Shown: piece after piece, positions 1-64,000 of the stretch
Position numbering within the stretch: the stretch's first letter is position 1
Layout of the letters: each line of letters starts with the position of its first letter
Notes under the pieces: model-generated
Told to the model about the DNA's origin: nothing
What the model saw: the letters and a program-made list of their open reading frames with translations, nothing else
Databases searched by the model: none
NCBI GenBank assembly: GCA_003151515.1
Contig: PLXS01000037.1
Location: forward strand, 71,978 to 135,977
Origin: Opitutaceae bacterium
Lineage (GTDB): Bacteria; Verrucomicrobiota; Verrucomicrobiia; Opitutales; Opitutaceae
Direction of reading: 5' to 3'
DNA: 64,000 nt
Translations under genes and position numbers: made by a program

Positions 1-370
1 CGACAGGAAGTTCATCCTGGAGAACATCGCAAGACTGGTCGTCAAGTCGGCGAACGAGGCCGGGGGCTACGGGATGCTGATCGGGCCCGCCTCGACCAAG
101 GAGGAGGTCGCGGAATTCCGAGCCAAGGTGGCGGCCAACCCGAGGAACTTCATCGCGCAGGACCCGATCATGCTGTCGCGCTCGCCGACGTGGTGCGAGG
201 GCAGCCTTGAGGGGCGCCACATCGACCTGCGCCCGTACGTGCTGTGCGGCGAGAAGACGTTCGTTACGCCCGGCGGCCTGACGCGCGTCGCTCTGCGCAA
301 GGGCTCGCTCGTGGTCAACTCGTCCCAGGGCGGCGGATCGAAGGACACCTGGGTCCTCCAGGGCAACTAG
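1..370 (+). CDS. circularly permuted type-2 ATP-grasp protein, C-terminal fragment (5' end lies outside the window)
   Basis: The frame is open from the window edge. The tail '[15 protein letters not shown]...[43 protein letters not shown]' is typical of this family, and alpha-E and transglutaminase genes follow. Confidence 0.75.
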
Positions 371-389
371 GGTCGACGCGCAAACACCC

Positions 390-1439
390 ATGAGAACAGC
401 TCCCAAGGCACTGGCCCAGCGCCCCCAGGCGAACCTGATGCTGTCCCGGGTCGCCCATTCCCTGTACTGGATGAGCCGGTACATCGAGCGCGCGGAGAAC
501 ATCGCCCGGCTGCTCGAGGTGAACCTGCAGTTCATCCTGGACTTCCAGGGCTACGACGACGCCCACCTGAAGGAGCACTGGGGCTCGATCCTCGCCAGCT
601 CGGGCGACCTCGAGCTGTTCGAGAAGTACTACGAGTCGTCGGACAGCCGTTCGGTGACGGAATTCTTCGCGTTCGACCTGCGCAACCCCAACTCGATCCT
701 CGCGTGCGTCTTCGCGGCCCGCGAGAACGCGCGCATGATCCGCGACCAGATCTCGATCGAGATGTGGGAGACCCTGAACGAGCTCTACCTCTTCCTCAAG
801 GCACGGAGCACGGCCGACGTCTGGGTCGCGGGCCCCTACGAGTTCTTCCATGACATCAAACGCAATTCGCACCTCTTCCAGGGGCTGACCGACGCCACCT
901 ACTCGCGCAGCGAGGGCTGGGAGTTCATCCAGTTCGGCAAGTACATCGAGCGCGCGAACAAGACCGCGAGGATACTCGACGTAAAGTACCACATCCTGCT
1001 TCCCGACGCCTCCGACGTCGGGGGTGCACTCGACACGGCCCAGTGGCAGGCGGTCCTGCGCTCGGCGAGCGCGCTCGAAGCCTACCGGCGCTTCTACGTG
1101 AGCGAGATCCTCCCGTGGAAGGCCGCCGAGTTCCTGATCTTCTCGGACTCGTTCCCCCGGTCGATCCACTTCTGCGCCGCCCAGGTCGACGAGTTCCTTC
1201 GGCGCATCCTTGGGGAGACCGGAGCGCGGCCCCGCAGCGAGGCCGCGCGCGCCTCGCGGCGGCTGCTCGCCAACTTGCAGTCCCTGACGATCGACGAGGT
1301 CCTCAAGGACGGCCTCCACGAGTTCCTGGTCGCGACCGCGGCCGCGCTGGACCTGATCAGCGAGGACGTGGTCAACACGACGATGTTCTACCCGGCCGAG
1401 TCCACGCAGGAGGAGCAGCAGCTCCAGCAGCAGCAGTGA
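390..1439 (+). CDS. alpha-E domain-containing protein
   Basis: 349 aa. The N-terminus 'MLSRVAHSLYWMSRYIERAENIARLLEVN' is the alpha-E signature. It lies 19 nt after the ATP-grasp gene. Confidence 0.85.
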   Translation: MRTAPKALAQRPQANLMLSRVAHSLYWMSRYIERAENIARLLEVNLQFILDFQGYDDAHLKEHWGSILASSGDLELFEKYYESSDSRSVTEFFAFDLRNPNSILACVFAARENARMIRDQISIEMWETLNELYLFLKARSTADVWVAGPYEFFHDIKRNSHLFQGLTDATYSRSEGWEFIQFGKYIERANKTARILDVKYHILLPDASDVGGALDTAQWQAVLRSASALEAYRRFYVSEILPWKAAEFLIFSDSFPRSIHFCAAQVDEFLRRILGETGARPRSEAARASRRLLANLQSLTIDEVLKDGLHEFLVATAAALDLISEDVVNTTMFYPAESTQEEQQLQQQQ

Positions 1440-1474
1440 TTGACGCCGCGATCCCGCGAACCAAATAGGACTCG

Positions 1475-2341
1475 ATGCTAATCAGCCTACTCCACCGCAC
1501 CACCTTCACCTACGCCGCGAAGGCGCAGGACAGCTTCAACGAGGTGCGCCTGAGGCCTGTCGACGATATGAACCAGGCGTGCAGGAGCTTCGAGCTTCGC
1601 ACGAACCCCGAGAGCCAGCCGCGAGAGTACGTCGATTTCTACGGGAACGCCGTCCACTACTTCGACGTCGTGGAACCGCACACGAGGCTCGTGGTCGAGG
1701 CCCTCTCCGAGGTGGAGACGGTGCCCAACGCCTCTCGCGCGCCCGTGTCGCGGGTCCAGCTGTCGGCGTTCGAGGAGGGCTCCGACCGCGAGCTCAATGC
1801 GGAGTTCCTTACCGACTCGCACTACGTCCCCTTGGACGTGGAGCTTTGGAAGGAGGCCAAGGACGCGCTGGGCGGCGGCCGGCGCGACATCTGGAGCGAC
1901 GTGAGCACCCTCTGCAGGCACATCTTCAGGACCTTCGCCTACAAGCCCATGTCCACCGGGGTGGGCACGACCGCCACGGACGCGCTCAAGCTGCGCTCCG
2001 GGGTCTGTCAGGACTTCGCGCATGTGGCGCTTGGGCTGTGCCGGTGCTCCGGCGTGCCCGCGCGCTACGTCAGCGGCTACTTCATCAAGCGAAAGGGATT
2101 GCCGGAAGAGAATGAGGACGAGGCGTCGCACGCCTGGATCGAGGCGTTCATACCCGGCTACGGGTGGGCGGCCTTCGACCCGACCCATGACAGGCCGGCG
2201 GATGAGCGGTACGTCAAGGTCGCGTCCGGCCGCGACTACGCCGACATCCGGCCGGTGAGCGGTACCTACCGCGGGGGCAAGACCCGCTCCCTCGTGGTCG
2301 AGGTCCGGGTCCGCGAGGCGGAGGCCGCCGGGGCGGTCTAG
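1475..2341 (+). CDS. transglutaminase family protein
   Basis: 288 aa. The Cys-His-Asp core contexts 'SGVCQDFAH', 'SHAWIEAF' and 'AAFDPTH' are present, and it is the third member of the conserved triad. Confidence 0.9.
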   Translation: MLISLLHRTTFTYAAKAQDSFNEVRLRPVDDMNQACRSFELRTNPESQPREYVDFYGNAVHYFDVVEPHTRLVVEALSEVETVPNASRAPVSRVQLSAFEEGSDRELNAEFLTDSHYVPLDVELWKEAKDALGGGRRDIWSDVSTLCRHIFRTFAYKPMSTGVGTTATDALKLRSGVCQDFAHVALGLCRCSGVPARYVSGYFIKRKGLPEENEDEASHAWIEAFIPGYGWAAFDPTHDRPADERYVKVASGRDYADIRPVSGTYRGGKTRSLVVEVRVREAEAAGAV

Positions 2342-2787
2342 GTCTTGTCCTGCTCGATCCTGTCGACCCGGCCGCCGGTGTCGAACTCGACGCGGATGCG
2401 GTCGTGGACGCGGACGGGGAACCCGTCGTAGTACCCCACGTCGCCCCAGAACACCGGGGAGCCCCAGCCGCCCCAGCGATGGTAGTATCCCGTGTAGATC
2501 ACGGCCCCCTGGTAGTCCTCGTAGGTGACGTAGTGCCAGACCTCATACTGGCCCCCGCGGTTCGTTTTCATCGTGATCCGGGTCGGCTCGCCGAGCGCGA
2601 GCCTGACCATGTCCATGTCAAAACCGACGGCGATCTGGCCCCCCTTCACGAGGGCCTGCTGATCCGGCGTCAGCCTGGCGAAGATCTGAGGGCTGTTGCG
2701 TATCCGCGAATCGGGTGTTTCACATCCGGCCAACAGCGCGAGGCAAAGCGCCGCAGCAGCAAAACCGATAGTTCTGGATGTTTTCAT
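2338..2787 (-). CDS. lipoprotein, uncharacterised (BamE/SmpA-like segment possible)
   Basis: Internal ATG at 2787 gives 'MKTSRTIGFAAAALCLALLAGC', a signal peptide with a lipobox. The longer 167-aa ORF start lacks a signal peptide. Confidence 0.65.
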   Translation of the reverse strand: MKTSRTIGFAAAALCLALLAGCETPDSRIRNSPQIFARLTPDQQALVKGGQIAVGFDMDMVRLALGEPTRITMKTNRGGQYEVWHYVTYEDYQGAVIYTGYYHRWGGWGSPVFWGDVGYYDGFPVRVHDRIRVEFDTGGRVDRIEQDKT

Positions 2788-2881
2788 GGGGTTTGGAGAT
2801 GAATCTCTCGATATTTTATAGATTTGCGCCGGGGTGCTCAAACCAAAGAGACTCCCGCGGCAGGCAGACGCCTCTTATTCG

Positions 2882-3565
2882 ATGCTCAAGACATTGATCC
2901 TATGGGACATAGACGGAACCATCCTTCACTCGACCGGCGCGGGGATGAAGGCGCTCAACCGCGCTCTCAGCACCGTTTTCGGGCTGTCCGGATCCTTTGA
3001 GGGGATCGAGTTCGCTGGCCGCACGGACAAGCTGATCATCAGGCAGATATTCGCGCGGTTCGGGATCGAGTACTCGGACGAGAATTTTGCCAGCTACGTG
3101 GAGGGCTACGTGGCCGCCCTGCCGTCCACCCTCGCGGCCAACAATGCCCGCGTGCTTCCGGGAATCAGCGAGATCCTGGCCCACGCGGCCGGGCACCCCG
3201 GCGTGGCGCAGGGCCTCCTCACGGGAAACCTGCGGCGGGGCGCCGAGGTGAAGCTGGGCTTCCACGACCTCTGGGGCTACTTCCCGATAGGGGCCTTCGC
3301 CGACGACAGCGAGATCCGCAACGAGCTGGGGCCCCGAGCCCTGGAGCGGGCCCGGGCGCACTGGGGGTTCGACTTCCCCCTCGAGCGGGTGTGGGTGGTG
3401 GGAGACACGCCCCATGACGTCTCGTGCGCGCGGGCTTTCGGGGCCAGGGCCCTGGCGGTCGCGACGGGCTCGTCGAGCAGCTCCGACCTCGCCAGGCACG
3501 GCCCCGACGTGGTGCTCGAGAGCCTCGCGGACCCCGCGACGTTCTGGCGGGCGATCGGCCGATAG
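2882..3565 (+). CDS. HAD family hydrolase (phosphoglycolate-phosphatase-like)
   Basis: HAD motif I 'LWDIDGT' follows the ATG at 2882, and 'VVGDTPHDV' matches motif IV. Confidence 0.8.
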   Translation: MLKTLILWDIDGTILHSTGAGMKALNRALSTVFGLSGSFEGIEFAGRTDKLIIRQIFARFGIEYSDENFASYVEGYVAALPSTLAANNARVLPGISEILAHAAGHPGVAQGLLTGNLRRGAEVKLGFHDLWGYFPIGAFADDSEIRNELGPRALERARAHWGFDFPLERVWVVGDTPHDVSCARAFGARALAVATGSSSSSDLARHGPDVVLESLADPATFWRAIGR

Positions 3566-3631
3566 GGCGTATTTGTTTGCCGAGGCGGGCGGCAACCCGA
3601 ATATCGGGGTCCTCCCAAGCCACAACTGCCG

Positions 3632-4075
3632 ATGCCCCGCACCTACTCGATCGCCATCGGATCGGATCACGCCGGTTTCAAGTACAAGGAGGCCATCAAG
3701 GCCATGCTGCTCGCGGACGGCCACAGCGTGCGCGACATGGGCACCGACTCCGAGGCGCCGTGCGACTTCCCCGACTTCATCCGCCCGGTCGCCGAGGCGG
3801 TCGCCCGCGGCGAGTTCGAGAGGGGCATCGTCCTCGGGGGCTCCGGCAACGGCGAGGCGATCGTGGCCAACCGCATCCGGGGGATCCGCTGCGGCGTGTG
3901 CTGGAACGAGCAGGTGACCATTTGGAGCCGGTCGCACAACGACGCCAACTGCCTGTCCATCGGCCAGCGCACCGTGACCCTGGACGAGGCCCTGAAGATT
4001 GTCCGGATCTGGCTCACCACCGATTTTGAGGGAGGCAGGCACATCGCGCGCATCCGCAAGATCGACGGCGCCTGA
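3632..4075 (+). CDS. rpiB: ribose 5-phosphate isomerase B (RpiB/LacA/LacB family)
   Basis: 147 aa, with 'IAIGSDHAGFKYKEAIK...GIVLGGSGNGEAIVANR...RCGVCWN' typical of RpiB. Confidence 0.9.
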   Translation: MPRTYSIAIGSDHAGFKYKEAIKAMLLADGHSVRDMGTDSEAPCDFPDFIRPVAEAVARGEFERGIVLGGSGNGEAIVANRIRGIRCGVCWNEQVTIWSRSHNDANCLSIGQRTVTLDEALKIVRIWLTTDFEGGRHIARIRKIDGA

Positions 4076-4141
4076 GCGGCCTCCCGGCTCGAAGGCGAGC
4101 TTGCCCACCCGAGGGGCGGCGCTCAGCGTTGGGTCCCGTCC

Positions 4142-6172
4142 ATGGCATTCCCGAAAGCCCCAGCCATACTAGAGTCGCGCAACCTGAGCCCCGCGGACCT
4201 GGAAAGGAGCCCGAGGGAGTCGCTGCTGCGGATCTACGCGTGGATGCAGCTCGCGAGGGCCGCCGACAACCGCATCCTGGAACTCTTCCGGCAGGGCCTG
4301 ATCAAGGGCACGGTGACGGGCGGCCAGGGCAACGAATGGATGATCGTCCCCCTGGCCCTCTTTGCCGACAAGGCGCTCGACGTCGCGAGCTTCACCCATC
4401 GCGACCTGGGCGGGCACCTCATCTGGGGCGGTCACCTCTGCGAGCACCTCAACCAGTACTTCGCGAACGCCCACAGCCCGACGCAGGCGCGCGAGGGAAA
4501 CATCCACCACGGCGATCCCGCGAACCGCTCGCTTCCGATGATAAGCCACCTGGGCGCCATGTGCGGGCCCGTCCTCGGGGCGACGGACTCCCAGCGCCGC
4601 TTCGGGCGCGAGGCGGTCGGGTTCGCCTTCTTCGGCGACGGGTCCTCCAGCACGGGCGACGTGCACGAGTCGATGAACCTGGCCTCGCTCCAGTCGCTGC
4701 CGATCGTCTTCGTCATCGAGAACAACGGCTATGCGTACTCGACGCCCACCGACGAGCAGTTCGCCCGGGGCACCGAGCTGTGGCGCAGGGCGGAGGCCTA
4801 CGGCATGGAGGGCCTTGTGATCGACTGCGCGGAGCTCGAGGGGGGCGCCCGGGCACTCGGTGCCGTCATCGCCAAGGTCCGCTCGACCTGCCGGCCCATG
4901 GTGGTCGAGGCGCGCACCCTGAGGCTTCGCGGGCACGCGGCCTACGACACCTGCGACTACCTGCGCCCCGGCGAGTCCGAGCAGTTTGCGGCCCGCGACG
5001 CGCTGCCCCGCCTCAGGAAGTCCCTGGAGGCGACCGAAGGCACGCCGGCCGTGGACGCGCTTGACGCCGAAATCGGGGCCTTCATCGAGGCCTGCGTCAA
5101 GGTGGCGATGGCCGTCGGGCGCCCCGACCCGGCCGGGATGGAGGCGGACCTGTTCGCCCCGCAGCCTCCCCCGTTCCCCTGGCGCCCGGAGCCGTCCGCG
5201 CCGGAGAACGTGACGATGGCCCAGGGCTTGAACCGCGCTCTTCGCAAGGTTCTCCTGGAGCGGCCCGAGGCGATCGTGCTTGGGCAGGACATCGCGACCT
5301 ACGGGGGCGCCTTCAAGGTCACGGAGAACCTCTACAAGGAATTCGGGCGCTCCAGGGTATTCAACACGCCGCTCGCCGAGAGCGCCTGCACGGGCTACGC
5401 GATCGGGCTGGCGCTCAACGGCCACAGGCCGATCGAGGAGTTCCAGTTCGCCGACTTCGCCACGGAGGCCGTGACACAGATAACGCTCAATGCGGCGACG
5501 ATGCACTTCCGCTCGGGGGCGGCGTGCCCCCTGGTCTTGCGCCTGCCGTGCGGCGCGGTGGGCCTGGGCTCCTTCCACTCCCAGGAGCTCGAGTCGTTCT
5601 TCCTGTCGATGCCGGGGCTCAAGGCGCTCTACCCGAGCAACCCCCAGGACGCCTTCAACGCCATGTTGGCGGCATGCGAGGACAACAACCCGGTGCTCCT
5701 GTTCGAGCACAAGGGCCTTTACAGGCGAGGGAAGCACCCGGTGGCATGGGACCCAGCGTACCGCGAGATCTGGCGGCCCAAGCGCGTGCGCGCGGGCGAC
5801 TACGCGACGCTCGTCACGTACGGCGAGACCGTTCACGTGGCCGCGGAGGCGTGCGAGTACCTGGCCTCCGAGTACGAGGCGGGAATCGAGGTGTTCGACA
5901 TGCGCTGCCTCTCCCCGATGGACCTCTCGGAGATCGCCCCGTCGGTGCAGCGCACCGGCCGGCTGATCGTCCTGCACGAGGGCAGGCGCACGCACGGCTA
6001 CGGCGCGGAGATTGTCGCCCGCATCACCGAGGGCTGCCGCGTCCCGCTGAAAGCGCCGCCGCTGCGAATCGCGGCGCTCGACCTGCCCGTGCCGTTCGCG
6101 CACGAGCTCGAGGCCGCGTTCCGGCCGTCCAAGGACGGCGTGATCCAGAGAATCACGGAATGGATGTCGTGA
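4142..6172 (+). CDS. TPP-dependent 2-oxoacid dehydrogenase E1 component, fused alpha/beta subunits
   Basis: 676 aa. The N-terminal half carries an E1-alpha TPP motif region ('FFGDGSSSTGDVHESMNLA...VIENNGYAYSTP'). The C-terminal half is E1-beta-like ('VFNTPLAESACTGYAIGLAL...FQFADF'). Confidence 0.85.
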   Translation: MAFPKAPAILESRNLSPADLERSPRESLLRIYAWMQLARAADNRILELFRQGLIKGTVTGGQGNEWMIVPLALFADKALDVASFTHRDLGGHLIWGGHLCEHLNQYFANAHSPTQAREGNIHHGDPANRSLPMISHLGAMCGPVLGATDSQRRFGREAVGFAFFGDGSSSTGDVHESMNLASLQSLPIVFVIENNGYAYSTPTDEQFARGTELWRRAEAYGMEGLVIDCAELEGGARALGAVIAKVRSTCRPMVVEARTLRLRGHAAYDTCDYLRPGESEQFAARDALPRLRKSLEATEGTPAVDALDAEIGAFIEACVKVAMAVGRPDPAGMEADLFAPQPPPFPWRPEPSAPENVTMAQGLNRALRKVLLERPEAIVLGQDIATYGGAFKVTENLYKEFGRSRVFNTPLAESACTGYAIGLALNGHRPIEEFQFADFATEAVTQITLNAATMHFRSGAACPLVLRLPCGAVGLGSFHSQELESFFLSMPGLKALYPSNPQDAFNAMLAACEDNNPVLLFEHKGLYRRGKHPVAWDPAYREIWRPKRVRAGDYATLVTYGETVHVAAEACEYLASEYEAGIEVFDMRCLSPMDLSEIAPSVQRTGRLIVLHEGRRTHGYGAEIVARITEGCRVPLKAPPLRIAALDLPVPFAHELEAAFRPSKDGVIQRITEWMS

Positions 6173-6711
6173 AGAGACCCAAGATAACCGCGCGGCAATG
6201 GGCCCGGGTGCGCCTCTTCGCCATGGACGTGGACGGCGTCCTCACGGACGGCACCGTCTGCATAGCCTCCGACGGCACCGAGTCCAAGCGCTTCTCGATA
6301 ACCGACGGCCTGGGCCTCGTGCTGCTGCGCAAGTGCGGGGTGGAGCTGGCGTGGATCTCGGGGCGCAGGTCGGCCGCCACGGCGCTCAGGGCCTCGGAGC
6401 TCAAGGTGGCCCACGTCATCGAGGGGCGCCACGACAAGCTCGCGGTCCTGGGGGAGCTCTCCAAGCGCCTAGGCATCCCTTTGCGCGACTGCGCCTACAT
6501 GGGCGACGACATCGTCGACGCGCCCGCCATCGCGGCGGCGGGGATCGGGATATCGGTTCCCACGGCGCTGCCCGAGGCGCTCGCCGCGGCGGGCTATGTC
6601 ACCCGAAGGCAGGCCGGACGGGGGGCCGTGCGCGAGGTCTGTGACATCATCCTTCGGGTGCGCCCGAAGGCAGGCGGGAACATTCGCTCGCTCGCGCGTA
6701 CTCTTCCCTAG
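6160..6711 (+). CDS. kdsC: 3-deoxy-D-manno-octulosonate 8-phosphate phosphatase (YrbI family)
   Basis: 'FAMDVDGVLTDG...YMGDDIVDAPA' are HAD/KdsC motifs. The ATG at 6160 overlaps the E1 stop. Only the last 183 codons of the 395-aa ORF look genuine. Confidence 0.85.
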   Translation: MDVVKRPKITARQWARVRLFAMDVDGVLTDGTVCIASDGTESKRFSITDGLGLVLLRKCGVELAWISGRRSAATALRASELKVAHVIEGRHDKLAVLGELSKRLGIPLRDCAYMGDDIVDAPAIAAAGIGISVPTALPEALAAAGYVTRRQAGRGAVREVCDIILRVRPKAGGNIRSLARTLP

Positions 6712-7151
6712 TGAACACCGCGCTCAAAGGGCTCGTGGCCGCCGCGGCGCTGGCCGCAGCACCCTCGGCCCCGTCACAGGACATCCAGCTCGCCCCTCCC
6801 GCGAGGAACTGGACCCTGCCCCTCTTCACGAAGGAGGGCTTCCGGCAGATGACGCTTCGGGGGGACCAGGTGCAGCCCGTGAACACCGACCGGGTGGACA
6901 TCGTCGGCATGAATATCACCGTGTTCAACGGGGCGGCGGACGCCCAGGTCGACTCGGTTCTCCTGAGCCCTCAGGCGACGTTCCTCATCAACGAGAGGAT
7001 CGCGCGGGGGGCGCAGACCGTGCGGCTCATCCGCGACGACATCGAGGTGCAGGGCCAGGACTGGACCTACTTTTACAACGAGAAAAAAGTTCTCATCAAC
7101 CGGGGCGCGCATGTAGTGTTCCATGCCGCGCTCCCCGACATGCTAAAATGA
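6711..7151 (+). CDS. lptC: LptC-like periplasmic LPS-export protein (tentative)
   Basis: 146 aa with a signal/anchor sequence and a beta-rich OstA-like sequence. The GTG start overlaps the kdsC stop, and its position between kdsC and lptA matches the canonical order. Confidence 0.5.
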   Translation: MNTALKGLVAAAALAAAPSAPSQDIQLAPPARNWTLPLFTKEGFRQMTLRGDQVQPVNTDRVDIVGMNITVFNGAADAQVDSVLLSPQATFLINERIARGAQTVRLIRDDIEVQGQDWTYFYNEKKVLINRGAHVVFHAALPDMLK

Positions 7152-7708
7152 GACACCTGCACTTACTGGCGGCCGCGGCGGCCCTGGCCCTCGCCTCCCC
7201 GCTCGCCGCCGCCGAGGCCCAGGAGACGACCATTGACTGCTCGGGGCCCGCGGAGTCGGCGAGCACCGACACGGAAACGACGACAACCTTCAGGGACAAC
7301 GTCGTGGCCGTCGGAAACGGGATCACCCTCGAGTGCGACTTCCTCAAGGTCGTGGCAACGCGCATCGGCGACAAGGCGGCGACGCTCGGCAAGTACGGCA
7401 AGTTCCGCTACCTACTCGCCACAGGCCACGTGAAGATCGTCCAGGGCGACCGGATCGCGACCAGCGGGCGCGCCGAGGTCTTTCCGGACGAGGACCGGAT
7501 CGTGCTCACCGAGCAGCCCGTGGTGCGCATCGAGTCCGAGCACTACCAGGCCAGCGGACCCAGGATGATCCTCTACAGGGGCCAGAGGCGCGCCGTCATC
7601 GAGGGCTCGCCCGGCAACCGCACCCACATCACGCTGCCTCCGATCAAGGACCTGGGCTTCCCGCAGCCGAAGCCCGACGACGGCGCCTCGCAGCCGCCCC
7701 AGAAATAG
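7148..7708 (+). CDS. lptA: LptA/OstA-like periplasmic LPS-transport protein
   Basis: The ATG at 7148 gives signal peptide 'MRHLHLLAAAAALALASPLAAAEA'. It has an ATGA overlap with the upstream gene and is followed by lptB. Confidence 0.6.
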   Translation: MRHLHLLAAAAALALASPLAAAEAQETTIDCSGPAESASTDTETTTTFRDNVVAVGNGITLECDFLKVVATRIGDKAATLGKYGKFRYLLATGHVKIVQGDRIATSGRAEVFPDEDRIVLTEQPVVRIESEHYQASGPRMILYRGQRRAVIEGSPGNRTHITLPPIKDLGFPQPKPDDGASQPPQK

Positions 7709-7709
7709 C

Positions 7710-8441
7710 ATGGTAGCCGCCGCCTCCATCGTCACCGAGGGCCTCGTGAAGACCTATGGCGCCCGGGCGGTGGTCGACGGGGTCGACCTGCGGTTTTCGG
7801 GCGGGGAGGTCGTGGGGCTGCTGGGGCCGAACGGCGCCGGCAAGACGACGACGTTCTACATGATCGTCGGGCTCGTGCCCGCGACCGGCGGCCGCGTCCT
7901 GCTGAACGGCGAGGACATCACGAGGCTGCGTATGCACCAGAGGGCCCGGCGCGGCATCGGCTACCTCCCCCAGGAGCCCAGCGTGTTTCGCAAGCTGACC
8001 GTCGAGGAGAACATCACGGCGATCCTGGAGGCGACCCATGTCCCACGCGCGGAGCGCAAGGCTCGCGTGGCCCAGCACATCGAGGAGCTGGGCCTCGCGA
8101 ACGTCGCCAAGCAGAAGGCATTCACCCTCTCCGGCGGCGAGCGCCGCAGGCTCGAGATTGCCAGGGCGCTCGTCACGCGGCCGCATTTCCTGCTGATGGA
8201 CGAACCCTTCGCCGCGATCGACCCCATCTCGGTCGCCGAGGTGCAGAAGATCATCCTGCAGCTCAAGAACAGGGGGATAGGCGTCGTCGTGACCGACCAC
8301 AATGTGCGCGAAACCCTGAGGATCGTGGACCGCGCCTACCTGATCCACAAGGGCCACGTCCTCTCGGAGGGGACAGGCGAGTTCCTCATCCAGGACGAAA
8401 AGGCGCGCAAGTTCTACCTGGGCGAGGACTTCAACCTCTGA
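7710..8441 (+). CDS. lptB: LPS export ABC transporter ATP-binding protein
   Basis: 243 aa. Walker A 'GPNGAGKTT', signature 'LSGGERRRLEIARAL' and Walker B 'LLMDEPFA' are present, and the C-terminus 'FYLGEDF' is typical of LptB. Confidence 0.9.
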   Translation: MVAAASIVTEGLVKTYGARAVVDGVDLRFSGGEVVGLLGPNGAGKTTTFYMIVGLVPATGGRVLLNGEDITRLRMHQRARRGIGYLPQEPSVFRKLTVEENITAILEATHVPRAERKARVAQHIEELGLANVAKQKAFTLSGGERRRLEIARALVTRPHFLLMDEPFAAIDPISVAEVQKIILQLKNRGIGVVVTDHNVRETLRIVDRAYLIHKGHVLSEGTGEFLIQDEKARKFYLGEDFNL

Positions 8442-8481
8442 GGGCGGGGACCGCACGCCCCGCCCCGGCGCCAGTTTTTTT
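8442..8481 (+). terminator. possible intrinsic terminator after lptB
   Basis: Stem GGGCGGGG (8442-8449) pairs with CCCCGCCC (8458-8465). A T7 run lies at 8475-8481, but it is 9 nt from the stem, so this is weak. Confidence 0.35.
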
Positions 8482-8518
8482 AGTGCGTTACCCGCCCCGG
8501 GTGTGCTGAAATTGCCCA

Positions 8519-9535
8519 ATGCAGAAGGCCATCCACGGCATCACGGTCGCCCATTTCTACGAAACCTACCGTGAGAAGCTGAAGCTGGAGCTGATCACCG
8601 GCGACGCCGGGCTGCACCGGCTGATCAGGGAGGGGAGCATCAACCGGCCGGCGCTGGCGCTGACGGGCTTCTTCAAGTATTTTGCAAATAAGAGGATACA
8701 GGTCCTCGGGGCCGCCGAGATGACCTACCTGAAGACGCGCAGCCAGCTCAACCAGACGACGATATTCCGGGAGATGGTGAGGCGAAGCGTCCCGTGCGTG
8801 ATCCTGACGCGCAACTACAACCCGACCAACGCCATGCTCACGGTGGCCGCCGAGATGAACCTACCGGTGTTGCGCACGCCGCTGATCACGATGAACCTCG
8901 TGAACCTCGCGACGCTGTGCATCGACAATGAGTTCGCGCCGAGCGCCATCGAGCACGCGACGACGCTCGACGTGAAGGGCGTCGGGGTGATGCTGCGCGG
9001 CGAGTCCGGCGTCGGAAAGAGCGAGTGCGCGCTGGCGCTGATCGAGCGCGGGCACTCGCTGGTCGCCGACGACCTCACGGTCATAAAGCTGCTGGACGAG
9101 CGCGAGCTCATGGCCTCGAGCCGCCCCCTGAACCGCGGTTACATGGAGTGCCGCGGCATCGGGATCATAAACATCGCCGAGATGTTTGGCGTCAAGTCGA
9201 TCAGGCTCGAGAAGAGGATCGACCTTGTCCTCTCGCTGCACGAGTGGACGCCGGAGGCGATGGAGGAGCGGACCGGCCTCGAGGAGAACATCTACGAGAT
9301 CCTCGGCATCAAGGTCCCGCACATCGAGCTGTACGTGCGCCCCGGCCGGGACATGGCCCGACTGGTCGAGGTGGCGGCCATGACCCAGGCGCTCAAGCGC
9401 ATGGGACACGACCCGGCCAAGGAGTTTAACGACCGCCTGATTGCGTTTATGTCCGAGGACAGCGAGGCTAGGCGCATGAAGATCAAGCCCATCGAGCGCG
9501 AGGAGCGGGTGCCCGGCAGGCTGGGCGCCGACTAG
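8519..9535 (+). CDS. hprK: HPr(Ser) kinase/phosphorylase
   Basis: 338 aa, with P-loop 'GESGVGKSECALAL' followed by 'HSLVADD' and 'ECRGIGIINI', the HprK signature. Confidence 0.9.
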   Translation: MQKAIHGITVAHFYETYREKLKLELITGDAGLHRLIREGSINRPALALTGFFKYFANKRIQVLGAAEMTYLKTRSQLNQTTIFREMVRRSVPCVILTRNYNPTNAMLTVAAEMNLPVLRTPLITMNLVNLATLCIDNEFAPSAIEHATTLDVKGVGVMLRGESGVGKSECALALIERGHSLVADDLTVIKLLDERELMASSRPLNRGYMECRGIGIINIAEMFGVKSIRLEKRIDLVLSLHEWTPEAMEERTGLEENIYEILGIKVPHIELYVRPGRDMARLVEVAAMTQALKRMGHDPAKEFNDRLIAFMSEDSEARRMKIKPIEREERVPGRLGAD

Positions 9536-9539
9536 GTCC

Positions 9540-10289
9540 ATGGCCGCCCCCGAACGCGCCGACGGACGCCGGCATGATGAGATGCGTCCCGTCTCCCTGG
9601 AGCCCGACATAGCGCCCCACGCGACGGGCTCGGTCCTCGTGCGCTACGGCAGCACGCAGGTGATTTGTGCGGCCACGGTCGAGGCGGGCGTGCCCACGTG
9701 GATGAAGCAGCAGGGCGTCAAGGGAGGGTGGCTTACGGCCGAATACTCCATGCTCCCCTACTCCACCCATGAGCGCAAGGCGCGCGACATAAGCAAGGGC
9801 CGTCTGGACGGCAGAACGGTCGAGATCCAGCGCCTGATCGGGCGCTCCCTGAGGGCGGTCATCGACCTGGACAGGCTGGGCCAGAACACGCTCTGGGTCG
9901 ACTGCGACGTCCTGCAGGCCGACGGGGGCACGCGCACGGCCTCGATAACCGGGGCCTACGTCGCGGCGCGCATGGCAGTGCAGAGGCTGATCGACGCGGG
10001 GTCCCTGAGGGAGAACCCGCTCAACGACTCCGTAGCCGCCGTCAGCGCAGGCCTCTTGGGCGACGTCCCGATGCTCGACCTCGCCTACACGGAGGACAAG
10101 AACGCCCAGGTCGACTTCAATATCGTCATGACGGGCCAGGGCCGATTCGTCGAGGTGCAGGGCACGGGCGAGGAGTCCACCTTCAGCCAGGCCCAGCTAG
10201 ACGAGCTCCTCGGCCTCGCCCAGAAGGGCCTGCGGGAGATCTCCGCGATCCAGGCGGCCTTCCTCGCCAAGCGCCTGCTGGCAAAGTGA
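9540..10289 (+). CDS. rph: ribonuclease PH
   Basis: 249 aa, with 'RADGRRHDEMRPV...GSVLVRYGSTQVICAA...CDVLQADGGTRTASITGA' typical of RNase PH. Confidence 0.95.
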   Translation: MAAPERADGRRHDEMRPVSLEPDIAPHATGSVLVRYGSTQVICAATVEAGVPTWMKQQGVKGGWLTAEYSMLPYSTHERKARDISKGRLDGRTVEIQRLIGRSLRAVIDLDRLGQNTLWVDCDVLQADGGTRTASITGAYVAARMAVQRLIDAGSLRENPLNDSVAAVSAGLLGDVPMLDLAYTEDKNAQVDFNIVMTGQGRFVEVQGTGEESTFSQAQLDELLGLAQKGLREISAIQAAFLAKRLLAK

Positions 10290-10293
10290 GGCC

Positions 10294-12135
10294 GTGGCCC
10301 TGTCGGCGAAGCACTATCGCTGGACGTGGCACTTCCGGTCGCCCCCTGCGGCGCTCTGGCCGCTAGTCTCAAACACGGACAGGTTCAACCGCGACTGCGG
10401 GCTGCCCCCCTTCGAGGTCAGAAAGCATGCCGAGGGAGAGCCCGCGCCGGAGCTCGGCGTTCGCCGGCTGCGCTCGGTGTACCTGGGAATCGTCGGCGAG
10501 TGGGAGGAGCGCGAGTTCGAGTGGGTGCAGCCCCTGCGCTTCGCGGTGCAGCGCTCGTTCACCCAGGGCCCGCTCGCGAGCATGGTGCAGTCATGCGAGC
10601 TCGCCCCGAACGACCGGGGCGGCACCAGGCTCGCCTACGAGATGCGCATCGTGCCGCGCAACCTCCTAGGCGCAGCCATCGTCCCCATCGCGGTAGGAGT
10701 CAGGATGCGCCGCGCGGCCGGACGCGTCCTCATGCGCTACGACGAGGCCGCGCAGAGGGGCTCGGCAATCCCCGACCAGGGACGGCCGCCCTCGATGGCC
10801 GCGCTCACCCGAAGGAGGCTGGCCCCGATCGCCTCGAGACTCGCCACCGAGGAGCGCCAGCCCGGCTCGCTCGTCGAGCGCCTCTGTGGCTTCATCTCGT
10901 CGGCCGACGACCTGTCCGCCTCCAAGATCCGCCCCTATGCCCTCGCCGACGCCTGGGGTGCCAGCCGGCGCGAGACGCTCGACCTGTTCCTGAACGCAAC
11001 CCGGGCCGGCATGCTCGACCTGAGCTGGGAGGTGCTCTGCCCGCATTGCCGAGGTTCGCGCCATGGGGGGCCTAGCCTCGAGTCCGTCCGCTCGCAGGCC
11101 CACTGCGACTCCTGTGGGATAGACTTCACCATCAACTTCGACCAGTCGGTGGAGCTCACGTTCTCGCCGAACCCGAACGTGCGCCAGGTGGCCCGGCTGC
11201 AGTACTGCGTGGGCGGGCCGCAGGTGACCCCCCATGTCGTCGCCCAGAAGCGCCTCGGACCCGGCGAGTGCCTGTTCATCGCGATGTCGTATCCGCAGGG
11301 GCGCTACCGGATTCGCACCCAGGGCAGCGACATCCAGCACGCCTTCCGCGTCGAGCGCGACGGCCAGGCGTCCGTGACCATCAGGATCGAGCCCGGGCCG
11401 GCCCCCTCGACGGAGCCGGCGATCGCCCCGGACGGCGTCCTCACCATCCAGACCGCGGATGGCGCCGGGCGCATGGTCGTGATCGAGCGGGTCGCCTGGA
11501 CCGACCAGTCGGTCAGCGCGGCCGCCGTGACCTCCCGCCAGACCTTCCGCGACCTCTTCTCGCGGGAGATCCTGCGCCAGGGCGAGAGGATATCGGTCGG
11601 CGCGATGACGATCGTCTTCACCGACCTGAAGAATTCCACGCGCCTGTACCGCGAGATCGGCGACGCCCCGGCCTTCGGTCGCGTCCTGGACCACTTCGCC
11701 ATGCTGAAGGCCGCCGTCTCGGAGGGCGGCGGGGCCGTGATCAAGACGATGGGCGACGCGGTTATGGCGACGTTCACGGAGCCCGTCGCGGCGCTGCGCG
11801 CCATGCGCAGGGCCCAGGCGCGGCTGGCCAGGGCCGACGGCGGGCTCGAGCCCCTCGCGCTCAAGTGCAGCATCCACCGGGGGCCCTGCCTGGCGATCAG
11901 CCAGAACGAGCACCTGGACTACTTCGGAACCACCGTAAACGTCTGCTCTCGGCTCTGCTCCCTGTCGACGGGAGCGGACATTGTCGTGACGGGCCAGGTC
12001 CTCGCCGACGCCGATGTCGCCGCAACTTTCGTCGACCCGGCCTTGGGGCTCGCCGCGACCCGCGACGCCTCGCCCCTAAGGGGCATGGGCGACGCGCCGT
12101 TCGAGTTCTGGAGGGTCGCCGGGCCCGCTTTTTAG
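10294..12135 (+). CDS. class III adenylate/guanylate cyclase with N-terminal SRPBCC-like and 4-Cys middle domains
   Basis: 613 aa with a GTG start. The C-terminal cyclase core has 'IVFTDLKNSTRLY' and 'KTMGDAVMATF'. The middle region has 'CPHCRG...HCDSCG'. Confidence 0.8.
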   Translation: MALSAKHYRWTWHFRSPPAALWPLVSNTDRFNRDCGLPPFEVRKHAEGEPAPELGVRRLRSVYLGIVGEWEEREFEWVQPLRFAVQRSFTQGPLASMVQSCELAPNDRGGTRLAYEMRIVPRNLLGAAIVPIAVGVRMRRAAGRVLMRYDEAAQRGSAIPDQGRPPSMAALTRRRLAPIASRLATEERQPGSLVERLCGFISSADDLSASKIRPYALADAWGASRRETLDLFLNATRAGMLDLSWEVLCPHCRGSRHGGPSLESVRSQAHCDSCGIDFTINFDQSVELTFSPNPNVRQVARLQYCVGGPQVTPHVVAQKRLGPGECLFIAMSYPQGRYRIRTQGSDIQHAFRVERDGQASVTIRIEPGPAPSTEPAIAPDGVLTIQTADGAGRMVVIERVAWTDQSVSAAAVTSRQTFRDLFSREILRQGERISVGAMTIVFTDLKNSTRLYREIGDAPAFGRVLDHFAMLKAAVSEGGGAVIKTMGDAVMATFTEPVAALRAMRRAQARLARADGGLEPLALKCSIHRGPCLAISQNEHLDYFGTTVNVCSRLCSLSTGADIVVTGQVLADADVAATFVDPALGLAATRDASPLRGMGDAPFEFWRVAGPAF

Positions 12136-12180
12136 CGTGCCCAAAGGGGCACTAATCTGCAACAATGGGCGTGATCGTCC

Positions 12181-13362
12181 ATGAACATACACGAGTATCA
12201 GGCCAAGGCCCTGTTTGAGAAGTTTGGCGTCCCGGTGCCCAAGGGCGCCGCGGCGAAGACTCCCGAGGAGTTCATAAACGCCCTCGCCGAGCTTCCGGAG
12301 GGGCCGACCATGGTGAAGTCACAGATCCATGCCGGCGGCCGCGGCAAGGGCGTGTTCAAGGACGGCTACAAGGGGGGCGTCAGGTTCTGCGCCAGCAAGG
12401 CCGAGGCGAAGGAGTCCGCCGGGCGCATGCTGGGCAACACGCTGGTCACGCTGCAGACCGGCCCGGCGGGCCGCAAGGTGCAGACGATCTATTTCACCGT
12501 CGCGAACAAGATCAAGAGCGAGTACTACCTCGCGATCCTGCTCGACCGCGCGCACTCTCGCCCGGTGATCGTCGCCTCGACCGAGGGCGGAGTAGAGATC
12601 GAGAAGGTGGCCCGCGAGACCCCGGAGAAGATATTCAAGGTGCTCGTGGACCCCGCGATCGGCCTCGCCGACTACCAAGTGCGCGAGCTGGTGACGAAGC
12701 TTCGCCTTGCGGGCCCGGAGGCGAAGAACGGCTCCCGCCTGATCCGCGCCCTGTTCAACCTGTACTGGGAGTCGGACGCGACGATGGTCGAGGTTAACCC
12801 GCTCATCACGACACCGACGGGCGAGGTCCTCGCGCTCGACGCCAAGGTCTCGTTCGACGACAACGCGCTTTACCGCCACCCGGAGATCGTCGCCCTGCGC
12901 GACCTGAACGAGGAGGACCCAAAGGAGGTCGAGGCCTCGAGGCACGGCCTCAACTACATCGCGCTCGACGGCAACATCGCGTGCCTGGTCAACGGGGCGG
13001 GCCTGGCGATGAGCACGATGGACATCATCAAGTATTTCGGCGGCAACCCCGCGAACTTCCTGGACGTCGGGGGCGGCGCAACGAAGGAGCAGGTGGTTGA
13101 GGCGTTCAAGATCATCCTCGGCGACCCCAACGTGAAGGGCATCTTTGTCAACATCTTCGGCGGGATCATGGACTGCGACGTGATCGCGAAGGGCATCGTT
13201 GAGGCGGTCCGGGAGGTGGGCCTGCGCCTGCCGCTCGTCGTGCGCCTGGAAGGCAACAACGTCGTCGCCGGGAAGGCGACGCTGGCGGCCTCGGGGCTCA
13301 CGATCACCTCGGGCGACTCGATGGCCGACGCCGCCCGGAAGATCGTCAAGCTCGTCGCCTAG
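12181..13362 (+). CDS. sucC: succinate--CoA ligase subunit beta
   Basis: 393 aa, starting '[20 protein letters not shown]', with '[12 protein letters not shown]' and '[14 protein letters not shown]'. Confidence 0.95.
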
Positions 13363-13408
13363 GGCGAGGGGCCGAAGCAAGGAACCCAGCAAGCACAGCA
13401 ACCGCCCC

Positions 13409-13777
13409 ATGAGCATCAAGGTCAAGGAGGTAGCCTTCATCTTCCACCCCGTGTCCGACATCGCGCGGGCGCGCCAATTCTATGAGGGGCTGCTCGGCCT
13501 GAGGGCGGGAACGCAGGGAGAGTTCGCACCCGGGACGTGGTGGATCGAGTACGACGTCGGGGGCACCGCGCTCGCCGTGTCCAACGTATCGGCGCCGAGC
13601 GGGGAAGCCGGGGCCATCCTGGCGCTCGAGGTCGCCGACCTCGACGCGTCGCTTGCGGAGGTCAAGGCGGCCGGCGTCACCCTGACGCTCGAAGTCCAAG
13701 ATTTCCCGCCGTGCCGCATGTTCGAGATCAAGACGGCCGACGGGCACAAGATCATGCTCCACCAGCGCAAGGCCTAG
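13409..13777 (+). CDS. VOC (glyoxalase/bleomycin-resistance) family protein
   Basis: 122 aa from the ATG at 13409. '[20 protein letters not shown]' is the typical VOC N-terminal beta-alpha-beta motif. Confidence 0.7.
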
Positions 13778-13809
13778 GCCAGGCTCCCCTTCTTCCCCCT
13801 TTCAATCCC

Positions 13810-14733
13810 ATGGCGATTCTCATAACTCCCGAAACCAAGATCCTGGTTCAGGGCATCACGGGCGACTTTGGCGGCCGCCACGCGAGGCTCTCACTCGACT
13901 ACGGAACGCACGTCGTGGCCGGGGTGACCCCGGGCAAGGGCGGCCAGTTTTTCGAGCACGGCGCCTTCCGGGTGCCGATATTCAACTCGGTCGCGGACGC
14001 CGCGGGGGCGACCGGCGCCACGGTCTCCGCCATATTCGTGCCGCCGCCCTTCGCGGCCGACGCGATCCTTGAATGCACCGACGCGGGTCTCGACCTTGCG
14101 GTAGCCATCACGGAGGGCATTCCAATCAAGGACATGGTGCGCGTGAAGCGCGCCATGGTCGGCAAGGCGATGCGCCTTGTGGGCCCCAACTGCCCCGGCG
14201 TCGTGACCCCGGGCTCCGGCGAGTTTTCGAGCGGCGGCTGCAGGATCGGGATCGCCCCGGGATACATTCACAGGAAGGGGCATGTCGGCGTCGTCTCGCG
14301 CTCGGGCACCCTGACCTACGAGGCGGTCTACCAGCTGACGGTGCGCTCGATCGGCCAGACCACGAGCGTGGGCATCGGCGGCGATCCGGTGAACGGAACG
14401 TCGCACCTGGACGCCATCCGCATGTTTAACGACGACCCCGAGACCCGCGGGATCGTGATGATCGGCGAGATCGGGGGCAATGCCGAGGTGGAGGCCGCCC
14501 GCTGGATCAAGGCGAACTGCAAGAAGCCCGTCGCCGGCTTCATTGCCGGCGCAACGGCGCCGGCGGGCCGGCGCATGGGCCACGCCGGCGCGATAGTCGG
14601 CGGGGCTGAGGACACCGCCGCTGCCAAGATCGCCGTTTTCAAGGAATGCGGCATCGAGGTGGCGGTCACGCCCTCGGACATGGCCGACGCGCTGATCAGG
14701 GCGGCCAAGGCGCGCGGCGTATCGCTCGCCTAG
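13810..14733 (+). CDS. sucD: succinate--CoA ligase subunit alpha
   Basis: The ATG at 13810 gives '[18 protein letters not shown]'. 'SRSGTLTYE' and 'MGHAGAIV' (the phosphohistidine loop) are present. Confidence 0.95.
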
Positions 14734-15506
14734 GACTCCGACGGCGGCTGCAGGCGGTGCTCGATCAGCTTCGCGCGCTTGTAGAACGAGTTTTCGAACC
14801 TGAGCATCGCGATCACCAGGCCGGGGCCTCCGTCGAGGAAGCCGAGCTGCAGGACGTACGACTTGAAGAAGGCCCACTTGGCGCGAAACAGCGCCTTAGC
14901 GTAGCCTGAGGAAGCTGCCTCCCTCTCCTGGCGCGCGACGCCGAGGCTCGTGTACCTGTTCATCTTGCCTATCGCCTCGGCAAGCGTGCGGTAGGGAATC
15001 TGCACGATGGGGCTGTCCATCTTCCCGACCTTGCCGTGCACCTCCCACCCCTCGTGGACGTCGTCCTGCGCGGCGTAGCTCATCTTGCCGCGCCGAAAGA
15101 GCTGGGGCTGGCGGTAGTCCGGGTACCAGCCGCCGTGGCGGATCTTGCGCCCGAGGAGGTAATTCTGCCTCGGCACCAGGTAGGCGTCGGCCGAGCGCGG
15201 ATCGGCGACGATCCGCAGAATCTCGTCGCGCGCCTCGGGCGTGCATCGCTCGTCGGAGTCGAGGCTGAAGATCCAGGGCTGCGTCGTGTGGGCGATCCCG
15301 GCCTGGCGCAGCTCGCCGAACTTCGTGAACGGCGCCTGGACAACCCTAACGCCGTGCTTGGCCGCGATCTCGAGCGTCCGGTCCGTGCTGGACGAATCGA
15401 TGAGCACGACCTCGGCGGCCCAGGACACGCTCTCGAGCGCCGGGCCGATCTTCTGCTCCTCGTTCCGCGAGAGGATGAATACGGATACCGGGGGTTTGGA
15501 CTCCAT
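14730..15506 (-). CDS. glycosyltransferase family 2
   Basis: 258 aa, with '[14 protein letters not shown]...[12 protein letters not shown]...FSLDSDE', the GT-A fold DxD context. Confidence 0.85.
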
Positions 15507-15530
15507 GGCGGCGGGCTCGGTGCCGAAGGT

Positions 15531-16472
15531 TCAGACCTTTCCCGCGGCAGAGCGAGCGATTTGATAGAGGTAGCCGCAGCAGCGCCACGCCCGAACGAGA
15601 GCGCGCTTGGCGGAGCCCGAGCGCAGGACCAGGGCCGAGCCGAGCGCGAGCAGCAGGAACCCCGCGAGCTTGAGCAGGCTCCCCGCTGCCCGCGAGGCAA
15701 GGTAGGTGGCCGCCGAGCCGTCCACGCGCAGCGCGCGACTGCGGTCGGCGACGCGCGAGCGGGCCGAGTCGAACGCGTGGCGGGCCGCATACCTGAAGGT
15801 GAGGCGGCCGCTTGGGATCTGGTGGAGCACCCTCGCTTCGGGGACGAACCACACCTCCAGCCCCGCGGAGCGGATGCGCCTGATCATCTCGCTGTCACCG
15901 CCGCCGAAAAGGCTCGCGCCCTTGCGGTCCAGATGCGTGTCGAACAGCCCGAATCTCTCGAACACCCATTTGGGGAAGGCGAAGTTTGCGCCCATCGGCG
16001 CCTGGCCGGCGCCGAGCGCGCCGGCCTTGCTCCTGAAGGCCAGGGGACCGTGCGATCCCTCGAGCCACGCGGGAATCCCGTCCGGGAACACGGGGACCAC
16101 CTCGCCTCCGGCAACCCCGATGCGGCGTGCGCCATCGCCCGCAAGCGGCGCGACAAGGGCTCCAAGCCAGCCGGCTTCGGCCAGGATGTCGTCGTCGGCA
16201 AGAACCAGAATGTCGCCTTTGGATTCGGCCACAGCCCGGTTTCGACCGTGGTCGAGGCCCTGGCGCGTCTCGAGGACGCGGCGGGGAGTGGGCGCGGCTC
16301 CCGAGAACGACGCAATCACCTCCGCCGTGTCGTCGGTCGAATTGTTGTCAATGACGAGGAGCTCCCAGCGATCCGCTGGGAAGGCCTGCCGTGTGACCGT
16401 CGCAAGGGTCTCCCGCAGGAACCGCGAGCGGTTGAAGGTGACAATGGCGACGGTTACGAACGGGTTTGGCAT
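15531..16472 (-). CDS. glycosyltransferase family 2
   Basis: The internal ATG at 16472 gives 'MPNPFVTVAIVTFNRSRFL...VIDNNSTDDT...LADDD'. The longer ORF start adds a non-GT leader. Confidence 0.8.
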   Translation of the reverse strand: MPNPFVTVAIVTFNRSRFLRETLATVTRQAFPADRWELLVIDNNSTDDTAEVIASFSGAAPTPRRVLETRQGLDHGRNRAVAESKGDILVLADDDILAEAGWLGALVAPLAGDGARRIGVAGGEVVPVFPDGIPAWLEGSHGPLAFRSKAGALGAGQAPMGANFAFPKWVFERFGLFDTHLDRKGASLFGGGDSEMIRRIRSAGLEVWFVPEARVLHQIPSGRLTFRYAARHAFDSARSRVADRSRALRVDGSAATYLASRAAGSLLKLAGFLLLALGSALVLRSGSAKRALVRAWRCCGYLYQIARSAAGKV

Positions 16473-16571
16473 CAATGGGTCGGCGCAGTCGGATGTGTCT
16501 TCAAACTGATAACCAACGAGTTGCAATAAACCAAGCCCTAATGCGAAAAAAACTCTGGACGGCCGCGCCGA

Positions 16572-16716
16572 GCCTTCCATGATTCGACCCGCATCAGGAA
16601 CGAGCCGGCCCTAAGAAGCCGGTTCCGCCAACCGGGCCGGGAGCGGCCACGGTGGATCGGGCGAAAGCCCGGATGTGCGAGGCCGAAAGGCTTCGAACCT
16701 AAACGCTCCCGAAGGC
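16572..16716 (+). ncRNA. unclassified structured RNA element (riboswitch-like leader or small RNA)
   Basis: Outer helix 16572-16577/16711-16716. Hairpin 16602-16609/16618-16625. Seven-bp helix 16639-16645/16704-16710 encloses two GAAA-tetraloop hairpins (16658-16671 and 16679-16694). A terminator follows 3 nt downstream. Confidence 0.4.
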
Positions 16717-16719
16717 GAT

Positions 16720-16752
16720 GACCGACCTGATGCCAGGTCGGTCTTTTGCTTT
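16720..16752 (+). terminator. rho-independent terminator
   Basis: A perfect 10-bp stem, GACCGACCTG (16720-16729) with CAGGTCGGTC (16734-16743), has a 4-nt loop and is followed by TTTTGCTTT. No + strand CDS lies upstream to terminate. Confidence 0.75.
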
Positions 16753-16795
16753 CAGCCCTGCTGCGCGATTCAATCCACAAAGATCATCACGCACC

Positions 16796-17020
16796 ATGAC
16801 AAGCACAGCCGAACACACCGGAATCCGCATTGCCGCTGACAATCCGAACCACCACCTGTGGAACAACCACGGGACCTGGTTCCTGCACTACACCGTCCAT
16901 CCGACACCCTTCACCAAGGAGCGGATCCGCAGGTCCCTGGGCACCAAGGATATCAGTGTTGCCCGCACACGCCGGGATACCTTTTTCTCCCATCTGTTCG
17001 CCAAGCAGGCGGCCGCCTGA
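16796..17020 (+). CDS. small protein resembling the N-terminal arm of a tyrosine integrase (possible gene remnant)
   Basis: 74 aa from the ATG at 16796. 'GTWFLHYTV...KERIRRSLGTKDISVARTRRD' resembles integrase N-termini, but no catalytic domain follows. Confidence 0.4.
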   Translation: MTSTAEHTGIRIAADNPNHHLWNNHGTWFLHYTVHPTPFTKERIRRSLGTKDISVARTRRDTFFSHLFAKQAAA

Positions 17021-18232
17021 TCAGCGCAGGGCCGGGCTGGCGGCCGCGCCCACGGGCCGGTCGAAGGCGACCATGATCTCGGACCCAACGGAGTCCGCGA
17101 GCAGCCGCCCCTTTGGCAGGAGCCGCACCCGGGACCCGTCCTGGCGCGCCATCCCCTCCTCAACGAGGCGCCCGACGAGCGCCTCGACCCTCGCCCATTG
17201 GGCGTCCGGGCAGCGGGCCTTGACCGGCACCAGGTCCACGCCGGCGTTCATCCTGAGGCCGAAAACGAGCGCATCCTCGGCGAGCAGCGCTTGCGTGAGC
17301 TCGCAGACATCCTCGGTCGCCCGCAGGCCCCGGCCGACGCGCTCCGCCCACAGGCCCAGGTCCGCGACGTTCGAACCCCTGCGGCCGCGGTGCTGGGACG
17401 CGGCCGACGGGCCGAGCCCCACCCATTCGCACATCATCCAGGTGTTCAGGTTGTGCGCACAGGCGTGGCCCTCGCGGGCGAAGTTCGAGACCTCGTACTG
17501 GGCATAGCCGGCCGCGCCCAGCCTCTCCCACGTGCGCTCGTACATCCGGGCCTCGTTCTCGGGGTCAAGCCGCACGCGGCCCTGGGATAGCTTGACCCAC
17601 AGCGCCGTGTCCTCCTCGAACGTCAAGCAGTAGGTCGAGATGTGGTCGGGCGCCAGCGAGACGGCCTCGTCTATGTCGTCCTCCCACTCCGACTCGCTCT
17701 GCCCGGGCAGCGCGAACATCAGGTCAAGGTTCACACTCGCGAAGCCCGCGGATCTGACCCGCTCGTAGGCGCGGTACGCCTGGTCGCGCGTGTGCGCCCT
17801 TCCCAGGGCCTCGAGGAGGGCGGGCCGGAAGCTCTGGACCCCGAGCGAGATCCGCGTCACCCCCGCGGCCTTGAGCACCCCGAGGCGGGCATCGGTCACC
17901 GACGCCGGCGCGAGCTCCACCGTCCACTCCGCGGGGGACGCCCCACCGGGGATCGCGTGAACGACCTCGGCAAGGCGCCCGAGGTCGCGCGGGGAGAGCA
18001 GTCCAGGCGTCCCGCCGCCCCAGAAGACGGTCGACAGGGGCCGCTCCCAGCCAACGAGGGCGGACTCGGCCCGCGCGCACTGTATGAAGCCCCTTATCGT
18101 GTCGGCGGTCGGCTTGACCTGGTAAAAGGCGCAGAAGTCGCAGGTGCTCGCGCAGAACGGCACATGGACATAGAGGCCGAGCGCACCGGCGTCCTCAGCT
18201 TTGGCTTGCTCCTCCATGGTGACACGCGTCAT
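17021..18232 (-). CDS. hemW: radical SAM family heme chaperone HemW / oxygen-independent coproporphyrinogen-III oxidase-like
   Basis: Radical-SAM motif 'YVHVPFCASTCDFCAFY' is present. The start is probably 18232 or 18217. The 487-aa ORF start would overrun the divergent lipoprotein gene. Confidence 0.85.
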   Translation of the reverse strand: MTRVTMEEQAKAEDAGALGLYVHVPFCASTCDFCAFYQVKPTADTIRGFIQCARAESALVGWERPLSTVFWGGGTPGLLSPRDLGRLAEVVHAIPGGASPAEWTVELAPASVTDARLGVLKAAGVTRISLGVQSFRPALLEALGRAHTRDQAYRAYERVRSAGFASVNLDLMFALPGQSESEWEDDIDEAVSLAPDHISTYCLTFEEDTALWVKLSQGRVRLDPENEARMYERTWERLGAAGYAQYEVSNFAREGHACAHNLNTWMMCEWVGLGPSAASQHRGRRGSNVADLGLWAERVGRGLRATEDVCELTQALLAEDALVFGLRMNAGVDLVPVKARCPDAQWARVEALVGRLVEEGMARQDGSRVRLLPKGRLLADSVGSEIMVAFDRPVGAAASPALR

Positions 18233-18245
18233 TAATAGCGCCGAA

Positions 18246-19172
18246 ATGGACCTCAAACGACTCTCACTCGCGAGAAAATTAATCCCGCTGTCGGGCGCAA
18301 CAGCCGCCTTGGCGGCACTCTGCGGCTGCACGGCCGTGGCGCTCACCAACATGACGCCCTCCTCGCTTCCGGAGAATCCTTCGGGGATATATACCTTCAC
18401 CCTCCGCGTGGCGCCGAAGTCCGCCTCGGTGATCCCCGACAGCATCACGCCGCGCATCGTCGTCGGCGCGCAGAGCCACGACATGCGCCGAAGCGACGTC
18501 TCGACCGAGATCTACGAGTACGACTACAAGCTTCCGTCGTTCCAGAACGACATCGCCTACTACTACCTCGTGAGCTACAATACGGGGGGCACCCTCGTCA
18601 CCAACTCCCACCAGGCGTACACCGATCTGACCCACACCGCGATCGTGAGCCGCTACGTCATCTCGCTCGAGGTGAACCGCGGCCCCGTCGGCGCCAGGAT
18701 CGGGATCCTCGGGCGCGGCTTCTCGCCCCAGGACACGGTGGGCTTTGACGGAACGCCGGTGCGCACGGTCTACGAGTCCCCGACGTCCCTTGGGTTCTTT
18801 GTCCCGCCGCTCGCGCCGGGGCGCACCTACAAGGTCACGATCGCGGGCGCCGCGGGCAACTCCGTGGTGGGCTCGTTCAGGATCGACACGAGCGACGTAT
18901 CCGTGGAGCCGGCCTCGCTGGCCCTCGCCCCGGGCCAGAAGCTGACCCTCACCTTCACCGTGCCCAACCCCGCCCCCTCCGGAGGACTTCTCCTCGACAT
19001 CACCACCGACATCCCCGAGAGCGTGATCATGCCCGAGGTCGTCGTCCCGGCTGGGCAGACGTCGGTCGCGGTCTCGGTCGAGGGCGGAAAGCCCGGCTCC
19101 GGCAGCCTCTTCCTCAAGGGCTACGGCACCGGCGAGGTCACGATACCTGTGACCGTTTCGGGCTCTAAGTGA
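18246..19172 (+). CDS. lipoprotein with IPT/TIG-like beta domain
   Basis: The ATG at 18246 gives 'MDLKRLSLARKLIPLSGATAALAALCGC' with a lipobox. 'GPVGARIGILGRGFSPQDTVGFDGTPV' is IPT/TIG-like. Only 13-28 nt separate it from the hemW start. Confidence 0.65.
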   Translation: MDLKRLSLARKLIPLSGATAALAALCGCTAVALTNMTPSSLPENPSGIYTFTLRVAPKSASVIPDSITPRIVVGAQSHDMRRSDVSTEIYEYDYKLPSFQNDIAYYYLVSYNTGGTLVTNSHQAYTDLTHTAIVSRYVISLEVNRGPVGARIGILGRGFSPQDTVGFDGTPVRTVYESPTSLGFFVPPLAPGRTYKVTIAGAAGNSVVGSFRIDTSDVSVEPASLALAPGQKLTLTFTVPNPAPSGGLLLDITTDIPESVIMPEVVVPAGQTSVAVSVEGGKPGSGSLFLKGYGTGEVTIPVTVSGSK

Positions 19173-19187
19173 CTGCGGCCGGAGCCT

Positions 19188-19484
19188 TTGCCGGCCAAAG
19201 ATAGTTTGAAAACCCATGGGTTGGCGGCAATCTTGCCACCTGTGGAGACCAAGGAATCAAAGCTGTCGTTCGAGGCTGCCCTGTCCAAGCTTGAGGCCAT
19301 CGTCGAGTCGATGGAGAGCGGCGAGGTTCCCCTGGCCGAGCTGTTGGCCAAGTTCGAGGAGGGAAACAAGTTGCTCAAGCACTGCGAGTCGCGGCTCAAG
19401 GACGCCGAGTTGAAGATCGAGCAGCTGAAGAAGGAGCGCGACGGCGTCGTATTCACCAAGTTTGAGACGGAGCGCGAGGGTTGA
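19188..19484 (+). CDS. xseB: exodeoxyribonuclease VII small subunit
   Basis: 'LSFEAALSKLEAIVESMESGEVPLAELLAKFEEGNKLLKHC' is the XseB signature. The start is either TTG 19188 or GTG 19242. The stop overlaps the dxs ATG. Confidence 0.85.
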   Translation: MPAKDSLKTHGLAAILPPVETKESKLSFEAALSKLEAIVESMESGEVPLAELLAKFEEGNKLLKHCESRLKDAELKIEQLKKERDGVVFTKFETEREG

Positions 19485-21409
19485 TGAGCGAGCGCCAACC
19501 CCGACTCCTTGACGGCATCAGGGGACCGTCCGACGTCAAGGCGCTTAGCCCGGCGCAGCTGCCCCAGCTGGCCCAGGAGATCCGCAGCGAGATCATCGCG
19601 GTGACGTCGAGGCAGGGGGGCCACGTGGGCCCGAACCTGGGTGTCGTAGAGCTGACGATCGCCATGCACCGGGTCTTCGAGACCCCGCGCGACGCGTTCG
19701 TCTTCGACGTGGCCCACCAGGGCTACGTGCACAAGCTCCTGACCGGGCGCGGCGGCGAGTTCTTCGGCAAGCTGCGCCACAGCGGGGGCGCGAGCGGCTT
19801 CCTCTACCGGCCCGAGAGCCCGCACGACGCCTTCGGCGCCGGCCACGCGGGCACGGCCCTGAGCGCAGCGCTCGGGATGGCCACGGCCCGCGACCTGCGC
19901 GGAACGAGCGAGAACGTGGTGGCCGTCTGCGGCGACGCCGCCTTCACCTGCGGAATCACGCTCGAGGCGCTCAACAACGTCGTCGCCTCGACCAAGAGGC
20001 TCATCGTCATCCTTAACGACAACCAGTGGTCGATCGCCCGCAACGTCGGTGCCATGGCCAAGTATCTCACGCGTCTGAGCACGAGCACCACGTACAACAA
20101 GGTGCACCACGATCTGGAGAAGTTCTTCCTTGGCCTGCCCCACGGCCACGAGATGAACCAGCTCTGGGTCAAGTGGAAGCGCGAGACCAAGGACTTCTTC
20201 GTCAACTCGAGCCTCTTCGAGAAGTTCGGGCTGCGCTACATAGGGCCGATCGACGGGCACAACTTCGACGAGCTCCAGAAGAACCTGGAGTTCGCAAAGC
20301 TGAGCGACGTGCCGGTGCTGCTGCACGTGATCACGATGAAGGGCAAGGGGCTGGACGCCGCCCTCAACTCGCCGGAGAAGTTCCACGGCGTGGGCGGGTT
20401 CGACCCCGTGACGGGCGAGAGCTTGAAGCCGAAGCCGGGCACGCCACCCGCCTACCAGGACGTCCTCGGGCAGGCCCTGGTGCGCTTCGCCAGGGCGGAC
20501 CCTAGGATTGTCGGCATAACGGCCGCGATGCCGAGCGGAACGGGGCTCTCGAGGCTCGCCGAGGAGCTGCCGAGGCAGTTCTTCGACGTCGGGATCGCCG
20601 AGGGGCACGCGGCCCTCTTCGCGGCGGGCATGGCTGCCAGGGGCATGCTCCCGGTCTGCGCCATATACTCGACCTTCCTGCAGCGCGCCTACGACCAGGT
20701 GATCCACGACATCGCCCTGCAGAAACTTCCCGTGACCTTCTGCATGGACCGCGCCGGCCTGTCGCCAAACGACGGCCCGACCCACCACGGCCTCTTCGAC
20801 ATCGCGTACCTGCGCTGCGTGCCGAACGTCACCGTGATGCAGCCCAAGGACGAGGACGAGCTGGTCGATATGCTCCACACGAGCCTGCTGCTGGGTTCGC
20901 CGGCGTTCATCCGCTACCCCCGCGGCCCCGCGACAGGGGTCAGGATCAAGGAGTTTCCCCAGGCGCTTGAGGTCGGGCACGCCGAGGTGGTGCGCGAGGG
21001 CTCCAACATCATGATCTGGGCGCTGGGTCCGATGGTGCGCGACGCCATCGCGATCGCCGAGCGCCTGCAGTCGGAGGAGAACGTCTCCGTCGGCGTCGTC
21101 AACGCCCGCTTCGTTCGCCCGCTCGACCGCACGCTCCTCCTCAGCCAGTCGGAGGTCGTGCCCCTGATCGTCACGATGGAGGACCACGTCCTGGCGGGCG
21201 GGTTCGGTAGCGCGGTCCTGGAGGCCCTGCAGGAGGCCGAGTGCGCGACGCCTGTCGAGCGCATCGGCTGGCCGGACAGGTTCGTGGAGCACGGGTCGAG
21301 CCCCGCCGAGCTGCGCGCCCGCTACGGCATGTCCCTGGAGGACATGCATCGGCGCGTGCTTGACCGCTGGAAGAAGCTGAGCGCCGAGCGCGTCGAGGCC
21401 GACGTCTAG
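19484..21409 (+). CDS. dxs: 1-deoxy-D-xylulose-5-phosphate synthase
   Basis: About 641 aa, with 'GGHVGPNLGVVELTIALH', the TPP motif 'GDAAFTCGITLEALN' and 'GPTHHGLFDIAYLRCVPN'. Confidence 0.95.
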   Translation: MSERQPRLLDGIRGPSDVKALSPAQLPQLAQEIRSEIIAVTSRQGGHVGPNLGVVELTIAMHRVFETPRDAFVFDVAHQGYVHKLLTGRGGEFFGKLRHSGGASGFLYRPESPHDAFGAGHAGTALSAALGMATARDLRGTSENVVAVCGDAAFTCGITLEALNNVVASTKRLIVILNDNQWSIARNVGAMAKYLTRLSTSTTYNKVHHDLEKFFLGLPHGHEMNQLWVKWKRETKDFFVNSSLFEKFGLRYIGPIDGHNFDELQKNLEFAKLSDVPVLLHVITMKGKGLDAALNSPEKFHGVGGFDPVTGESLKPKPGTPPAYQDVLGQALVRFARADPRIVGITAAMPSGTGLSRLAEELPRQFFDVGIAEGHAALFAAGMAARGMLPVCAIYSTFLQRAYDQVIHDIALQKLPVTFCMDRAGLSPNDGPTHHGLFDIAYLRCVPNVTVMQPKDEDELVDMLHTSLLLGSPAFIRYPRGPATGVRIKEFPQALEVGHAEVVREGSNIMIWALGPMVRDAIAIAERLQSEENVSVGVVNARFVRPLDRTLLLSQSEVVPLIVTMEDHVLAGGFGSAVLEALQEAECATPVERIGWPDRFVEHGSSPAELRARYGMSLEDMHRRVLDRWKKLSAERVEADV

Positions 21410-22224
21410 GGCCCCTGGGGGCCCCCGCGCGCCAAGAGCGCCGCGACGAAGGCCGCGCGTGCGTCGATGTGCGGGTTGTGCCCGCTGCCGGGCAGGACCT
21501 CGATCTGCGCCTTGGGAAAATGCCCGAGGATCGCCGCGCGGTCGTCCGGCACCGCGTACGCCGACCTGGCCCCCGCGATGAAGAGCGCGGGCCCCTCGAA
21601 GCGGTCGGCGCCCGAGAGCGGGTTTTTCTCGAGCTCGCGCAGGGAGGAGGCCAGGACCGGCAGGTTCACCTGCCACCGCCATCCGCCGCCCGGCGCCCTC
21701 TCCAGGTTCGTCGCGAGGAACTTGCGCATGGCCCAGTCGCTGACGCGCTCCTCCATGCGCATCTCGGCCTCCGCCCTCGAGCGCAGGTCGCCCAGGTTGA
21801 GCTCCGTCATGGCCGCGAACTCGGACCTGTGGGCCGGCCAGTGGTAGTCCCTGGGGGCTATGTCCACGACGACGAGGCGGGCGACGCGCTCGGGCTGCCT
21901 GCATGCGAGGACCATGGCGACCTTTCCCCCCATGCTGTGGCCGACGAGCTCGGCCTGCGCCAGGGCCCGGGCGTCGAGCCAGCGCGCGACGTCGCCGGCC
22001 ATCTCCTCGTACGTCATGGAGTCGGCGTGCGGCGACAGGCCGTGGTTGCGCAGGTCCAGGGCGAACGTGCGCCGCCCTGCGGCTAGCTCGCGGCCCACGC
22101 TCGTCCAGTTGCGCGAGGAGCCGAGCATCCCGTGCAGGATCACATATGGGGGGCCGCCCCCGCCCCCGAAGTCGCGGTGGTGCAGGAGCGCGGGCAGGCC
22201 CTGGGGCTGGGCGGGGTGCTTCAA
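21406..22224 (-). CDS. alpha/beta hydrolase (YbfF-like esterase)
   Basis: 'YVILHGMLGSSRNW' and the nucleophile elbow 'GHSMGG' are present. There is no in-frame ATG upstream of the domain, so TTG at 22224 is proposed as the start. The ORF extension to 22500 overlaps mutS. Confidence 0.75.
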   Translation of the reverse strand: MKHPAQPQGLPALLHHRDFGGGGGPPYVILHGMLGSSRNWTSVGRELAAGRRTFALDLRNHGLSPHADSMTYEEMAGDVARWLDARALAQAELVGHSMGGKVAMVLACRQPERVARLVVVDIAPRDYHWPAHRSEFAAMTELNLGDLRSRAEAEMRMEERVSDWAMRKFLATNLERAPGGGWRWQVNLPVLASSLRELEKNPLSGADRFEGPALFIAGARSAYAVPDDRAAILGHFPKAQIEVLPGSGHNPHIDARAAFVAALLARGGPQGP

Positions 22225-22290
22225 GAGGCACCCATCGTGCCCACCCGCGGCTCCGCTCCAACATTGAATTATGCACCCCGAGGCCTTCGA

Positions 22291-24839
<2,549 letters not shown>

Positions 24840-24843
<4 letters not shown>

Positions 24844-25379
24844 ATGACAGGGGGCGGGCAGGCGGGGCGCGCCTTGCTGTAGAGGACGTGCTTCTGGAGC
24901 GGGTGGCCCTCCTCGACTTTGGGGTGCAGGAAGTCGTCGGCCGGGTCCCGCCGGAAGCCGAGCCTCTCCATGAGCCTACGCGACCTCGCGTTCACCTCGG
25001 CCGTCATGGAGACAAGCTCCCTCAGCCTGAGGACCTCAAAGGCGTAAGCCTCGGCCTGGAGCGCGGCGGCGTAGGCGATCCCTCGCCCCCAGTACTCCTT
25101 TCGCAAGCGCCACCCGATCTCGATGCACGGGGTGAAATGCGCGGTGAACGCGGGCTCCCAGAGGCCCGTGAACCCGGCAAGGCCGCCGTCCACCTCGACG
25201 GCCCACAGGCCCCAGCCCTTGCTCTCGATCACGGCTCGCAGGCTCTCGAGCAGGACCGCGGACTCGCCGAGGCTGAGCGGTTTCGTGAAGAACCTCATCA
25301 CCTCGGGGTCGGCGTTCATCTCGGCCAGCCCCTTGAGGTCCGAGTCGCGCCACTGGCGCAGGATGACGCGGTCGTCCAT
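24840..25379 (-). CDS. GNAT family N-acetyltransferase
   Basis: 'LRQWRDSDLKGLAEMNADPEVMRF...WGRGIAYAAALQA' is an RimJ/RimL-like GNAT pattern. The ATG at 25379 is preferred. Confidence 0.8.
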
Positions 25380-25402
25380 GGCGAACCGGCTCCGGCGGCC
25401 GC

Positions 25403-25723
25403 TCAAAGCCGCGGGGGCTGCGCGTCGGCGGGCGCCGCGGCCTGCGGCGGATCCTCCCCGACGACGGGCGGTTCCTCAACCGCCACCTTCGCGATGAACT
25501 GCGAGACCACCCACTTGAACGCGTAGTAGGAGATGGGCATCCCGAGGACGAATCCCAGGGCCGCGGCGGCGAGCTTGATCGTTCCCGCGCCCACATGGGC
25601 CAGGCCAAGCGCCACCCCGAGGAACAACCCCGCCATGCCGCCGACCAACGCGCCGCCCGCGCTCGCGATGGCGAAGAAGATCAGCCACGCCTTGAGGTAC
25701 GGGGGTGCGCTCGCGCTCTTCAC
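25403..25723 (-). CDS. small membrane protein, uncharacterised
   Basis: 106 aa with a GTG start. It has three Gly/Ala-rich hydrophobic segments and a Pro/Ala-rich tail. Confidence 0.5.
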   Translation of the reverse strand: MKSASAPPYLKAWLIFFAIASAGGALVGGMAGLFLGVALGLAHVGAGTIKLAAAALGFVLGMPISYYAFKWVVSQFIAKVAVEEPPVVGEDPPQAAAPADAQPPRL

Positions 25724-25757
25724 GGGCCCGGGTTGTTCGCAAGTGCGCCGCCGCCCC

Positions 25758-26198
25758 TCAGCGGTTCTGCCTCCTGATGACCAGCTTGAGCCCGGACCAG
25801 ACCTCGTCGACCGCGCAAACCTTGATGTCCACGAGGCCCATCGGCAGGGCGATCCGGCGGACGACGTCCTCGGTGATGTCCGTCGCGACCCCCGAGCTCT
25901 TCTTGGGCCACGAGGCCCAGATCACCCCGTCCGCGGCGATCGCCCCGCGGTGGGAGCGCAGCCTCGCCCCGAGTACGCGCGCCTCGGTCGCGAACTGGTG
26001 CACGAAGCGCATGCCCCGGCGGGGCCGCCGCAGCCACTCGACCGTCACGTCCCCGGGCAGGCCGAGCAGTGCCACGTAGCCCGCGGGCACCCCGGCCGCC
26101 AATGCCTGCGTTCCGTCCTTGTAGCCCAGCTTCTTCCAGAGGGGCGTCCCCGAGTATCCCGCCGGGGAGGCTCGCGGGCTATTTGCAGCCACGGCCAT
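25758..26198 (-). CDS. DUF3052 domain-containing protein
   Basis: 146 aa. 'GYSGTPLWKKLGYK...VIWASWPKKSSGVATDITEDVVR...GLVDIKVCAVDEVWSGLKLV' matches my recollection of DUF3052. Confidence 0.65.
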   Translation of the reverse strand: MAVAANSPRASPAGYSGTPLWKKLGYKDGTQALAAGVPAGYVALLGLPGDVTVEWLRRPRRGMRFVHQFATEARVLGARLRSHRGAIAADGVIWASWPKKSSGVATDITEDVVRRIALPMGLVDIKVCAVDEVWSGLKLVIRRQNR

Positions 26199-26201
26199 GC
26201 G

Positions 26202-26579
26202 TCAGACGATCTTGCAGGGGATCAGGGCGTCCTCGTCGGACTTGTATACGGCGCACAGGCGGTGGTAGCCGTCGGCGATCACGACCCTCCCGATGCGCTT
26301 GTTGCGCACAAGCAAAAGCGGCGAAAGATGCTCGCCGGCCGCGATCTTCTTCCTGTACTTGGCGACGTGGAAGTTGTCCACGCCGAGGAGCGGCAGCCGG
26401 GAGGCCCGGAAGATGTCCTTGGATTTGAACTGCGTGACGCGGCGCGACCGAAGCTTCTTGACCAGCCGGTCCGCCTCGTCGTCCGCGTACAGAAGCCCAA
26501 GGTAGGAGCGCGCTGCCGGGTAGTCGTGCGCCTCGGCGTCGGGCAGCCACCGGATCTTCATTTGGGGCGCTCTCGGCAT
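26202..26579 (-). CDS. small ParB/Srx-fold (ParB N-terminal-like) protein
   Basis: About 126 aa. 'LSPLLLVRNKRIGRVVIADGYHRLCAVYKSDEDALIPCKIV' resembles the ParB/sulfiredoxin core. Only 3 nt separate it from the DUF3052 start. Confidence 0.5.
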   Translation of the reverse strand: MPRAPQMKIRWLPDAEAHDYPAARSYLGLLYADDEADRLVKKLRSRRVTQFKSKDIFRASRLPLLGVDNFHVAKYRKKIAAGEHLSPLLLVRNKRIGRVVIADGYHRLCAVYKSDEDALIPCKIV

Positions 26580-26644
26580 GGGATTCGCAACGCTTCTGTG
26601 CCCTGAGTCCCCGACGATGGCCAGTCCGGAATGAGGGCTCCGGG

Positions 26645-27163
26645 TCACGACAGGCCCAGGTACCTCGGGAGCATCACGGCGATCCCCACGCCGTAGGCCA
26701 GGTCCAGCCAGAAGAACGAACCGAGCGCCCCCGCGTAGATGAGGCCGACCAGGGGGGCGCCCAGGATCCTCGCCAGGAGCGGGGCGTCCCGGCGCCACAG
26801 GGCGCCCCAGATTGCCCGCGCGTCGCCGGTGCTGGGGAACGAGTGCGTGGCGATGGAGACCGCGAGCCACAGCGTCCCGTAGTAGGCGCCCCTGCCGGCC
26901 AGCTCGCCCACCGGGGCGGCCGCGAGCCCCGCGCCCAGCCCGAGGGCGCTGTTCACGAAGAGCGGCCCGATGCCGATAAGCAGGTGGCTCCATGTGGAGG
27001 CGGGGCGCTCATGGACCACGTAGCCCGCGGGATTGCCGAGGCGAAAGAAGCACACCTTCAAGACCCTGGTGCCTGTCAGCTGGCAGAAGAAAAGGTGGGC
27101 GAACTCGTGCACGACAACCCCGGGGAACGTGAGCCACGTGATGATGAAGCCGGGGATGATCAC
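26645..27163 (-). CDS. polytopic membrane protein with HExxH motif (putative zincin-like, DUF3267-like)
   Basis: 'FPGVVVHEFAHLFFCQL' plus 4-5 hydrophobic segments. GTG at 27163 is proposed as the start because the upstream part of the ORF overlaps the neighbouring gene. Confidence 0.5.
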   Translation of the reverse strand: MIIPGFIITWLTFPGVVVHEFAHLFFCQLTGTRVLKVCFFRLGNPAGYVVHERPASTWSHLLIGIGPLFVNSALGLGAGLAAAPVGELAGRGAYYGTLWLAVSIATHSFPSTGDARAIWGALWRRDAPLLARILGAPLVGLIYAGALGSFFWLDLAYGVGIAVMLPRYLGLS

Positions 27164-27221
27164 CCTGCCCAGAGGCTTGGGTCGCGGCGCCGGCGCGCCA
27201 AGGCCCGATTTCCAGGGGTGT

Positions 27222-27614
27222 TTAGGACACGGGCTGGCGCTTGGAGCCGCCGGGCTTCGGTGCGACGCCGATTCTAGGGTCGCGACGCCTGGCAAGCGCC
27301 ACGAGGCGCTCGGCGACACGCTCGAAGTCATCCGCCGACTCGGCGAGGTAGAGCCACTTCGGGAGCACCTCGTGCGGCAGGAGGCAGGGGAACTCGGCCA
27401 GGAGGGAGGCGTGGTGCGCGCGCTCCGTGCAGACGAGGACCCCACGCCAGGGCTCCTCGCCGGCTGAGAAGCAGAGCACGAGCTTGCCGTCGAGGTACGC
27501 GGCCTTGGTGCCGAACATGGGCCTGAGCACGAACGAGGGGTCCGGCTCGAGGGGCTCCCAGAGCCACTCGTATCTGTGCGGCTTCCTGACTCGCCCTATC
27601 TCGTCGCCGCGCAT
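27222..27614 (-). CDS. hypothetical protein (TfoX-N-like segment 'MFGTKAAYLDGKLVLCF')
   Basis: 130 aa with an ATG start that overlaps the GrpB 3' end by 19 nt. The assignment is weak. Confidence 0.45.
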   Translation of the reverse strand: MRGDEIGRVRKPHRYEWLWEPLEPDPSFVLRPMFGTKAAYLDGKLVLCFSAGEEPWRGVLVCTERAHHASLLAEFPCLLPHEVLPKWLYLAESADDFERVAERLVALARRRDPRIGVAPKPGGSKRQPVS

Positions 27615-28162
27615 CGCCTTGCCCCCTCTCCCAGCACCCCGCGGATGAACCCTGCCTTCGCCTCGGTGTAGGCGCTCCGGTCATGCGCGTGCCGCGCCCA
27701 GAGCCGGCGCTTGAGCCGAGCGTACCTGCGGCGCAGGGCGTCCCTGAAGCCTAGGTAGTTCGACCAGTTGCTGCTGGCGATGGGAACGACGTGCAGGTAC
27801 ACCGTCCTCCTGCCCTCCGGCCCCTTGGCGTAAAAGTGCTCGCCCCTGCCCTCGCGGTCGCCGAATGCCGTGAAGCCCGCCGGGCCAAGCGCGGCGGCCC
27901 ATCCAGCGGACACGTCGAGCGAGCCCACGGCGACCGCGATGTCCAGGACGGGTTTCGCCGCGAGGCCGGCGACGGCCGTGCTGCCGACGTGCTCGATCGC
28001 GAGCGCCCCGCGGCCCAGCAGGCGTTCGAGCCGGCGTCTTTCACTGGCGAATGCCTCCGGCCAAGCGCGCCGGTGCCCGACCAGCCGGACCTCGCCGCGC
28101 CGAAGGCCGAGGGCCGGGGACCCGGCGGCCGGGCGTGCTTTCCTGGGCTTCGGCTTGGCCAT
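27596..28162 (-). CDS. GrpB family protein
   Basis: 188 aa, with 'IEHVGSTAVAGLAAKPVLDIAV' and a 'YLHVV' pattern typical of GrpB/UPF0157. Confidence 0.8.
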   Translation of the reverse strand: MAKPKPRKARPAAGSPALGLRRGEVRLVGHRRAWPEAFASERRRLERLLGRGALAIEHVGSTAVAGLAAKPVLDIAVAVGSLDVSAGWAAALGPAGFTAFGDREGRGEHFYAKGPEGRRTVYLHVVPIASSNWSNYLGFRDALRRRYARLKRRLWARHAHDRSAYTEAKAGFIRGVLGEGARRCAATR

Positions 28163-28204
28163 GGGAAGGCCCGTCCTTTGGATCCCTCGCGCGGCGCCCC
28201 CCGC

Positions 28205-29251
28205 CTAGACCCCGCCCGCGACGCTACGGCGCAGCGCCCAGATCTGCTTCGCCTGGGTTATGGTGTCGGCGAGCACGGAGGGGGTGAGCGCCTGCTTGGG
28301 GTCGTCGCCGATCCCGTGACTCGGGCTCACGTGTGCCTCGATGCAGAGGCCGTCCGCCCCGTAGGTCACCGCCGCGAGCGCGCACGCCGGCACGAACGAC
28401 GCCTTGCCGACGGAATGGGAGGGGTCGACCACGACCGGCGCCCAGGTCTTCTCCTTGAGCAGCGGCGTGATGCTCTCGTCCGGGTGGTTGCGGTACCCGT
28501 CAAGCGCCGGGGCCGTGCCCCTCGGGCAGAGGATGACGTTCGGGTTGCCGAACGAGACGATGTACTCGGCGGCGGAGATGAACTCGTTCAAGGTGCCCAT
28601 GTGCAAGCTGCGCTTGAGAAGCACGATCGTGTCGCCCTTGGCGACCGCGCGTCCGATCGCGCGAAGAAGCGAGTAGTTGAGCGCGTTGCGCGCCCCGACC
28701 TGGATCATCTGGACGCCGGCGCCCAGGGCCAGCTCGAGCTGCTGCTCGTCCATCACCTCGGTGTTAACGGGCAGCCCCGTCCGCCGGGACGCCTCCATCA
28801 GCGTCTCGATTGACTTCGCGTCGCCCTGGAACGCGTAGGGGTTCGTGCGGGGCTTCCACACGCCGCCGCGAAGGACGTGCGCCCCGGCCTCCTTGACCGC
28901 GGCCGCGGTCTCCAGGTAGTAGCCGGGGTTCTTCGGGTCGATCGTGCACTGGCCGGCGATCACGAGCAGGTCCTCGCCCAGGGTCACCCCGCCGATCCTG
29001 ATGCGGTGGCTCGACAGGTCCGAGCGCCGGTCCATGAGCTTGAACGGTGACTGGATGCGGTCGATGCGGTCGACGTAGGGGAGACCCTCCAGCCTGTTGA
29101 TCATCAGCTCGTCGCGCTCGTCCCCGACGATGGCGTAGATCGTTCGGACGGCGCCGATGATCGGCTGGATCGAGCACCCGAATTCCCCGACGATTGCGGT
29201 TACTTCGGCGACCTGCTCTGGCGTGAGGCGCGTGCCCTTGGGTAGGATCAT
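28205..29251 (-). CDS. aroF: 3-deoxy-7-phosphoheptulonate (DAHP) synthase, type I-beta with N-terminal regulatory domain
   Basis: 348 aa, with 'GQCTIDPKN...LRGGVWKPRTNPYAFQG...VVVDPSHSVG', the KDSA/DAHPS I-beta core. Confidence 0.9.
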   Translation of the reverse strand: MILPKGTRLTPEQVAEVTAIVGEFGCSIQPIIGAVRTIYAIVGDERDELMINRLEGLPYVDRIDRIQSPFKLMDRRSDLSSHRIRIGGVTLGEDLLVIAGQCTIDPKNPGYYLETAAAVKEAGAHVLRGGVWKPRTNPYAFQGDAKSIETLMEASRRTGLPVNTEVMDEQQLELALGAGVQMIQVGARNALNYSLLRAIGRAVAKGDTIVLLKRSLHMGTLNEFISAAEYIVSFGNPNVILCPRGTAPALDGYRNHPDESITPLLKEKTWAPVVVDPSHSVGKASFVPACALAAVTYGADGLCIEAHVSPSHGIGDDPKQALTPSVLADTITQAKQIWALRRSVAGGV

Positions 29252-29318
29252 GGGTGGTGGCTTGGGCCCTGGGGAGGGGGGACCTTTGCAAAATCAGCCC
29301 CGCGCGTCCATGAAGAAT

Positions 29319-30080
29319 TCAGCCGGCGCGGGAGAACTCGGCCGGAAGGGGAGCGCGGGCGAAGAACGAGTTCTCGCGCCCGCCGAACGCATAGTCGAAG
29401 CCGACCTCGAGGGAGTGCAGGAACATGCGCCTCGGGCCCCCGGCCCTGACGAAGGCCTTGTTGGCGGCGAAGTCGCCGTAGGTGCGGTCGCCGACGATCG
29501 GCAGGCCCCTCTTCGCGCACTGCACGCGCAGCTGGTGGCTTCGGCCCGTGTGCGGCTCAAGCTGGATCAGGGAGAGGACCTGGGCGCCGCGCGAGGTCGT
29601 GACGAGCGCCATCCGGCTCTCGGCGGGGAGGTTCCCCGCTCCCGCGAACGTCCGCACGTGCCCGCCCTGCCTGCGCACACCCAGGACGTCCCTCCAGGTC
29701 TCCTCGGCAAGCCGGGGCCTCCCGAAGACGAGCGCCTGGTAGACCTTGCGCACCCTGCGCCTTCGAAACTGCTCCCTTGCCTCCCTGGCGAGCTGCCCGT
29801 CCGACGCGACGAGGATCAGGCCCGACGTCGCCGAGTCCAGGCGGTTGATGAGCCAGAGCGCTGAGGTCTCCCCGCCCGGCCCCTGCCAGCGGAAGCATTC
29901 ATCGGCCTCGTCGTAGCCGGCCCGCACGAGCGACCTTGGCTCGTCGCGCGGGGAGTTGGGGTGCGAGAGGACGCCCTCGGGCTTGTCCAGCGCCGCGAGG
30001 CCGTTCGCGTCCAGGGCGACCCTGCTCACCCCAAGGCCGAGCGGAACGGCGCCCCAGAAGGCCTCGGCCAGGGCGCTCAC
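29319..30080 (-). CDS. RluA family pseudouridine synthase
   Basis: 253 aa, with 'NRLDSATSGLILVA' (catalytic Asp motif) and 'GRSHQLRVQ'. Confidence 0.85.
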   Translation of the reverse strand: MSALAEAFWGAVPLGLGVSRVALDANGLAALDKPEGVLSHPNSPRDEPRSLVRAGYDEADECFRWQGPGGETSALWLINRLDSATSGLILVASDGQLAREAREQFRRRRVRKVYQALVFGRPRLAEETWRDVLGVRRQGGHVRTFAGAGNLPAESRMALVTTSRGAQVLSLIQLEPHTGRSHQLRVQCAKRGLPIVGDRTYGDFAANKAFVRAGGPRRMFLHSLEVGFDYAFGGRENSFFARAPLPAEFSRAG

Positions 30081-31183
30081 TCGTAGTAGAACACGAACGT
30101 GAGGTCCTGCGAGTTGCCGAGCATGGCGATCATGTCGTCGGTCCAGTCCCCGTAGGGCGCGGTCAGCGTAATCGCGCTCACGCAGCTCTGCTTTCCCTGC
30201 TCCGTCGACGTGCTCTCGACCTGGAGGATCTCCGTGATCTTGCCTTTCGAATCCAGCGTGAACTTCACGGTCACCGTTGTGCCGGACGGGGGCTCAGTGT
30301 GGCTGTCGATCAGGATCCGCTCCCATTGGGCCTGTATGGCCTCCATCATCTTGTGCAGGTATACGCCGTAGTTGCTCCACTTGGCGTCGTACGCGGCGAC
30401 GCCGATGTTGGCGGTCCCGATCGGGTTGTCGCGGAAAATGGCGGGCCGCGTCTGCTGGTGCTCGAGGCTGCGCCTCGCCTGCGGGTGGCGCGGGTCGATG
30501 ACGGGCTCGTTGTTCTGCCCGTCCACAAGCGCGTCGCTCGTGCCGTCGACCTTGTTCGGCACAGGCTTGGCCTGGTCCGGGACCTTGCCGATGTTGCTTC
30601 CGAAGCCCTCGTCGCCCTCCTTCGACTTCTCAAAGCCGCTGAGCGGGTTCTGCATGCGGCGCGCCGCCGCCTCCGCCTTGGCCGGATTAGGGACCGACTC
30701 CGGAATCGGCGGCGCGCTCTCCTGCGGCTTGGTCAGCTGGCCGCTGATCACCTGATTGGACTGGATGTCCTTCTTGCCCGTGAGCTGCGGGGTGTCGTTG
30801 TGGGCGTCGGCCTGCGGCTTCTCCTGGGCAAGCTGCGAGTTGCGGGAGCTGAAATTGTTGGTCCGGTCCGGGACGTTCTCGGGCGCGTTGGGGTTCGCCT
30901 CGACATATTTCGAGGGCGGCGCCGGCTTGGGCATCACCTTCTTGTTGAAGGCCTCCGGGGCGATCTCGATGTTGAAGTCGCGCGCCGCCATGTCCTTTCG
31001 CGCGACCAGGCTCGATGGCTGGGAGCGTAGGAAAACGGGCGCCAGCCCAAACAGCAGCAGGTGGACCACCAGGACGGCGAGCAGGCCGATGAGCACCGAG
31101 CGGGAGTCGTCGTCCTTCCACATGCGCACCGCCGCCCTCCTCATCGTCGCGATGGGTGTTGGGGGCGAGAGTACGTGGGTCAT
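30077..31183 (-). CDS. membrane-anchored Pro-rich protein with TonB-C-like domain
   Basis: It has a single TM segment 'VLIGLLAVLVVHLLLFGLAP', a long Pro/Lys-rich linker and a compact C-terminal domain. The start is 31183 or 31144. Confidence 0.5.
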   Translation of the reverse strand: MTHVLSPPTPIATMRRAAVRMWKDDDSRSVLIGLLAVLVVHLLLFGLAPVFLRSQPSSLVARKDMAARDFNIEIAPEAFNKKVMPKPAPPSKYVEANPNAPENVPDRTNNFSSRNSQLAQEKPQADAHNDTPQLTGKKDIQSNQVISGQLTKPQESAPPIPESVPNPAKAEAAARRMQNPLSGFEKSKEGDEGFGSNIGKVPDQAKPVPNKVDGTSDALVDGQNNEPVIDPRHPQARRSLEHQQTRPAIFRDNPIGTANIGVAAYDAKWSNYGVYLHKMMEAIQAQWERILIDSHTEPPSGTTVTVKFTLDSKGKITEILQVESTSTEQGKQSCVSAITLTAPYGDWTDDMIAMLGNSQDLTFVFYYE

Positions 31184-31220
31184 GGGCTGCGGCGGCGGTG
31201 GACGCGTCGAAAGGTGCGAG

Positions 31221-31802
31221 CTAACCCGATAGGACGCCACCCGTCAAAATTTGTTTCGTTGCCTCCATGGGAAGGCCCATGATGTTCGTGAACGAGCCGC
31301 TATACCGCGCCAGTATCATATCCGTGTGATCCTGAATGGAATAGGCTCCAGCCTTGTCGAGGGTGTTGACGAGCGCGATGTACCTCTCGATCAGCTCCTC
31401 CCCTAGCGGCTTGAATTCGACCTGGCTGGAGACGCCCTGATCAATCTTGAGTCCCCTTGATAGGCGCCGAACCGCAAGCCCCGTGAAGACGGTGTGCTCG
31501 CGATCCGAGAGCCTGCGCAGCATGGCGCGGGCCTCGTCCAGGTCCCTGGGCTTGTTTATCGCGTGCCCGTCAAGGAACACGGTCGTGTCGGCGCCCAGGA
31601 CGACGGCGTCGGGGTGGCGTTCGGCGACCCAGTCCGCCTTCAAGGCGGCATTGTGGGCCACCATCACCCGCGGGTCGGTTGTGGGGTCCTCGTGCTCGGT
31701 CACCTGCGCGACGACAACGTCGAATGGAACGCCGAGGCGCGAGAGGAGCTCGCGGCGGCGGGGCGACGCCGATGCAAGTATTAGGCGTATGGGCTCTGGC
31801 AT
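31221..31802 (-). CDS. maf: Maf family nucleoside triphosphate pyrophosphatase
   Basis: The ATG at 31802 gives '[20 protein letters not shown]'. 'GADTTV' and 'KAGAYSIQ' are also present. Confidence 0.9.
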
Positions 31803-31883
31803 GCGCGGGACGGATATGAAGCTGCCGAAAATGTTGAAAGCAAACCCATTGGCGTCCATGGTTATCCTTTGCATCCTTCGAGA

Positions 31884-33545
31884 ATGCGACTCGGCCTTGC
31901 ACAGATAAATACGACCGTCGGAGACCTTGCTGGCAACCGCCGGCGGGTCCTGAGCGCCTATGAGGAGCTCGTGAGGCGCGGCGCCGAGCTGGTCGTCTTC
32001 CCGGAGCTCGTGACCTGCGGCTATCCGCCCCGGGACCTGCTATTCAAGCGCCACTTCGTGGCGGACACGCAGGAGTCGTTGCGGGCCATAGCCGCCGCGG
32101 TCGGCGAGATCCCAGCCCTGGTGGGCACCGTGGAGGCGAACACGAGCGGCGCGGGGCGGCCGTACCACAACACGGCGGCGTTCTGCCACCGCGGCAGGGT
32201 CGCGGCGCTGGCCAACAAGTGCCTGCTTCCCACCTACGACGTCTTCGACGAGGACAGGTACTTCGAGCCCGCGTCGCACCCGACGGTGATCGTGCACGCC
32301 GGCGCCCGCATCGGCGTCACCATCTGCGAGGACATCTGGACGCACCCGATGATCAGCACGCGTCGCCTCTACAACGGGATGGACCCGGTCAAGCAGCTGG
32401 CCGCCCAGAAATGCGACCTGATGGTCAACCTGTCGGCGAGCCCCTGGAACCACGGCAAGAGCCTGGTGAGGCAGACCCTGGTCACCGACGCGGCGCGGGC
32501 CCTCGCCTGCCCGGTCGCCTATGTGAACGCCGTCGGCGGCAACGACGAGCTCATCTTTGACGGACGCTCCCTCGTCAGCGGCGCCGACGGGCGCGTCCAG
32601 GCGGGCATGGCCGCGTTCGCGGAAGACCTCGCGGTGGCCGACACGGGCCCGGCGCAGCCCGCGCTCCACCCGACCTTCGAGCAGCCGGAGATGGCGGACA
32701 TCCACGCCGCGCTGACGCTCGGCCTGCGCGACTACGCACACAAGAGCGGCTTCAGGACCGCCCTTGTCGCGCTCTCCGGGGGCATCGACTCGGCCGTCGT
32801 CGGCGCCATCGCGGCCGCCGCGTTCGGCCAGCAGAACGTGATCGGCGTCTCGCTGCCGTCGATCATATCCTCGGAGCACTCGCGCGCCGACGCGCGCGAG
32901 CTCGCGGCGAACCTGGGCATCCGCTTCGAGACGATCGCCATCGCCGACGCCGTCGCCTCCTGCGAGGCGGCGCTTGCCCCGCTGTTCCGGGGGCGCGCCC
33001 GCGACGTCACCGAGGAGAACATCCAGGCGCGCGTGCGCGGCGTCCTCATGATGGCAATCTCCAATAAGTTCGGCGCGCTTCTGCTCACCACCGGAAACAA
33101 GAGCGAGATGGCGGTCGGATACTGCACCCTTTACGGCGACATGTGCGGCGGCCTGGCGGTCATCTCCGACGTATTCAAGACCCAGGTCTACGCGCTCGCC
33201 AACTGGATCAACTCTGACGCCAAGAGGGCCGGCAGGACGCCTCCCATACCGCAGTCGAGCATCGACAAGCTCCCGAGCGCCGAGCTGCGCCCGAACCAGA
33301 CGGACCAGGACAGCCTGCCCCCGTACGACGTCCTCGACGCCGTCCTCAAGGGCTACGTCGAGGAGGGGCTCTCGCGGCGCGACCTCGTGGCCCAGGGCTT
33401 CGCCGACGCGGTCGTCGCCGACGTGATCCGCAAGGTCGACCTGAACGAGTACAAGCGCAAGCAGGCGGCGCCGGGCCTGAAGATAACGCCGCTTGCCTTC
33501 GGCGTCGGGCGGCGCATCCCCATAGTGCAGAAATACATCAACTGA
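31884..33545 (+). CDS. nadE: glutamine-dependent NAD+ synthase
   Basis: It has an N-terminal nitrilase (CN-hydrolase) domain ('ELVVFPEL...ICEDIW') and a C-terminal synthetase domain ('LSGGIDSAV...[17 protein letters not shown]'). Confidence 0.95.
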
Positions 33546-34822
33546 TGGACTCCTCCGAAACGCTGTTCGCGCGCGCCCTGGAGCTGATCCCGGGCGGCGT
33601 CAACTCGCCCGTGCGCGCCTTCCGCTCGGTCGGCGGCGCGCCCTTCTTTGTGAAGTCCGCGCGGGGCGCAACGCTCGTGACCGCGGAGGGGCGAGAGCTC
33701 ATCGATTTTGTCTGCACCTGGGGACCCGCGATCCACGGCCACAACCACCCGCGCATCAAGGCCGCGATCGCCGCGGCCCTCGAGAACGGCACGAGCTTCG
33801 GCACCCCCAACCTGTACGAGGTGCGCATGGCGGAGCTGATCCACAGGCTCGTGCCCTCGGTGGAGAAGGTGCGCATGTGCAACAGCGGGACCGAGGCGAC
33901 CATGTCCGCGGTCCGGCTGGCCCGCGGCTTCACGGGCCGCGACAAGATCATCAAGTTCTCCGGCTGCTACCACGGGCACTCGGACTCGCTCCTCATCAAG
34001 GCCGGCTCGGGCGCCCTGACGCACGGCCACCCCGACAGCGCGGGCGTCCCCGAGGCGTTCGCGCGCGAGACGGTGGTTCTTCCCTTCAACGACCCGGCCG
34101 CGCTCGACGCGGCCTTCGCGGCCAACCCGGGAGGGATCGCCGCGGTCATCCTCGAGCCCTATCCGGCCAACGTGGGGCTCATCCTGCCGCAGCCGGGGTT
34201 CCTGCGTCACGTGCGCGAGGCGACGAAGAAGGCCGGCGCGCTTCTCATCTTCGACGAGGTCATGACCGGCTTCCGCCTCGCCCGTGGGGGCGTCCAGGAG
34301 ATCGAGGGCATCGTGCCCGACCTGACGGCCCTTGGGAAGATCATCGGCGGCGGCCTGCCCGTCGGCGCGTTCGGCGGACGCAGGGACGTCATGGACAGGA
34401 TCGCCCCGCTCGGGCCCGTGTACCAGGCCGGCACGCTGAGCGGCAACCCGCTCGCGATGGCCGCGGGCATCGCGGCGCTGGAGCTTCTGGAGGAGACGAT
34501 GCCCTACGCCCGGCTCGAGGCCCTCGGCAGGCGCGTGCGCGACGCCATCCTCGGAGCGTGCCGATCCAAGGGCATCGCGGCGCAGGTCCCGCAGACGGGC
34601 TCCATGTTCTGCGTCTTCTTCACGCCGACGCCCGTGCGCGACTACGAGAGCGCGATCGCCGGGGACTCGAAGCTCTTCGCGCGCTTCTTCCACGGCTGCC
34701 TGAGGGAAGGCGTCTACCTCCCGCCCAGCGCCTACGAGACCGCCTTCATCAGCACGGCGCACGAGGGCTCCGCGATCGACCGGGCGTGCGAGGTCATGGA
34801 CTCCGTGCTGCGCGGGCTCTGA
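33545..34822 (+). CDS. hemL: glutamate-1-semialdehyde 2,1-aminomutase
   Basis: 425 aa, with '[12 protein letters not shown]', 'FDEVMTGFR' and '[16 protein letters not shown]'. Confidence 0.95.
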
Positions 34823-34833
34823 GCGGGAAGCCG

Positions 34834-36627
34834 ATGCCCACGAATGCTCCACTGCCAGGGTGCCCCGCGGCGGGCCGCGGGCTCCTCGCCCTCCTCGCCG
34901 CGGCGTTCGCCTGCGCCGCCCGGGCCCAGCCCGCCTCGGGCGACACCCTCGCCCTGGGCGACGTGCGCGCCGGCCAGCACGGCGAGGTCTGGACGGTGTT
35001 CCAGGGCACGAAGCCCGAGCCCTTCTCGGTCGAGGTGACGGGCGTCGTGCTCAACGCCCTCGGGCCGGGCAAGTCGATAATCCTCTGCAGGCTCACGGAC
35101 CCGAGGGTCCAGAACATGGGGGCGGTCGCGGGGATGAGCGGCAGCCCCCTGTACATCGACGGGAAGTTCGCGGGGGCGCTCAGCTACCAGGTGCAGCAGT
35201 TCGAGACCGTCCGCTACGCGGGCTTCACGCCGGCAGCCGACATGGAGGAGGTGGCGGGCCGCGTCGGCGGGACGGCCGCGACGGATTCGCCCCAGGCGCC
35301 CGCGCAGGCGCCGGCGCCGCAGTCGGCGTTCCAGGCGATGAAGCCCGTGTTCGCGCTGGGAGGAGTGTCGCCGAGGACCGCCGGGATCATGGCGGCGCAG
35401 TTCGAGTCCCTGGGCCTCGGCGTCGTGTCCATGGGCGGCAGCAGCCAGGGCCCCGGCTCGGAGCCGTCCCTCCCCCCGGACGCGGCGCTTCCCGGCTTGA
35501 GGCCGGGCGACGCCGTGTCGGTTGCCCTGACGACGGGCGACATAACACTCGCGGGAACGGGCACCGTGTCGCGCGTCGACGGAAACCGAATCGTGGCCTT
35601 CGGGCACCCCATGCTCGGCCTGGGCGACGTCCAGTACCCGCTGTGCGCGGCCGACGTCGTCGCTATCCTTCCCTCCAACCTTCAGTCGGTCAAGGTGGCC
35701 AACATCGGGCCCGTGATCGGGTGCATCAGCCAGGACCGGCTGTCGGCGGTCTCGGGGCTCCTCGGCCCGGGGCCAGAGATGATCGACGTCGGAGTCGTCG
35801 CCCGGCAGGCCGGCGAGGCGAAGGAGCGCGCCATCCGCTTCCAGGTCGTGCGCGACAGGCGCATCGCGCCGATGATCATGCTTACCGGAGTCGTCGAGGG
35901 CGTGTTCGGCTCCAACGACAACGGCCCGAGCGAGGGGGTCCGCATCACGAGCACCGTCACCTTCTCCCCCACCCGCTCGATCACGAGGGCCTCGGTCTTC
36001 GCGGGCCAGCAGGGGTTCCTCGCGGGCATGGTGGATTTCCTGGCCGGCCTGAACGCCGAGATCCAGAACCCGTTCGAGAACACGGTGCCGGCGAGCGTAA
36101 GCTTCCGCGTCGAGCAGCTCGGGCGCAACCCCGCCGTGACGGTCGAGCAGTTCCGGGTGTCGAGGACGACGGTGCGCGCGGGTGAGTCGTTCGATGTGCT
36201 CATCGCTTGGCGGGATTTCCAGGGCGCGCACAGCGAGACCATCGTCACGGTGCCCGTTCTCCCGTCCTGGGCCGGGAAGACTCTCGAGGTCGTCGCCGCG
36301 CCCGGGCGCGTGCTCGACGAGCTCACGGGCCACAGCCGCATGTTCCGCGCGGGCCAGCTGCGCAGCTTCGACGCCTACCTCGACGCGATGCGGGGCAGCC
36401 GGCCCGAGGACGGGCTGTGCGTGTGCGTGATCGAGAAGTCCGCGCTCTTCTTCGACCAGGAGGTCGCCACCCCGGAGGTCCCCGCCTCGATCCAGAGGAT
36501 CGCCGAATCCGCCGACTCGACCCGCTACCAGAGGCGCGAGGCCGCCGTTTCCCTGTGGGAGACGTGCATCCTCGAGGGCAAAGTTGCGCTTAGCGACTTC
36601 CACAGCACCGTGCGCGTCGAGGAATAA
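34834..36627 (+). CDS. secreted S55 (SpoIVB-type) serine peptidase homologue
   Basis: The ATG at 34834 gives a signal peptide. 'VAGMSGSPLYIDGKFAGALSY' parallels the SpoIVB catalytic-serine motif GMSGSP. The upstream part of the 916-aa ORF overlaps hemL in a different reading frame. Confidence 0.7.
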   Translation: MPTNAPLPGCPAAGRGLLALLAAAFACAARAQPASGDTLALGDVRAGQHGEVWTVFQGTKPEPFSVEVTGVVLNALGPGKSIILCRLTDPRVQNMGAVAGMSGSPLYIDGKFAGALSYQVQQFETVRYAGFTPAADMEEVAGRVGGTAATDSPQAPAQAPAPQSAFQAMKPVFALGGVSPRTAGIMAAQFESLGLGVVSMGGSSQGPGSEPSLPPDAALPGLRPGDAVSVALTTGDITLAGTGTVSRVDGNRIVAFGHPMLGLGDVQYPLCAADVVAILPSNLQSVKVANIGPVIGCISQDRLSAVSGLLGPGPEMIDVGVVARQAGEAKERAIRFQVVRDRRIAPMIMLTGVVEGVFGSNDNGPSEGVRITSTVTFSPTRSITRASVFAGQQGFLAGMVDFLAGLNAEIQNPFENTVPASVSFRVEQLGRNPAVTVEQFRVSRTTVRAGESFDVLIAWRDFQGAHSETIVTVPVLPSWAGKTLEVVAAPGRVLDELTGHSRMFRAGQLRSFDAYLDAMRGSRPEDGLCVCVIEKSALFFDQEVATPEVPASIQRIAESADSTRYQRREAAVSLWETCILEGKVALSDFHSTVRVEE

Positions 36628-36639
36628 CCCCCGGTTTCC

Positions 36640-38982
36640 ATGTCCAATTCCAGAATCCCAAGGCTTGCCTCCATCCATCTCGCGCTCGCCCTCGCCGCGG
36701 CGGGCACCCTGCGGGCCGACCCCCTCTCGAAGAAGGCGGACATCGACTTCTACCGCGACGTCTCAAGCCGCGACCTGAGCGGCCTGGCGACCCGCTCCGA
36801 CGGCCGCCTCGTGGGCGGCCCCGCCTTCAGGGATCTCGCGGGTCCGGGGGTCGGCGAGCTGCTGTGGTGCCTCGAGGCAGCGCCGGGAGGCAAGTGGCTC
36901 GTGGGCTGCGGGCCCTTGGGCTCCGTCTCCGAGGTCGCCGTCGACGCCGCGGCGGGCACCTACGCGGCCCGCACTGTCGTCAAGCTCGGGGACCGCCAGG
37001 TGTACGCCCTCAAGGCGCTTCCCGGCGGCTCGATCCTCGCGGGCACAGCTCCGGAGGCGGGCCTCTACCTCATCAGGGACGGCAAGGTGGCCGCACGCCT
37101 GGGGCTGCCCGCCGACGCGATCTACGACATCATCCTCATCGACGACGCCAAGGCGGCTCTTGTCGCCACGGGTAATCCCGGCCGCATCTACAAAGTCGAC
37201 CTGGCAAAGTTCGCCTCGTCCGGCGTGTCGCAGGAGCGCGCGAAGGACGCCAAGGCGCTTGAGCAGCGCGGCGCGACGCTCTTCGGCGAGGCGAGCGACC
37301 GCAACCTGCGCCGCTTGGCGAGGCTGTCCGACGGGAGGATCGCCGCGGGGTCGGCGCCAAAGGGCAACATCTACCTCTTCGGCGCCGGCGGCGGCGCCCC
37401 GTTCATAGCCGAGGAGAACCACGACGCGGAGGTGACGGACCTGCTCGCCGACGCCAGGGGCGGGTTTTTCGCAGCGATCGTCCACTCCGGGGGCGAGATC
37501 CACCCGGTGCAGGCGAGCGCCCAGGCCGCGGCCCCCGCGGAGCCCTCCGTGACCGTCGTGGAGGGAGCCCCGACGCCGAACCCCAACCCCAACCCGCCGG
37601 CGATGCCGAACGCCCAGAGCGCGAAGCCCAAGTTCAACACGGCCGAGATCCTGAACGCCCCGTTGCAGGTCGAGCATTTCCAGGGCCGCAGCAGCCTGCA
37701 GCGCTTCGGCGCCGACGGGTTCTCGGAGACCCTTGTCACGCGCCAGGGCGTCGCGTTCTACAGGATGTGCCTGAAGGGCGACCTGCTTCTGATCTCGGGG
37801 GGCGAGCAGGGGGAGATGTCGGGCTACGATTTGAAGGGACGCCTCTCGCTTACGTTCGCCGGCAGCACGTCCTCGCAGGTGAACGCCATCGAGCCCGTGC
37901 CGGGTGCGCCGGGCAGGTTCCTCGTGATCCGAAACAACGCGCCGGGGCTCGCCCTCCTCGATTTCGACTCCCCCTCGCCCCGCACGGCGCAGACAAAGCG
38001 CGTGGACCTCGGCGCGCAGGCGCGGATTGGGGCCTTGAGGTTCAACCGGCTGAGGGACGCCGATCCGTCGCAGGTCTCGGTGTCGATCCGCACGACCAAC
38101 GCCGCGAACGAGACGGACGGCTGGAGCCCGTGGGCCGCGATGGCCAACGCCGACGGCTGGAGGGCCCAGGTGCCCGCGGGGCGATACGTCGAGCTGAGCC
38201 TTTCGCTGCCCGCCGCCTCGAGTGCGGCCCTGCAGCTTGACAAGGCCTCGCTCTACTACCTCACGCAGAACCATCGGCCCCAGCTCCAGGACTTCCGGCT
38301 CCTGTCGCCCAACTTCGCGATCGTCGTGCCGCCCGAGACGCCGACTTCCGTGACGACGACGGTGGGCCAGCTCCTGCAGTCGGGCGAGCACGACGGCGGC
38401 CGCAAGGCCAACCTCAACTCGAGCCAGGTTTACTCCGCGCCCGGCACAAGGGTGGCCTTCTGGACGGTGACCGATCCCGACGGCGACAACCTGCTCTACA
38501 CTTTCTCCATCCGCCACGACGGCGACACGGAGTGGACGGACATCGCCGTGGACAGCAAGGACTCCTACGTGCAGTTCGACACGCTGCACCTGCGCGAGGG
38601 CACGTGGTTCACGCGCCTGGTGGCCAGGGAGGCGGCCCCGAGGCCAGCCCCGGAGCGCCTGTCCGTGGAATTCGAGACGGACGACATGGTCGTCGACCAC
38701 ACGCCTCCCGAGATCGAGGAGGCCTCGGTGCGGCGCGAGGCGGGCCAGGTTGTCGTGACCGTCAGGGGCCGCGACGCGCTGTCCCTGCTGGACGGGGCCG
38801 AGTTCACCTTCAACAACGGCGTCCACGAGGAGGTCGAGCAGCCCGCCGACGGGATCCTCGACGGCATGGAGGAGACCTTTGTCCTGGAGCTGCCGGCGGC
38901 CCGGCTCGCCGGGGCGACCTCGGTCGAGGTGACGCTCTACGACTCCGCGGGAAACGGCGCCACCCGCCGGCTGGGGCTCTAG
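36640..38982 (+). CDS. large secreted protein, uncharacterised (beta-propeller-like repeats)
   Basis: 780 aa with signal peptide 'ASIHLALALAAAGTLRA'. It starts 12 nt after the S55 gene, and no catalytic motif was recognised. Confidence 0.6.
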   Translation: MSNSRIPRLASIHLALALAAAGTLRADPLSKKADIDFYRDVSSRDLSGLATRSDGRLVGGPAFRDLAGPGVGELLWCLEAAPGGKWLVGCGPLGSVSEVAVDAAAGTYAARTVVKLGDRQVYALKALPGGSILAGTAPEAGLYLIRDGKVAARLGLPADAIYDIILIDDAKAALVATGNPGRIYKVDLAKFASSGVSQERAKDAKALEQRGATLFGEASDRNLRRLARLSDGRIAAGSAPKGNIYLFGAGGGAPFIAEENHDAEVTDLLADARGGFFAAIVHSGGEIHPVQASAQAAAPAEPSVTVVEGAPTPNPNPNPPAMPNAQSAKPKFNTAEILNAPLQVEHFQGRSSLQRFGADGFSETLVTRQGVAFYRMCLKGDLLLISGGEQGEMSGYDLKGRLSLTFAGSTSSQVNAIEPVPGAPGRFLVIRNNAPGLALLDFDSPSPRTAQTKRVDLGAQARIGALRFNRLRDADPSQVSVSIRTTNAANETDGWSPWAAMANADGWRAQVPAGRYVELSLSLPAASSAALQLDKASLYYLTQNHRPQLQDFRLLSPNFAIVVPPETPTSVTTTVGQLLQSGEHDGGRKANLNSSQVYSAPGTRVAFWTVTDPDGDNLLYTFSIRHDGDTEWTDIAVDSKDSYVQFDTLHLREGTWFTRLVAREAAPRPAPERLSVEFETDDMVVDHTPPEIEEASVRREAGQVVVTVRGRDALSLLDGAEFTFNNGVHEEVEQPADGILDGMEETFVLELPAARLAGATSVEVTLYDSAGNGATRRLGL

Positions 38983-38996
38983 GGGACGCGCCGCCC

Positions 38997-39947
38997 TCAG
39001 GCCCGGGGATGGGCCTTGGCGTACACGTCCTTCAGGCGCGCGATGCTAACGTGGGTGTAGACCTGCGTGGTCACGAGGTGGGAGTGGCCGAGGAGCTCCT
39101 GGACGATGCGCAGGTCGGCGCCCGCGTTCAACAGGTGGGTCGCGTAGGAATGGCGCAGCTTGTGCGGCGTCAGGTCGAGCGGCAGCCCGGCAACGCCCAG
39201 GTGGCGCTTGAACATGAGCTGGACCGCGCGCACCGTCATGCGTCCGCCATCCGCGTTGCAGAGCACCGGATCCGAGGGCCCCGTCCGCGGCGCAAACTCG
39301 CCCCGGAACTTGCGCAGCACCGCGCACGCGACCTTCCCAAGCGGGCAGACCCTCTCCTTGCGCCCCTTTCCCATCACGCGCGCCACGCCCTCGTCAAGGT
39401 CGACCGCGCCGTGGTCAAGTCCCACGAGCTCGCTCACGCGAAGGCCGGCGCCGTAGAGCAGCTCCATCGCGAGCCTGTCGCGCCAGGCGGTGAACGCGTC
39501 GCATCCCCCGGCCTCTAGCAGGCGCTGGGGGCTCGCCAGGAGCGTCTTTACCTGCTCCTCGGTGAGGAACTGCGGCAGCCTCTTCTCGAGCTTCGGAAGC
39601 GGCGCCGCCGAGAACGGGTTCACCTTCAGCCGCCCCTTCCTCATCCAGAACTTGCACAGGGCGCGAAGCCCCGAGACGTGGTTGTGCAGCGTACGTCGCC
39701 CGTAGCGGCGCTGGGCCTCGATGACGAAGTCCCTGATCTCCCGGGGGCCCAGGGAGCCGATGCCCCTGGCCCAGAGCCCGGACGACGCGAGCCAGCGGTA
39801 GAAGTCCTCGAAGGCCGCGCGGTAGTTGCGCACCGTGTAGCTCGAGCACCTTCGCTCGTGCTCCAGGTGCTCGCCGAAAGGGGCCCACCACGAGCTCAGG
39901 ACCGGCTCAGGCGTGGGCTGGGGCTTGCTGGGCTTGTCCTTCGACAT
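38997..39947 (-). CDS. xerC: tyrosine recombinase XerC/XerD
   Basis: It has 'LRVSELVGL', 'HKLRHSYATHLL' and 'LGHSHLVTTQVYTHV' (the R..HxxR..Y catalytic set). The start at 39947 is preferred. Confidence 0.85.
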   Translation of the reverse strand: MSKDKPSKPQPTPEPVLSSWWAPFGEHLEHERRCSSYTVRNYRAAFEDFYRWLASSGLWARGIGSLGPREIRDFVIEAQRRYGRRTLHNHVSGLRALCKFWMRKGRLKVNPFSAAPLPKLEKRLPQFLTEEQVKTLLASPQRLLEAGGCDAFTAWRDRLAMELLYGAGLRVSELVGLDHGAVDLDEGVARVMGKGRKERVCPLGKVACAVLRKFRGEFAPRTGPSDPVLCNADGGRMTVRAVQLMFKRHLGVAGLPLDLTPHKLRHSYATHLLNAGADLRIVQELLGHSHLVTTQVYTHVSIARLKDVYAKAHPRA

Positions 39948-40584
39948 GGCGCATGAGCCGGTCGGAGTGCTGGCGCAGGGCACCCTCGGGATCGAGGCCC
40001 CTCGACTGCGCCGCGGCGGCGAGCTCGAAGAGCATCCGGCCGAGCTGCGCCGCGTCGAGCCCCTGCGCCAGGGCCGACACCCTGGCCCGGTCGACGCCGG
40101 AGGCGGCCTCCAGGCCCTTCTTCGCCGTCTGCTTCCAGACGGCCTCCGCGTACATGAGGGCGGGCAGGCGCGGCGGCATCTCCTTGAACAGGCGGGGGGC
40201 GCCGGCGCCCCGGGCCTTCTTCTCCCCAGCCTTGATCTGCTCCCACTGGGTTAGCACCTGCTCGCAGGTCTCCAGCCTGCCCTCCCCGAACACATGGGGG
40301 TGGCGGCGCACAAGCTTCTCGTTCACCTCGCGCGCGACGTCCTCCAGGCCGAAGAGCCCCGCCTCCTGCGCCAGCTGCGCGTGGAAGATCACCTGGATCA
40401 AGACGTCGCCCAGCTCCTCGCGCATGTGGGGCATGTCGAGGCGGTCGATCGTGTCCAGGAGCTCGCTGCACTCGTCGACCAGGCAGCGGGCGAGGCTCTG
40501 GTGGGTCTGCTCCTGGTCCCACGGGCAGCCCCCCGGCCCGCGCAGCCGAGCGATGGTGTCGCGAAGCTCGTCGATGGCGCTCAT
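39907..40584 (-). CDS. mazG: nucleoside triphosphate pyrophosphohydrolase MazG
   Basis: The ATG at 40584 gives 'MSAIDELRDTIARLRGPGGCPWDQEQTHQSL...EELGDVL', the MazG signature. Confidence 0.9.
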   Translation of the reverse strand: MSAIDELRDTIARLRGPGGCPWDQEQTHQSLARCLVDECSELLDTIDRLDMPHMREELGDVLIQVIFHAQLAQEAGLFGLEDVAREVNEKLVRRHPHVFGEGRLETCEQVLTQWEQIKAGEKKARGAGAPRLFKEMPPRLPALMYAEAVWKQTAKKGLEAASGVDRARVSALAQGLDAAQLGRMLFELAAAAQSRGLDPEGALRQHSDRLMRHVEGQAQQAPAHA

Positions 40585-40669
40585 TGCGCGAGAGGATGGG
40601 CCCCTTTTGCGTGCCGTGACAAGGATTCTGGTCTGGTTTTCGTCCGCGGGGTGCTGTTTCGTTGATGGC

Positions 40670-41470
40670 GTGGCGGACAAGCTGACAGAGATCATGGAGC
40701 ACAAGCGCAGGGAGCTGGCCCCGCGCATCAGGGTCGTCGCCGAGGCCGAGTTCTCGAGGCTCGACGCCTCCCTGCCCAGGGCCGGCTCGTTCCGGGCCGC
40801 CCTCACGCGCGCGGACGGCCGGCTCGCCGTGATCGCGGAGATCAAGCGGCGCTCGCCGTCCGCGGGCGACATCGCGGCGGACGCCTCGGCGCTCGGGCAG
40901 GCGCGCAAGTACCTGGCCGCGGGCGCGGACGCGCTCTCCGTGCTCACGGACGAAAAGTACTTCGGGGGGACGCTTGAGGACCTCAGGGCGGTGGCGGGCC
41001 TCGTGCGCGGCCAGAGCCCGGCTTTGCCGTGCCTTCGCAAGGACTTCTTCATCCACCCGGTCCAGGTGCTCGAGGCGCGCCAGTCCGGGGCGAGCGCCAT
41101 CCTGATCATCGTCAGGGCGCTCGGCGACGACGAGATCCGCGCGCTGCACGCGGCCGCGCTGGCCGCGGGGCTGGAGGCCCTGTTCGAGGTCCACTCCGAG
41201 GAGGAGATCGCCCGCGCCGTCTCCCACGGGGCGCAGATCATCGGCGTCAACAACCGCGACCTTTCCGTGTTCAGTACCGATCTGGCGCTGAGCGAGCGCT
41301 TGATCCCGAAGTTCCCGCGCAGCGTCGTGGCCGTCAGCGAGAGCGGCATCAACGAGGCGAGCGACGCGGGCCGGGCGAGGCGGGCGGGCGCGCGCGCCGT
41401 GCTGGTGGGCGAGGCGCTGATGCGCTCGGCCGACCCGGCCGCGCTCGTCGCCTCGTTCCGGGCAGCCTGA
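40670..41470 (+). CDS. trpC: indole-3-glycerol phosphate synthase
   Basis: 'AVIAEIKRRSPSAG', 'LSVLTDEKYFGG' and 'IGVNNRDL' are present. The GTG start at 40670 gives a typical length of about 266 aa. Confidence 0.9.
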   Translation: MADKLTEIMEHKRRELAPRIRVVAEAEFSRLDASLPRAGSFRAALTRADGRLAVIAEIKRRSPSAGDIAADASALGQARKYLAAGADALSVLTDEKYFGGTLEDLRAVAGLVRGQSPALPCLRKDFFIHPVQVLEARQSGASAILIIVRALGDDEIRALHAAALAAGLEALFEVHSEEEIARAVSHGAQIIGVNNRDLSVFSTDLALSERLIPKFPRSVVAVSESGINEASDAGRARRAGARAVLVGEALMRSADPAALVASFRAA

Positions 41471-41482
41471 CCGGGGCCGAAG

Positions 41483-42325
41483 ATGGCACTCACCCCGACG
41501 GAGACACGGGAGCTTCTCGCCAGCCTGGGCCACGCCCCGAAGCGCTTCCTCGGGCAGAACTTCCTGGTCGACGGCAACATCGTCCAGAAGTCGCTCAAGC
41601 TGGCGCAGGTCGCCCCGGGCGACGCCGTGGTCGAGATCGGCCCCGGGCTTGGCACGCTCACCGAAGCGCTGCTCGAGGCGGGGGCGCGCGTCTGGGCTGT
41701 GGAGCGCGACCGCACCCTGCACGCCTACCTGGAGGATGGCCTTGCGAGGCGTTTCGCGGGGAGGCTGCACCTCAGCGAAGGGGACGCCGTCGACCTCCCG
41801 CTTGCCGGCATCCCCCCGCATGAGGCCCCCGGGTGCAAGGTCGTCGCCAACCTCCCCTACGCCATCTCGACGCCGTGGATGGACGCCGTCCTGTCCGGGC
41901 CCCTGCCCGCGCGCATGGTGCTCATGCTGCAGCGCGAGGCCGCCGAGCGCTACCTGGCTGCGCCGGGCGGGCGTAGCTTCGGCGCGATTTCCGTGTTCCT
42001 GCAGGCGGCCTACGACGCTGCCCCGGGCCACGCCGTCAGCGCGGCCTGCTTCCATCCGCGCCCCGACGTGGACTCCGCGCTGCTCAATCTCGTCAGGAAG
42101 GGCTCGCCCCGCGTGTTCAGCGCGGGCCAGAAGGCCGTCGTCAGGCGCTGCTTCCAGCAAAGGCGCAAGCAGATGGGCTCGGTCATGCGGGAGGCCCTCG
42201 GGAGCCGGGCAAAGGAATGGACGGAACTTCTGCGCTCCGAGGGATTCTCAACTACCGTGAGGGCGGAGGCCATCCCCGTGCCTGTCTGGATCCGGCTGCT
42301 TGAGGGCAGGACGGGCTCGGCTTGA
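41483..42325 (+). CDS. rsmA: 16S rRNA (adenine1518-N6/adenine1519-N6)-dimethyltransferase
   Basis: 280 aa, with 'LGQNFLVDGNIVQK', the SAM motif 'VVEIGPGLGTLT' and 'NLPYAISTP'. Confidence 0.9.
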   Translation: MALTPTETRELLASLGHAPKRFLGQNFLVDGNIVQKSLKLAQVAPGDAVVEIGPGLGTLTEALLEAGARVWAVERDRTLHAYLEDGLARRFAGRLHLSEGDAVDLPLAGIPPHEAPGCKVVANLPYAISTPWMDAVLSGPLPARMVLMLQREAAERYLAAPGGRSFGAISVFLQAAYDAAPGHAVSAACFHPRPDVDSALLNLVRKGSPRVFSAGQKAVVRRCFQQRRKQMGSVMREALGSRAKEWTELLRSEGFSTTVRAEAIPVPVWIRLLEGRTGSA

Positions 42326-42350
42326 AAGCACCCGGCGTTTTGCCATCCTA

Positions 42351-43046
42351 ATGAAAGGCACCATGTTCAGAGCACTCTCCGTGTTGATAGCCGGCGCGGC
42401 CGCGGCAACGACTCTGGCCCAGCAGGCGGCGCCCCTCGTGGGCTCGCTGGATGCCGGCGTGTACACGTCCCCCACCGGGGCCTTCAAGATGGAGATGCCC
42501 GTGCGGCCTGAGCTCGGGGGCGCCATACACGACACCGACAACGCCGTCATCTTCCGCGACAATTTCGGAACCCTCGTAACCGTCGCGGCGTTCAAGCAGG
42601 ACGCCTCGCAGCGCTGGGAGCTCTCGACGCGCGGGATCAGGGACTACGTCATCTATTTCTTCAGGAACTTCGTCCTCGAGGATTTCAAGCACTTCTTCCC
42701 CAAGGCCCAGCTCGAAAGCGCGGGCTTCTCCGCGGACTACATGGAGGGCGCGCTCTTCACGTACATCCTGCTGCCCGGCGGGTCTATGTTCGCCAGCCAG
42801 GATCCCTTCGGGACGGCCGGCGACCCGCCCGTGGCCAAGCGGGGCAACCTGACCTTCGTCAGGAACGGCTACACCTTCGTCATCAGCACCGAGCTCTCGG
42901 AGCGGGTCACCGAGGGCACCCGCTACCACAAGACCACGGAGGAGGAGAACCAGATCCTGCGCGAGAGGCTGGTCGGCATCGTCAAGAAGATCCAGTTCGC
43001 CAAGCCGGCGCAGCCGCCGGCGCCCGCCCCAACCCAGACCCCATAG
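42351..43046 (+). CDS. secreted hypothetical protein
   Basis: The ATG at 42351 gives signal peptide 'MKGTMFRALSVLIAGAAAATTLAQ'. No motif was recognised. Confidence 0.5.
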   Translation: MKGTMFRALSVLIAGAAAATTLAQQAAPLVGSLDAGVYTSPTGAFKMEMPVRPELGGAIHDTDNAVIFRDNFGTLVTVAAFKQDASQRWELSTRGIRDYVIYFFRNFVLEDFKHFFPKAQLESAGFSADYMEGALFTYILLPGGSMFASQDPFGTAGDPPVAKRGNLTFVRNGYTFVISTELSERVTEGTRYHKTTEEENQILRERLVGIVKKIQFAKPAQPPAPAPTQTP

Positions 43047-43051
43047 CAGCC

Positions 43052-43300
43052 ATGCCCATCGCTCACCTCATCGTGTTCCTCGTCATCGGCGGGCTCGCGG
43101 GCTGGTGCGCCGGCTTGATCTCGAAGGGAAGCGGCTTCGGCGTCGCGGGCAACGTGATCGTAGGCATCATCGGGGCCGTCATCGGCGGCTTCTGCTTCGG
43201 GCTCCTGGGGATCGCAGCATTCGGATTCATCGGCCGCTTCATCTTCGCGGTCGCCGGCGCGCTCGTCTTCACCTGGCTCCTGGGCTTCATCAAGAGGTGA
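43052..43300 (+). CDS. GlsB/YeaQ/YmgE family stress-response membrane protein
   Basis: 82 aa of Gly-rich TM helices, with 'VIGGLAGWCAGLI...GIIGAVIGGF' typical of the family. Confidence 0.8.
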   Translation: MPIAHLIVFLVIGGLAGWCAGLISKGSGFGVAGNVIVGIIGAVIGGFCFGLLGIAAFGFIGRFIFAVAGALVFTWLLGFIKR

Positions 43301-43315
43301 AGCCCGGGGGCGGGC

Positions 43316-43316
<1 letters not shown>
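43301..43316. terminator. short GC hairpin between convergent stops (possible bidirectional terminator)
   Basis: AGCCCG-GGGG-CGGGCT fills the 15-nt gap between the YeaQ-like gene and icd. There is no U-tract. Confidence 0.3.
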
Positions 43317-44632
<1,316 letters not shown>

Positions 44633-44664
44633 GAGGGGCATTCCAACCGGCTGCGCGCCGCGCC

Positions 44665-45861
44665 TCAAGCCTTGAGGCGCGCGCAGAACGCCGCGAGCCG
44701 CGCCACGCCCTTCTCGATCGTCTCGTCGCTGGTCGCGTAGCTCATGCGGACATGACCCTCGGCACCGAAGGCGGCGCCCGGGACGACGGCCACCTTCTCC
44801 TTCTCCAGCAGCCTCTCGCAAAACTCGAGGGAGCCCAGGCCGAACGAGGAGATGTTGGGGAAGAGGTAGAAGGCCCCCTGGGCGAGGAGGCAGGACACGC
44901 CCGGGATGGCCGTGAGCCTCGCGTGGAGCGTGCGCCGGCGCCTGTCGAACGCGGCGAGCATCTTCTCGAGAGCCACCCGCGTCTTCTCCCCCTGCCTGAG
45001 CGCCGCGAGCGCCCCGTACTGCGCGAACGTGGTCGCGTTCGACGCCGTCTGGCTCTGGAGCTCGGCGACGGCCTTCGCGATCGGGGGCGGCGCGACGATC
45101 GTCCCCAGGCGCCATCCCGTCATGGAGTAGGACTTCGAGAAGCCCGAGGCGACGATCGTGCGCTCCTCGGCGCCCTTGCCGAGCGTCGCCAGGCAGGTCT
45201 GCTTCAGGCCGTCGTAGACCAGGTGCTCGTAGATCTCGTCGGAGAGCACGTAGAGGTTGCGGCGCTCCGCCACGGCCATGAGCGCCTCGAGCTCGGCGCG
45301 CGAGTAGACCGCGCCGGTCGGGTTGGAGGGCGAGTTGATGATGACCAGGCGCGTCCTGGGCGTGACCGCGGCCTCGAGCTGGCCCGCGGTTAGCTTGAAG
45401 CCGGAGCGGTCGCTCGCGAGGACGATCTTCGGGACCGCGCCCGCGAGCTTCACCATCTCCGGGTAGCTGACCCAGTAGGGCGCCGGGATGACGACCTCGT
45501 CGCCCGGGGAGCACACGGCCAGCACCGCCAGGTAGCACGAGAACTTGCCGCCGGGGCTGACGACGACCTGCCCCGGAAGGACCTTGAGCCCGTAGACGCT
45601 GCCGTACGACTCGGCGATGGCCCTGCGCAGCTCCTCGATGCCGCTCGTCGCCACGTATTTGGTCTTGCCGGCCTGCAGCGCCGCTGCGCAGCCGTCCTTG
45701 ATGTGCTGCGGGGTGTCGAAATCGGGCTCGCCGGCCGCGAAGCTGCAGACGTCCTCGCCGGCCGCGGCCAAGGCCTTCGCCTTCGCGTCAACGGCGAGGG
45801 TCGGCGACGGCGCGATGTTGCGTGCCCAGGACGAGAGGGGTGGAGGCGTGGAGGTTGGCAT
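44665..45861 (-). CDS. pyridoxal-phosphate-dependent aminotransferase (aspartate aminotransferase-like)
   Basis: It has '[12 protein letters not shown]', '[11 protein letters not shown]' and '[15 protein letters not shown]' (the PLP lysine motif). Confidence 0.9.
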
Positions 45862-45940
45862 TAGGTGCAAAGGGCCCGAAAGGCCCAAACGCAAGAGGGG
45901 AGCTCCCGAAAAGGCGGCCCCGCCCCAAGCGGTCGTCCCT

Positions 45941-46249
45941 TCAGCGGGACTTCGATTTCGTGGTGGAGAGGGCCTCGAGGGCGAACCTCAGCAGCTCGCC
46001 CACACTGGCGTTCTTCTTCTTGGCGTAGCGCTTGAGCATGGCGCGCTGGCCTGCCCCGAGGCGCACGGAAATCTGGCGGTGGGGGTCGCGGGTCAGCCTG
46101 CAGCCCTCAAAGTCGAACTTGTCGATCGCAAGCCTCACGACCTCGCTCGCCGTCTTCAGGCCGTACTTGCGCCGGCCGCTGTCGATCCTCGTTATCAGGG
46201 ATGTCGGCAAATCAAACGTTAGCGGTGCCGAGGGTGAACGTGTGGCCAT
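45941..46249 (-). CDS. tandem ribbon-helix-helix (CopG-like) protein
   Basis: 102 aa with two RHH-like units: '[36 protein letters not shown]' and '[36 protein letters not shown]'. Confidence 0.5.
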
Positions 46250-46333
46250 GGCTTTAGTTGAAACCTGAACGGGGCATGAGCAGGCACCGGAGAAGCCCGC
46301 GTCGCAACGAAATTCTTTATTTTGACGCCGTCC

Positions 46334-47206
46334 TTACAACCTTTGGACCTTGCCGCCCGAGGGGGGCCCCATGCGCTCCCCGAGGAGCGAAGGGTCGAAA
46401 ACCCCCGGATCAAGGGCCACGCCGATCCCTATGGATGTCAGGCTCAGGCGCGTCTTGTTCCGGGTGGCCTCGGTTCGCACGTCCATGTCCTTGGGTATCC
46501 AGCGCTGGCCTACCTTTCTTAGCTCCAGCAGTGAAAGGGTTTTAGCAACGCCGCCGTCGGCCTTGAGGACCTCGGACTGCTCAAGGGCGTTGTACTGGGC
46601 GTCCAAGTACGCCCGGACGGCCTTGATGGCGGGGCTGCCCGCCGGGAAGTCGGCCGGGGGCGTCATCATGTAGACGTACGCCTGGCGCCCCCGTATCCGC
46701 CGCACGCCAACGAGGTCGGAGTCGAGCCAGTACAGGTAGGGCATCGGAAGCAGGTCGAACGGCGCGATCTCGACCCCCGGCACCAGGGGCGCAAGCATGG
46801 CCGCCGGGTCGGGCTTGCCGGCCCCAGGCCCGCCCGCGGTCCAGATCTGAAACTGCGGCCCACCCTGGATGAGGATGTGGCGCGAGACGCCGCCGGGCGC
46901 GCCGTCGATCTCGAACCGGGTCACCGGGCCCTCCTCGTTCCTCGACCCCCAGAAACGCCCGCTGTAGGTGCGCTCCTCCCCGTGCCGGGGCATCTGGCGC
47001 AGCTCGAATTCGCCGTAGGTGGGCTCCTGCCACACCGAGCGCCTGAACTGCCCGAGGATGGCCGCGGCCTCCTCCTTATCGGGCAAATCGGCGCCGGCCC
47101 AGGCGCCGGGGCAGACCAAGAGGGCGCCTGAAACCGCGAGCAGGACGGCTGCGCGCGGCGGGCGCAACCCATTCCACCGCGTCGGCAGCTCGCTCGAGCT
47201 CTTCAA
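46334..47206 (-). CDS. secreted protein, LolA-like lipoprotein-sorting fold (tentative)
   Basis: A TTG start at 47206, 7 nt after the secG stop, gives a signal peptide '...AAVLLAVSGALLVCPGAWA'. The Arg-rich upstream part of the ORF overlaps secG and is rejected. Confidence 0.45.
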   Translation of the reverse strand: MKSSSELPTRWNGLRPPRAAVLLAVSGALLVCPGAWAGADLPDKEEAAAILGQFRRSVWQEPTYGEFELRQMPRHGEERTYSGRFWGSRNEEGPVTRFEIDGAPGGVSRHILIQGGPQFQIWTAGGPGAGKPDPAAMLAPLVPGVEIAPFDLLPMPYLYWLDSDLVGVRRIRGRQAYVYMMTPPADFPAGSPAIKAVRAYLDAQYNALEQSEVLKADGGVAKTLSLLELRKVGQRWIPKDMDVRTEATRNKTRLSLTSIGIGVALDPGVFDPSLLGERMGPPSGGKVQRL

Positions 47207-47213
47207 GAGCCGG

Positions 47214-47594
47214 TCAGGGCTTGGGCGCCGCGGTCGGGGCCTGCTGGGCGCTCGCCGGCACCGCGACTGGCGCGGGCGATTTCGAGGGCGACGGCGCCGC
47301 GGTCGCGGAGATCGTGGGCAGCGCGGCCCCGCCCGACGCATTCGCATGCTTCCTCTCGTAGATGCGCCCCAGGTACAGGGCGAAGCTGAGCACGAAGAAC
47401 ACGATGGCGGCGTTGATCGTGGCCTTGCTGAGCACGTTGCCCGTGTCCGCCCCGAAGGTCGCCTCCGCCATGCCGCCGCCCATCGCCGCTCCCATTCCGC
47501 CGTCGGACTTCGACTTCTGAGCGAGCACCAACAGGATAAGGAAGATGGACGTCAGGATCAGGATGAACGTGAAGATGCCTAGGAGGATGCTCAT
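47214..47594 (-). CDS. secG: preprotein translocase subunit SecG
   Basis: N-terminal 'MSILLGIFTFILILTSIFLILLVLAQKSKSDGGMG' and a second TM segment match SecG. It also has a Pro/Ala-rich C-terminal extension. Confidence 0.85.
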   Translation of the reverse strand: MSILLGIFTFILILTSIFLILLVLAQKSKSDGGMGAAMGGGMAEATFGADTGNVLSKATINAAIVFFVLSFALYLGRIYERKHANASGGAALPTISATAAPSPSKSPAPVAVPASAQQAPTAAPKP

Positions 47595-47646
47595 GTCGAG
47601 GAAGGGTCAGCCAAACAGATAGGGCCCGGCTTTGTCAACGCCCGCC

Positions 47647-48564
47647 CTAAGGGGCGTCCGGGCGCTCCACCCCGAGCAGTTCGAGCAGGCGGTGCAGGTC
47701 GTCATTGCCCCGGTACTCGATCACGATCCTTCCCTTCTTGGGCGTGTGGAACACCGCGACGCGTGCCCCCAGGTGCGAGGAGAGCTTCTTCTGGATGTCC
47801 TCCACGGCCGAGGCCTCCCGGGGCGCAAGGCCCCTGGAGCGCGCCTTCGACGCTCCGAGCGCCTTGGCGGACTGCCCGAGCTTCTCGGTCGTCCTGACGC
47901 TCAGGCCCTCCTCGATCACCCGGCGGGCGAGGACCGAGCGCCGCGCGGTGTCCTCGACCCCCAGAAGCACCTTGGCGTGCCCCACGCTCAGGAGGTTCTT
48001 CGCGATGAACCCCTGGATCTCGGCGTCGAGGGCCAGCAGACGCAGGGAATTCGCCACCGCCGCCCGGCTCTTGCCCACGCGCTCCGCCGCGGTCTCCTGC
48101 GTCAGGTCGAAATCCCTGACGAGGCTCGCGTAGCCGTGCGCCTCCTCGATGGGGTTGAGCCCCTCCCTCTGGAGGTTCTCGATGAGGCCGATCGAGGCCG
48201 ATGACGCGTCGCTCGCCTCGACGATGCGCGCGGGTATCGAGCGTATCTTCAGCAGCTGGAAGGCGCGCCAGCGCCGCTCGCCGGCGATCAGCTGGAACTT
48301 CTCGCCGTGCCGGCGCACCACGATCGGCTGAAGGAGCCCCTCGCTTCGGATGCTCTCGGCAAGCTCGGCGAGCTGCTCGGCGGGGATCTCCCGGCGCGCC
48401 TGGTACGGGCTCGGCTCAATGAGGTGGACCTGGATCTCGAGGTAGCCGGCGGCGGGCGGGACATGGCCGGCCGGCGACGGCGTCGGGGCGAGCGCCGAGG
48501 GCTTCGCGGCGGATATGAGGCCGCCCAGTCCTCGGCCGAGGCGGGATTTGGGGGGATGTGCCAT
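47647..48564 (-). CDS. parB: ParB/Spo0J chromosome-partitioning protein
   Basis: The ATG at 48564 gives 'MAHPPKSRLGRGLGGLI'. 'PIVVRRHGEKFQLIAGERRWRA' (ParB box) and the HTH 'TQETAAERVGKSRAAVANSLRLL' are present. Confidence 0.9.
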   Translation of the reverse strand: MAHPPKSRLGRGLGGLISAAKPSALAPTPSPAGHVPPAAGYLEIQVHLIEPSPYQARREIPAEQLAELAESIRSEGLLQPIVVRRHGEKFQLIAGERRWRAFQLLKIRSIPARIVEASDASSASIGLIENLQREGLNPIEEAHGYASLVRDFDLTQETAAERVGKSRAAVANSLRLLALDAEIQGFIAKNLLSVGHAKVLLGVEDTARRSVLARRVIEEGLSVRTTEKLGQSAKALGASKARSRGLAPREASAVEDIQKKLSSHLGARVAVFHTPKKGRIVIEYRGNDDLHRLLELLGVERPDAP

Positions 48565-48586
48565 TGTTAAGGGGCCCGGAGCCGGC

Positions 48587-49207
48587 CTACTTGCCGCCCG
48601 GGATGAAGAGGACCTGGCCCGCCTGGATCCGCGAGGGGTCGGCGAGCCTGTTCGCATCGATGATGTCCTGGGCCCTGGCGCCCGTCTTCTTCGCTATCGT
48701 GCCGACCGAGTCGCCCTTGACGACGGTGTAGCTCACGCCCTCCTTGGGGTACGAGCTTGCGAACGCCGGCTTTGCGGCCTCGGGCTGGGCGCCGGGATGG
48801 GACTGGACCGCGGGGGTGCCGGGGCGCGCGAGCGAGTCCAGGGCCGCGTTGGTCTGCTTCGCAAGGACCTCCATCTGCCGGGCCACCTGCTCGAGGATCT
48901 CCTTGCGGGACGACTCGACGGCGGACTTGATCGAGCCATTCAGGTCCGCCACAGCCCCGTTGAGCTGGGCCGCCGTCACGACATCGCGCGCGCCCTCGAG
49001 GGCGCCCACCTTCGCCTTGAGCTTGGCATTCTCGTGCTCGAGCTGCTCGACGCGCAGGGACAGGTCGCCCAGGCGCTGGTTGAGGCCCCGGATGTCCTCG
49101 CGCATGTCGGCGACGTCCGCCTGCGCCGACGCCGTGGGTGCCCCGAATGGAGCGGCAAGGGCGGCGCAAACGAGCGCCGTGCGGCTAAGAACGGACCTGC
49201 CAGGCAT
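48587..49207 (-). CDS. LysM peptidoglycan-binding protein with coiled-coil
   Basis: It has a signal peptide and a heptad-rich region 'LNQRLGDLSLRVEQLEHENAKLKAKVGALE'. The C-terminal LysM domain reads 'YTVVKGDSVGTIAKKTGARAQDIIDANRL...AGQVLFIP'. Confidence 0.8.
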   Translation of the reverse strand: MPGRSVLSRTALVCAALAAPFGAPTASAQADVADMREDIRGLNQRLGDLSLRVEQLEHENAKLKAKVGALEGARDVVTAAQLNGAVADLNGSIKSAVESSRKEILEQVARQMEVLAKQTNAALDSLARPGTPAVQSHPGAQPEAAKPAFASSYPKEGVSYTVVKGDSVGTIAKKTGARAQDIIDANRLADPSRIQAGQVLFIPGGK

Positions 49208-49262
49208 TAGGCGGCAATCTGGCCAAAAGACCCCCTGAAAACAAGCGGCATGTGGCGCCCGC

Positions 49263-50270
49263 TCAGCGGCCGAACGGCTTTGCGGCGACAAGCGCAGGCA
49301 TCGGCCGGGACGGCAACGGCGTTGCGGGCGCAACCGGGAATCCCCGAAGGAACTCCGGAGCGTCGAGCATGCGGCCGCCGGGCCTCTGCAGGCGCCGGAC
49401 GCGAAGCACCCCGAGGCCCGTGGCGACGAGCAGGCCCAGGGCGTCCGCGCCCAAGACCGAGCCCGGGGGCCCGGCGGGGCCGCCGTCCAGGGCGTCGGCC
49501 AGGCCAAACTTGACCTGAACCCCCGCGACATCGCAGGCGACCCCGGGCCACGGGCTAAGCCCGTTTATGCGCGCGGCGAGGGCCCGCGCGGGCGCGCAGA
49601 AGTCGAGCACCCCGTCCTCCCTGGTCAGACGCCGGCAGAAGCTCGCCGACGCGTGATCCTGCACGGCGAACGAAAGCTGCCCGCGCTCAAGCAGCGGAAG
49701 GGACCTGGCGAGGAGTGTCACAGCCGCTGCGGCAAGCCGGGACTCGACCTCGGCCGCGGTGTCCAGCGGCCCAATCGGCACCCTCTCCTCGCCTGCGACC
49801 GGGCCCGCGTCCAGCTCACGCACAATCCTCATGAGCGTCATCCCGGTGACCGCGTCCCCGGACGCTACCGCCGCCTGGACGGGCGAGGCTCCGCGGTAGC
49901 GCGGAAGGAGCGAGGCGTGCAGGTTGAGCGTCCCGAGTCGCGGAAGGGCGATGAACGCGTCCCGCAGGATGTGCCCGTAGGCCGCGACAAGGACAATGTC
50001 CGGGCGAAGCGCGGCCAGGGCGCCCAGAGCCGCCTCGTCCGGCCTCCCGGGCTGCATGACGGCGAGCGGGCGCCCCGCTGCCCAGGCCTTGACCGCGTTC
50101 GGCCTCACCTCCTGCCCGCGCCCGGCGGGCCGGTCGGGGCCCGTCACGACGCCCACGAGCCGCGCGCACTCTGCCCCTCCCCCCGCGAACCAATCCAGGA
50201 GCGGGATCGCGATCGGGTCCGATCCCATGAAGGCGAGTCTGGGCGGCTGGCGCACGTTGGTCATTTCCAT
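49263..50270 (-). CDS. fmt: methionyl-tRNA formyltransferase
   Basis: It has 'RLAFMGSDPIAIPLL', 'NLHASLLPRYRGASPVQ' and a C-terminal Fmt domain. Confidence 0.9.
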   Translation of the reverse strand: MEMTNVRQPPRLAFMGSDPIAIPLLDWFAGGGAECARLVGVVTGPDRPAGRGQEVRPNAVKAWAAGRPLAVMQPGRPDEAALGALAALRPDIVLVAAYGHILRDAFIALPRLGTLNLHASLLPRYRGASPVQAAVASGDAVTGMTLMRIVRELDAGPVAGEERVPIGPLDTAAEVESRLAAAAVTLLARSLPLLERGQLSFAVQDHASASFCRRLTREDGVLDFCAPARALAARINGLSPWPGVACDVAGVQVKFGLADALDGGPAGPPGSVLGADALGLLVATGLGVLRVRRLQRPGGRMLDAPEFLRGFPVAPATPLPSRPMPALVAAKPFGR

Positions 50271-51679
50271 CCGCTTCGGTCGACCTCGTCGCCGCGGGGC
50301 TTGCCCACCAGCTCAAACTCGACCGGGCAGCCGCTCAGGCTGAACTCCTTGACCAGGCCGGCCTCGAGGTACCGGCGGTAGCTCTCGGTCAGTCGCTCCT
50401 CGCGGTTGCAGAAGATCCTCACGCGAAACGGCCTGTTTCCCGTCTGCGTGGCGTAGTAGATCTTGAACCGGCGCGCCCCGATGGCCGGGGGCGGCGTGCG
50501 CCCGGCCAGCTGCGAGAGCGTCTCGTTCAACCGCGCCGTGGGCAGCTTCTTGTCGAGGGTGCGGTACAGCCTGACCGCGGAGTTGAGCATCCGGTCGACC
50601 TCGTAGCCGCTCACCGCGGAAACGAACACCAGGGGCGCGCCCGGCGTGAAGAAGAGCCGCTCAAAGAGCGCGTGCTCGTACTTCTCGCGGTAGTCGCGCT
50701 CGCTCTTGTAGCCGGGTATCCCGCCCCCGCTCCTGAACGCCTCGCGCACGAGGTCCCACTTGTTGACGACGATGGCGATCGGCTTCCTCTCCTTGATCGC
50801 CTCGCCGGCGATGGCCTTGTCCTGCTGCGTCACGCCCTCCACGGCGTCCAGGACGAGGAAGACGACATCCGCGCGCTGCATCGCGTCCAGGGAGCGCAGC
50901 CGCGCGAAATACTCGACCGACGACGCGAGCTTGGTGGCGGCCTTGATGCCCGCCGTGTCGATCAGTCTGAACGGGTAAAGCCGCCCGTCGCGCCCCTTGA
51001 ACTCGAACGGGAGCTCCACCGCGTCGCGCGTCGTGCCCGCGGTCTCGTTCACGATCAGGCGGTCGCTGCGCATCAGCTTGTTCGCAAGCGAGGACTTCCC
51101 GACGTTGGGCCGGCCGATGAAGCAGATGCAGATGGAGCCCGGCGCCTGCCCCCGCTCGCCGGCCCCCTCCCCTGGCGCGGCTGCGCCCAGCCGGCCGAGG
51201 ATCGCGCGGCGCAGCTCGGACTCGCCGCGGCCGTGCTCGGCCGAGACATACAGCGGCTCGCCCAGACCGAGGCCGGCGACCCCCTGCATGTCGGCCTTGT
51301 CCTCGTCGAAATCGGCCTTGTTGACCACGACGATGACGGGCTTGCCGCCGCGCCTGAGGCGCTCGGCGATGCGCGAGTCCAGGGCCGTCACCTGCTCAAG
51401 CCCGTCGATCACGAAGAGGATGAGCGAGGCCGTGTCTATCGCGAAGCCTACCTGGCGCTCCGACGCCTCGATTATCGAGGCGCTCGAGGTTTCGCCGTGG
51501 CGCAGCCCTATGCCGCCCGTGTCCAGGAGGGTGTAGCCGTCGGCGACCTCCGCCGACAGGACGTCGCGGGTGACGCCCGGCTGGTCGTGCACGATGGAGA
51601 TCCTCTTTCGCGCGAGCCGGTTGAAGAGGCGGCTCTTGCCGACATTGGGGCGGCCTACGATGACGACGGTGCGGGACAT
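50261..51679 (-). CDS. der: ribosome biogenesis GTPase Der (EngA)
   Basis: It has two G domains, 'IVGRPNVGKSRLFN' and 'FIGRPNVGKSSLAN', plus a KH-like C-terminus. Confidence 0.95.
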   Translation of the reverse strand: MSRTVVIVGRPNVGKSRLFNRLARKRISIVHDQPGVTRDVLSAEVADGYTLLDTGGIGLRHGETSSASIIEASERQVGFAIDTASLILFVIDGLEQVTALDSRIAERLRRGGKPVIVVVNKADFDEDKADMQGVAGLGLGEPLYVSAEHGRGESELRRAILGRLGAAAPGEGAGERGQAPGSICICFIGRPNVGKSSLANKLMRSDRLIVNETAGTTRDAVELPFEFKGRDGRLYPFRLIDTAGIKAATKLASSVEYFARLRSLDAMQRADVVFLVLDAVEGVTQQDKAIAGEAIKERKPIAIVVNKWDLVREAFRSGGGIPGYKSERDYREKYEHALFERLFFTPGAPLVFVSAVSGYEVDRMLNSAVRLYRTLDKKLPTARLNETLSQLAGRTPPPAIGARRFKIYYATQTGNRPFRVRIFCNREERLTESYRRYLEAGLVKEFSLSGCPVEFELVGKPRGDEVDRSGWK

Positions 51680-52839
51680 GGGGACGCGGCATTCACGAAC
51701 CGTTCAATCCGGTCGCACGCCTCCACAAGCTGCTCGTAGCCCGTGGCAAAGCTCGCGCGGACGAACCCCTTGCCGCCCTCGCCGAAAGCCGTGCCCGGGA
51801 CGACGGCGACGCTCTGCGCCTGGAGCAGGCCGTAGGCGAAGTCGCGGTCGCCAAGCCCGGTGGAGGCGATGCTCGGGAAGACGTAGAAGGCGCCGCCCGG
51901 CGCGCGGCACGGAAGGCCCGCGGCGTTCAACCGGCGAACGACCAGGTCGCGCCGCCTGTGGTACTGCTCGCGCATCTCCTTGACGCCGTCCTCGCCGCGG
52001 GCGAGGGCCTCGACGGCCGCCTCCTGGGAGAGGATCGGGGCGCACAGCATCGAGTACTGGTGGACCTTCATCATGGCTTCGACGAGCTCCGCGGGCCCGC
52101 AGGCGTACCCGATGCGGAATCCGGTCATCGCGAAGGCCTTCGAGAAGCCGTGCAGGAAAACGGTCCGCTCCCTCATGCCGGGCATCGCCGCGAGGCTCGT
52201 GTGCGCCGAGTCGTAGACCAGCTCGGAGTAGATCTCGTCGCTGAGCACGATCAGGTCCTTCTCGACGGCGAAGCGGGCGATCTTCTCAAGGCGCGCGCGG
52301 TCGCACGTGCCGCCGGTCGGGTTGCACGGGAAGTTGACCATCAGGACCTTGCATCCCGGCTGCCAGGCCCGCTCGAGGTCCTCGGCGTTGAGCGCGAAGC
52401 CGTCTGCCTCCCGCGTCGGCACCGCCAGGGCGACGCCGTGGGCCAGCGCGACGCTCGGGTGATACGAGACGTAGCAGGGCTGGTGGTAGAGCACCTTGTC
52501 GCCCGGGTTCAGGAGCGCGCGAAGCGCAAGGTCTATCGCCTCGGAGACGCCGACGGTGACCAGGACCTCGTCCTCGGGCCGGTAGGCCATCGTGTAGTTG
52601 CGCTCCACATACGTCGAGATCGCCCGCCTCAGCTCCAGGAGCCCGAGGTTGGACGTGTAATGGGTCTTGCCCTTCTCAAGGGCGTAGATCGCGGCCTCGC
52701 GGATGTGCCAGGGCGTGTCGAAGTCGGGCTCGCCTATCCCCAGCGAGATCACGTCCTTCATCTTGGACACGATCTCGAAGAAGTCGCGGATGCCCGACTT
52801 GGGCAGCGCCGCGACGTGGCGCGCGACGAAGCGCTTCAT
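51655..52839 (-). CDS. pyridoxal-phosphate-dependent aminotransferase (class I/II)
   Basis: 394 aa, with '[13 protein letters not shown]', 'NFPCNPTGG' and 'HGFSKAFAMTGFRIGY'. Confidence 0.9.
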   Translation of the reverse strand: MKRFVARHVAALPKSGIRDFFEIVSKMKDVISLGIGEPDFDTPWHIREAAIYALEKGKTHYTSNLGLLELRRAISTYVERNYTMAYRPEDEVLVTVGVSEAIDLALRALLNPGDKVLYHQPCYVSYHPSVALAHGVALAVPTREADGFALNAEDLERAWQPGCKVLMVNFPCNPTGGTCDRARLEKIARFAVEKDLIVLSDEIYSELVYDSAHTSLAAMPGMRERTVFLHGFSKAFAMTGFRIGYACGPAELVEAMMKVHQYSMLCAPILSQEAAVEALARGEDGVKEMREQYHRRRDLVVRRLNAAGLPCRAPGGAFYVFPSIASTGLGDRDFAYGLLQAQSVAVVPGTAFGEGGKGFVRASFATGYEQLVEACDRIERFVNAASPCPAPSSS

Positions 52840-53330
52840 GGCGAGACCTTGAGCCTTTCCGCGTCCTCGGCCGGCGCCTCGATGAGGAACGATCCCTCCT
52901 TGTACGAGCGCAGGAGGAAATGGGTGCTTGTCGACAGCACGCCCCCGAGGGTCGAGAGCTTCTCGGAGACGAAGCTCGCCACCTTCTGCAGGCTCGGCCC
53001 GTTCACGAATATGAGCAGGTCGTAGGCGCCCGACATGAGGTAGCAGGACTCGACCTCGTCGAACTTGCTGATGCGCTCGGCCAGGCGGTTGAAGCCTCCC
53101 CCGCGCTCGGGCGTCATCTTCACCTCGATCACGGCCCGCACGGCGGTCGCCTCGGCCCGGGACAGGTCCAGAACGGGCCTCCAGCCGAGGAAGATCCGGT
53201 CCTTTTTCAGCTGCTCAAGCTGCCGGTTGACTTCGGCTTCGGGGATTCCGGCTACCTGAGCTATCTGCGCAGCGGTGAGATGTCCGCCTTCCACGAGAAG
53301 CTTGAGTACCGGGTTCATAGGGGGTCGCAT
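52836..53330 (-). CDS. Lrp/AsnC family transcriptional regulator
   Basis: It has the HTH '[30 protein letters not shown]' and an AsnC-type C-terminal domain. The start is 53330 or 53318. A 4-nt overlap joins it to the aminotransferase gene. Confidence 0.8.
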
Positions 53331-53419
53331 CCTCTCACGGGTGCGCCCCGATAAGCCATCCCAAAAGAGCCTCGCGGGTATTGCGTCGGAAAGCCCGATC
53401 ATCCATGCGATGGGCTCGC

Positions 53420-54763
53420 ATGTTTGAATCCCTGACCGAAAAACTGTCCTCCGCGCTGCGCAACCTGCGCGGCGCGGGCAGGCTCTCCGACGAGAACATG
53501 GCCGCGGCGCTGGCCGAGGTGCGTGCCGCGCTCCTGTCCGCCGACGTCCACTTCAAGGTCGCCCGCGAGTTCGTGGAGCGCGTCCAGGCCCAGTGCGCCG
53601 GCCAGGAGGTCCTCAAGGGCGTCACGCCCGGCCAGCAGGTAATCAAGATCATCCACGACGAGCTCGTGCGCCTCCTGGGCGAGGGTTCGACCGGCGTGAG
53701 CGCCGCCCGCCCGCTCAAGGTGCTCATGGTGGGCCTCCACGGCTCGGGCAAGACGACCTCGACTGCGAAGATCGGCCGGCTCCTGAAGAAGCGCGGCTAC
53801 CGCCCCTTCGCGGTCGCCTGCGACGTCCAGCGGCCCGCCGCCATCGACCAGCTGGAGATCCTCTCCGGGCAGGAGGAGATCGGGTTCTACTGCGACCGCG
53901 CCTCCAAGGACGTGCCCGCGATCGGCAGGGCCGGGCTGGCCGCGGCGGCGGCAGCGGGAGCGGACGCCGTGCTCTTCGACACGGCGGGGCGCCTGCAGAT
54001 CGACGAGGTGCTCGTCGCGGAGGTGAAGCGCCTCGGCGCCGAGGTGAGCCCGGACGAGGTGCTCCTCGTCGTGGACGGCGCCTTGGGCCAGGAGGCCGTC
54101 AACGTGGCAAAGGGGTTCCACGACGCCCTGCAGCTTACGGGCCTTGTCCTGACGAAGTTGGACGGCGACGCACGCGGCGGCGCGGCGCTGTCCATAAAGT
54201 CCATAACGGGGACCCCGATCAAGTTCGTCGGCACCGGCGAGAGGACCGAGGACTTCGACGCGTTCTACCCGGACAGGCTCGCGTCGCGAATCCTCGGCAT
54301 GGGCGACGTCGTGTCCCTTGTCGAGAAGGCCAAGGAATCGATCGACGAGGCCGAGGCCGAGCGCATGGCCGAGAAGATGCGCAAGGCCGACTTCAACCTG
54401 GAGGACTTCCTGGCGCAGCTTCAGCAGGTGAAGAAGATGGGCTCCATGCAGAGCATCGTCGGGATGCTCCCCGGGATGAGCGGCGTGCAGCTGGGCGACG
54501 GCGCCGAGCGCCAGATGGCCCGAACGGAGGCTATCATCCGATCGATGACCTTTCAGGAGCGGCGCAAGCCCGAGGTCCTCAACGGCAGCCGCAGGCAGAG
54601 GATCGCAAACGGGGCCGGCGTGAAGATCGCCGACGTGAACCAGCTCATAAAGCAGTTCCAGCAGATGCAGAAGGTTATGCGCATGATGAAGGGCGGCAAC
54701 CAGAAGAAGCTCATGCGCCAGATGGAGGCCATGAAGGTACGGGGCGGCTTTCCGGGGATGTAG
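53420..54763 (+). CDS. ffh: signal recognition particle protein Ffh
   Basis: The ATG at 53420 gives '[18 protein letters not shown]'. G-domain motifs '[10 protein letters not shown]' and 'DTAGRL' are present, and the M domain is Met-rich. Confidence 0.95.
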
Positions 54764-54868
54764 GCCCCGCAAGACGCTATTTTTGATTGGTTGACCCCAT
54801 CGAGACTCGCGTAAGGATCCCGAATTCCGTTTGCATAAGTCCGTTTTTCGAACTTCTTTGGGTCCGAA

Positions 54869-55099
54869 ATGAAGACCTATTCCGTGACTGAGGCCAAGGC
54901 CAAGCTGGGCCCTCTTGCCGATTTGGCGCTCAAGAAGCGCCCCATCTTCATCCGGAGGGGCCAACGGATACTCCAGCTGGTTGAGGCAACGCTCCCCGAG
55001 CCGATTCCCCATTACCCTGAAGGGCATTTCGCCGTCGGAGAGGAGCGCGCCGCATATCTGAATTCCCTTCCCGTGGATCCGGAGCCGCTCGATCGATGA
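54869..55099 (+). CDS. type II antitoxin, Phd/YefM-like
   Basis: 76 aa. 'YSVTEAKAKLGPLADLALKKRPIFIRRGQRILQLV' follows the Phd/YefM N-terminal pattern. It has an ATGA overlap with the next gene. Confidence 0.7.
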   Translation: MKTYSVTEAKAKLGPLADLALKKRPIFIRRGQRILQLVEATLPEPIPHYPEGHFAVGEERAAYLNSLPVDPEPLDR

Positions 55100-55440
55100 C
55101 TTCCATTCGCCAATGGGACATTGTCCGGGTGCGGATTAATGCCAATGACCGCGACGAACATCCGGCCATCATTCTTTCGCCGGCAGAGGTTTCATTGTCG
55201 CCGCGTGTTGATCGCGTAAACGTCATCTACGGGTCGACACGGAGGCCGGGGCAAGATCTTCGTCCAGGTGAAGTCATTCTTGATGAGGCTGACGGCTTGG
55301 ATCATCTGACTGTTTTCGACTGTCTCCTTTTCCCTGTGGTTAAGAAAGGCGCCATTTCGGCGGTCGTTGGTCACATCTCGGCCGAGCGCAAACGTCATTT
55401 GCATCGGACTCTGGTCGCGGCCCTTCGGCTCTTCTCGTAG
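55096..55440 (+). CDS. type II toxin, MazF/PemK-like
   Basis: 114 aa. 'WDIVRVRIN...DEHPAIILSP...DHLTVFDCLLFPVVKK' parallels the MazF/PemK beta-barrel motifs. Confidence 0.65.
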   Translation: MTSIRQWDIVRVRINANDRDEHPAIILSPAEVSLSPRVDRVNVIYGSTRRPGQDLRPGEVILDEADGLDHLTVFDCLLFPVVKKGAISAVVGHISAERKRHLHRTLVAALRLFS

Positions 55441-55561
55441 ACCCCTAGTCTCCTGCGCGCCCCCCTACTTCCGGAGCGTCTTCGGTTCCCTGGACTCGGA
55501 AGGCTAGAGAGCGAGTTCGATCGGGACCGGGCTCCATGTCCGGCGTCAGTAACCCGCCCTT

Positions 55562-56149
55562 TCAGGCGAACCTGGGGCCCCCGCCCCGCCCTCCCGGGGG
55601 GTAGTACCTGAGCACCATCCAGTTGATCGCAACAAGGATGAACAGGCCCGGCAGGCCGCTGGACACGCTTGCGATCGCCCATGAAAGGGCCCCGCGCCCG
55701 TCTATAAGGGACGGAAGCATCGCGGCCGCCAGGGCCGCGACCGCCATGCACGCCAGATAGGCGGGCGCCGCGAGGAACCAGCGCGCCCCCGCCCGCGCCA
55801 GCAGCGCCCGCATGGCGGCAACGAACACGAGCAGCTGCAGGGACATCATGGACGCGCCCGCCGGCGCCGGGTGCGAGGTCAGGGCCCAGTTGAGCCAGGG
55901 CGCCAGGAGCGCGACCGCGAACGCGGTCCCCTGGCGGCCGACAAGTGCAGCAAGCAGCGGCGCGTAGAACATCGGCAGCAGCCGCACCCCGAGTCGGGAG
56001 TCCTGGGGGACGGGGATGATGTGGATCAGGAACGGGAACATCACCGACAGGCAGAGCAGGATCCCGAGCTCGCGGGCCGTTGAGAGCGTGAGGAACCGGA
56101 CGGTGCGCCCGGTTCCGGCCATAGGTGTGTCACTCATCGCCGGGCTCAT
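55562..56149 (-). CDS. polytopic membrane protein, uncharacterised (weak ECF-S-component-like look)
   Basis: 195 aa with about 6 hydrophobic segments. It lies 57 nt downstream of the AKR gene on the same strand. Confidence 0.5.
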   Translation of the reverse strand: MSPAMSDTPMAGTGRTVRFLTLSTARELGILLCLSVMFPFLIHIIPVPQDSRLGVRLLPMFYAPLLAALVGRQGTAFAVALLAPWLNWALTSHPAPAGASMMSLQLLVFVAAMRALLARAGARWFLAAPAYLACMAVAALAAAMLPSLIDGRGALSWAIASVSSGLPGLFILVAINWMVLRYYPPGGRGGGPRFA

Positions 56150-56206
56150 GGATGATGGAGTCGCACGGCGGTGGCGATCGCGTTCTTCTGGGCCCCTGGG
56201 CCGCGC

Positions 56207-57400
56207 CTACGCGAGGAGGCCGTGGGCCTCCCGCATGAGCTCGCCTATGGGCAGCCCGCGCGGGCAGGCCTTCTCCGCCCGCGAATAATCCAGGTGCGCG
56301 ACGCGCGCCCTCGTCTCGGCGGGGATCTCCGCGAAGAGCGAGCGGGCGTCCACGTCGTCCCCGTAGTTTCGCCTGTACATGAGGTGGCGAAGGACGTCAG
56401 CCACCGGCACGGCGTTGCCGATCGCCGGCTCGCACAGGCGCCGGCACCCGGCGCAGTAGCCGGCCGACGTCGCGGTCGCGTACCGCTCCAGGGCGTCGCG
56501 GTCCGCCTCGGCGAGGCTCGTCCTGTCGAGGGCGGCGGCGATGTTCTCGTGGCAGAACTTGAGGTTGGGCATCTGCACGCACGCGACCGAGATCTGCGGG
56601 TTCTCCATCACCACCTTGAGCTTCGCCTGGCCGGGCGTGAACCCGCGCGCCGTGATCGGCGATAGCAGGTCGGCCTGCTCCTGCGTGTCCAGGCGCAGCC
56701 TCTGTCCCTGGGTCTTCATCGCGGTTAGGCCAATGCCGGCACTGTGGCACGCGTCGACCGCGGCCATGAGATCCGGCTCCTTCATGACGCGGTAGTTGTA
56801 CGTGAACAGGATGCCGTCTATCCACCCGAGCTTCGCGGCGCCGGACAGGCACTGGGCCATGTTGCTGTGCGTGCTGAAGCCGAAGAACCTGATCTTGCCG
56901 GCCCGCTTGGCCTGCTCGGCGAAGGCCCTGGCCTCAGGCGTGTCGACGTCGGAAATGTCGCCGATCCCGTGGCACAGGAACAGGTCGACGTAGTCCATCT
57001 GCAGCCGCGCCAGGGACTCGTCCAGGGTGCGCATGTAGTCGGGGCCGCGGCCCTTCGTGACGATGAACAGGCCCTTGCGCACGCCCGGGTTCTTCTGCAG
57101 GAACATGCCGATGCCGCGCTCGCTGCCGCCCTTCTCGTAGACCGCGGCGGTGTCCCAGTAGGTGACTCCGCGGTCGAGCGCGTGGCGCAGGATGATCTGG
57201 TTGTCGATGATGTCGAACATGCATCCCAGGCCGACGATGGGCACGTCGACCCCGGTCCTGCCGTACTTCTTGGTGGGGATGGCCAGTCTCGGGGCGTCCC
57301 CGCCCCAGACGAGGGCGGGCGCCATCATGGCCCCCAGCCCGGCTGCGCCGGTCGCCGCCAGGAACTCCCGGCGGGAGATGACACGCTTATTGGCTTTCAT
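56207..57400 (-). CDS. Tat-signal aldo/keto reductase with C-terminal [4Fe-4S]-type Cys motif
   Basis: It has the twin-arginine signal 'SRREFLAATGAAGLGA', an AKR core ('GVTYWDTAAVYEKGGSE', 'FIVTKG') and the C-terminal motif 'CAGCRRLCEP...CPRG'. Confidence 0.8.
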   Translation of the reverse strand: MKANKRVISRREFLAATGAAGLGAMMAPALVWGGDAPRLAIPTKKYGRTGVDVPIVGLGCMFDIIDNQIILRHALDRGVTYWDTAAVYEKGGSERGIGMFLQKNPGVRKGLFIVTKGRGPDYMRTLDESLARLQMDYVDLFLCHGIGDISDVDTPEARAFAEQAKRAGKIRFFGFSTHSNMAQCLSGAAKLGWIDGILFTYNYRVMKEPDLMAAVDACHSAGIGLTAMKTQGQRLRLDTQEQADLLSPITARGFTPGQAKLKVVMENPQISVACVQMPNLKFCHENIAAALDRTSLAEADRDALERYATATSAGYCAGCRRLCEPAIGNAVPVADVLRHLMYRRNYGDDVDARSLFAEIPAETRARVAHLDYSRAEKACPRGLPIGELMREAHGLLA

Positions 57401-58946
57401 GGTGCAAAAGGATGGCGTGGCCGCGATCGCGCGACTCGTTGTCGGCCGTGACCCGGATGGCGCGCAGCCCGTTCATGGGGCACTCGTGCTCGCAGACGCC
57501 GCAGCCGATGCAGCGGGCCGGGTCGACGACCGGCCGCTGCAGCCGCACCGTCCCCCCGTCGCGCGTCGCCTGGACTGCCTCCTCGAGGTGGATCGCCTTT
57601 GGCGAGACCGGGCAGATCTCCTCGCAGACGATGCAGGGGCGCTCCATGGCCCAGGGCAGGCACCGGCCGCGGTCCACGAAGGCCAGTCCCACCCGGATGG
57701 GCCCGGCGGCCTCGAAGCCGCCCCTGCCCATCCTCTCGTCGAGCGACAGGGGCCTGATGGCCCCGGTCGGGCACGCGTGGCCGCAGGCGACGCAGTTGGC
57801 CTGGCATCCGCTCGAGCCGATGCGGTTGTTGAGCGTCGGGGTCCACAGCGCCTCCCAGCCCCAGGCGAACCCGGCGGGCTGCAGCACGTTCGTCGGGCAC
57901 ACGCGCACGCACTCTCCGCACTTGATGCAGCGCGCGAGGAACTCCTCCTCGGCGACCGAGCCCGGTGGCCGGATCATGCCGGCGGGCCAGTTGCCCGCCG
58001 TCGCGCCCCCGAGGCGCGCGAGCGGGGCGACCGCGAGGCCGGCCGCGACAGAAACCATGAAGTCGCGCCTGGAGATGCCGGGCGCCGCCACCTCGCCCGC
58101 CGGGGAGGGCCGCTGGCCGTAGCCCACCGGCTCGACGGACGGGCAGTCGTCCAGGCAGTTCATGCACATCATGCACTCGCTCAGGCGGATCGGCCCGACC
58201 GGATTGCATGCGCCCGCGCAGTCCAGGTCGCACAGGCCGCATTCGATGCACTTGGCTCGGCGCGTCACGATGCTCCACGGCGAAAGGCGACCGACGACCC
58301 CCAGGAGGGCGCCAAGCGGGCAGACGAAGCGGCAGTAGAAGCGGGGCACGGCGAGGTTTAGCAGGACGAGAGCGAGGAAGAGGGCCCCTATCAGGCCCGC
58401 GCCGCTGTAGAACCGGCTGGCCACGCCCCTGCCCGCCGCAAGGTCGCCAAGCGACAGCACCGCGAAGTTGAACGACCGGGTAACCAGGGGGATGGGGTCA
58501 AGGAGCCCCGTCTGCAGCGTGGCGAGGGCCATCTTCCCGACGGGCAGGAGCGCCGCCGCCAGCAGCGCCGCGAGAATGCCATACTTGACGGCCTGCGCGG
58601 GATGGTATCGGTTCGCCTCCATGCGGCGCTTGAGCGGCCGCGACCGCTGCCCCAGCCAGCCCATGAAGTGGTGAATCGTTCCAAACGGGCAGATCCACCC
58701 GCAGAAGACGCGCCCCAGGAGGATCGTCAGCGCGACGATGGCCAGGGCCCACAGGAGCCCCGGGTGGAGCGAGCGCGTGGTCAGGGCGGTGCCCGCGGCG
58801 ACCAGCGGGTCGAGCTCGAGGAACCAGCGTATCGGCCAGCCCCTCCACTGCCAGGGGCGGGTCCCGACGGTGGCCACGACGCACAGCCACGCGAAGAGCG
58901 CGAGGAAGAAGGCCTGGGCGATGCGCCGTGCGGTGGTGATTCGCAT
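57387..58946 (-). CDS. NapH/MauN-like membrane polyferredoxin (4Fe-4S binding protein)
   Basis: Membrane motifs 'CGWICPFG' and 'CRFVCPLG' are followed by repeated CxxCxxCxxxCP ferredoxin motifs (CIECGLCDLDC, CMMCMNCLDDCP, CIKCGECVRVCP, CIVCEEICP, CIGCGVCEHECP). Confidence 0.85.
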   Translation of the reverse strand: MRITTARRIAQAFFLALFAWLCVVATVGTRPWQWRGWPIRWFLELDPLVAAGTALTTRSLHPGLLWALAIVALTILLGRVFCGWICPFGTIHHFMGWLGQRSRPLKRRMEANRYHPAQAVKYGILAALLAAALLPVGKMALATLQTGLLDPIPLVTRSFNFAVLSLGDLAAGRGVASRFYSGAGLIGALFLALVLLNLAVPRFYCRFVCPLGALLGVVGRLSPWSIVTRRAKCIECGLCDLDCAGACNPVGPIRLSECMMCMNCLDDCPSVEPVGYGQRPSPAGEVAAPGISRRDFMVSVAAGLAVAPLARLGGATAGNWPAGMIRPPGSVAEEEFLARCIKCGECVRVCPTNVLQPAGFAWGWEALWTPTLNNRIGSSGCQANCVACGHACPTGAIRPLSLDERMGRGGFEAAGPIRVGLAFVDRGRCLPWAMERPCIVCEEICPVSPKAIHLEEAVQATRDGGTVRLQRPVVDPARCIGCGVCEHECPMNGLRAIRVTADNESRDRGHAILLHHESQ

Positions 58947-58952
58947 GGGCGC

Positions 58953-59963
58953 TCAGGCGTTTGCGGGCGCCACCCGCACCGGGCGCAGCGACTCGTAGTC
59001 GGTCGTGCCAAGGCCAAGCGCGCCCGCGCGCACGAGGTAGGGCAGGTCGCGGTACGTCCGCCCAAGGAGCGTCGCCCCGAGCGCGTCCGCGGCGACCCCG
59101 TCGGTGCTGACGATGAGGGTGTTCGTCTCCTTCAGATCGGCCAGCGACCCGCCCGTGGGCCCGTTCGCCATCATGCTGTCCGTTCCGTCGAGCACGACTA
59201 GGGTCGGCCTCACCATCATCGACAGCTCGACGATGATGCCGTCGATGTCCTGGTGAAACTGGTTCCTGCGGCCGCCGAGGAGCCCGTACCAGTTCTTCAT
59301 GGTCATCGAGGCCCCTGCGCGGTGGTGGCTCTTGACCGGGGCGACGCCGATCAGCTTGGTGACCCCGAAGAACGGCTCGTCGAGGACGGGCCAGTCGCGT
59401 ATGAGGCTGGCTCCCTTGAGCGTCCCGCTGCGGAAGGAGCCGGGCCCGGGCACGTAGAGGTCCGCGCCGGACGCGCGCGCTGCGGGCCCAATGCCGGTCA
59501 GCTCGAAGCAGCTCTCGGGGGCGTTGATGGGGTTGTCGGTCACGACCACCGACGCCGCGCCGGCCGCCCTGCACAGGCGCACCAGCTCCGAGAGCAGCTC
59601 CGGGTTCGTGGTCGCCCCGATCATGGCCGGGGTTGCGAAGGCCGCGTTCACCTTAACCATGACGCGGTCGCCGCGCTTGATGAAGCGCTCGATCCCGCCG
59701 AGCGCGGCAAGAGCGCCCCGCAGCATCGCCGGGCGGTCGCGCCCGGTGGCTATCCCCATGGAGGGCCCGGGCGAGCGCATGGAGAAGTCCCTGCGGGCGT
59801 CAAGGCTTCGCATCCGGCTGAAGTCGCCCGGGGGATGACGGTCAAGGAGCCAGGCCGAGAGGCTCCCGGCGGCGGCAATGGCGGCCCCCGCCTGGGCGCT
59901 GCGGCGCAGGAACTCTCGGCGCGTTTGCGATAAACCCTGAGGAATTGGCTGCTCCGGGCTCAT
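58953..59963 (-). CDS. Tat-signal DUF362 domain-containing protein
   Basis: It has 'TRREFLRRSAQAGAAIAAAG'. 'VMVKVNAAFATPAMIGATTNPELLSELVRLCRAAGA' matches my recollection of the DUF362 core. Confidence 0.7.
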   Translation of the reverse strand: MSPEQPIPQGLSQTRREFLRRSAQAGAAIAAAGSLSAWLLDRHPPGDFSRMRSLDARRDFSMRSPGPSMGIATGRDRPAMLRGALAALGGIERFIKRGDRVMVKVNAAFATPAMIGATTNPELLSELVRLCRAAGAASVVVTDNPINAPESCFELTGIGPAARASGADLYVPGPGSFRSGTLKGASLIRDWPVLDEPFFGVTKLIGVAPVKSHHRAGASMTMKNWYGLLGGRRNQFHQDIDGIIVELSMMVRPTLVVLDGTDSMMANGPTGGSLADLKETNTLIVSTDGVAADALGATLLGRTYRDLPYLVRAGALGLGTTDYESLRPVRVAPANA

Positions 59964-60964
59964 TGGGGTCCATTCGCCAGCCGCGCGGCAATGACGGAGA
60001 GCCAGCGCTCAGCCGACTGGCGGTCCGCGGCCTGGTGCACGCCGCCGAGGTAGGGTCCCGACGAGAAGACCGCCTCGTACCTTCCCTCGAGCTCGACAAG
60101 CGATGCGCCCAGGGGCGCGGCCGGCGCGGCCGCCGCCTTGCCGCCGCAGTCGTCCACGAAGAAGGAGCGCAGCTCCTGCGCCTGCCTGGCGGCCTCCTGC
60201 GCCGTGGCGCGCCTCGCGGCGAACAGCGTCACCTCGCCCGCCCCGTCCCGGTAGCGGGCGATGAAGACATTGGAGAGCTTGTCGGAGCCGAAGACGTCGG
60301 ACGGCACGAGCGCCACGGTTCCGGCGATCTGCCCCTCTGAGGGGAAGAACGCCTCCTCGGCGCCGACGTTCGCGTGCTCCGTGACCGCCGTTGCGGCGAC
60401 GAATGAGCGGGCAAGCGCCTCCGCCGCCCGCATCGTGGACTGCGCGCGGTCCGAACAGACGAACTCGGCGTAGTACCTGCCGTGGACGATGCAGAGCTCG
60501 TTGTCGGCCTCGTAGCTGTAGTCAGCGATGGCGGCGTCGGCGGCCTTCGGCCGCCTTTGCGAGCTGAACACCGAAAACGCGTTCGACGGATTGCCCATGT
60601 CGAACACGAACGCCTCCATCCATGCCGGCGGGCTCCCCGCGAGGCCCACGCGCTGGGCCTTGAGCGAAACGAACCCGGCCGACAGGTACAGGTCCGCCTT
60701 CCCGTCAATCTTGTCGGAGAGCGTGTCCGGCCCGAACGCCTCCTGGGCGCCCATGGGCGAGAGGCCGTCCGGCCAGCTCGCGAGCAGCCCCTGCGCCCGG
60801 ACGCCGGGCGCGGGCGCCCCGGCCGCCGAGGCGGCCAGGACCGCTGGGTCGAAGACCCTCTGGCGCAGGCAGACGCCCGCCAGGACGCTCGCCAGCACGA
60901 CGAGCGCAGCCGCCGAGATCGCTTTTTCCCCAGCGCCCGGGCTTCTTGCCTTCGAATAGGACAT
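59960..60964 (-). CDS. membrane-anchored hypothetical protein
   Basis: 334 aa with an N-terminal anchor 'ISAAALVVLASVLAGVCL'. An ATGA-type 4-nt overlap joins it to the DUF362 gene. Confidence 0.55.
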   Translation of the reverse strand: MSYSKARSPGAGEKAISAAALVVLASVLAGVCLRQRVFDPAVLAASAAGAPAPGVRAQGLLASWPDGLSPMGAQEAFGPDTLSDKIDGKADLYLSAGFVSLKAQRVGLAGSPPAWMEAFVFDMGNPSNAFSVFSSQRRPKAADAAIADYSYEADNELCIVHGRYYAEFVCSDRAQSTMRAAEALARSFVAATAVTEHANVGAEEAFFPSEGQIAGTVALVPSDVFGSDKLSNVFIARYRDGAGEVTLFAARRATAQEAARQAQELRSFFVDDCGGKAAAAPAAPLGASLVELEGRYEAVFSSGPYLGGVHQAADRQSAERWLSVIAARLANGPQ

Positions 60965-61116
60965 ACCCTGCGGAGGGCGGGCCCGCCGCAGGCCCTAAGG
61001 ATATCGCCGGCGCGCCCCCGGTGTGGCGCATCGGTTGGCAAAACAAATGCATAAATTGGCCACGGAAGCGCGAGTTCCCAGCGCCAGGCCGTCCGCGCGG
61101 CCGGACCCGCGCGGTC

Positions 61117-63951
61117 CTAGGCCCTGGCCCGGTTCCGGCGCAGGCGCGCCGCGCCGGCGGCCGCGAGGCTCAACGCCGTGAATAGAGCCCCGTACGCCGC
61201 GGGCTCCGGTGTGGGCGTGACCTGCAGGTCGTACGACTTCCACTCCGTGTTGAGGTTGGAGTAGCCCGAGAAATAGACCTGGTCCATGGGCGGGGCTCCG
61301 CTCGTGTTCTGCGTCGCGCCCGTGAAGGTCTGCGCGTAGAAGTAATCCGTGCCGTCGGTCCAGTTGTCCACCGTCAGCGTGAACCCGTTCAGGTTCAGGT
61401 TGGAGACGTCAAGGGTCGTCGAGCTCGGGCTCGCGAAGTCGATGATCGAGTTGCCCGACAGCGAGAAGGTTCCGAACGTCGAGTTCGTGCCGTTGAGGAA
61501 AAGGGTCCCTCCCGCGAGGGTCAGGTTGACCGAGGGCGTGTTGAAGCTGGTGCCGAGCGTGAGCGAGGCCCCCGAGTTGATCGTGAACGTGCCGCTTCCC
61601 GTGAGCGTGCCCGAGAATGTCCCGGAACCGCCCGAGAGCGTCAGGGCGCCCCCCGACCCGAAGGCGATCGTGCCCGATCCCGCAACGGAGCCGACCGTCT
61701 GGCTCGTCGTGCCGAGGGAGAGCGTCGCGGATGACGCGACGGTCAGCAGGGAGGCGTTGTTGAGCGAGTTGGAGGCGCCGAAGGCGAGCGTGCCCGCGCT
61801 CACGTTCGTCGGGCCGCTGTAGGTGTTGGCGCCCCCGAGGGTCAGGGAGCCCGTCCCGGCCTTGGTCAGCGCGTCCGACCCGGTTCCCGCTATCACGCCG
61901 TTGAAGACCACGTTGTTCGCCTGCGTGTCGATCGTTCCCCCTCCGCCCCCGTTGGAGATCGTGATGGTGCGCCCCGAGCCGATCGTGAAGCCCGACGTCG
62001 CCTGGAGCGTGCCGCCGCTCAGCGTGATCCCGTTGGACGCGCCGCCAAACGCTCCGTCGGCCCCGGCCTAGAGCGTCGCCCCGGAGCCGACATTGATCGC
62101 GCCCGTGAAGCTGTTGGCGGAATTGCCCAGGACGGCCGTCCCGGCGGCGACGCTGACCGGGCCCGTGCCGCTTATGGGACCCGTCGCGTTGACGGTGCCG
62201 TTGGCCGACGAGGCGCCGTACGTCAGCCCGTAACCCCCGAGCGCCTCCGTTCCCGTCAGGTTGAGTTGCGTGCCGCCGGCCGCGGCAATCGTCGAGGCCG
62301 ACCCGAGCGTCACCGGTCCCGCGAAGCTGTTTGTGCCGGAGATGTTCTCTAGCGCGCCGCTCCCGCCGACTCCCGCGCCATTGAGCGAGACCGCCTCGAG
62401 CGTCGAGTAGGTGATGCCGCCTTGGAGACCAAGCGTGCCTCCGCTGTTGACCGTAGTACCGGCCGCGGTCGTGCCCAGGGCCCCGTTCGCCGCGGCGACC
62501 AGGGTGGCGCCCGAGTCGACAGTCGTCGCCCTCGCGTAGGTGTTCGCCGTGGATGAACTCAAGACTGTCGTCCCGAAGGCAGCCGTTATGGTCCCCGTCG
62601 TGCCCGTCACCTGACCGCTCACGTCGACCGTTCCCGTGCCCGTGGACGTGCCGAAGGTGAGGCCGAAGGTCTTGATCGCCAGCGTCCCCCCGAGGTCCAG
62701 GGTCTGCCCCGAGGAAGCGCCGATTGTCGAGGCGGAGGCCAGGGTCACGCCCGCCACGGTGTTGGTCCCGGAGAGGCCCTCCAGGGCGCCCGCCGAGCCG
62801 GAGACCCCGGCCCCGTTGACCGTGATGGCCTGCGTGTTGGTCACGCCCCCTTGAAACCCGAGCGTCGCGCCGCTTGTGATCGTTATCGCGCCCGTGCCGA
62901 GCGCGCTGTTCGACTCCGCGATCGCCGTGCCGAACGCGACGGCCGTGGCCCCGGAATAGGTGCCGTTGCCCGAGACGACGATGGTTCCCGTTTCACCCGC
63001 GGTGCCAAATGTCGCCTTCGTGGTGCCCCCGATGCCCCCCGAAAGCGTCAGCTGCGTTCCCGAGGCGGCGCCGTACGACGTCGCGCCGCTCTGGGTGATG
63101 GCGCCCGACAGGGTGTTGGATCCCGACGAGTTCAGGATGGCGCCGGCGGCGCCGACCCCGGTTCCGGTCGCCGTGACCGCGTTGGCGACCGTGACGCCTC
63201 CGGTCAGGGAGAGGGTCCCCCCCGACGCCACGGTCATGGCGGAGGCTCCCAGGGCGTTTGACGAGGCCGCGGTTATCGTGCCTCCGGAGGCCACCTTGGT
63301 CGCCCCCGAGTACGTGTTGTTTCCCGACAGGGTCAGGTTGCTCGTGCCCGAATAGGTGATGCTGCCCGCCGCCGACCCGCCGTTGGCGACGGTGCCGGAC
63401 ATGTTGACCGCGCTCGCCCCCTTCACCGTCAGCGTGTAGCCCGTGGCGCCGGACCCCAGGTTCACGTTGCCGAAGAAGTCCATCGCGCCGCTGGTGGCGG
63501 TCCAGGTCTGGCTTCCGGAGAGCGTGAATGCGTTGTAGAAGGTTTGCGTGGCCGTCACGGTGTTGGCGTTGGTGATGCCGCCCGACAGGGCGAGCGTGTG
63601 CGCGTTCTCCGTCCCCACCGCATCAAAGGTGTATGCGTTGGTCGTTCCGCCGGCCGCCGAGAACGTAAGCGATGCGGCCGTGGCCGATGGAATGAGCGTC
63701 ACCGAGACATCCAGTCCCGTGGTCGCGTTGAACGTCACCGCGCTTGTGCTGATTGGCACGCCGGCGCTCCAGTTGCCCGCGGTGCCCCAGGATGAGCCGG
63801 CAGCCGTGGCCGTCCAGTTGTCGGCGGCGGCCCGGACCCGCGGCGAAAGGACGCAGACCACGAGCGCCAGCGCAAGAAAGCCGGTGGCTTGCGGGCCCAA
63901 GAGGAGTCCGCCAGGCCTTCTGCCAAGCGTGACTGGCTGCAACAGCGTCAT
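61117..63951 (-). pseudogene. PEP-CTERM-anchored autotransporter-associated beta-strand-repeat protein, interrupted by one in-frame TAG (62068-62070)
   Basis: ORFs 62068-63951 (signal peptide plus repeats) and 61117-61911 (repeats plus 'PTPEPAAYGALFTALSLAAAGAARLRRNR', the PEP-CTERM anchor) are in the same frame. The 156 nt between them are open and read 'AGADGAFGGASNGITLSGGTLQATSGFTIGSGRTITISNGGGGGTIDTQANNV'. Confidence 0.65.
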
Positions 63952-64000
63952 GCGACCGTCAATCGACGGGCGCTATTATCAGTTCAATTGCACCTGCCTA

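Follow-up and report, generated by a model that had tools for sequence, protein, structure and literature searches.

In this study, we propose that positions 16590-16752 (+) of the window, which is the whole 64,000-nucleotide stretch of Opitutaceae DNA that was analysed, encode a SAM-I/IV riboswitch of the SAM-I clan, lying in the 5' leader of the gene that starts at 16796 and acting as a SAM-triggered OFF switch, a reading to which we assign a probability of roughly 80%. The element is a further member of the SAM-I/IV class that scores below the curated threshold, and not a new RNA class. SAM is its predicted ligand, and the gene under its proposed control encodes a conserved miniprotein whose paralogues are joined to metK in four genera.

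Identification of the leader RNA

The element occupies a gap of 321 nt between the start of a GT2 glycosyltransferase gene at 16472 (-) and that of the ORF at 16796 (+), in agreement with the preliminary description of this DNA, which had noted a non-coding gap between two divergent coding regions. That description had also suggested a riboswitch-like leader with a terminator platform for the ORF at 16796 (+), and this part of it holds, whereas the P1 and the nested topology that it had drawn are replaced by the pseudoknotted SAM-I/IV fold presented below. It had recognised no convincing known class. The covariance-model search against Rfam that it had recommended was run in this study, and it returned a full-length match to SAM-I/IV, with an architecture of the env87 type (PMC5393176).

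At gathering thresholds, the Rfam scan of the window reported no family. In a permissive scan covering 4227 families, the sole notable match was SAM-I/IV (RF01725) at 16586-16711 (+). The alignment spans the full model (positions 1-99) and scores 32.6 bits (E 0.0027), against a gathering score of 41.1 bits. The deficit is due to P2, P4 and P5, whose length exceeds that expected by the model and which enter it as long insertions, the core being intact. Two homologues that precede members of the same miniprotein family exceed the gathering score with the same model (L116, 41.8 bits; L207, 44.9 bits). When 41 Opitutaceae genomes were searched with RF01725, matches were present in 14, only one of them above the gathering score. 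Two further covariance models, R1 and R2, were made in this analysis; R1 links the window element (149 bits) to L116 (36 bits, E 2.5e-6), and R2 gives L207 86.8 bits. Searches with RF00162 (SAM-I) and RF00634 (SAM-IV) found no match at the place of the window element in the genome. We also considered that the RNA might belong to a new class, or be a hybrid carrying an additional junction hairpin, and discarded this idea since the crystallised env87 SAM-I/IV RNA has the same P4 (PMC5393176, PMC6890682).

Fold and covariation of the aptamer

The predicted aptamer (16590-16710) would be a four-way junction of P1, P2, P3 and P4, with P5 following P1 and a 6-bp pseudoknot, PK-2, joining the loop of P3 to the 3' tail. 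The features of the locus are given below in window coordinates; the hairpin that we call P5 bears the name P4 in Rfam and in publications on SAM-IV.

16556-16561 (+): -35-like box TGGACG, with an A-rich tract before it; among 76 aligned relatives, CT.GAC (16555-16560) shows little or no variation
16578-16583 (+): -10-like box CATGAT; in the 76 relatives the A at position 2 is nearly invariant and the T at position 6 invariant
16590-16595 (+): P1 5' strand CGCAUC, pairing with 16672-16677; aligned to P1 of RF01725
16596-16601 (+): J1/2, AGGA(AC), the A-N-G-A junction of the SAM-binding core; aligned to the RF01725 consensus AAGA
16602-16625 (+): P2, an 8-bp hairpin with no internal loop; compensatory changes in 5-6 of 8 pairs
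16628-16655 (+): P3, with a CCAACC/GGUGG core, a bulged A and the loop that forms PK-2; aligned to P3 of RF01725
16639-16644 (+): PK-2 5' strand GGGAGC, in the P3 loop; complementary to 16705-16710
16658-16671 (+): P4, a 5-bp GNRA hairpin abutting the P1 3' strand; compensatory changes in 3-5 of 5 pairs
16672-16677 (+): P1 3' strand GAUGUG, the partner of 16590-16595; aligned to P1 of RF01725
16678-16695 (+): P5, a hairpin 3' of P1; compensatory changes in 4-7 of 7 pairs
16705-16710 (+): PK-2 3' strand GCUCCC, after an AAC...A-rich linker
16720-16752 (+): intrinsic terminator found by a terminator scan, with a 10-bp stem (hairpin 16720-16743), the loop AUGC and then UUUUGCUUU
16726-16733 (+): anti-P1 (antiterminator) segment CCUGAUGC, inside the 5' arm and loop of the terminator
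16757-16798 (+): part of the leader that contains another anti-P1-like box, CCUGCUGCGCGAU, together with the start-codon region, AUCACGCACCAUG; both boxes are conserved and can pair
16796-17020 (+): gene under the proposed control, a conserved miniprotein of 74 aa; the ORF is conserved in all relatives

The SAM-I-type binding core is present, that is, the A-U/U-A pairs of P1, the A-N-G-A of J1/2 and the CAACC...GGUG of P3, and it matches both the RF01725 consensus and env87. P1 pairs in 100% of the alignment cells, its variation being limited to C-G/U-G and G-U/A-U/G-C. J1/2 reads AAGA, ACGA or AUGA in relatives, and its second position, which is G in the window, A in the consensus and C in env87, is therefore a free one. 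In relatives, P2 is a continuous stem of 8-10 bp closed by a loop of 4-9 nt, GCGA and AUGG tetraloops included; the variability of this loop rules out a conserved loop pairing (PK-1), and P2 has neither an internal loop nor a kink-turn. The proximal part of P3 is invariant, as in the SAM clan, and two distal pairs covary in the broad set of sequences described below. PK-2 reads GGGAGC/GCUCCC in the window and GGGAGU/ACUCCC, AGGAGU/ACUCCU, ACGGGAU/AUCCCGU, GGAGA/UCUCC and GGGAAA/UUUCCC in relatives, which amounts to six kept pairs in total, and P4 varies in length through insertions.

Several of these helices had been noticed before. The 8-bp hairpin at 16602-16625 is present and corresponds to P2, as do the GAAA-capped hairpins at 16658-16671 and 16679-16694 to P4 and P5. 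The 7-bp helix described between GGGAGCG (16639-16645) and CGCTCCC (16704-16710) is indeed complementary, but it is not nested and stacked on an outer helix; it is the pseudoknot PK-2. That outer helix (16572-16577/16711-16716) does not withstand comparison, as it pairs in 51.5% of cells among 76 relatives and its 5' arm falls in the spacer of the putative promoter. We rejected it as the closing P1 since this arm lies upstream of the likely transcription start, between the -35-like and -10-like boxes. The true closing helix P1 (16590-16595/16672-16677) and P3 (16628-16655) had been missed. When the full leader was folded from 16588, the minimum-energy structure consisted of P1-P5 and the terminator (-91.0 kcal/mol). 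In the shuffled-control test, which had also been recommended, the + strand folds better than its shuffles (z = -4.65; 0 of 200 as good), and the many G-U pairs indicate that the + strand is the transcribed one.

The element was found in 22 of 24 genomes of the same genus, and in all 80 loci fetched via the protein, mostly from uncultured Opitutaceae of peat, soil and freshwater, the RNA lies about 45 nt upstream of the miniprotein gene. An analysis of covariation bears the fold out. A model-based alignment was made for a close set of 79 distinct sequences; pairing is kept in 98% of its cells, and double changes are seen at 12 pairs, these compensatory pairs belonging to P2 (5), P4 (3) and P5 (4); in a broad set of 29 sequences, double changes occur in 20 of 35 pairs, distal pairs of P3 included. 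None of 500 shuffles reached the observed level, and slid controls paired in 31-45% of cells. Within the 79-sequence set, P1 with its A-U/U-A pairs, proximal P3, PK-2, the A-N-G-A of J1/2 and CAACC...GGUG are invariant, and the invariance of P1, proximal P3 and PK-2 is as would be expected for a ligand pocket. Since P1, proximal P3 and the antiterminator are invariant in the Opitutaceae, their support comes from distant relatives and from homology.

Putative promoter and expression platform

The -35-like and -10-like boxes are separated by a spacer of 16 nt that is free to vary among the 76 relatives. Read as a -35/-10 pair, they would place the start of transcription on the first base of P1, at about 16590; a consensus promoter scan at a 9/12 threshold called no promoter at these boxes. 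The leader also contains an inverted repeat, GCGCGAT...ATCACGC, and a genome-wide search for it as an operator returned chance matches in coding DNA only.

Downstream of the aptamer, the perfect 10-bp terminator noted in the preliminary description is present at 16720-16743, followed by TTTTGCTTT, and in 76 relatives 99% of its cells pair and three of its pairs carry compensatory changes. The segment CCUGAUGC is a perfect 8-bp complement of GCAUCAGG (16591-16598), which lies in the P1 5' strand and J1/2, and the helix between them can form in 99.7% of cells. CCUGAUGC is kept in distant relatives that have different terminator stems. No such conservation would be expected of a loop that served termination alone, and the conserved CCUGAUGC thus supports an antiterminator. 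In the terminator-less relatives L122 and L116, J1/2 is changed and its complement changes too (GCAUCAAG/CUUGAUGC). In L124, which also lacks the terminator, J1/2 and its complement have likewise changed together, and GCAUCACGAG and CUCGUGGUGU form a 10-bp match, a length that 0 of 200 shuffles reached.

The predicted energies of the two folds depend on how far the transcript extends. When it is cut at 16733, the antiterminator fold is at -74.9 kcal/mol versus -66.3 kcal/mol for the P1 fold; in the complete leader, the terminator form (-91.0 kcal/mol) is the more stable one versus the antiterminator form (-76.2 kcal/mol), and the ON state therefore has to be kinetic. A terminator with a mutually exclusive 8-bp helix constitutes an expression platform, in which termination itself is predicted. 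According to the mechanism that we envisage, SAM bound between P1, J1/2 and P3 would lock the P1 5' strand, and with P1 locked the 10-bp hairpin and its U-tract would end transcription, leaving the gene OFF. When SAM is low, GCAUCAGG would pair with the emerging CCUGAUGC in the 5' arm and loop of the terminator; this pairing would block the terminator, so that the mRNA of the miniprotein could be completed and the gene would be ON. The element is likely a transcriptional OFF switch triggered by SAM, the direction of switching being the one that these competing pairings predict.

It is conceivable that the terminated RNA of about 160 nt works as a trans-acting small RNA, instead of or besides control in cis. 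Some Listeria SAM riboswitch transcripts have been reported to act in this way, and with the ligand present, a strong, conserved terminator would yield a short RNA of defined length. However, the protein gene that accompanies the element is always the same, its distance and orientation being fixed, and in relatives without the terminator both aptamer and gene are retained, with a start-codon hairpin in place of the terminator. We consider a function in trans improbable.

With the SAM-I/IV riboswitch as the preferred reading, a second layer of control may be discernible at the start codon. In the window, the hairpin formed by CCUGCUGCGCGAU and AUCACGCACCAUG is a weak one (-8.4 kcal/mol, z -0.9), and its equivalent is strong in relatives (L061, -14 kcal/mol, z -4.7; L116, -20 kcal/mol). 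In L116, the strong start-codon hairpin of this terminator-less locus has an alternative pairing with the P1 5' strand. A start-codon hairpin of the L116 type would be a translational switch, and that of the window may represent a second layer of control that is decaying or auxiliary.

The miniprotein family and its distribution

Differences among relatives of the ORF amount to 0.125/0.045/0.417 by codon position and are concentrated at third positions; the ORF is therefore coding. Within the terminator stem, at 16718, lies an in-frame ATG from which an ORF of 100 aa (16718-17020) can be read, and several database entries of 99-102 aa in this family were probably called from an ATG of this kind. 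Conservation supports the start at 16796, not the one at 16718, and extension to such an ATG gives spurious proteins of 99-101 aa in some gene calls.

The family comprises 1182 clusters at 90% identity, all of them named "hypothetical", and 966 clusters at 50% identity. Among its best 150 relatives, every protein stands alone (68-159 aa), without fusion to a recombinase. AlphaFold predicts a strand-strand-strand-helix fold (mean pLDDT 75); a search of the PDB with the predicted structure gave no fold match at E < 0.5, and a profile search of PDB sequences gave no match. The window protein scores 21.1 bits against DUF6538 (PF20172), below the gathering score of 27, and 32 aligned members all match this domain weakly and below threshold (best E 3.5e-5). 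We examined whether the ORF could be the scar of an integrase or integrated element and rejected this, as the ORF is under purifying selection, is found in hundreds of genomes and is always a stand-alone small protein. Judging from its conservation, the miniprotein is a real small protein and not an integrase remnant.

Members of the family are found in 225 of 401 sampled Opitutaceae genomes and, among 401 Verrucomicrobiota genomes of high quality, in 70. The record of Opitutus sp. ER46 also lists the family, and two metagenome-assembled genomes bear the species label Opitutus sp. GAS368. With a broader model, 20 loci from other Verrucomicrobiota families were searched, and the aptamer was detected upstream of the miniprotein in 10 of them, the pair being present in f18, f34, f36, f39, f41, f55, f57, f60 and f81, and three loci from other families score 39.6-44.9 bits with Rfam's own model. 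No detectable SAM-I/IV element precedes the miniprotein loci of f21 and f64 (L205, L206, L208, L210, L212-L214 and L219-L221). The genomes of f21 measure 2-3 Mb, and 30 of 31 of them carry the miniprotein. Up to 5-6 miniprotein paralogues occur in some genomes.

No conserved gene neighbourhood was found among the related loci beyond the RNA-miniprotein pair, the neighbours hemW, GT2, sucD and mtnA being each confined to a subset of loci. In the window, the gene for a HemW-type radical-SAM heme chaperone (17021-18484 (-); TIGR00539, 227 bits) is convergent with the miniprotein ORF and ends where that ORF ends. This neighbour is common to only about 18 related loci, and a SAM connection through HemW is therefore probably coincidental. 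At L097:3-1250 and in about 13-16 related loci, a gene that resembles mtnA by eye immediately precedes the riboswitch in the same orientation. Its product would be MtnA, which we take to be the methylthioribose-1-phosphate isomerase of methionine salvage; the arrangement could reflect synteny at the level of a clade and not a functional link.

Genomic association with metK

A second, more divergent copy of the module occurs in some Opitutaceae. In four genera (genomes G198, G213, G238 and G274), a SAM-I/IV element is followed by a paralogue of 84-89 aa (counted from the first Met) and then by metK, and in all four the stop of the paralogue overlaps the metK start. The elements of G198 (L122) and G213 score 39.4 and 31.3 bits, respectively, with RF01725. 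The metK genes were identified by all three SAM-synthetase Pfam domains in two of them and by GHPDK and GAGDQG motifs in the others. This overlap between paralogue and metK behind a SAM-I/IV element ties the module to SAM metabolism. In the genome from which the window was taken, the element is single-copy, and metK lies elsewhere without an element. Searches of this genome (92% complete) for SAM-I, SAM-IV, SAM-II and SAM-VI found no other riboswitch; SAM/SAH and SAH searches were empty too, and these are weak negatives, as 0 of 14 control genomes gave a signal.

The metK linkage also bears on the identity of the ligand. The same SAM-clan fold might recognise another molecule, for example S-adenosylhomocysteine or a SAM-related metabolite, which would explain the atypical downstream gene; this gene is not a classical methionine gene, and J1/2 reads AGGA, not the commoner AAGA. 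However, the variable position of J1/2 differs in the SAM-binding env87 too (ACGA; PMC5393176), the remaining pocket positions are unchanged, and in relatives with the canonical AAGAG the gene that follows encodes a paralogue of this protein, with metK as well in the four genera, all of which makes a different ligand quite improbable. It is very improbable that the leader serves not as a metabolite sensor but as an autoregulatory site to which the miniprotein, or another protein, binds: the weak resemblance of the miniprotein to an integrase N-terminal domain (DUF6538) means that it could bind nucleic acid, but in structure the RNA is homologous throughout to a validated metabolite-binding aptamer and retains an intact pocket, and the miniprotein family exists without the RNA in two families.

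A separate conserved element is associated with metK itself. An AT-rich box, CATCAC(A/T)AAAT..GATATGTTGATAT, lies 56-85 nt before the metK start (L157:1395-1440, G000:C8, of the genome that contains the window). Across the genus the core of this box does not vary, and the box can be recognised throughout the Opitutaceae. A related palindrome, ATATCAACA-N10-CGTTGATAT, is located before metF (G000:C41:59985-60020), just outside the window. The metK/metF box is probably the operator of a methionine-cycle regulator. We rejected the miniprotein as its binder, as the box is present upstream of metK in 5 of 5 Opitutaceae genomes without the miniprotein and in 5 of 5 with it.

Taking the leader as a SAM-I/IV riboswitch, we regard it as a reliable pointer to the function of the gene behind it, and the metK-coupled paralogues back this pointer; riboswitch and metK link together nominate a family of about 70-90 aa as a new player in SAM/methionine homeostasis. 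The element is the only SAM-class riboswitch detected in these genomes, and its sole target is the miniprotein family. Tentatively, and with more doubt than confidence, we suggest that the miniprotein may be an unrecognised SAM-homeostasis factor, either a small nucleic-acid-binding regulator or a partner of MetK, gated by the only SAM riboswitch detected in the genome. If this were so, Verrucomicrobiota would relay their SAM status via a riboswitch-controlled protein, not via riboswitches on each methionine gene, and the metK operon fusion in four genera would be the trace of a functional link. A literature search for a riboswitch-miniprotein module of this kind found nothing. With regard to annotation, a clade of Verrucomicrobiota SAM-I/IV riboswitches lies below the Rfam threshold and is absent from standard annotation.

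Relation to known SAM riboswitches

The SAM-I/IV class (RF01725) was described by Weinberg et al. (2010, PMC2864571), and its env87 member is known from a crystal structure (PDB 4L81; sequence in PMC5393176), with ACGA as J1/2 (PMC5393176). Pairing of the P3 loop with the 3' tail in a pseudoknot defines both SAM-IV and SAM-I/IV (PMC6890682; PMC2864571, Additional file 1), and SAM-I/IV is further defined by a P2 without internal loop or kink-turn and by the lack of PK-1 (PMC2864571, Additional file 1; PMC6890682). With SAM-IV (RF00634), known from cryo-EM (PMC6890682), the window element shares the core, PK-2 and the hairpin after P1. In contrast to the window element, SAM-IV has a split P2a/P2b and PK-1, and it is devoid of the junction hairpin P4.

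The resemblance to SAM-I (S-box, RF00162) lies in the same pocket nucleotides in P1, J1/2 and P3, in a four-way junction with P4 between P3 and P1, and in OFF control by a choice between terminator and antiterminator, which for the window element is proposed. Unlike SAM-I, the window element lacks the P2 kink-turn and PK-1 and has PK-2 and a hairpin after P1. The two also differ in the strand that is captured: the antiterminator of the window would use the P1 5' strand and J1/2, whereas the classical S-box antiterminator uses the P1 3' strand.

It is with SAM-I/IV that the agreement is most extensive. The order of P1, the A-N-G-A of J1/2, a plain P2 without PK-1 and a P3 with CAACC/GGUG and a bulged A is the same, and both carry a hairpin after P1. 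Moreover, the window element shares with env87 the 6-bp PK-2, the 5-bp GNRA hairpin abutting the P1 3' strand, the bulged A and the linker that begins with AAC (PMC5393176). It differs from the class in its target, which is a miniprotein and not an enzyme of methionine or SAM metabolism, and in its provenance, as SAM-I/IV was described mainly from marine metagenomes, whereas the clade presented here belongs to Verrucomicrobiota of soil, peat and freshwater.

Follow-up and report, generated by a model that had tools for sequence, protein, structure and literature searches.

A widely conserved, uncharacterised operon for a proposed extracytoplasmic redox complex with nickel-pincer sequence signatures in an Opitutaceae bacterium

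In MsrPQ, a membrane electron carrier serves a periplasmic enzyme that Tat exports with its cofactor in place, and the glucose-fructose oxidoreductase (GFOR) of Zymomonas carries a nicotinamide-type cofactor through Tat, being exported already loaded with NADP. Both offer precedents for the operon described here, although their cofactors differ (molybdenum and haem b in MsrPQ; NADP in GFOR) and their proteins are not homologous to those of our module. The nickel-pincer enzymes named in the cited literature, which are the LarA-type racemases and epimerases, NphT and an ornithine cyclodeaminase, all catalyse redox-neutral reactions. In LarA, Lys184 tethers the cofactor and His200 is a nickel ligand, while in the aldo/keto reductase (AKR) NphT the cofactor is bonded covalently to Lys200 and His144 coordinates the nickel (PDB 9YEB; Semersky et al., Nat Chem 2026, PMC13524815). 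NphT catalyses a disproportionation and differs from other AKRs in its shortened cofactor pocket; it is a 291-aa monomer as far as the paper says, and nowhere in its text do a Tat signal, the periplasm or Fe-S come up. In a published survey, canonical NAD(P)H AKRs were reported to lack this His/Lys pair (PMC13524815). Among membrane electron carriers, NapGH acts as a quinol dehydrogenase and passes electrons outward (PMC5449189), with NapG and NapH as separate polypeptides serving NapAB/NapC in Escherichia coli and Wolinella succinogenes. For a polyferredoxin homologue from the delta proteobacterium MLMS-1, to which no partners or function were assigned, the Tat dependence of a dual Sec/Tat architecture was shown experimentally (Tooke et al., eLife 2017, PMC5449189).

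The window (the whole 64,000-nt stretch of Opitutaceae DNA that we analysed) carries five ORFs, all on the minus strand and at exactly the coordinates of the original prediction (Table 1), with junctions of -4, +6, -14 and +57 nt from gene 1 to gene 5. Coordinates, Pfam matches and motif positions confirmed this layout, and the motifs TRREFL, SRREFL, CGWICPFG, CRFVCPLG and CAGCRRLC...CP were all present. Genes 1 to 4 form a module in the order DUF6599, Tat-DUF362, polyferredoxin and Tat-AKR, an order identical in ~50 of 58 fully covered loci drawn from at least 584 species matches in the Verrucomicrobiota, Desulfobacterota and Planctomycetota. Across three phyla these four genes are found on one strand and in an unchanged order, far more regularly than chance would produce. 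The expected co-conservation of all five genes held strongly for genes 1 to 4 but not for gene 5, which falls outside the conserved unit. As had been supposed, we found no characterised homologous operon and no published description of the module in the literature searched. We propose that the product of this widespread but uncharacterised module is an enzyme complex built outside the cytoplasmic membrane.

Table 1. Features of the operon, with positions in the window and the evidence for each.
Feature	Positions	Strand	Evidence
Gene 1, DUF6599 protein, 334 aa	59960..60964	-	Pfam PF20244, E 1.6e-39
Gene 1 N-terminal membrane anchor, helix residues 11-37	60854-60934	-	AF2 model of gene 1, pLDDT 90.8
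Gene 2, Tat-targeted DUF362 protein, 336 aa	58953..59963	-	Pfam PF04015, E 3.7e-35; 4-nt overlap with gene 1
Gene 2 twin-arginine motif TRREFL	59907..59924	-	R15 and R16 invariant, 81/81 orthologues
Gene 2 H213-x9-K223-x13-H237 (HHRAGASMTMKNWYGLLGGRRNQFH)	59253..59327	-	Invariant, 81/81 orthologues
Gene 3 N-terminal half, NapH-like membrane domain	58071..58946	-	Four transmembrane helices; hydropathy, Cys positions
Gene 3 two C-x3-C-P motifs	58686-58703 and 58317-58334	-	CGWICPFG, CRFVCPLG
Gene 3 internal twin-arginine and weakly hydrophobic fifth transmembrane segment (ISRRDFMVSVAAGLAVAPLARLGG)	58005..58076	-	ISRRDFM at residue 293
Gene 3 C-terminal half, NapG-like domain, predicted periplasmic	57387..58004	-	16 Cys; 14-nt overlap with gene 4
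Gene 4, Tat-targeted NphT-type aldo/keto reductase, 397 aa	56207..57400	-	Pfam Aldo_ket_red, E 8.8e-25
Gene 4 Tat signal peptide, SRREFL	57302..57400	-	R10 59/59, R11 58/59 orthologues
Gene 4 GFSTH, H178 = NphT His144, S176 = NphT Thr142	56867..56881	-	HMMER alignments to 9yeb
Gene 4 TAMK, M228-K229 = NphT Ile199-Lys200	56714..56725	-	Profile alignment to 9yeb; K229 59/59 orthologues
Gene 4 C316-x2-C319-x3-C323	56432..56455	-	All three 59/59 orthologues
Gene 4 C274	56579-56581	-	58/59 orthologues
Gene 4 C379-P380	56261-56266	-	C379 in 56/59 orthologues
Gene 5, multi-pass membrane protein, 195 aa	55562..56149	-	5-6 hydrophobic segments

Gene 5 is a lineage-specific Opitutaceae accessory outside the core. 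The call of six transmembrane helices was right as to a multi-pass protein, with the number of segments lying at five or six. It had no match in Pfam or NCBIfam, and its family (253 representatives of ~180 aa) shows only faint similarities, with one of 50 members matching ECF_trnsprt (E 6e-4) and one matching CbiM (E 0.015). Among the 80 genome loci, gene 5 was present in just two Opitutaceae loci, at two different positions, and it adjoins the module only in the window and in two further loci (L009 and L028).

The closest solved relative of gene 4 is NphT, which was the best match among all PDB sequences for the gene 4 orthologue profile (9yeb_A, E 5.8e-26). The two share the AKR tetrad (conserved in gene 4 as D83/Y88/K116/H144), the nickel-ligand His, the cofactor-tethering Lys and a Thr/Ser contact, the 9yeb numbering offset having been checked on eight residues. 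H178 is kept in all 59 gene 4 orthologues, whereas the canonical AKRs in the alignment have Ser-Asn at this position, and the Asn binds the nicotinamide. The generic label of an Fe-S AKR consequently needs revision, since gene 4 carries the His/Lys signature of a nickel-pincer AKR, a sequence signature that suggests a nickel-pincer cofactor in place of NAD(P)H. Unlike NphT, gene 4 has a Tat signal (weak with Pfam TAT_signal, borderline with TIGR01409) and, beyond a barrel that is apparently complete to about residue 300, a C-terminal extension of ~100 aa with four to five conserved Cys. The C316/C319/C323 group, C274 and C379-P380 are candidate ligands of a single 4Fe-4S cluster. Gene 4 is also encoded together with a polyferredoxin; this implies net electron transfer and is a further difference from NphT. 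Where further AKR paralogues adjoin the module, they retain the RR motif, a GLTAMKT-type Lys motif and CxxCxxxC, as well as GFS[TA]H in all but one case (L064), and they fit swappable, substrate-specific catalytic subunits.

Genes for cofactor synthesis point the same way in relatives of gene 4, as larB, larC and larE adjoin the AKR gene there too. In two Opitutaceae-like lineages (loci L001-3, L011 and L087, and loci L088 and L089), larE-larB-larC come immediately after the AKR gene and share its strand, with gaps of 18, 8 and -4 nt along AKR-larE-larB-larC in L001. Each of the three genes scored above its NCBIfam equivalog cut-off, and the LarE proteins of the two lineages are 71% identical. 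No LarA homologue was found near the larEBC-bearing module. The 64-kb window holds no lar genes, and they lie within 10 kb of the module in just one of 80 genome loci, which weakens the case that this organism makes the cofactor.

These absences (79 of the 80 loci have no lar genes within 10 kb), together with the intact tetrad and apparently complete barrel, would suit a nickel-free enzyme. The module would then be, much as in the original prediction, a quinol-linked periplasmic oxidoreductase in which DUF362 is an Fe-S-associated subunit, and the AKR either leaves the cytoplasm with NAD(P) tightly bound, as GFOR does with NADP, or uses its Fe-S cluster only. We consider this unlikely, as His replaces the Asn of the aligned canonical AKRs in 59 of 59 orthologues and the tether Lys is equally invariant. 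The relation to NphT, whose His/Lys pair canonical NAD(P)H AKRs reportedly lack, and the joining of larEBC to the operon in two lineages also speak against it.

Gene 2 resembles a different nickel-pincer family. In a Foldseek search of its model against the PDB, the top nine matches were all LarA-family nickel-pincer enzymes, and the modelled protein has a LarA-like fold, in keeping with its membership of the same Pfam clan as the LarA superfamily (DUF2088; PDB 5HUQ). The view of DUF362 as having no assigned function was therefore incomplete, since this fold comes with the cofactor-binding Lys and His of LarA. Gene 2 keeps S-H-xx-A-G-x-S-xxx-K...H, in which H213, K223 and H237 are proposed from sequence as counterparts of LarA His174, Lys184 and His200. 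This mapping draws on positions in the HMM, on the identity of the motif and on the order of the secondary-structure elements. On the Pfam DUF362 model, LarA residues 82-245 fall on profile positions 18-171, with genuine LarA above the model threshold, and gene 2 residues 204-229 fall without gaps on positions 102-127, so the motif spacing agrees within one residue. The triad also occurs in a distant DUF362-ferredoxin fusion paralogue and in Parabacteroides, and the wider family search scored 4974 of 8000 candidates at E<=1e-10. Gene 2 nevertheless differs from LarA in being ~90 residues shorter, in escaping detection by the Lar_N model and in bearing a Tat signal and having Fe-S proteins as its partners; nor is it a racemase. 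A long hydrophobic helix follows TRREFL (residues 15-42 in the AF2 model) and may be an uncleaved signal anchor, and the N-terminus is weakly similar to Rieske Tat signal anchors (E 0.14-0.65).

This likeness raises the question of whether DUF362 could be the true catalytic nickel-pincer subunit, with the polyferredoxin as its ancestral partner, DUF6599 as a DUF362-specific protein and the AKRs as later add-ons. The window AKR would then be auxiliary, with a second activity or a role as electron or hydride donor to DUF362. Gene content is consistent with such a history, as DUF6599-DUF362 pairs occur without polyferredoxin or AKR in three loci (L045, L056 and L068) and the polyferredoxin occurs without an AKR in three others (L055, L078 and L084). 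Parabacteroides has DUF362 and the polyferredoxin without DUF6599 or any AKR, so the AKR cannot be the sole catalytic partner. The H/K/H triad is found throughout the family, and a published study notes that Fe-S domains are frequently attached to DUF362 (PMC5742341). Still, we regard this explanation as doubtful. A by-eye alignment revealed no counterparts of LarA Asp72, Arg75 and His108, direct profile comparisons between DUF362 and LarA gave no significant residue-level alignment, and the lar genes adjoin the AKR gene rather than DUF362.

The 519-aa product of gene 3, with Pfam matches to Fer4_5 and several Fer4 families, is by its sequence a NapH-NapG fusion with the "polytopic polyferredoxin" architecture of Tooke et al. 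The original prediction had recognised the NapH-like half, but not the NapG-like domain or ISRRDFM; it had also written the membrane motifs as CxxCP, when they are C-x3-C-P as in NapH. Its count of at least five ferredoxin-type Cys motifs was sound, as we find six groups, and each of the 30 Cys in the protein is conserved in 64-66 of 66 orthologues. Residues 4-269 matched the NCBIfam models NapH/MauN (E 1.7e-18) and NapH (E 1.2e-15), both below curated cut-offs, and residues 292-500 matched NapG (E 8.4e-28) and MauM/NapG (E 1.3e-25). Although the domain families and Cys motifs are those of NapGH, gene 3 is one chain, scores far below the curated cut-offs (97 vs. 269 bits for NapG and 57 vs. 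234 bits for NapH), and has no nap genes near the module. The NapH-like half has two cytoplasmic 4Fe-4S motifs, and the Cys of the NapG-like domain would suffice for four such clusters. R293 and R294 are kept in at least 95% of 66 orthologues, and they precede a fifth segment of low hydropathy (1.56 vs. 2.1-2.4 in the other helices) that is followed by Arg310. These features match those shown to drive Sec-to-Tat handover (PMC5449189). By published description, the MLMS-1 protein likewise has NapH-like helices whose clusters face the cytoplasm, a twin-arginine immediately ahead of a last helix of weak hydrophobicity, then a positive charge, and a NapG-like four-cluster domain at its end; for the protein in the window, partners can be named, namely DUF362, DUF6599 and the AKR. 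Two additional helices and an insert of 70 aa, present in most gene 3 orthologues, are missing from the window's form.

In loci that have upstream DNA, gene 1 is the immediate upstream neighbour of DUF362, with two exceptions. Its model predicts two alpha/beta domains outside the membrane and had no significant fold match in the PDB (best TP0453, E 0.015, TM below 0.3). We suggest that it would be a membrane-anchored, non-catalytic scaffold or substrate-binding subunit and a partner of DUF362.

The best reading of the module, to which we give an even chance, is a Tat-assembled, membrane-linked periplasmic nickel-pincer/Fe-S oxidoreductase. The Tat-dependent, Fe-S-rich extracytoplasmic redox module first proposed is supported, and that interpretation as a whole is upheld in part. 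The cofactor-bearing parts would be put together in the cytoplasm and leave it in folded form through Tat, to form a membrane-bound extracytoplasmic oxidoreductase; the conservation of both twin-arginine motifs fits cofactors made only in the cytoplasm. Gene 4 would be the substrate-specific catalytic subunit, with the pincer nucleotide tethered to Lys229, nickel on His178 and one C-terminal 4Fe-4S cluster, and the pincer cofactor would replace NAD(P)H, a cofactor that the periplasm lacks. Its tetrad would move hydride between a periplasmic alcohol, hemiacetal or carbonyl and the pincer cofactor, and its Fe-S cluster would pass two electrons to or from the NapG-like clusters and, by analogy with NapGH, the membrane quinone pool beyond them. 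One-electron exchange between a pincer cofactor and Fe-S clusters is without precedent in the cited nickel-pincer literature. Gene 3 would be the electron wire, with Sec inserting the four-helix domain and its two cytoplasmic 4Fe-4S clusters, and the internal twin-arginine segment letting Tat translocate the four-cluster domain to the periplasm. Gene 2 would be a LarA-like, Tat-anchored subunit that either holds a second pincer cofactor or docks onto the polyferredoxin as a redox partner.

On thermodynamic grounds, the most likely direction would be substrate oxidation feeding menaquinone. Periplasmic repair or detoxification by quinol or low-potential cytoplasmic electrons passing outward through NapH-NapG to carbonyls or aldehydes, as in MsrPQ or NapGH, is very unlikely: NapGH does deliver electrons outward, the NapH half has clusters on the cytoplasmic side that could take them from cytoplasmic donors and AKRs are classically carbonyl reductases, but on standard potentials it is uphill for menaquinol to reduce an aldehyde or ketone, and our neighbourhood survey found no stress-regulator gene or other conserved neighbour of the module. 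This alternative concerns direction only and is compatible with a nickel-pincer enzyme. If the nickel-pincer/Fe-S oxidoreductase reading is true, the operon may encode the first respiratory-type nickel-pincer enzyme.

Five minus-strand open reading frames (ORFs) lie at exactly the coordinates given for the operon in the original prediction, and their junctions of -4, +6, -14, and +57 nt match the overlaps and gaps reported there. All motifs quoted in that prediction were found in the operon proteins. Pfam assigns gene 1 (334 aa) to DUF6599, gene 2 (336 aa) to DUF362, gene 3 (519 aa, a polyferredoxin, PFD) to Fer4_5 plus several ferredoxin families, and gene 4 (397 aa) to Aldo_ket_red, the aldo/keto reductases (AKRs), with TAT_signal as a weak second match; gene 5, a multi-pass membrane protein of 195 aa, has no Pfam match. 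The operon has the same G+C content as the rest of the window (~68-70%), the nearest homologues carry Opitutaceae (Verrucomicrobiota) annotation, and promoter and terminator scans gave no signal above shuffled expectation. Because housekeeping genes flank the locus, the operon sits in an ordinary chromosomal context. The 114-aa ORF beside it had no Pfam or NCBIfam match; its N-terminus slightly resembles MazF/PemK-type toxins, a likeness with no tool support. Just upstream of the operon are two Gly/Thr/Ser-rich repeat proteins with matches to PATR, the passenger-associated transport repeat, and the shorter one has, by eye, a PEP-CTERM-type-looking tail.

Coordinates of the operon, its surroundings, and features in related loci
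Feature	Sequence	Coordinates	Strand	Remark
fmt, der/EngA, class I/II aminotransferase, Lrp/AsnC regulator, ffh (SRP54)	window	49263-54763		housekeeping flank
114-aa ORF	window	55096-55440	+	between ffh and operon end
Operon, genes 1-5	window	55562-60964	-	
Gene 2 (DUF362)	window	58953-59963	-	N-terminal 68 codons compared with P0007
Two PATR repeat proteins	window	61117-63951	-	just upstream of operon
DUF362-ferredoxin fusion	L084	5077-6303	-	beside AKR-less module
Two-gene module version	L097 (P. distasonis NZ_OY725750.1)	7887-10424		human-gut Bacteroidota

To follow the operon across genomes, we scanned one genome per species with an alignment of DUF362 orthologues, which recovered at least 584 relatives; the best 80 loci were kept and annotated locally with the window proteins as queries. 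The order DUF6599, DUF362, PFD, AKR on one strand (genes 1-4, hereafter the module) recurs in Verrucomicrobiota both within and outside Opitutaceae, in many Desulfobacterota, including Desulfoferrobacter suflitae and Desulfocicer vacuolatum, and in Planctomycetota. All four genes were present in ~50 of the 58 fully flanked loci, and, with two exceptions, every locus having upstream DNA had DUF6599 immediately before DUF362. Co-conservation, which had been predicted for all five genes, therefore extends to genes 1-4 but not to gene 5, whose homologues occurred at only two of the 80 loci, downstream of the module in L009 and upstream in L028. For this reason, we regard gene 5 as an Opitutaceae accessory. 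No further neighbor emerged in more than 12 of the 80 loci when flanking ORFs were clustered, and the other conserved neighbors that we considered (a rhomboid-like protease and, by eye, thiamine-looking genes) reflected lineage synteny only.

Reduced versions of the module also exist. The DUF6599-DUF362 pair was found alone in three loci (L045, L056, and L068), and a PFD gene was found with no AKR gene within 10 kb in L055, L078, and L084. In Parabacteroides distasonis (L097), the gene after Tat-DUF362 encodes a 532-aa, 30-Cys PFD with an internal SRRTFL and two C-x3-C-P motifs, and neither DUF6599 nor AKR is present. The DUF362 protein at this locus carries the Tat motif MKRRDFL and the spacing H185-x9-K195-x13-H209. 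Because DUF362 and PFD both occur in Parabacteroides without the other two genes, they form the broadest pair. The L097 record is labelled “plasmid 5” yet bears tgt and lptF/G, so this replicon may be chromosomal.

NAD(P)H is absent outside the cytoplasm, which makes a periplasmic AKR odd. This oddity is resolved by a 2026 study of the enzyme NphT, according to which AKRs encoded beside larB/larC/larE, the genes of nickel-pincer mononucleotide (NPMN) synthesis, can bind NPMN in place of NAD(P)H (PMC13524815). In NphT (PDB 9YEB), Lys200 tethers the cofactor, the nickel sits on His144, and the AKR tetrad D47/Y52/K75/H106 is kept; that paper makes no mention of Tat, the periplasm, Fe-S clusters, or DUF362 (PMC13524815). 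Gene 4 matches PF00248 with an E-value of 8.8e-25. The 9yeb chain was the third-best PDB sequence for gene 4 alone and the best of all PDB sequences for a 19-orthologue profile (E 5.8e-26 over 237 positions). With chain numbering calibrated on eight residues (paper numbering + 3), GFSTH178 of gene 4 aligned with GITGH144 of NphT, TAM-K229 with TI-K200, and D83/Y88/K116/H144 with D47/Y52/K75/H106. Canonical AKRs retrieved by the gene 4 PDB search have Ser-Asn at the place of the gene 4 Thr-His. Among 59 orthologues, H178, K229, D83, K116, and H144 are invariant, and Y88 and S176 are kept in 58. The twin-arginine motif is similarly constant (R10 in 59, R11 in 58), as are the cysteines C316, C319, and C323 (all 59), C274 (58), and C379 (56). 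With the fold and tetrad, the nickel-ligand His, and the tether Lys all present, gene 4 is a candidate NPMN-dependent AKR of the NphT type.

Six loci (L022, L064, L074, L080, L081, and L086), several from Desulfobacterota and one from Limisphaerales (L064), have second Tat-AKR genes adjoining a single module, either upstream or downstream. These paralogues keep the RR motif, GLTAMKT, and CxxCxxxC, and GFS[TA]H is kept in all but one copy (in L064). Such retention suggests that they are interchangeable, substrate-specific AKR subunits on one electron wire.

A link to cofactor synthesis came from three loci (L001-L003) whose DUF362 is 72% identical to gene 2, in which three same-strand genes follow the AKR gene with gaps of 18, 8, and -4 nt. 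In these loci, LarE (240.7 vs. 150 bits) and LarB (263.2 vs. 175 bits) passed the NCBIfam equivalog cut-offs, as did LarC1 and LarC2. When metagenomes were scanned with this LarE, the same seven-gene arrangement was found in L087 (LarE 97% identical) and in L088 and L089, which we count as a second lineage because their LarE is only 71% identical. Two loci with close LarE relatives (L090 and L091) had no module upstream, and no LarA homologue was present in any of these lar-bearing loci. Since no lar genes were found in the 64-kb window or within 10 kb on either side of the other 79 genome loci, we consider the link between lar genes and the module to be real but rare as an adjacency.

The second potential cofactor user is DUF362. 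LarA, the lactate racemase (PDB 5HUQ), is an NPMN enzyme, and its N-terminal domain shares Pfam clan CL0471 with DUF362 (PMC11770544). A structural model of gene 2 (AF2, pLDDT 76.8) had LarA-family nickel-pincer enzymes as its top nine Foldseek matches in the PDB (E 3.5e-5 to 1.5e-3, TM ~0.32-0.45), mostly over 242-288 aligned columns, with one over 204, which points to the two-domain fold of LarA. The Pfam DUF362 model in turn scores genuine LarA at 25.7-26.1 bits against a threshold of 24 bits, matching residues 82-245 to profile positions 18-171. Fragment scans placed gene 2 residues 204-229 on profile positions 102-127 gap-free and residue 117 on position 16; on these coordinates, LarA His174 and gene 2 His213 fall one position apart. 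The two proteins also have S-H-xx-A-G-x-S-xxx-K in common. LarA uses Arg75, Lys184, and His200 for its cofactor contacts and Asp72, His108, His174, and Lys298 for catalysis (PMC7583248). Gene 2 His213, Lys223, and His237 are present in all 81 orthologues, and Lys223 and His237 fit LarA Lys184 and His200 by HMM coordinates and motif, although direct profile alignments were non-significant. The triad is also found in Parabacteroides and, as H-x9-K-x14-H, in a cytoplasmic DUF362 of L084 that is a fusion with two CxxCxxCxxxC ferredoxin motifs, so it looks DUF362-family-wide.

Other comparisons set limits on this similarity. Aligned by eye with the Pfam coordinates as anchor, gene 2 had no counterparts of LarA Asp72, Arg75, or His108: Asp72 fell on Ala108, His108 on Ile146 or Asn147, and Arg75 apparently on Thr/Ser. 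Among the catalytic residues Asp72, His108, and His174, only His174 therefore has a counterpart (H213). Gene 2 did not match the Lar_N and LarA_C models even at E<=10. Non-significant results were also returned by hhalign of 12 DUF362 orthologues against LarA, by hmmsearch of LarA with an 81-sequence DUF362 model, and by hhalign between an alignment of 195 sequences, filtered to 103, and one of 121 sequences. The last of these gave an alternative register, K203/H213, which we rejected: it implies indels of +19 and -15 against the Pfam coordinates, and five of the 81 orthologues have Arg in place of K203. A search for LarA homologues gave only close relatives (77-99% identity) and so brought no gain for the profile. 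Nor do we class gene 2 as a LarA-type racemase. That DUF362 binds the pincer cofactor is a supported hypothesis rather than a finding, because some LarA counterparts are lacking in the by-eye alignment and the direct comparisons were non-significant.

The gene 2 N-terminus has an invariant RR (81/81 orthologues) followed by a long predicted helix, weakly like uncleaved Rieske Tat anchors. At least one public annotation of this same protein (P0007, 268 aa, 100% identical over 80% of gene 2) begins at a downstream Met, which drops the Tat signal; the conservation of RR in all 81 orthologues supports the long form. The top NCBIfam match of gene 2 was NF052623, the Npun_F2552 family, with an E-value of 1.3e-12, far below the cut-off. 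This name apparently derives from a Nostoc punctiforme locus tag. Most cyanobacteria synthesize the nickel-pincer cofactor without having LarA (PMC11796402), so the Npun_F2552 family could be a cofactor user.

Gene 3 joins two domains, with residues 4-269 matching NapH/MauN (NCBIfam; E 1.7e-18 over residues 46-269) and residues 292-500 matching NapG/MauM (NCBIfam; NapG E 8.4e-28). NapH and NapG are quinol dehydrogenase parts of periplasmic nitrate reductase systems. The N-terminal half combines four hydrophobic helices and two C-x3-C-P motifs with two CxxCxxCxxxC motifs, predicted cytoplasmic 4Fe-4S sites. The two membrane motifs that had been predicted are thus present, but as C-x3-C-P (CGWIC-P and CRFVC-P) rather than CxxCP. 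At least five ferredoxin-type Cys motifs had also been claimed, and we counted six groups with 30 Cys in total, all of which are present in 64-66 of the 66 orthologues. The C-terminal NapG-like domain has 16 invariant Cys and four predicted 4Fe-4S sites. Between the two halves lies the sequence ISRRDFMVSVAAGLAVAPLARLGG, with an internal SRRDFM at residue 293, whose RR is kept in at least 95% of the 66 orthologues. The last helix is less hydrophobic than helices 1-4 (Kyte-Doolittle 1.56 vs. 2.1-2.4) and is followed by Arg310.

This arrangement is that of a known class of proteins. Tooke et al. described a polytopic polyferredoxin as “a fusion of NapH ... with NapG” (PMC5449189), and in the PFD of MLMS-1, Sec inserts the first helices before Tat handles the last helix and the following domain (PMC5449189). 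Gene 3 and the MLMS-1 type are alike in the NapH-like domain, the RR before a weak last helix, the positive charge, and the NapG-like domain. By contrast, gene 3 scored far below the curated cut-offs for both NapG (97.2 vs. 269 bits) and NapH (57.4 vs. 234 bits), and no nap genes were found near the locus. Judged by its predicted domains and helices, gene 3 is a polytopic polyferredoxin of dual Sec/Tat architecture and not NapG or NapH proper. Most orthologues, including those in L007, L022, and L030, are ~645 aa compared to 519 aa in the window. The longer forms carry two inserts, one of 60 aa after residue 133, which adds two extra hydrophobic helices, and one of 70 aa after residue 465. The window shares its 519-aa form, which lacks both inserts, with some Opitutaceae.

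The remaining two genes gave fewer clues. In the DUF6599 model (pLDDT 90.8), there is a membrane helix at the N-terminus along with two alpha/beta domains; no PDB fold matches it significantly, and the orthologues share no Cys or His motif. We read DUF6599 as a probably non-catalytic, membrane-anchored partner of DUF362. A public protein combining the two Pfam domains (P0296, 523 aa) was rejected as a gene fusion because its junction is out of frame, marking a chimeric assembly artefact; its C-terminus, RSEEHTS, is a typical sequencing-adapter end. Gene 5 belongs to a family of ~253 representatives of ~180 aa each. Searches of Pfam, NCBIfam, and PDB sequences with gene 5 and 50 family members gave isolated weak matches only, with similarities to ECF S-components and CbiM.

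A mechanism can be proposed from the observed domain identities, the gene order, two Tat signals plus one internal, the invariant residue and Cys sets, and the lar adjacency in two lineages. The pincer cofactor and Fe-S clusters would be inserted in the cytoplasm, which would explain why the three redox proteins depend on Tat. Outside, the AKR may swap hydride between the pincer cofactor and a periplasmic alcohol, hemiacetal, or carbonyl substrate. Electrons could then pass from the C-terminal cluster of the AKR to the NapG-like clusters, on to the NapH-like domain, and into the quinone pool. DUF362 might serve as a second pincer-binding or redox subunit docked on the PFD, with DUF6599 as a putative scaffold. 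Substrate oxidation feeding menaquinone would be the thermodynamically easier direction. None of the cited nickel-pincer papers offers a precedent for one-electron chemistry at this cofactor.

Until the 2026 addition of the NphT AKR and an ornithine cyclodeaminase, nickel-pincer enzymes comprised only LarA-type racemases and epimerases (PMC13524815), and the reactions described for them are all redox-neutral. Meanwhile, cofactor synthesis in the absence of LarA is seen in ~15% of surveyed genomes (PMC11796402). Taken singly, the parts of the operon fall into families that are known or have only just been described, and the combination of a pincer-type AKR with Fe-S and Tat features, a LarA-like Tat-DUF362, a dual Sec/Tat PFD, and a DUF6599 anchor is absent from the literature searched. 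In line with the original prediction, the literature searched on DUF362, DUF6599, and periplasmic AKRs with NapH contains no description of the operon. A bolder reading, which we hold to be rather improbable, is that the DUF362 family, including its ferredoxin fusions, is a second LarA-derived nickel-pincer class that couples hydride chemistry to one-electron Fe-S wires. In that case, the product of the operon would be the first nickel-pincer complex that is respiratory and quinone-linked, with two pincer scaffolds, one LarA-like and one AKR.

On this bolder reading, the pincer cofactor would act much as flavins do, linking two-electron to one-electron steps, and a nickel-pincer DUF362 class would account for part of the ~15% of cofactor-making genomes that lack LarA. 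If the mechanism proposed above is right, nickel-pincer chemistry would reach into the periplasm and include net electron transfer. DUF362, a large family without an assigned function, would then receive a testable cofactor hypothesis, and the dual Sec/Tat polyferredoxins would receive their missing partners. Hundreds of Verrucomicrobiota, Desulfobacterota, and Planctomycetota species carry the module, which places a pincer-type AKR and a LarA-like DUF362 behind Tat signals and beside a six-cluster PFD. The locus thereby makes directly testable problems of DUF362, the partnerless PFDs, and the cofactor users in LarA-less organisms.
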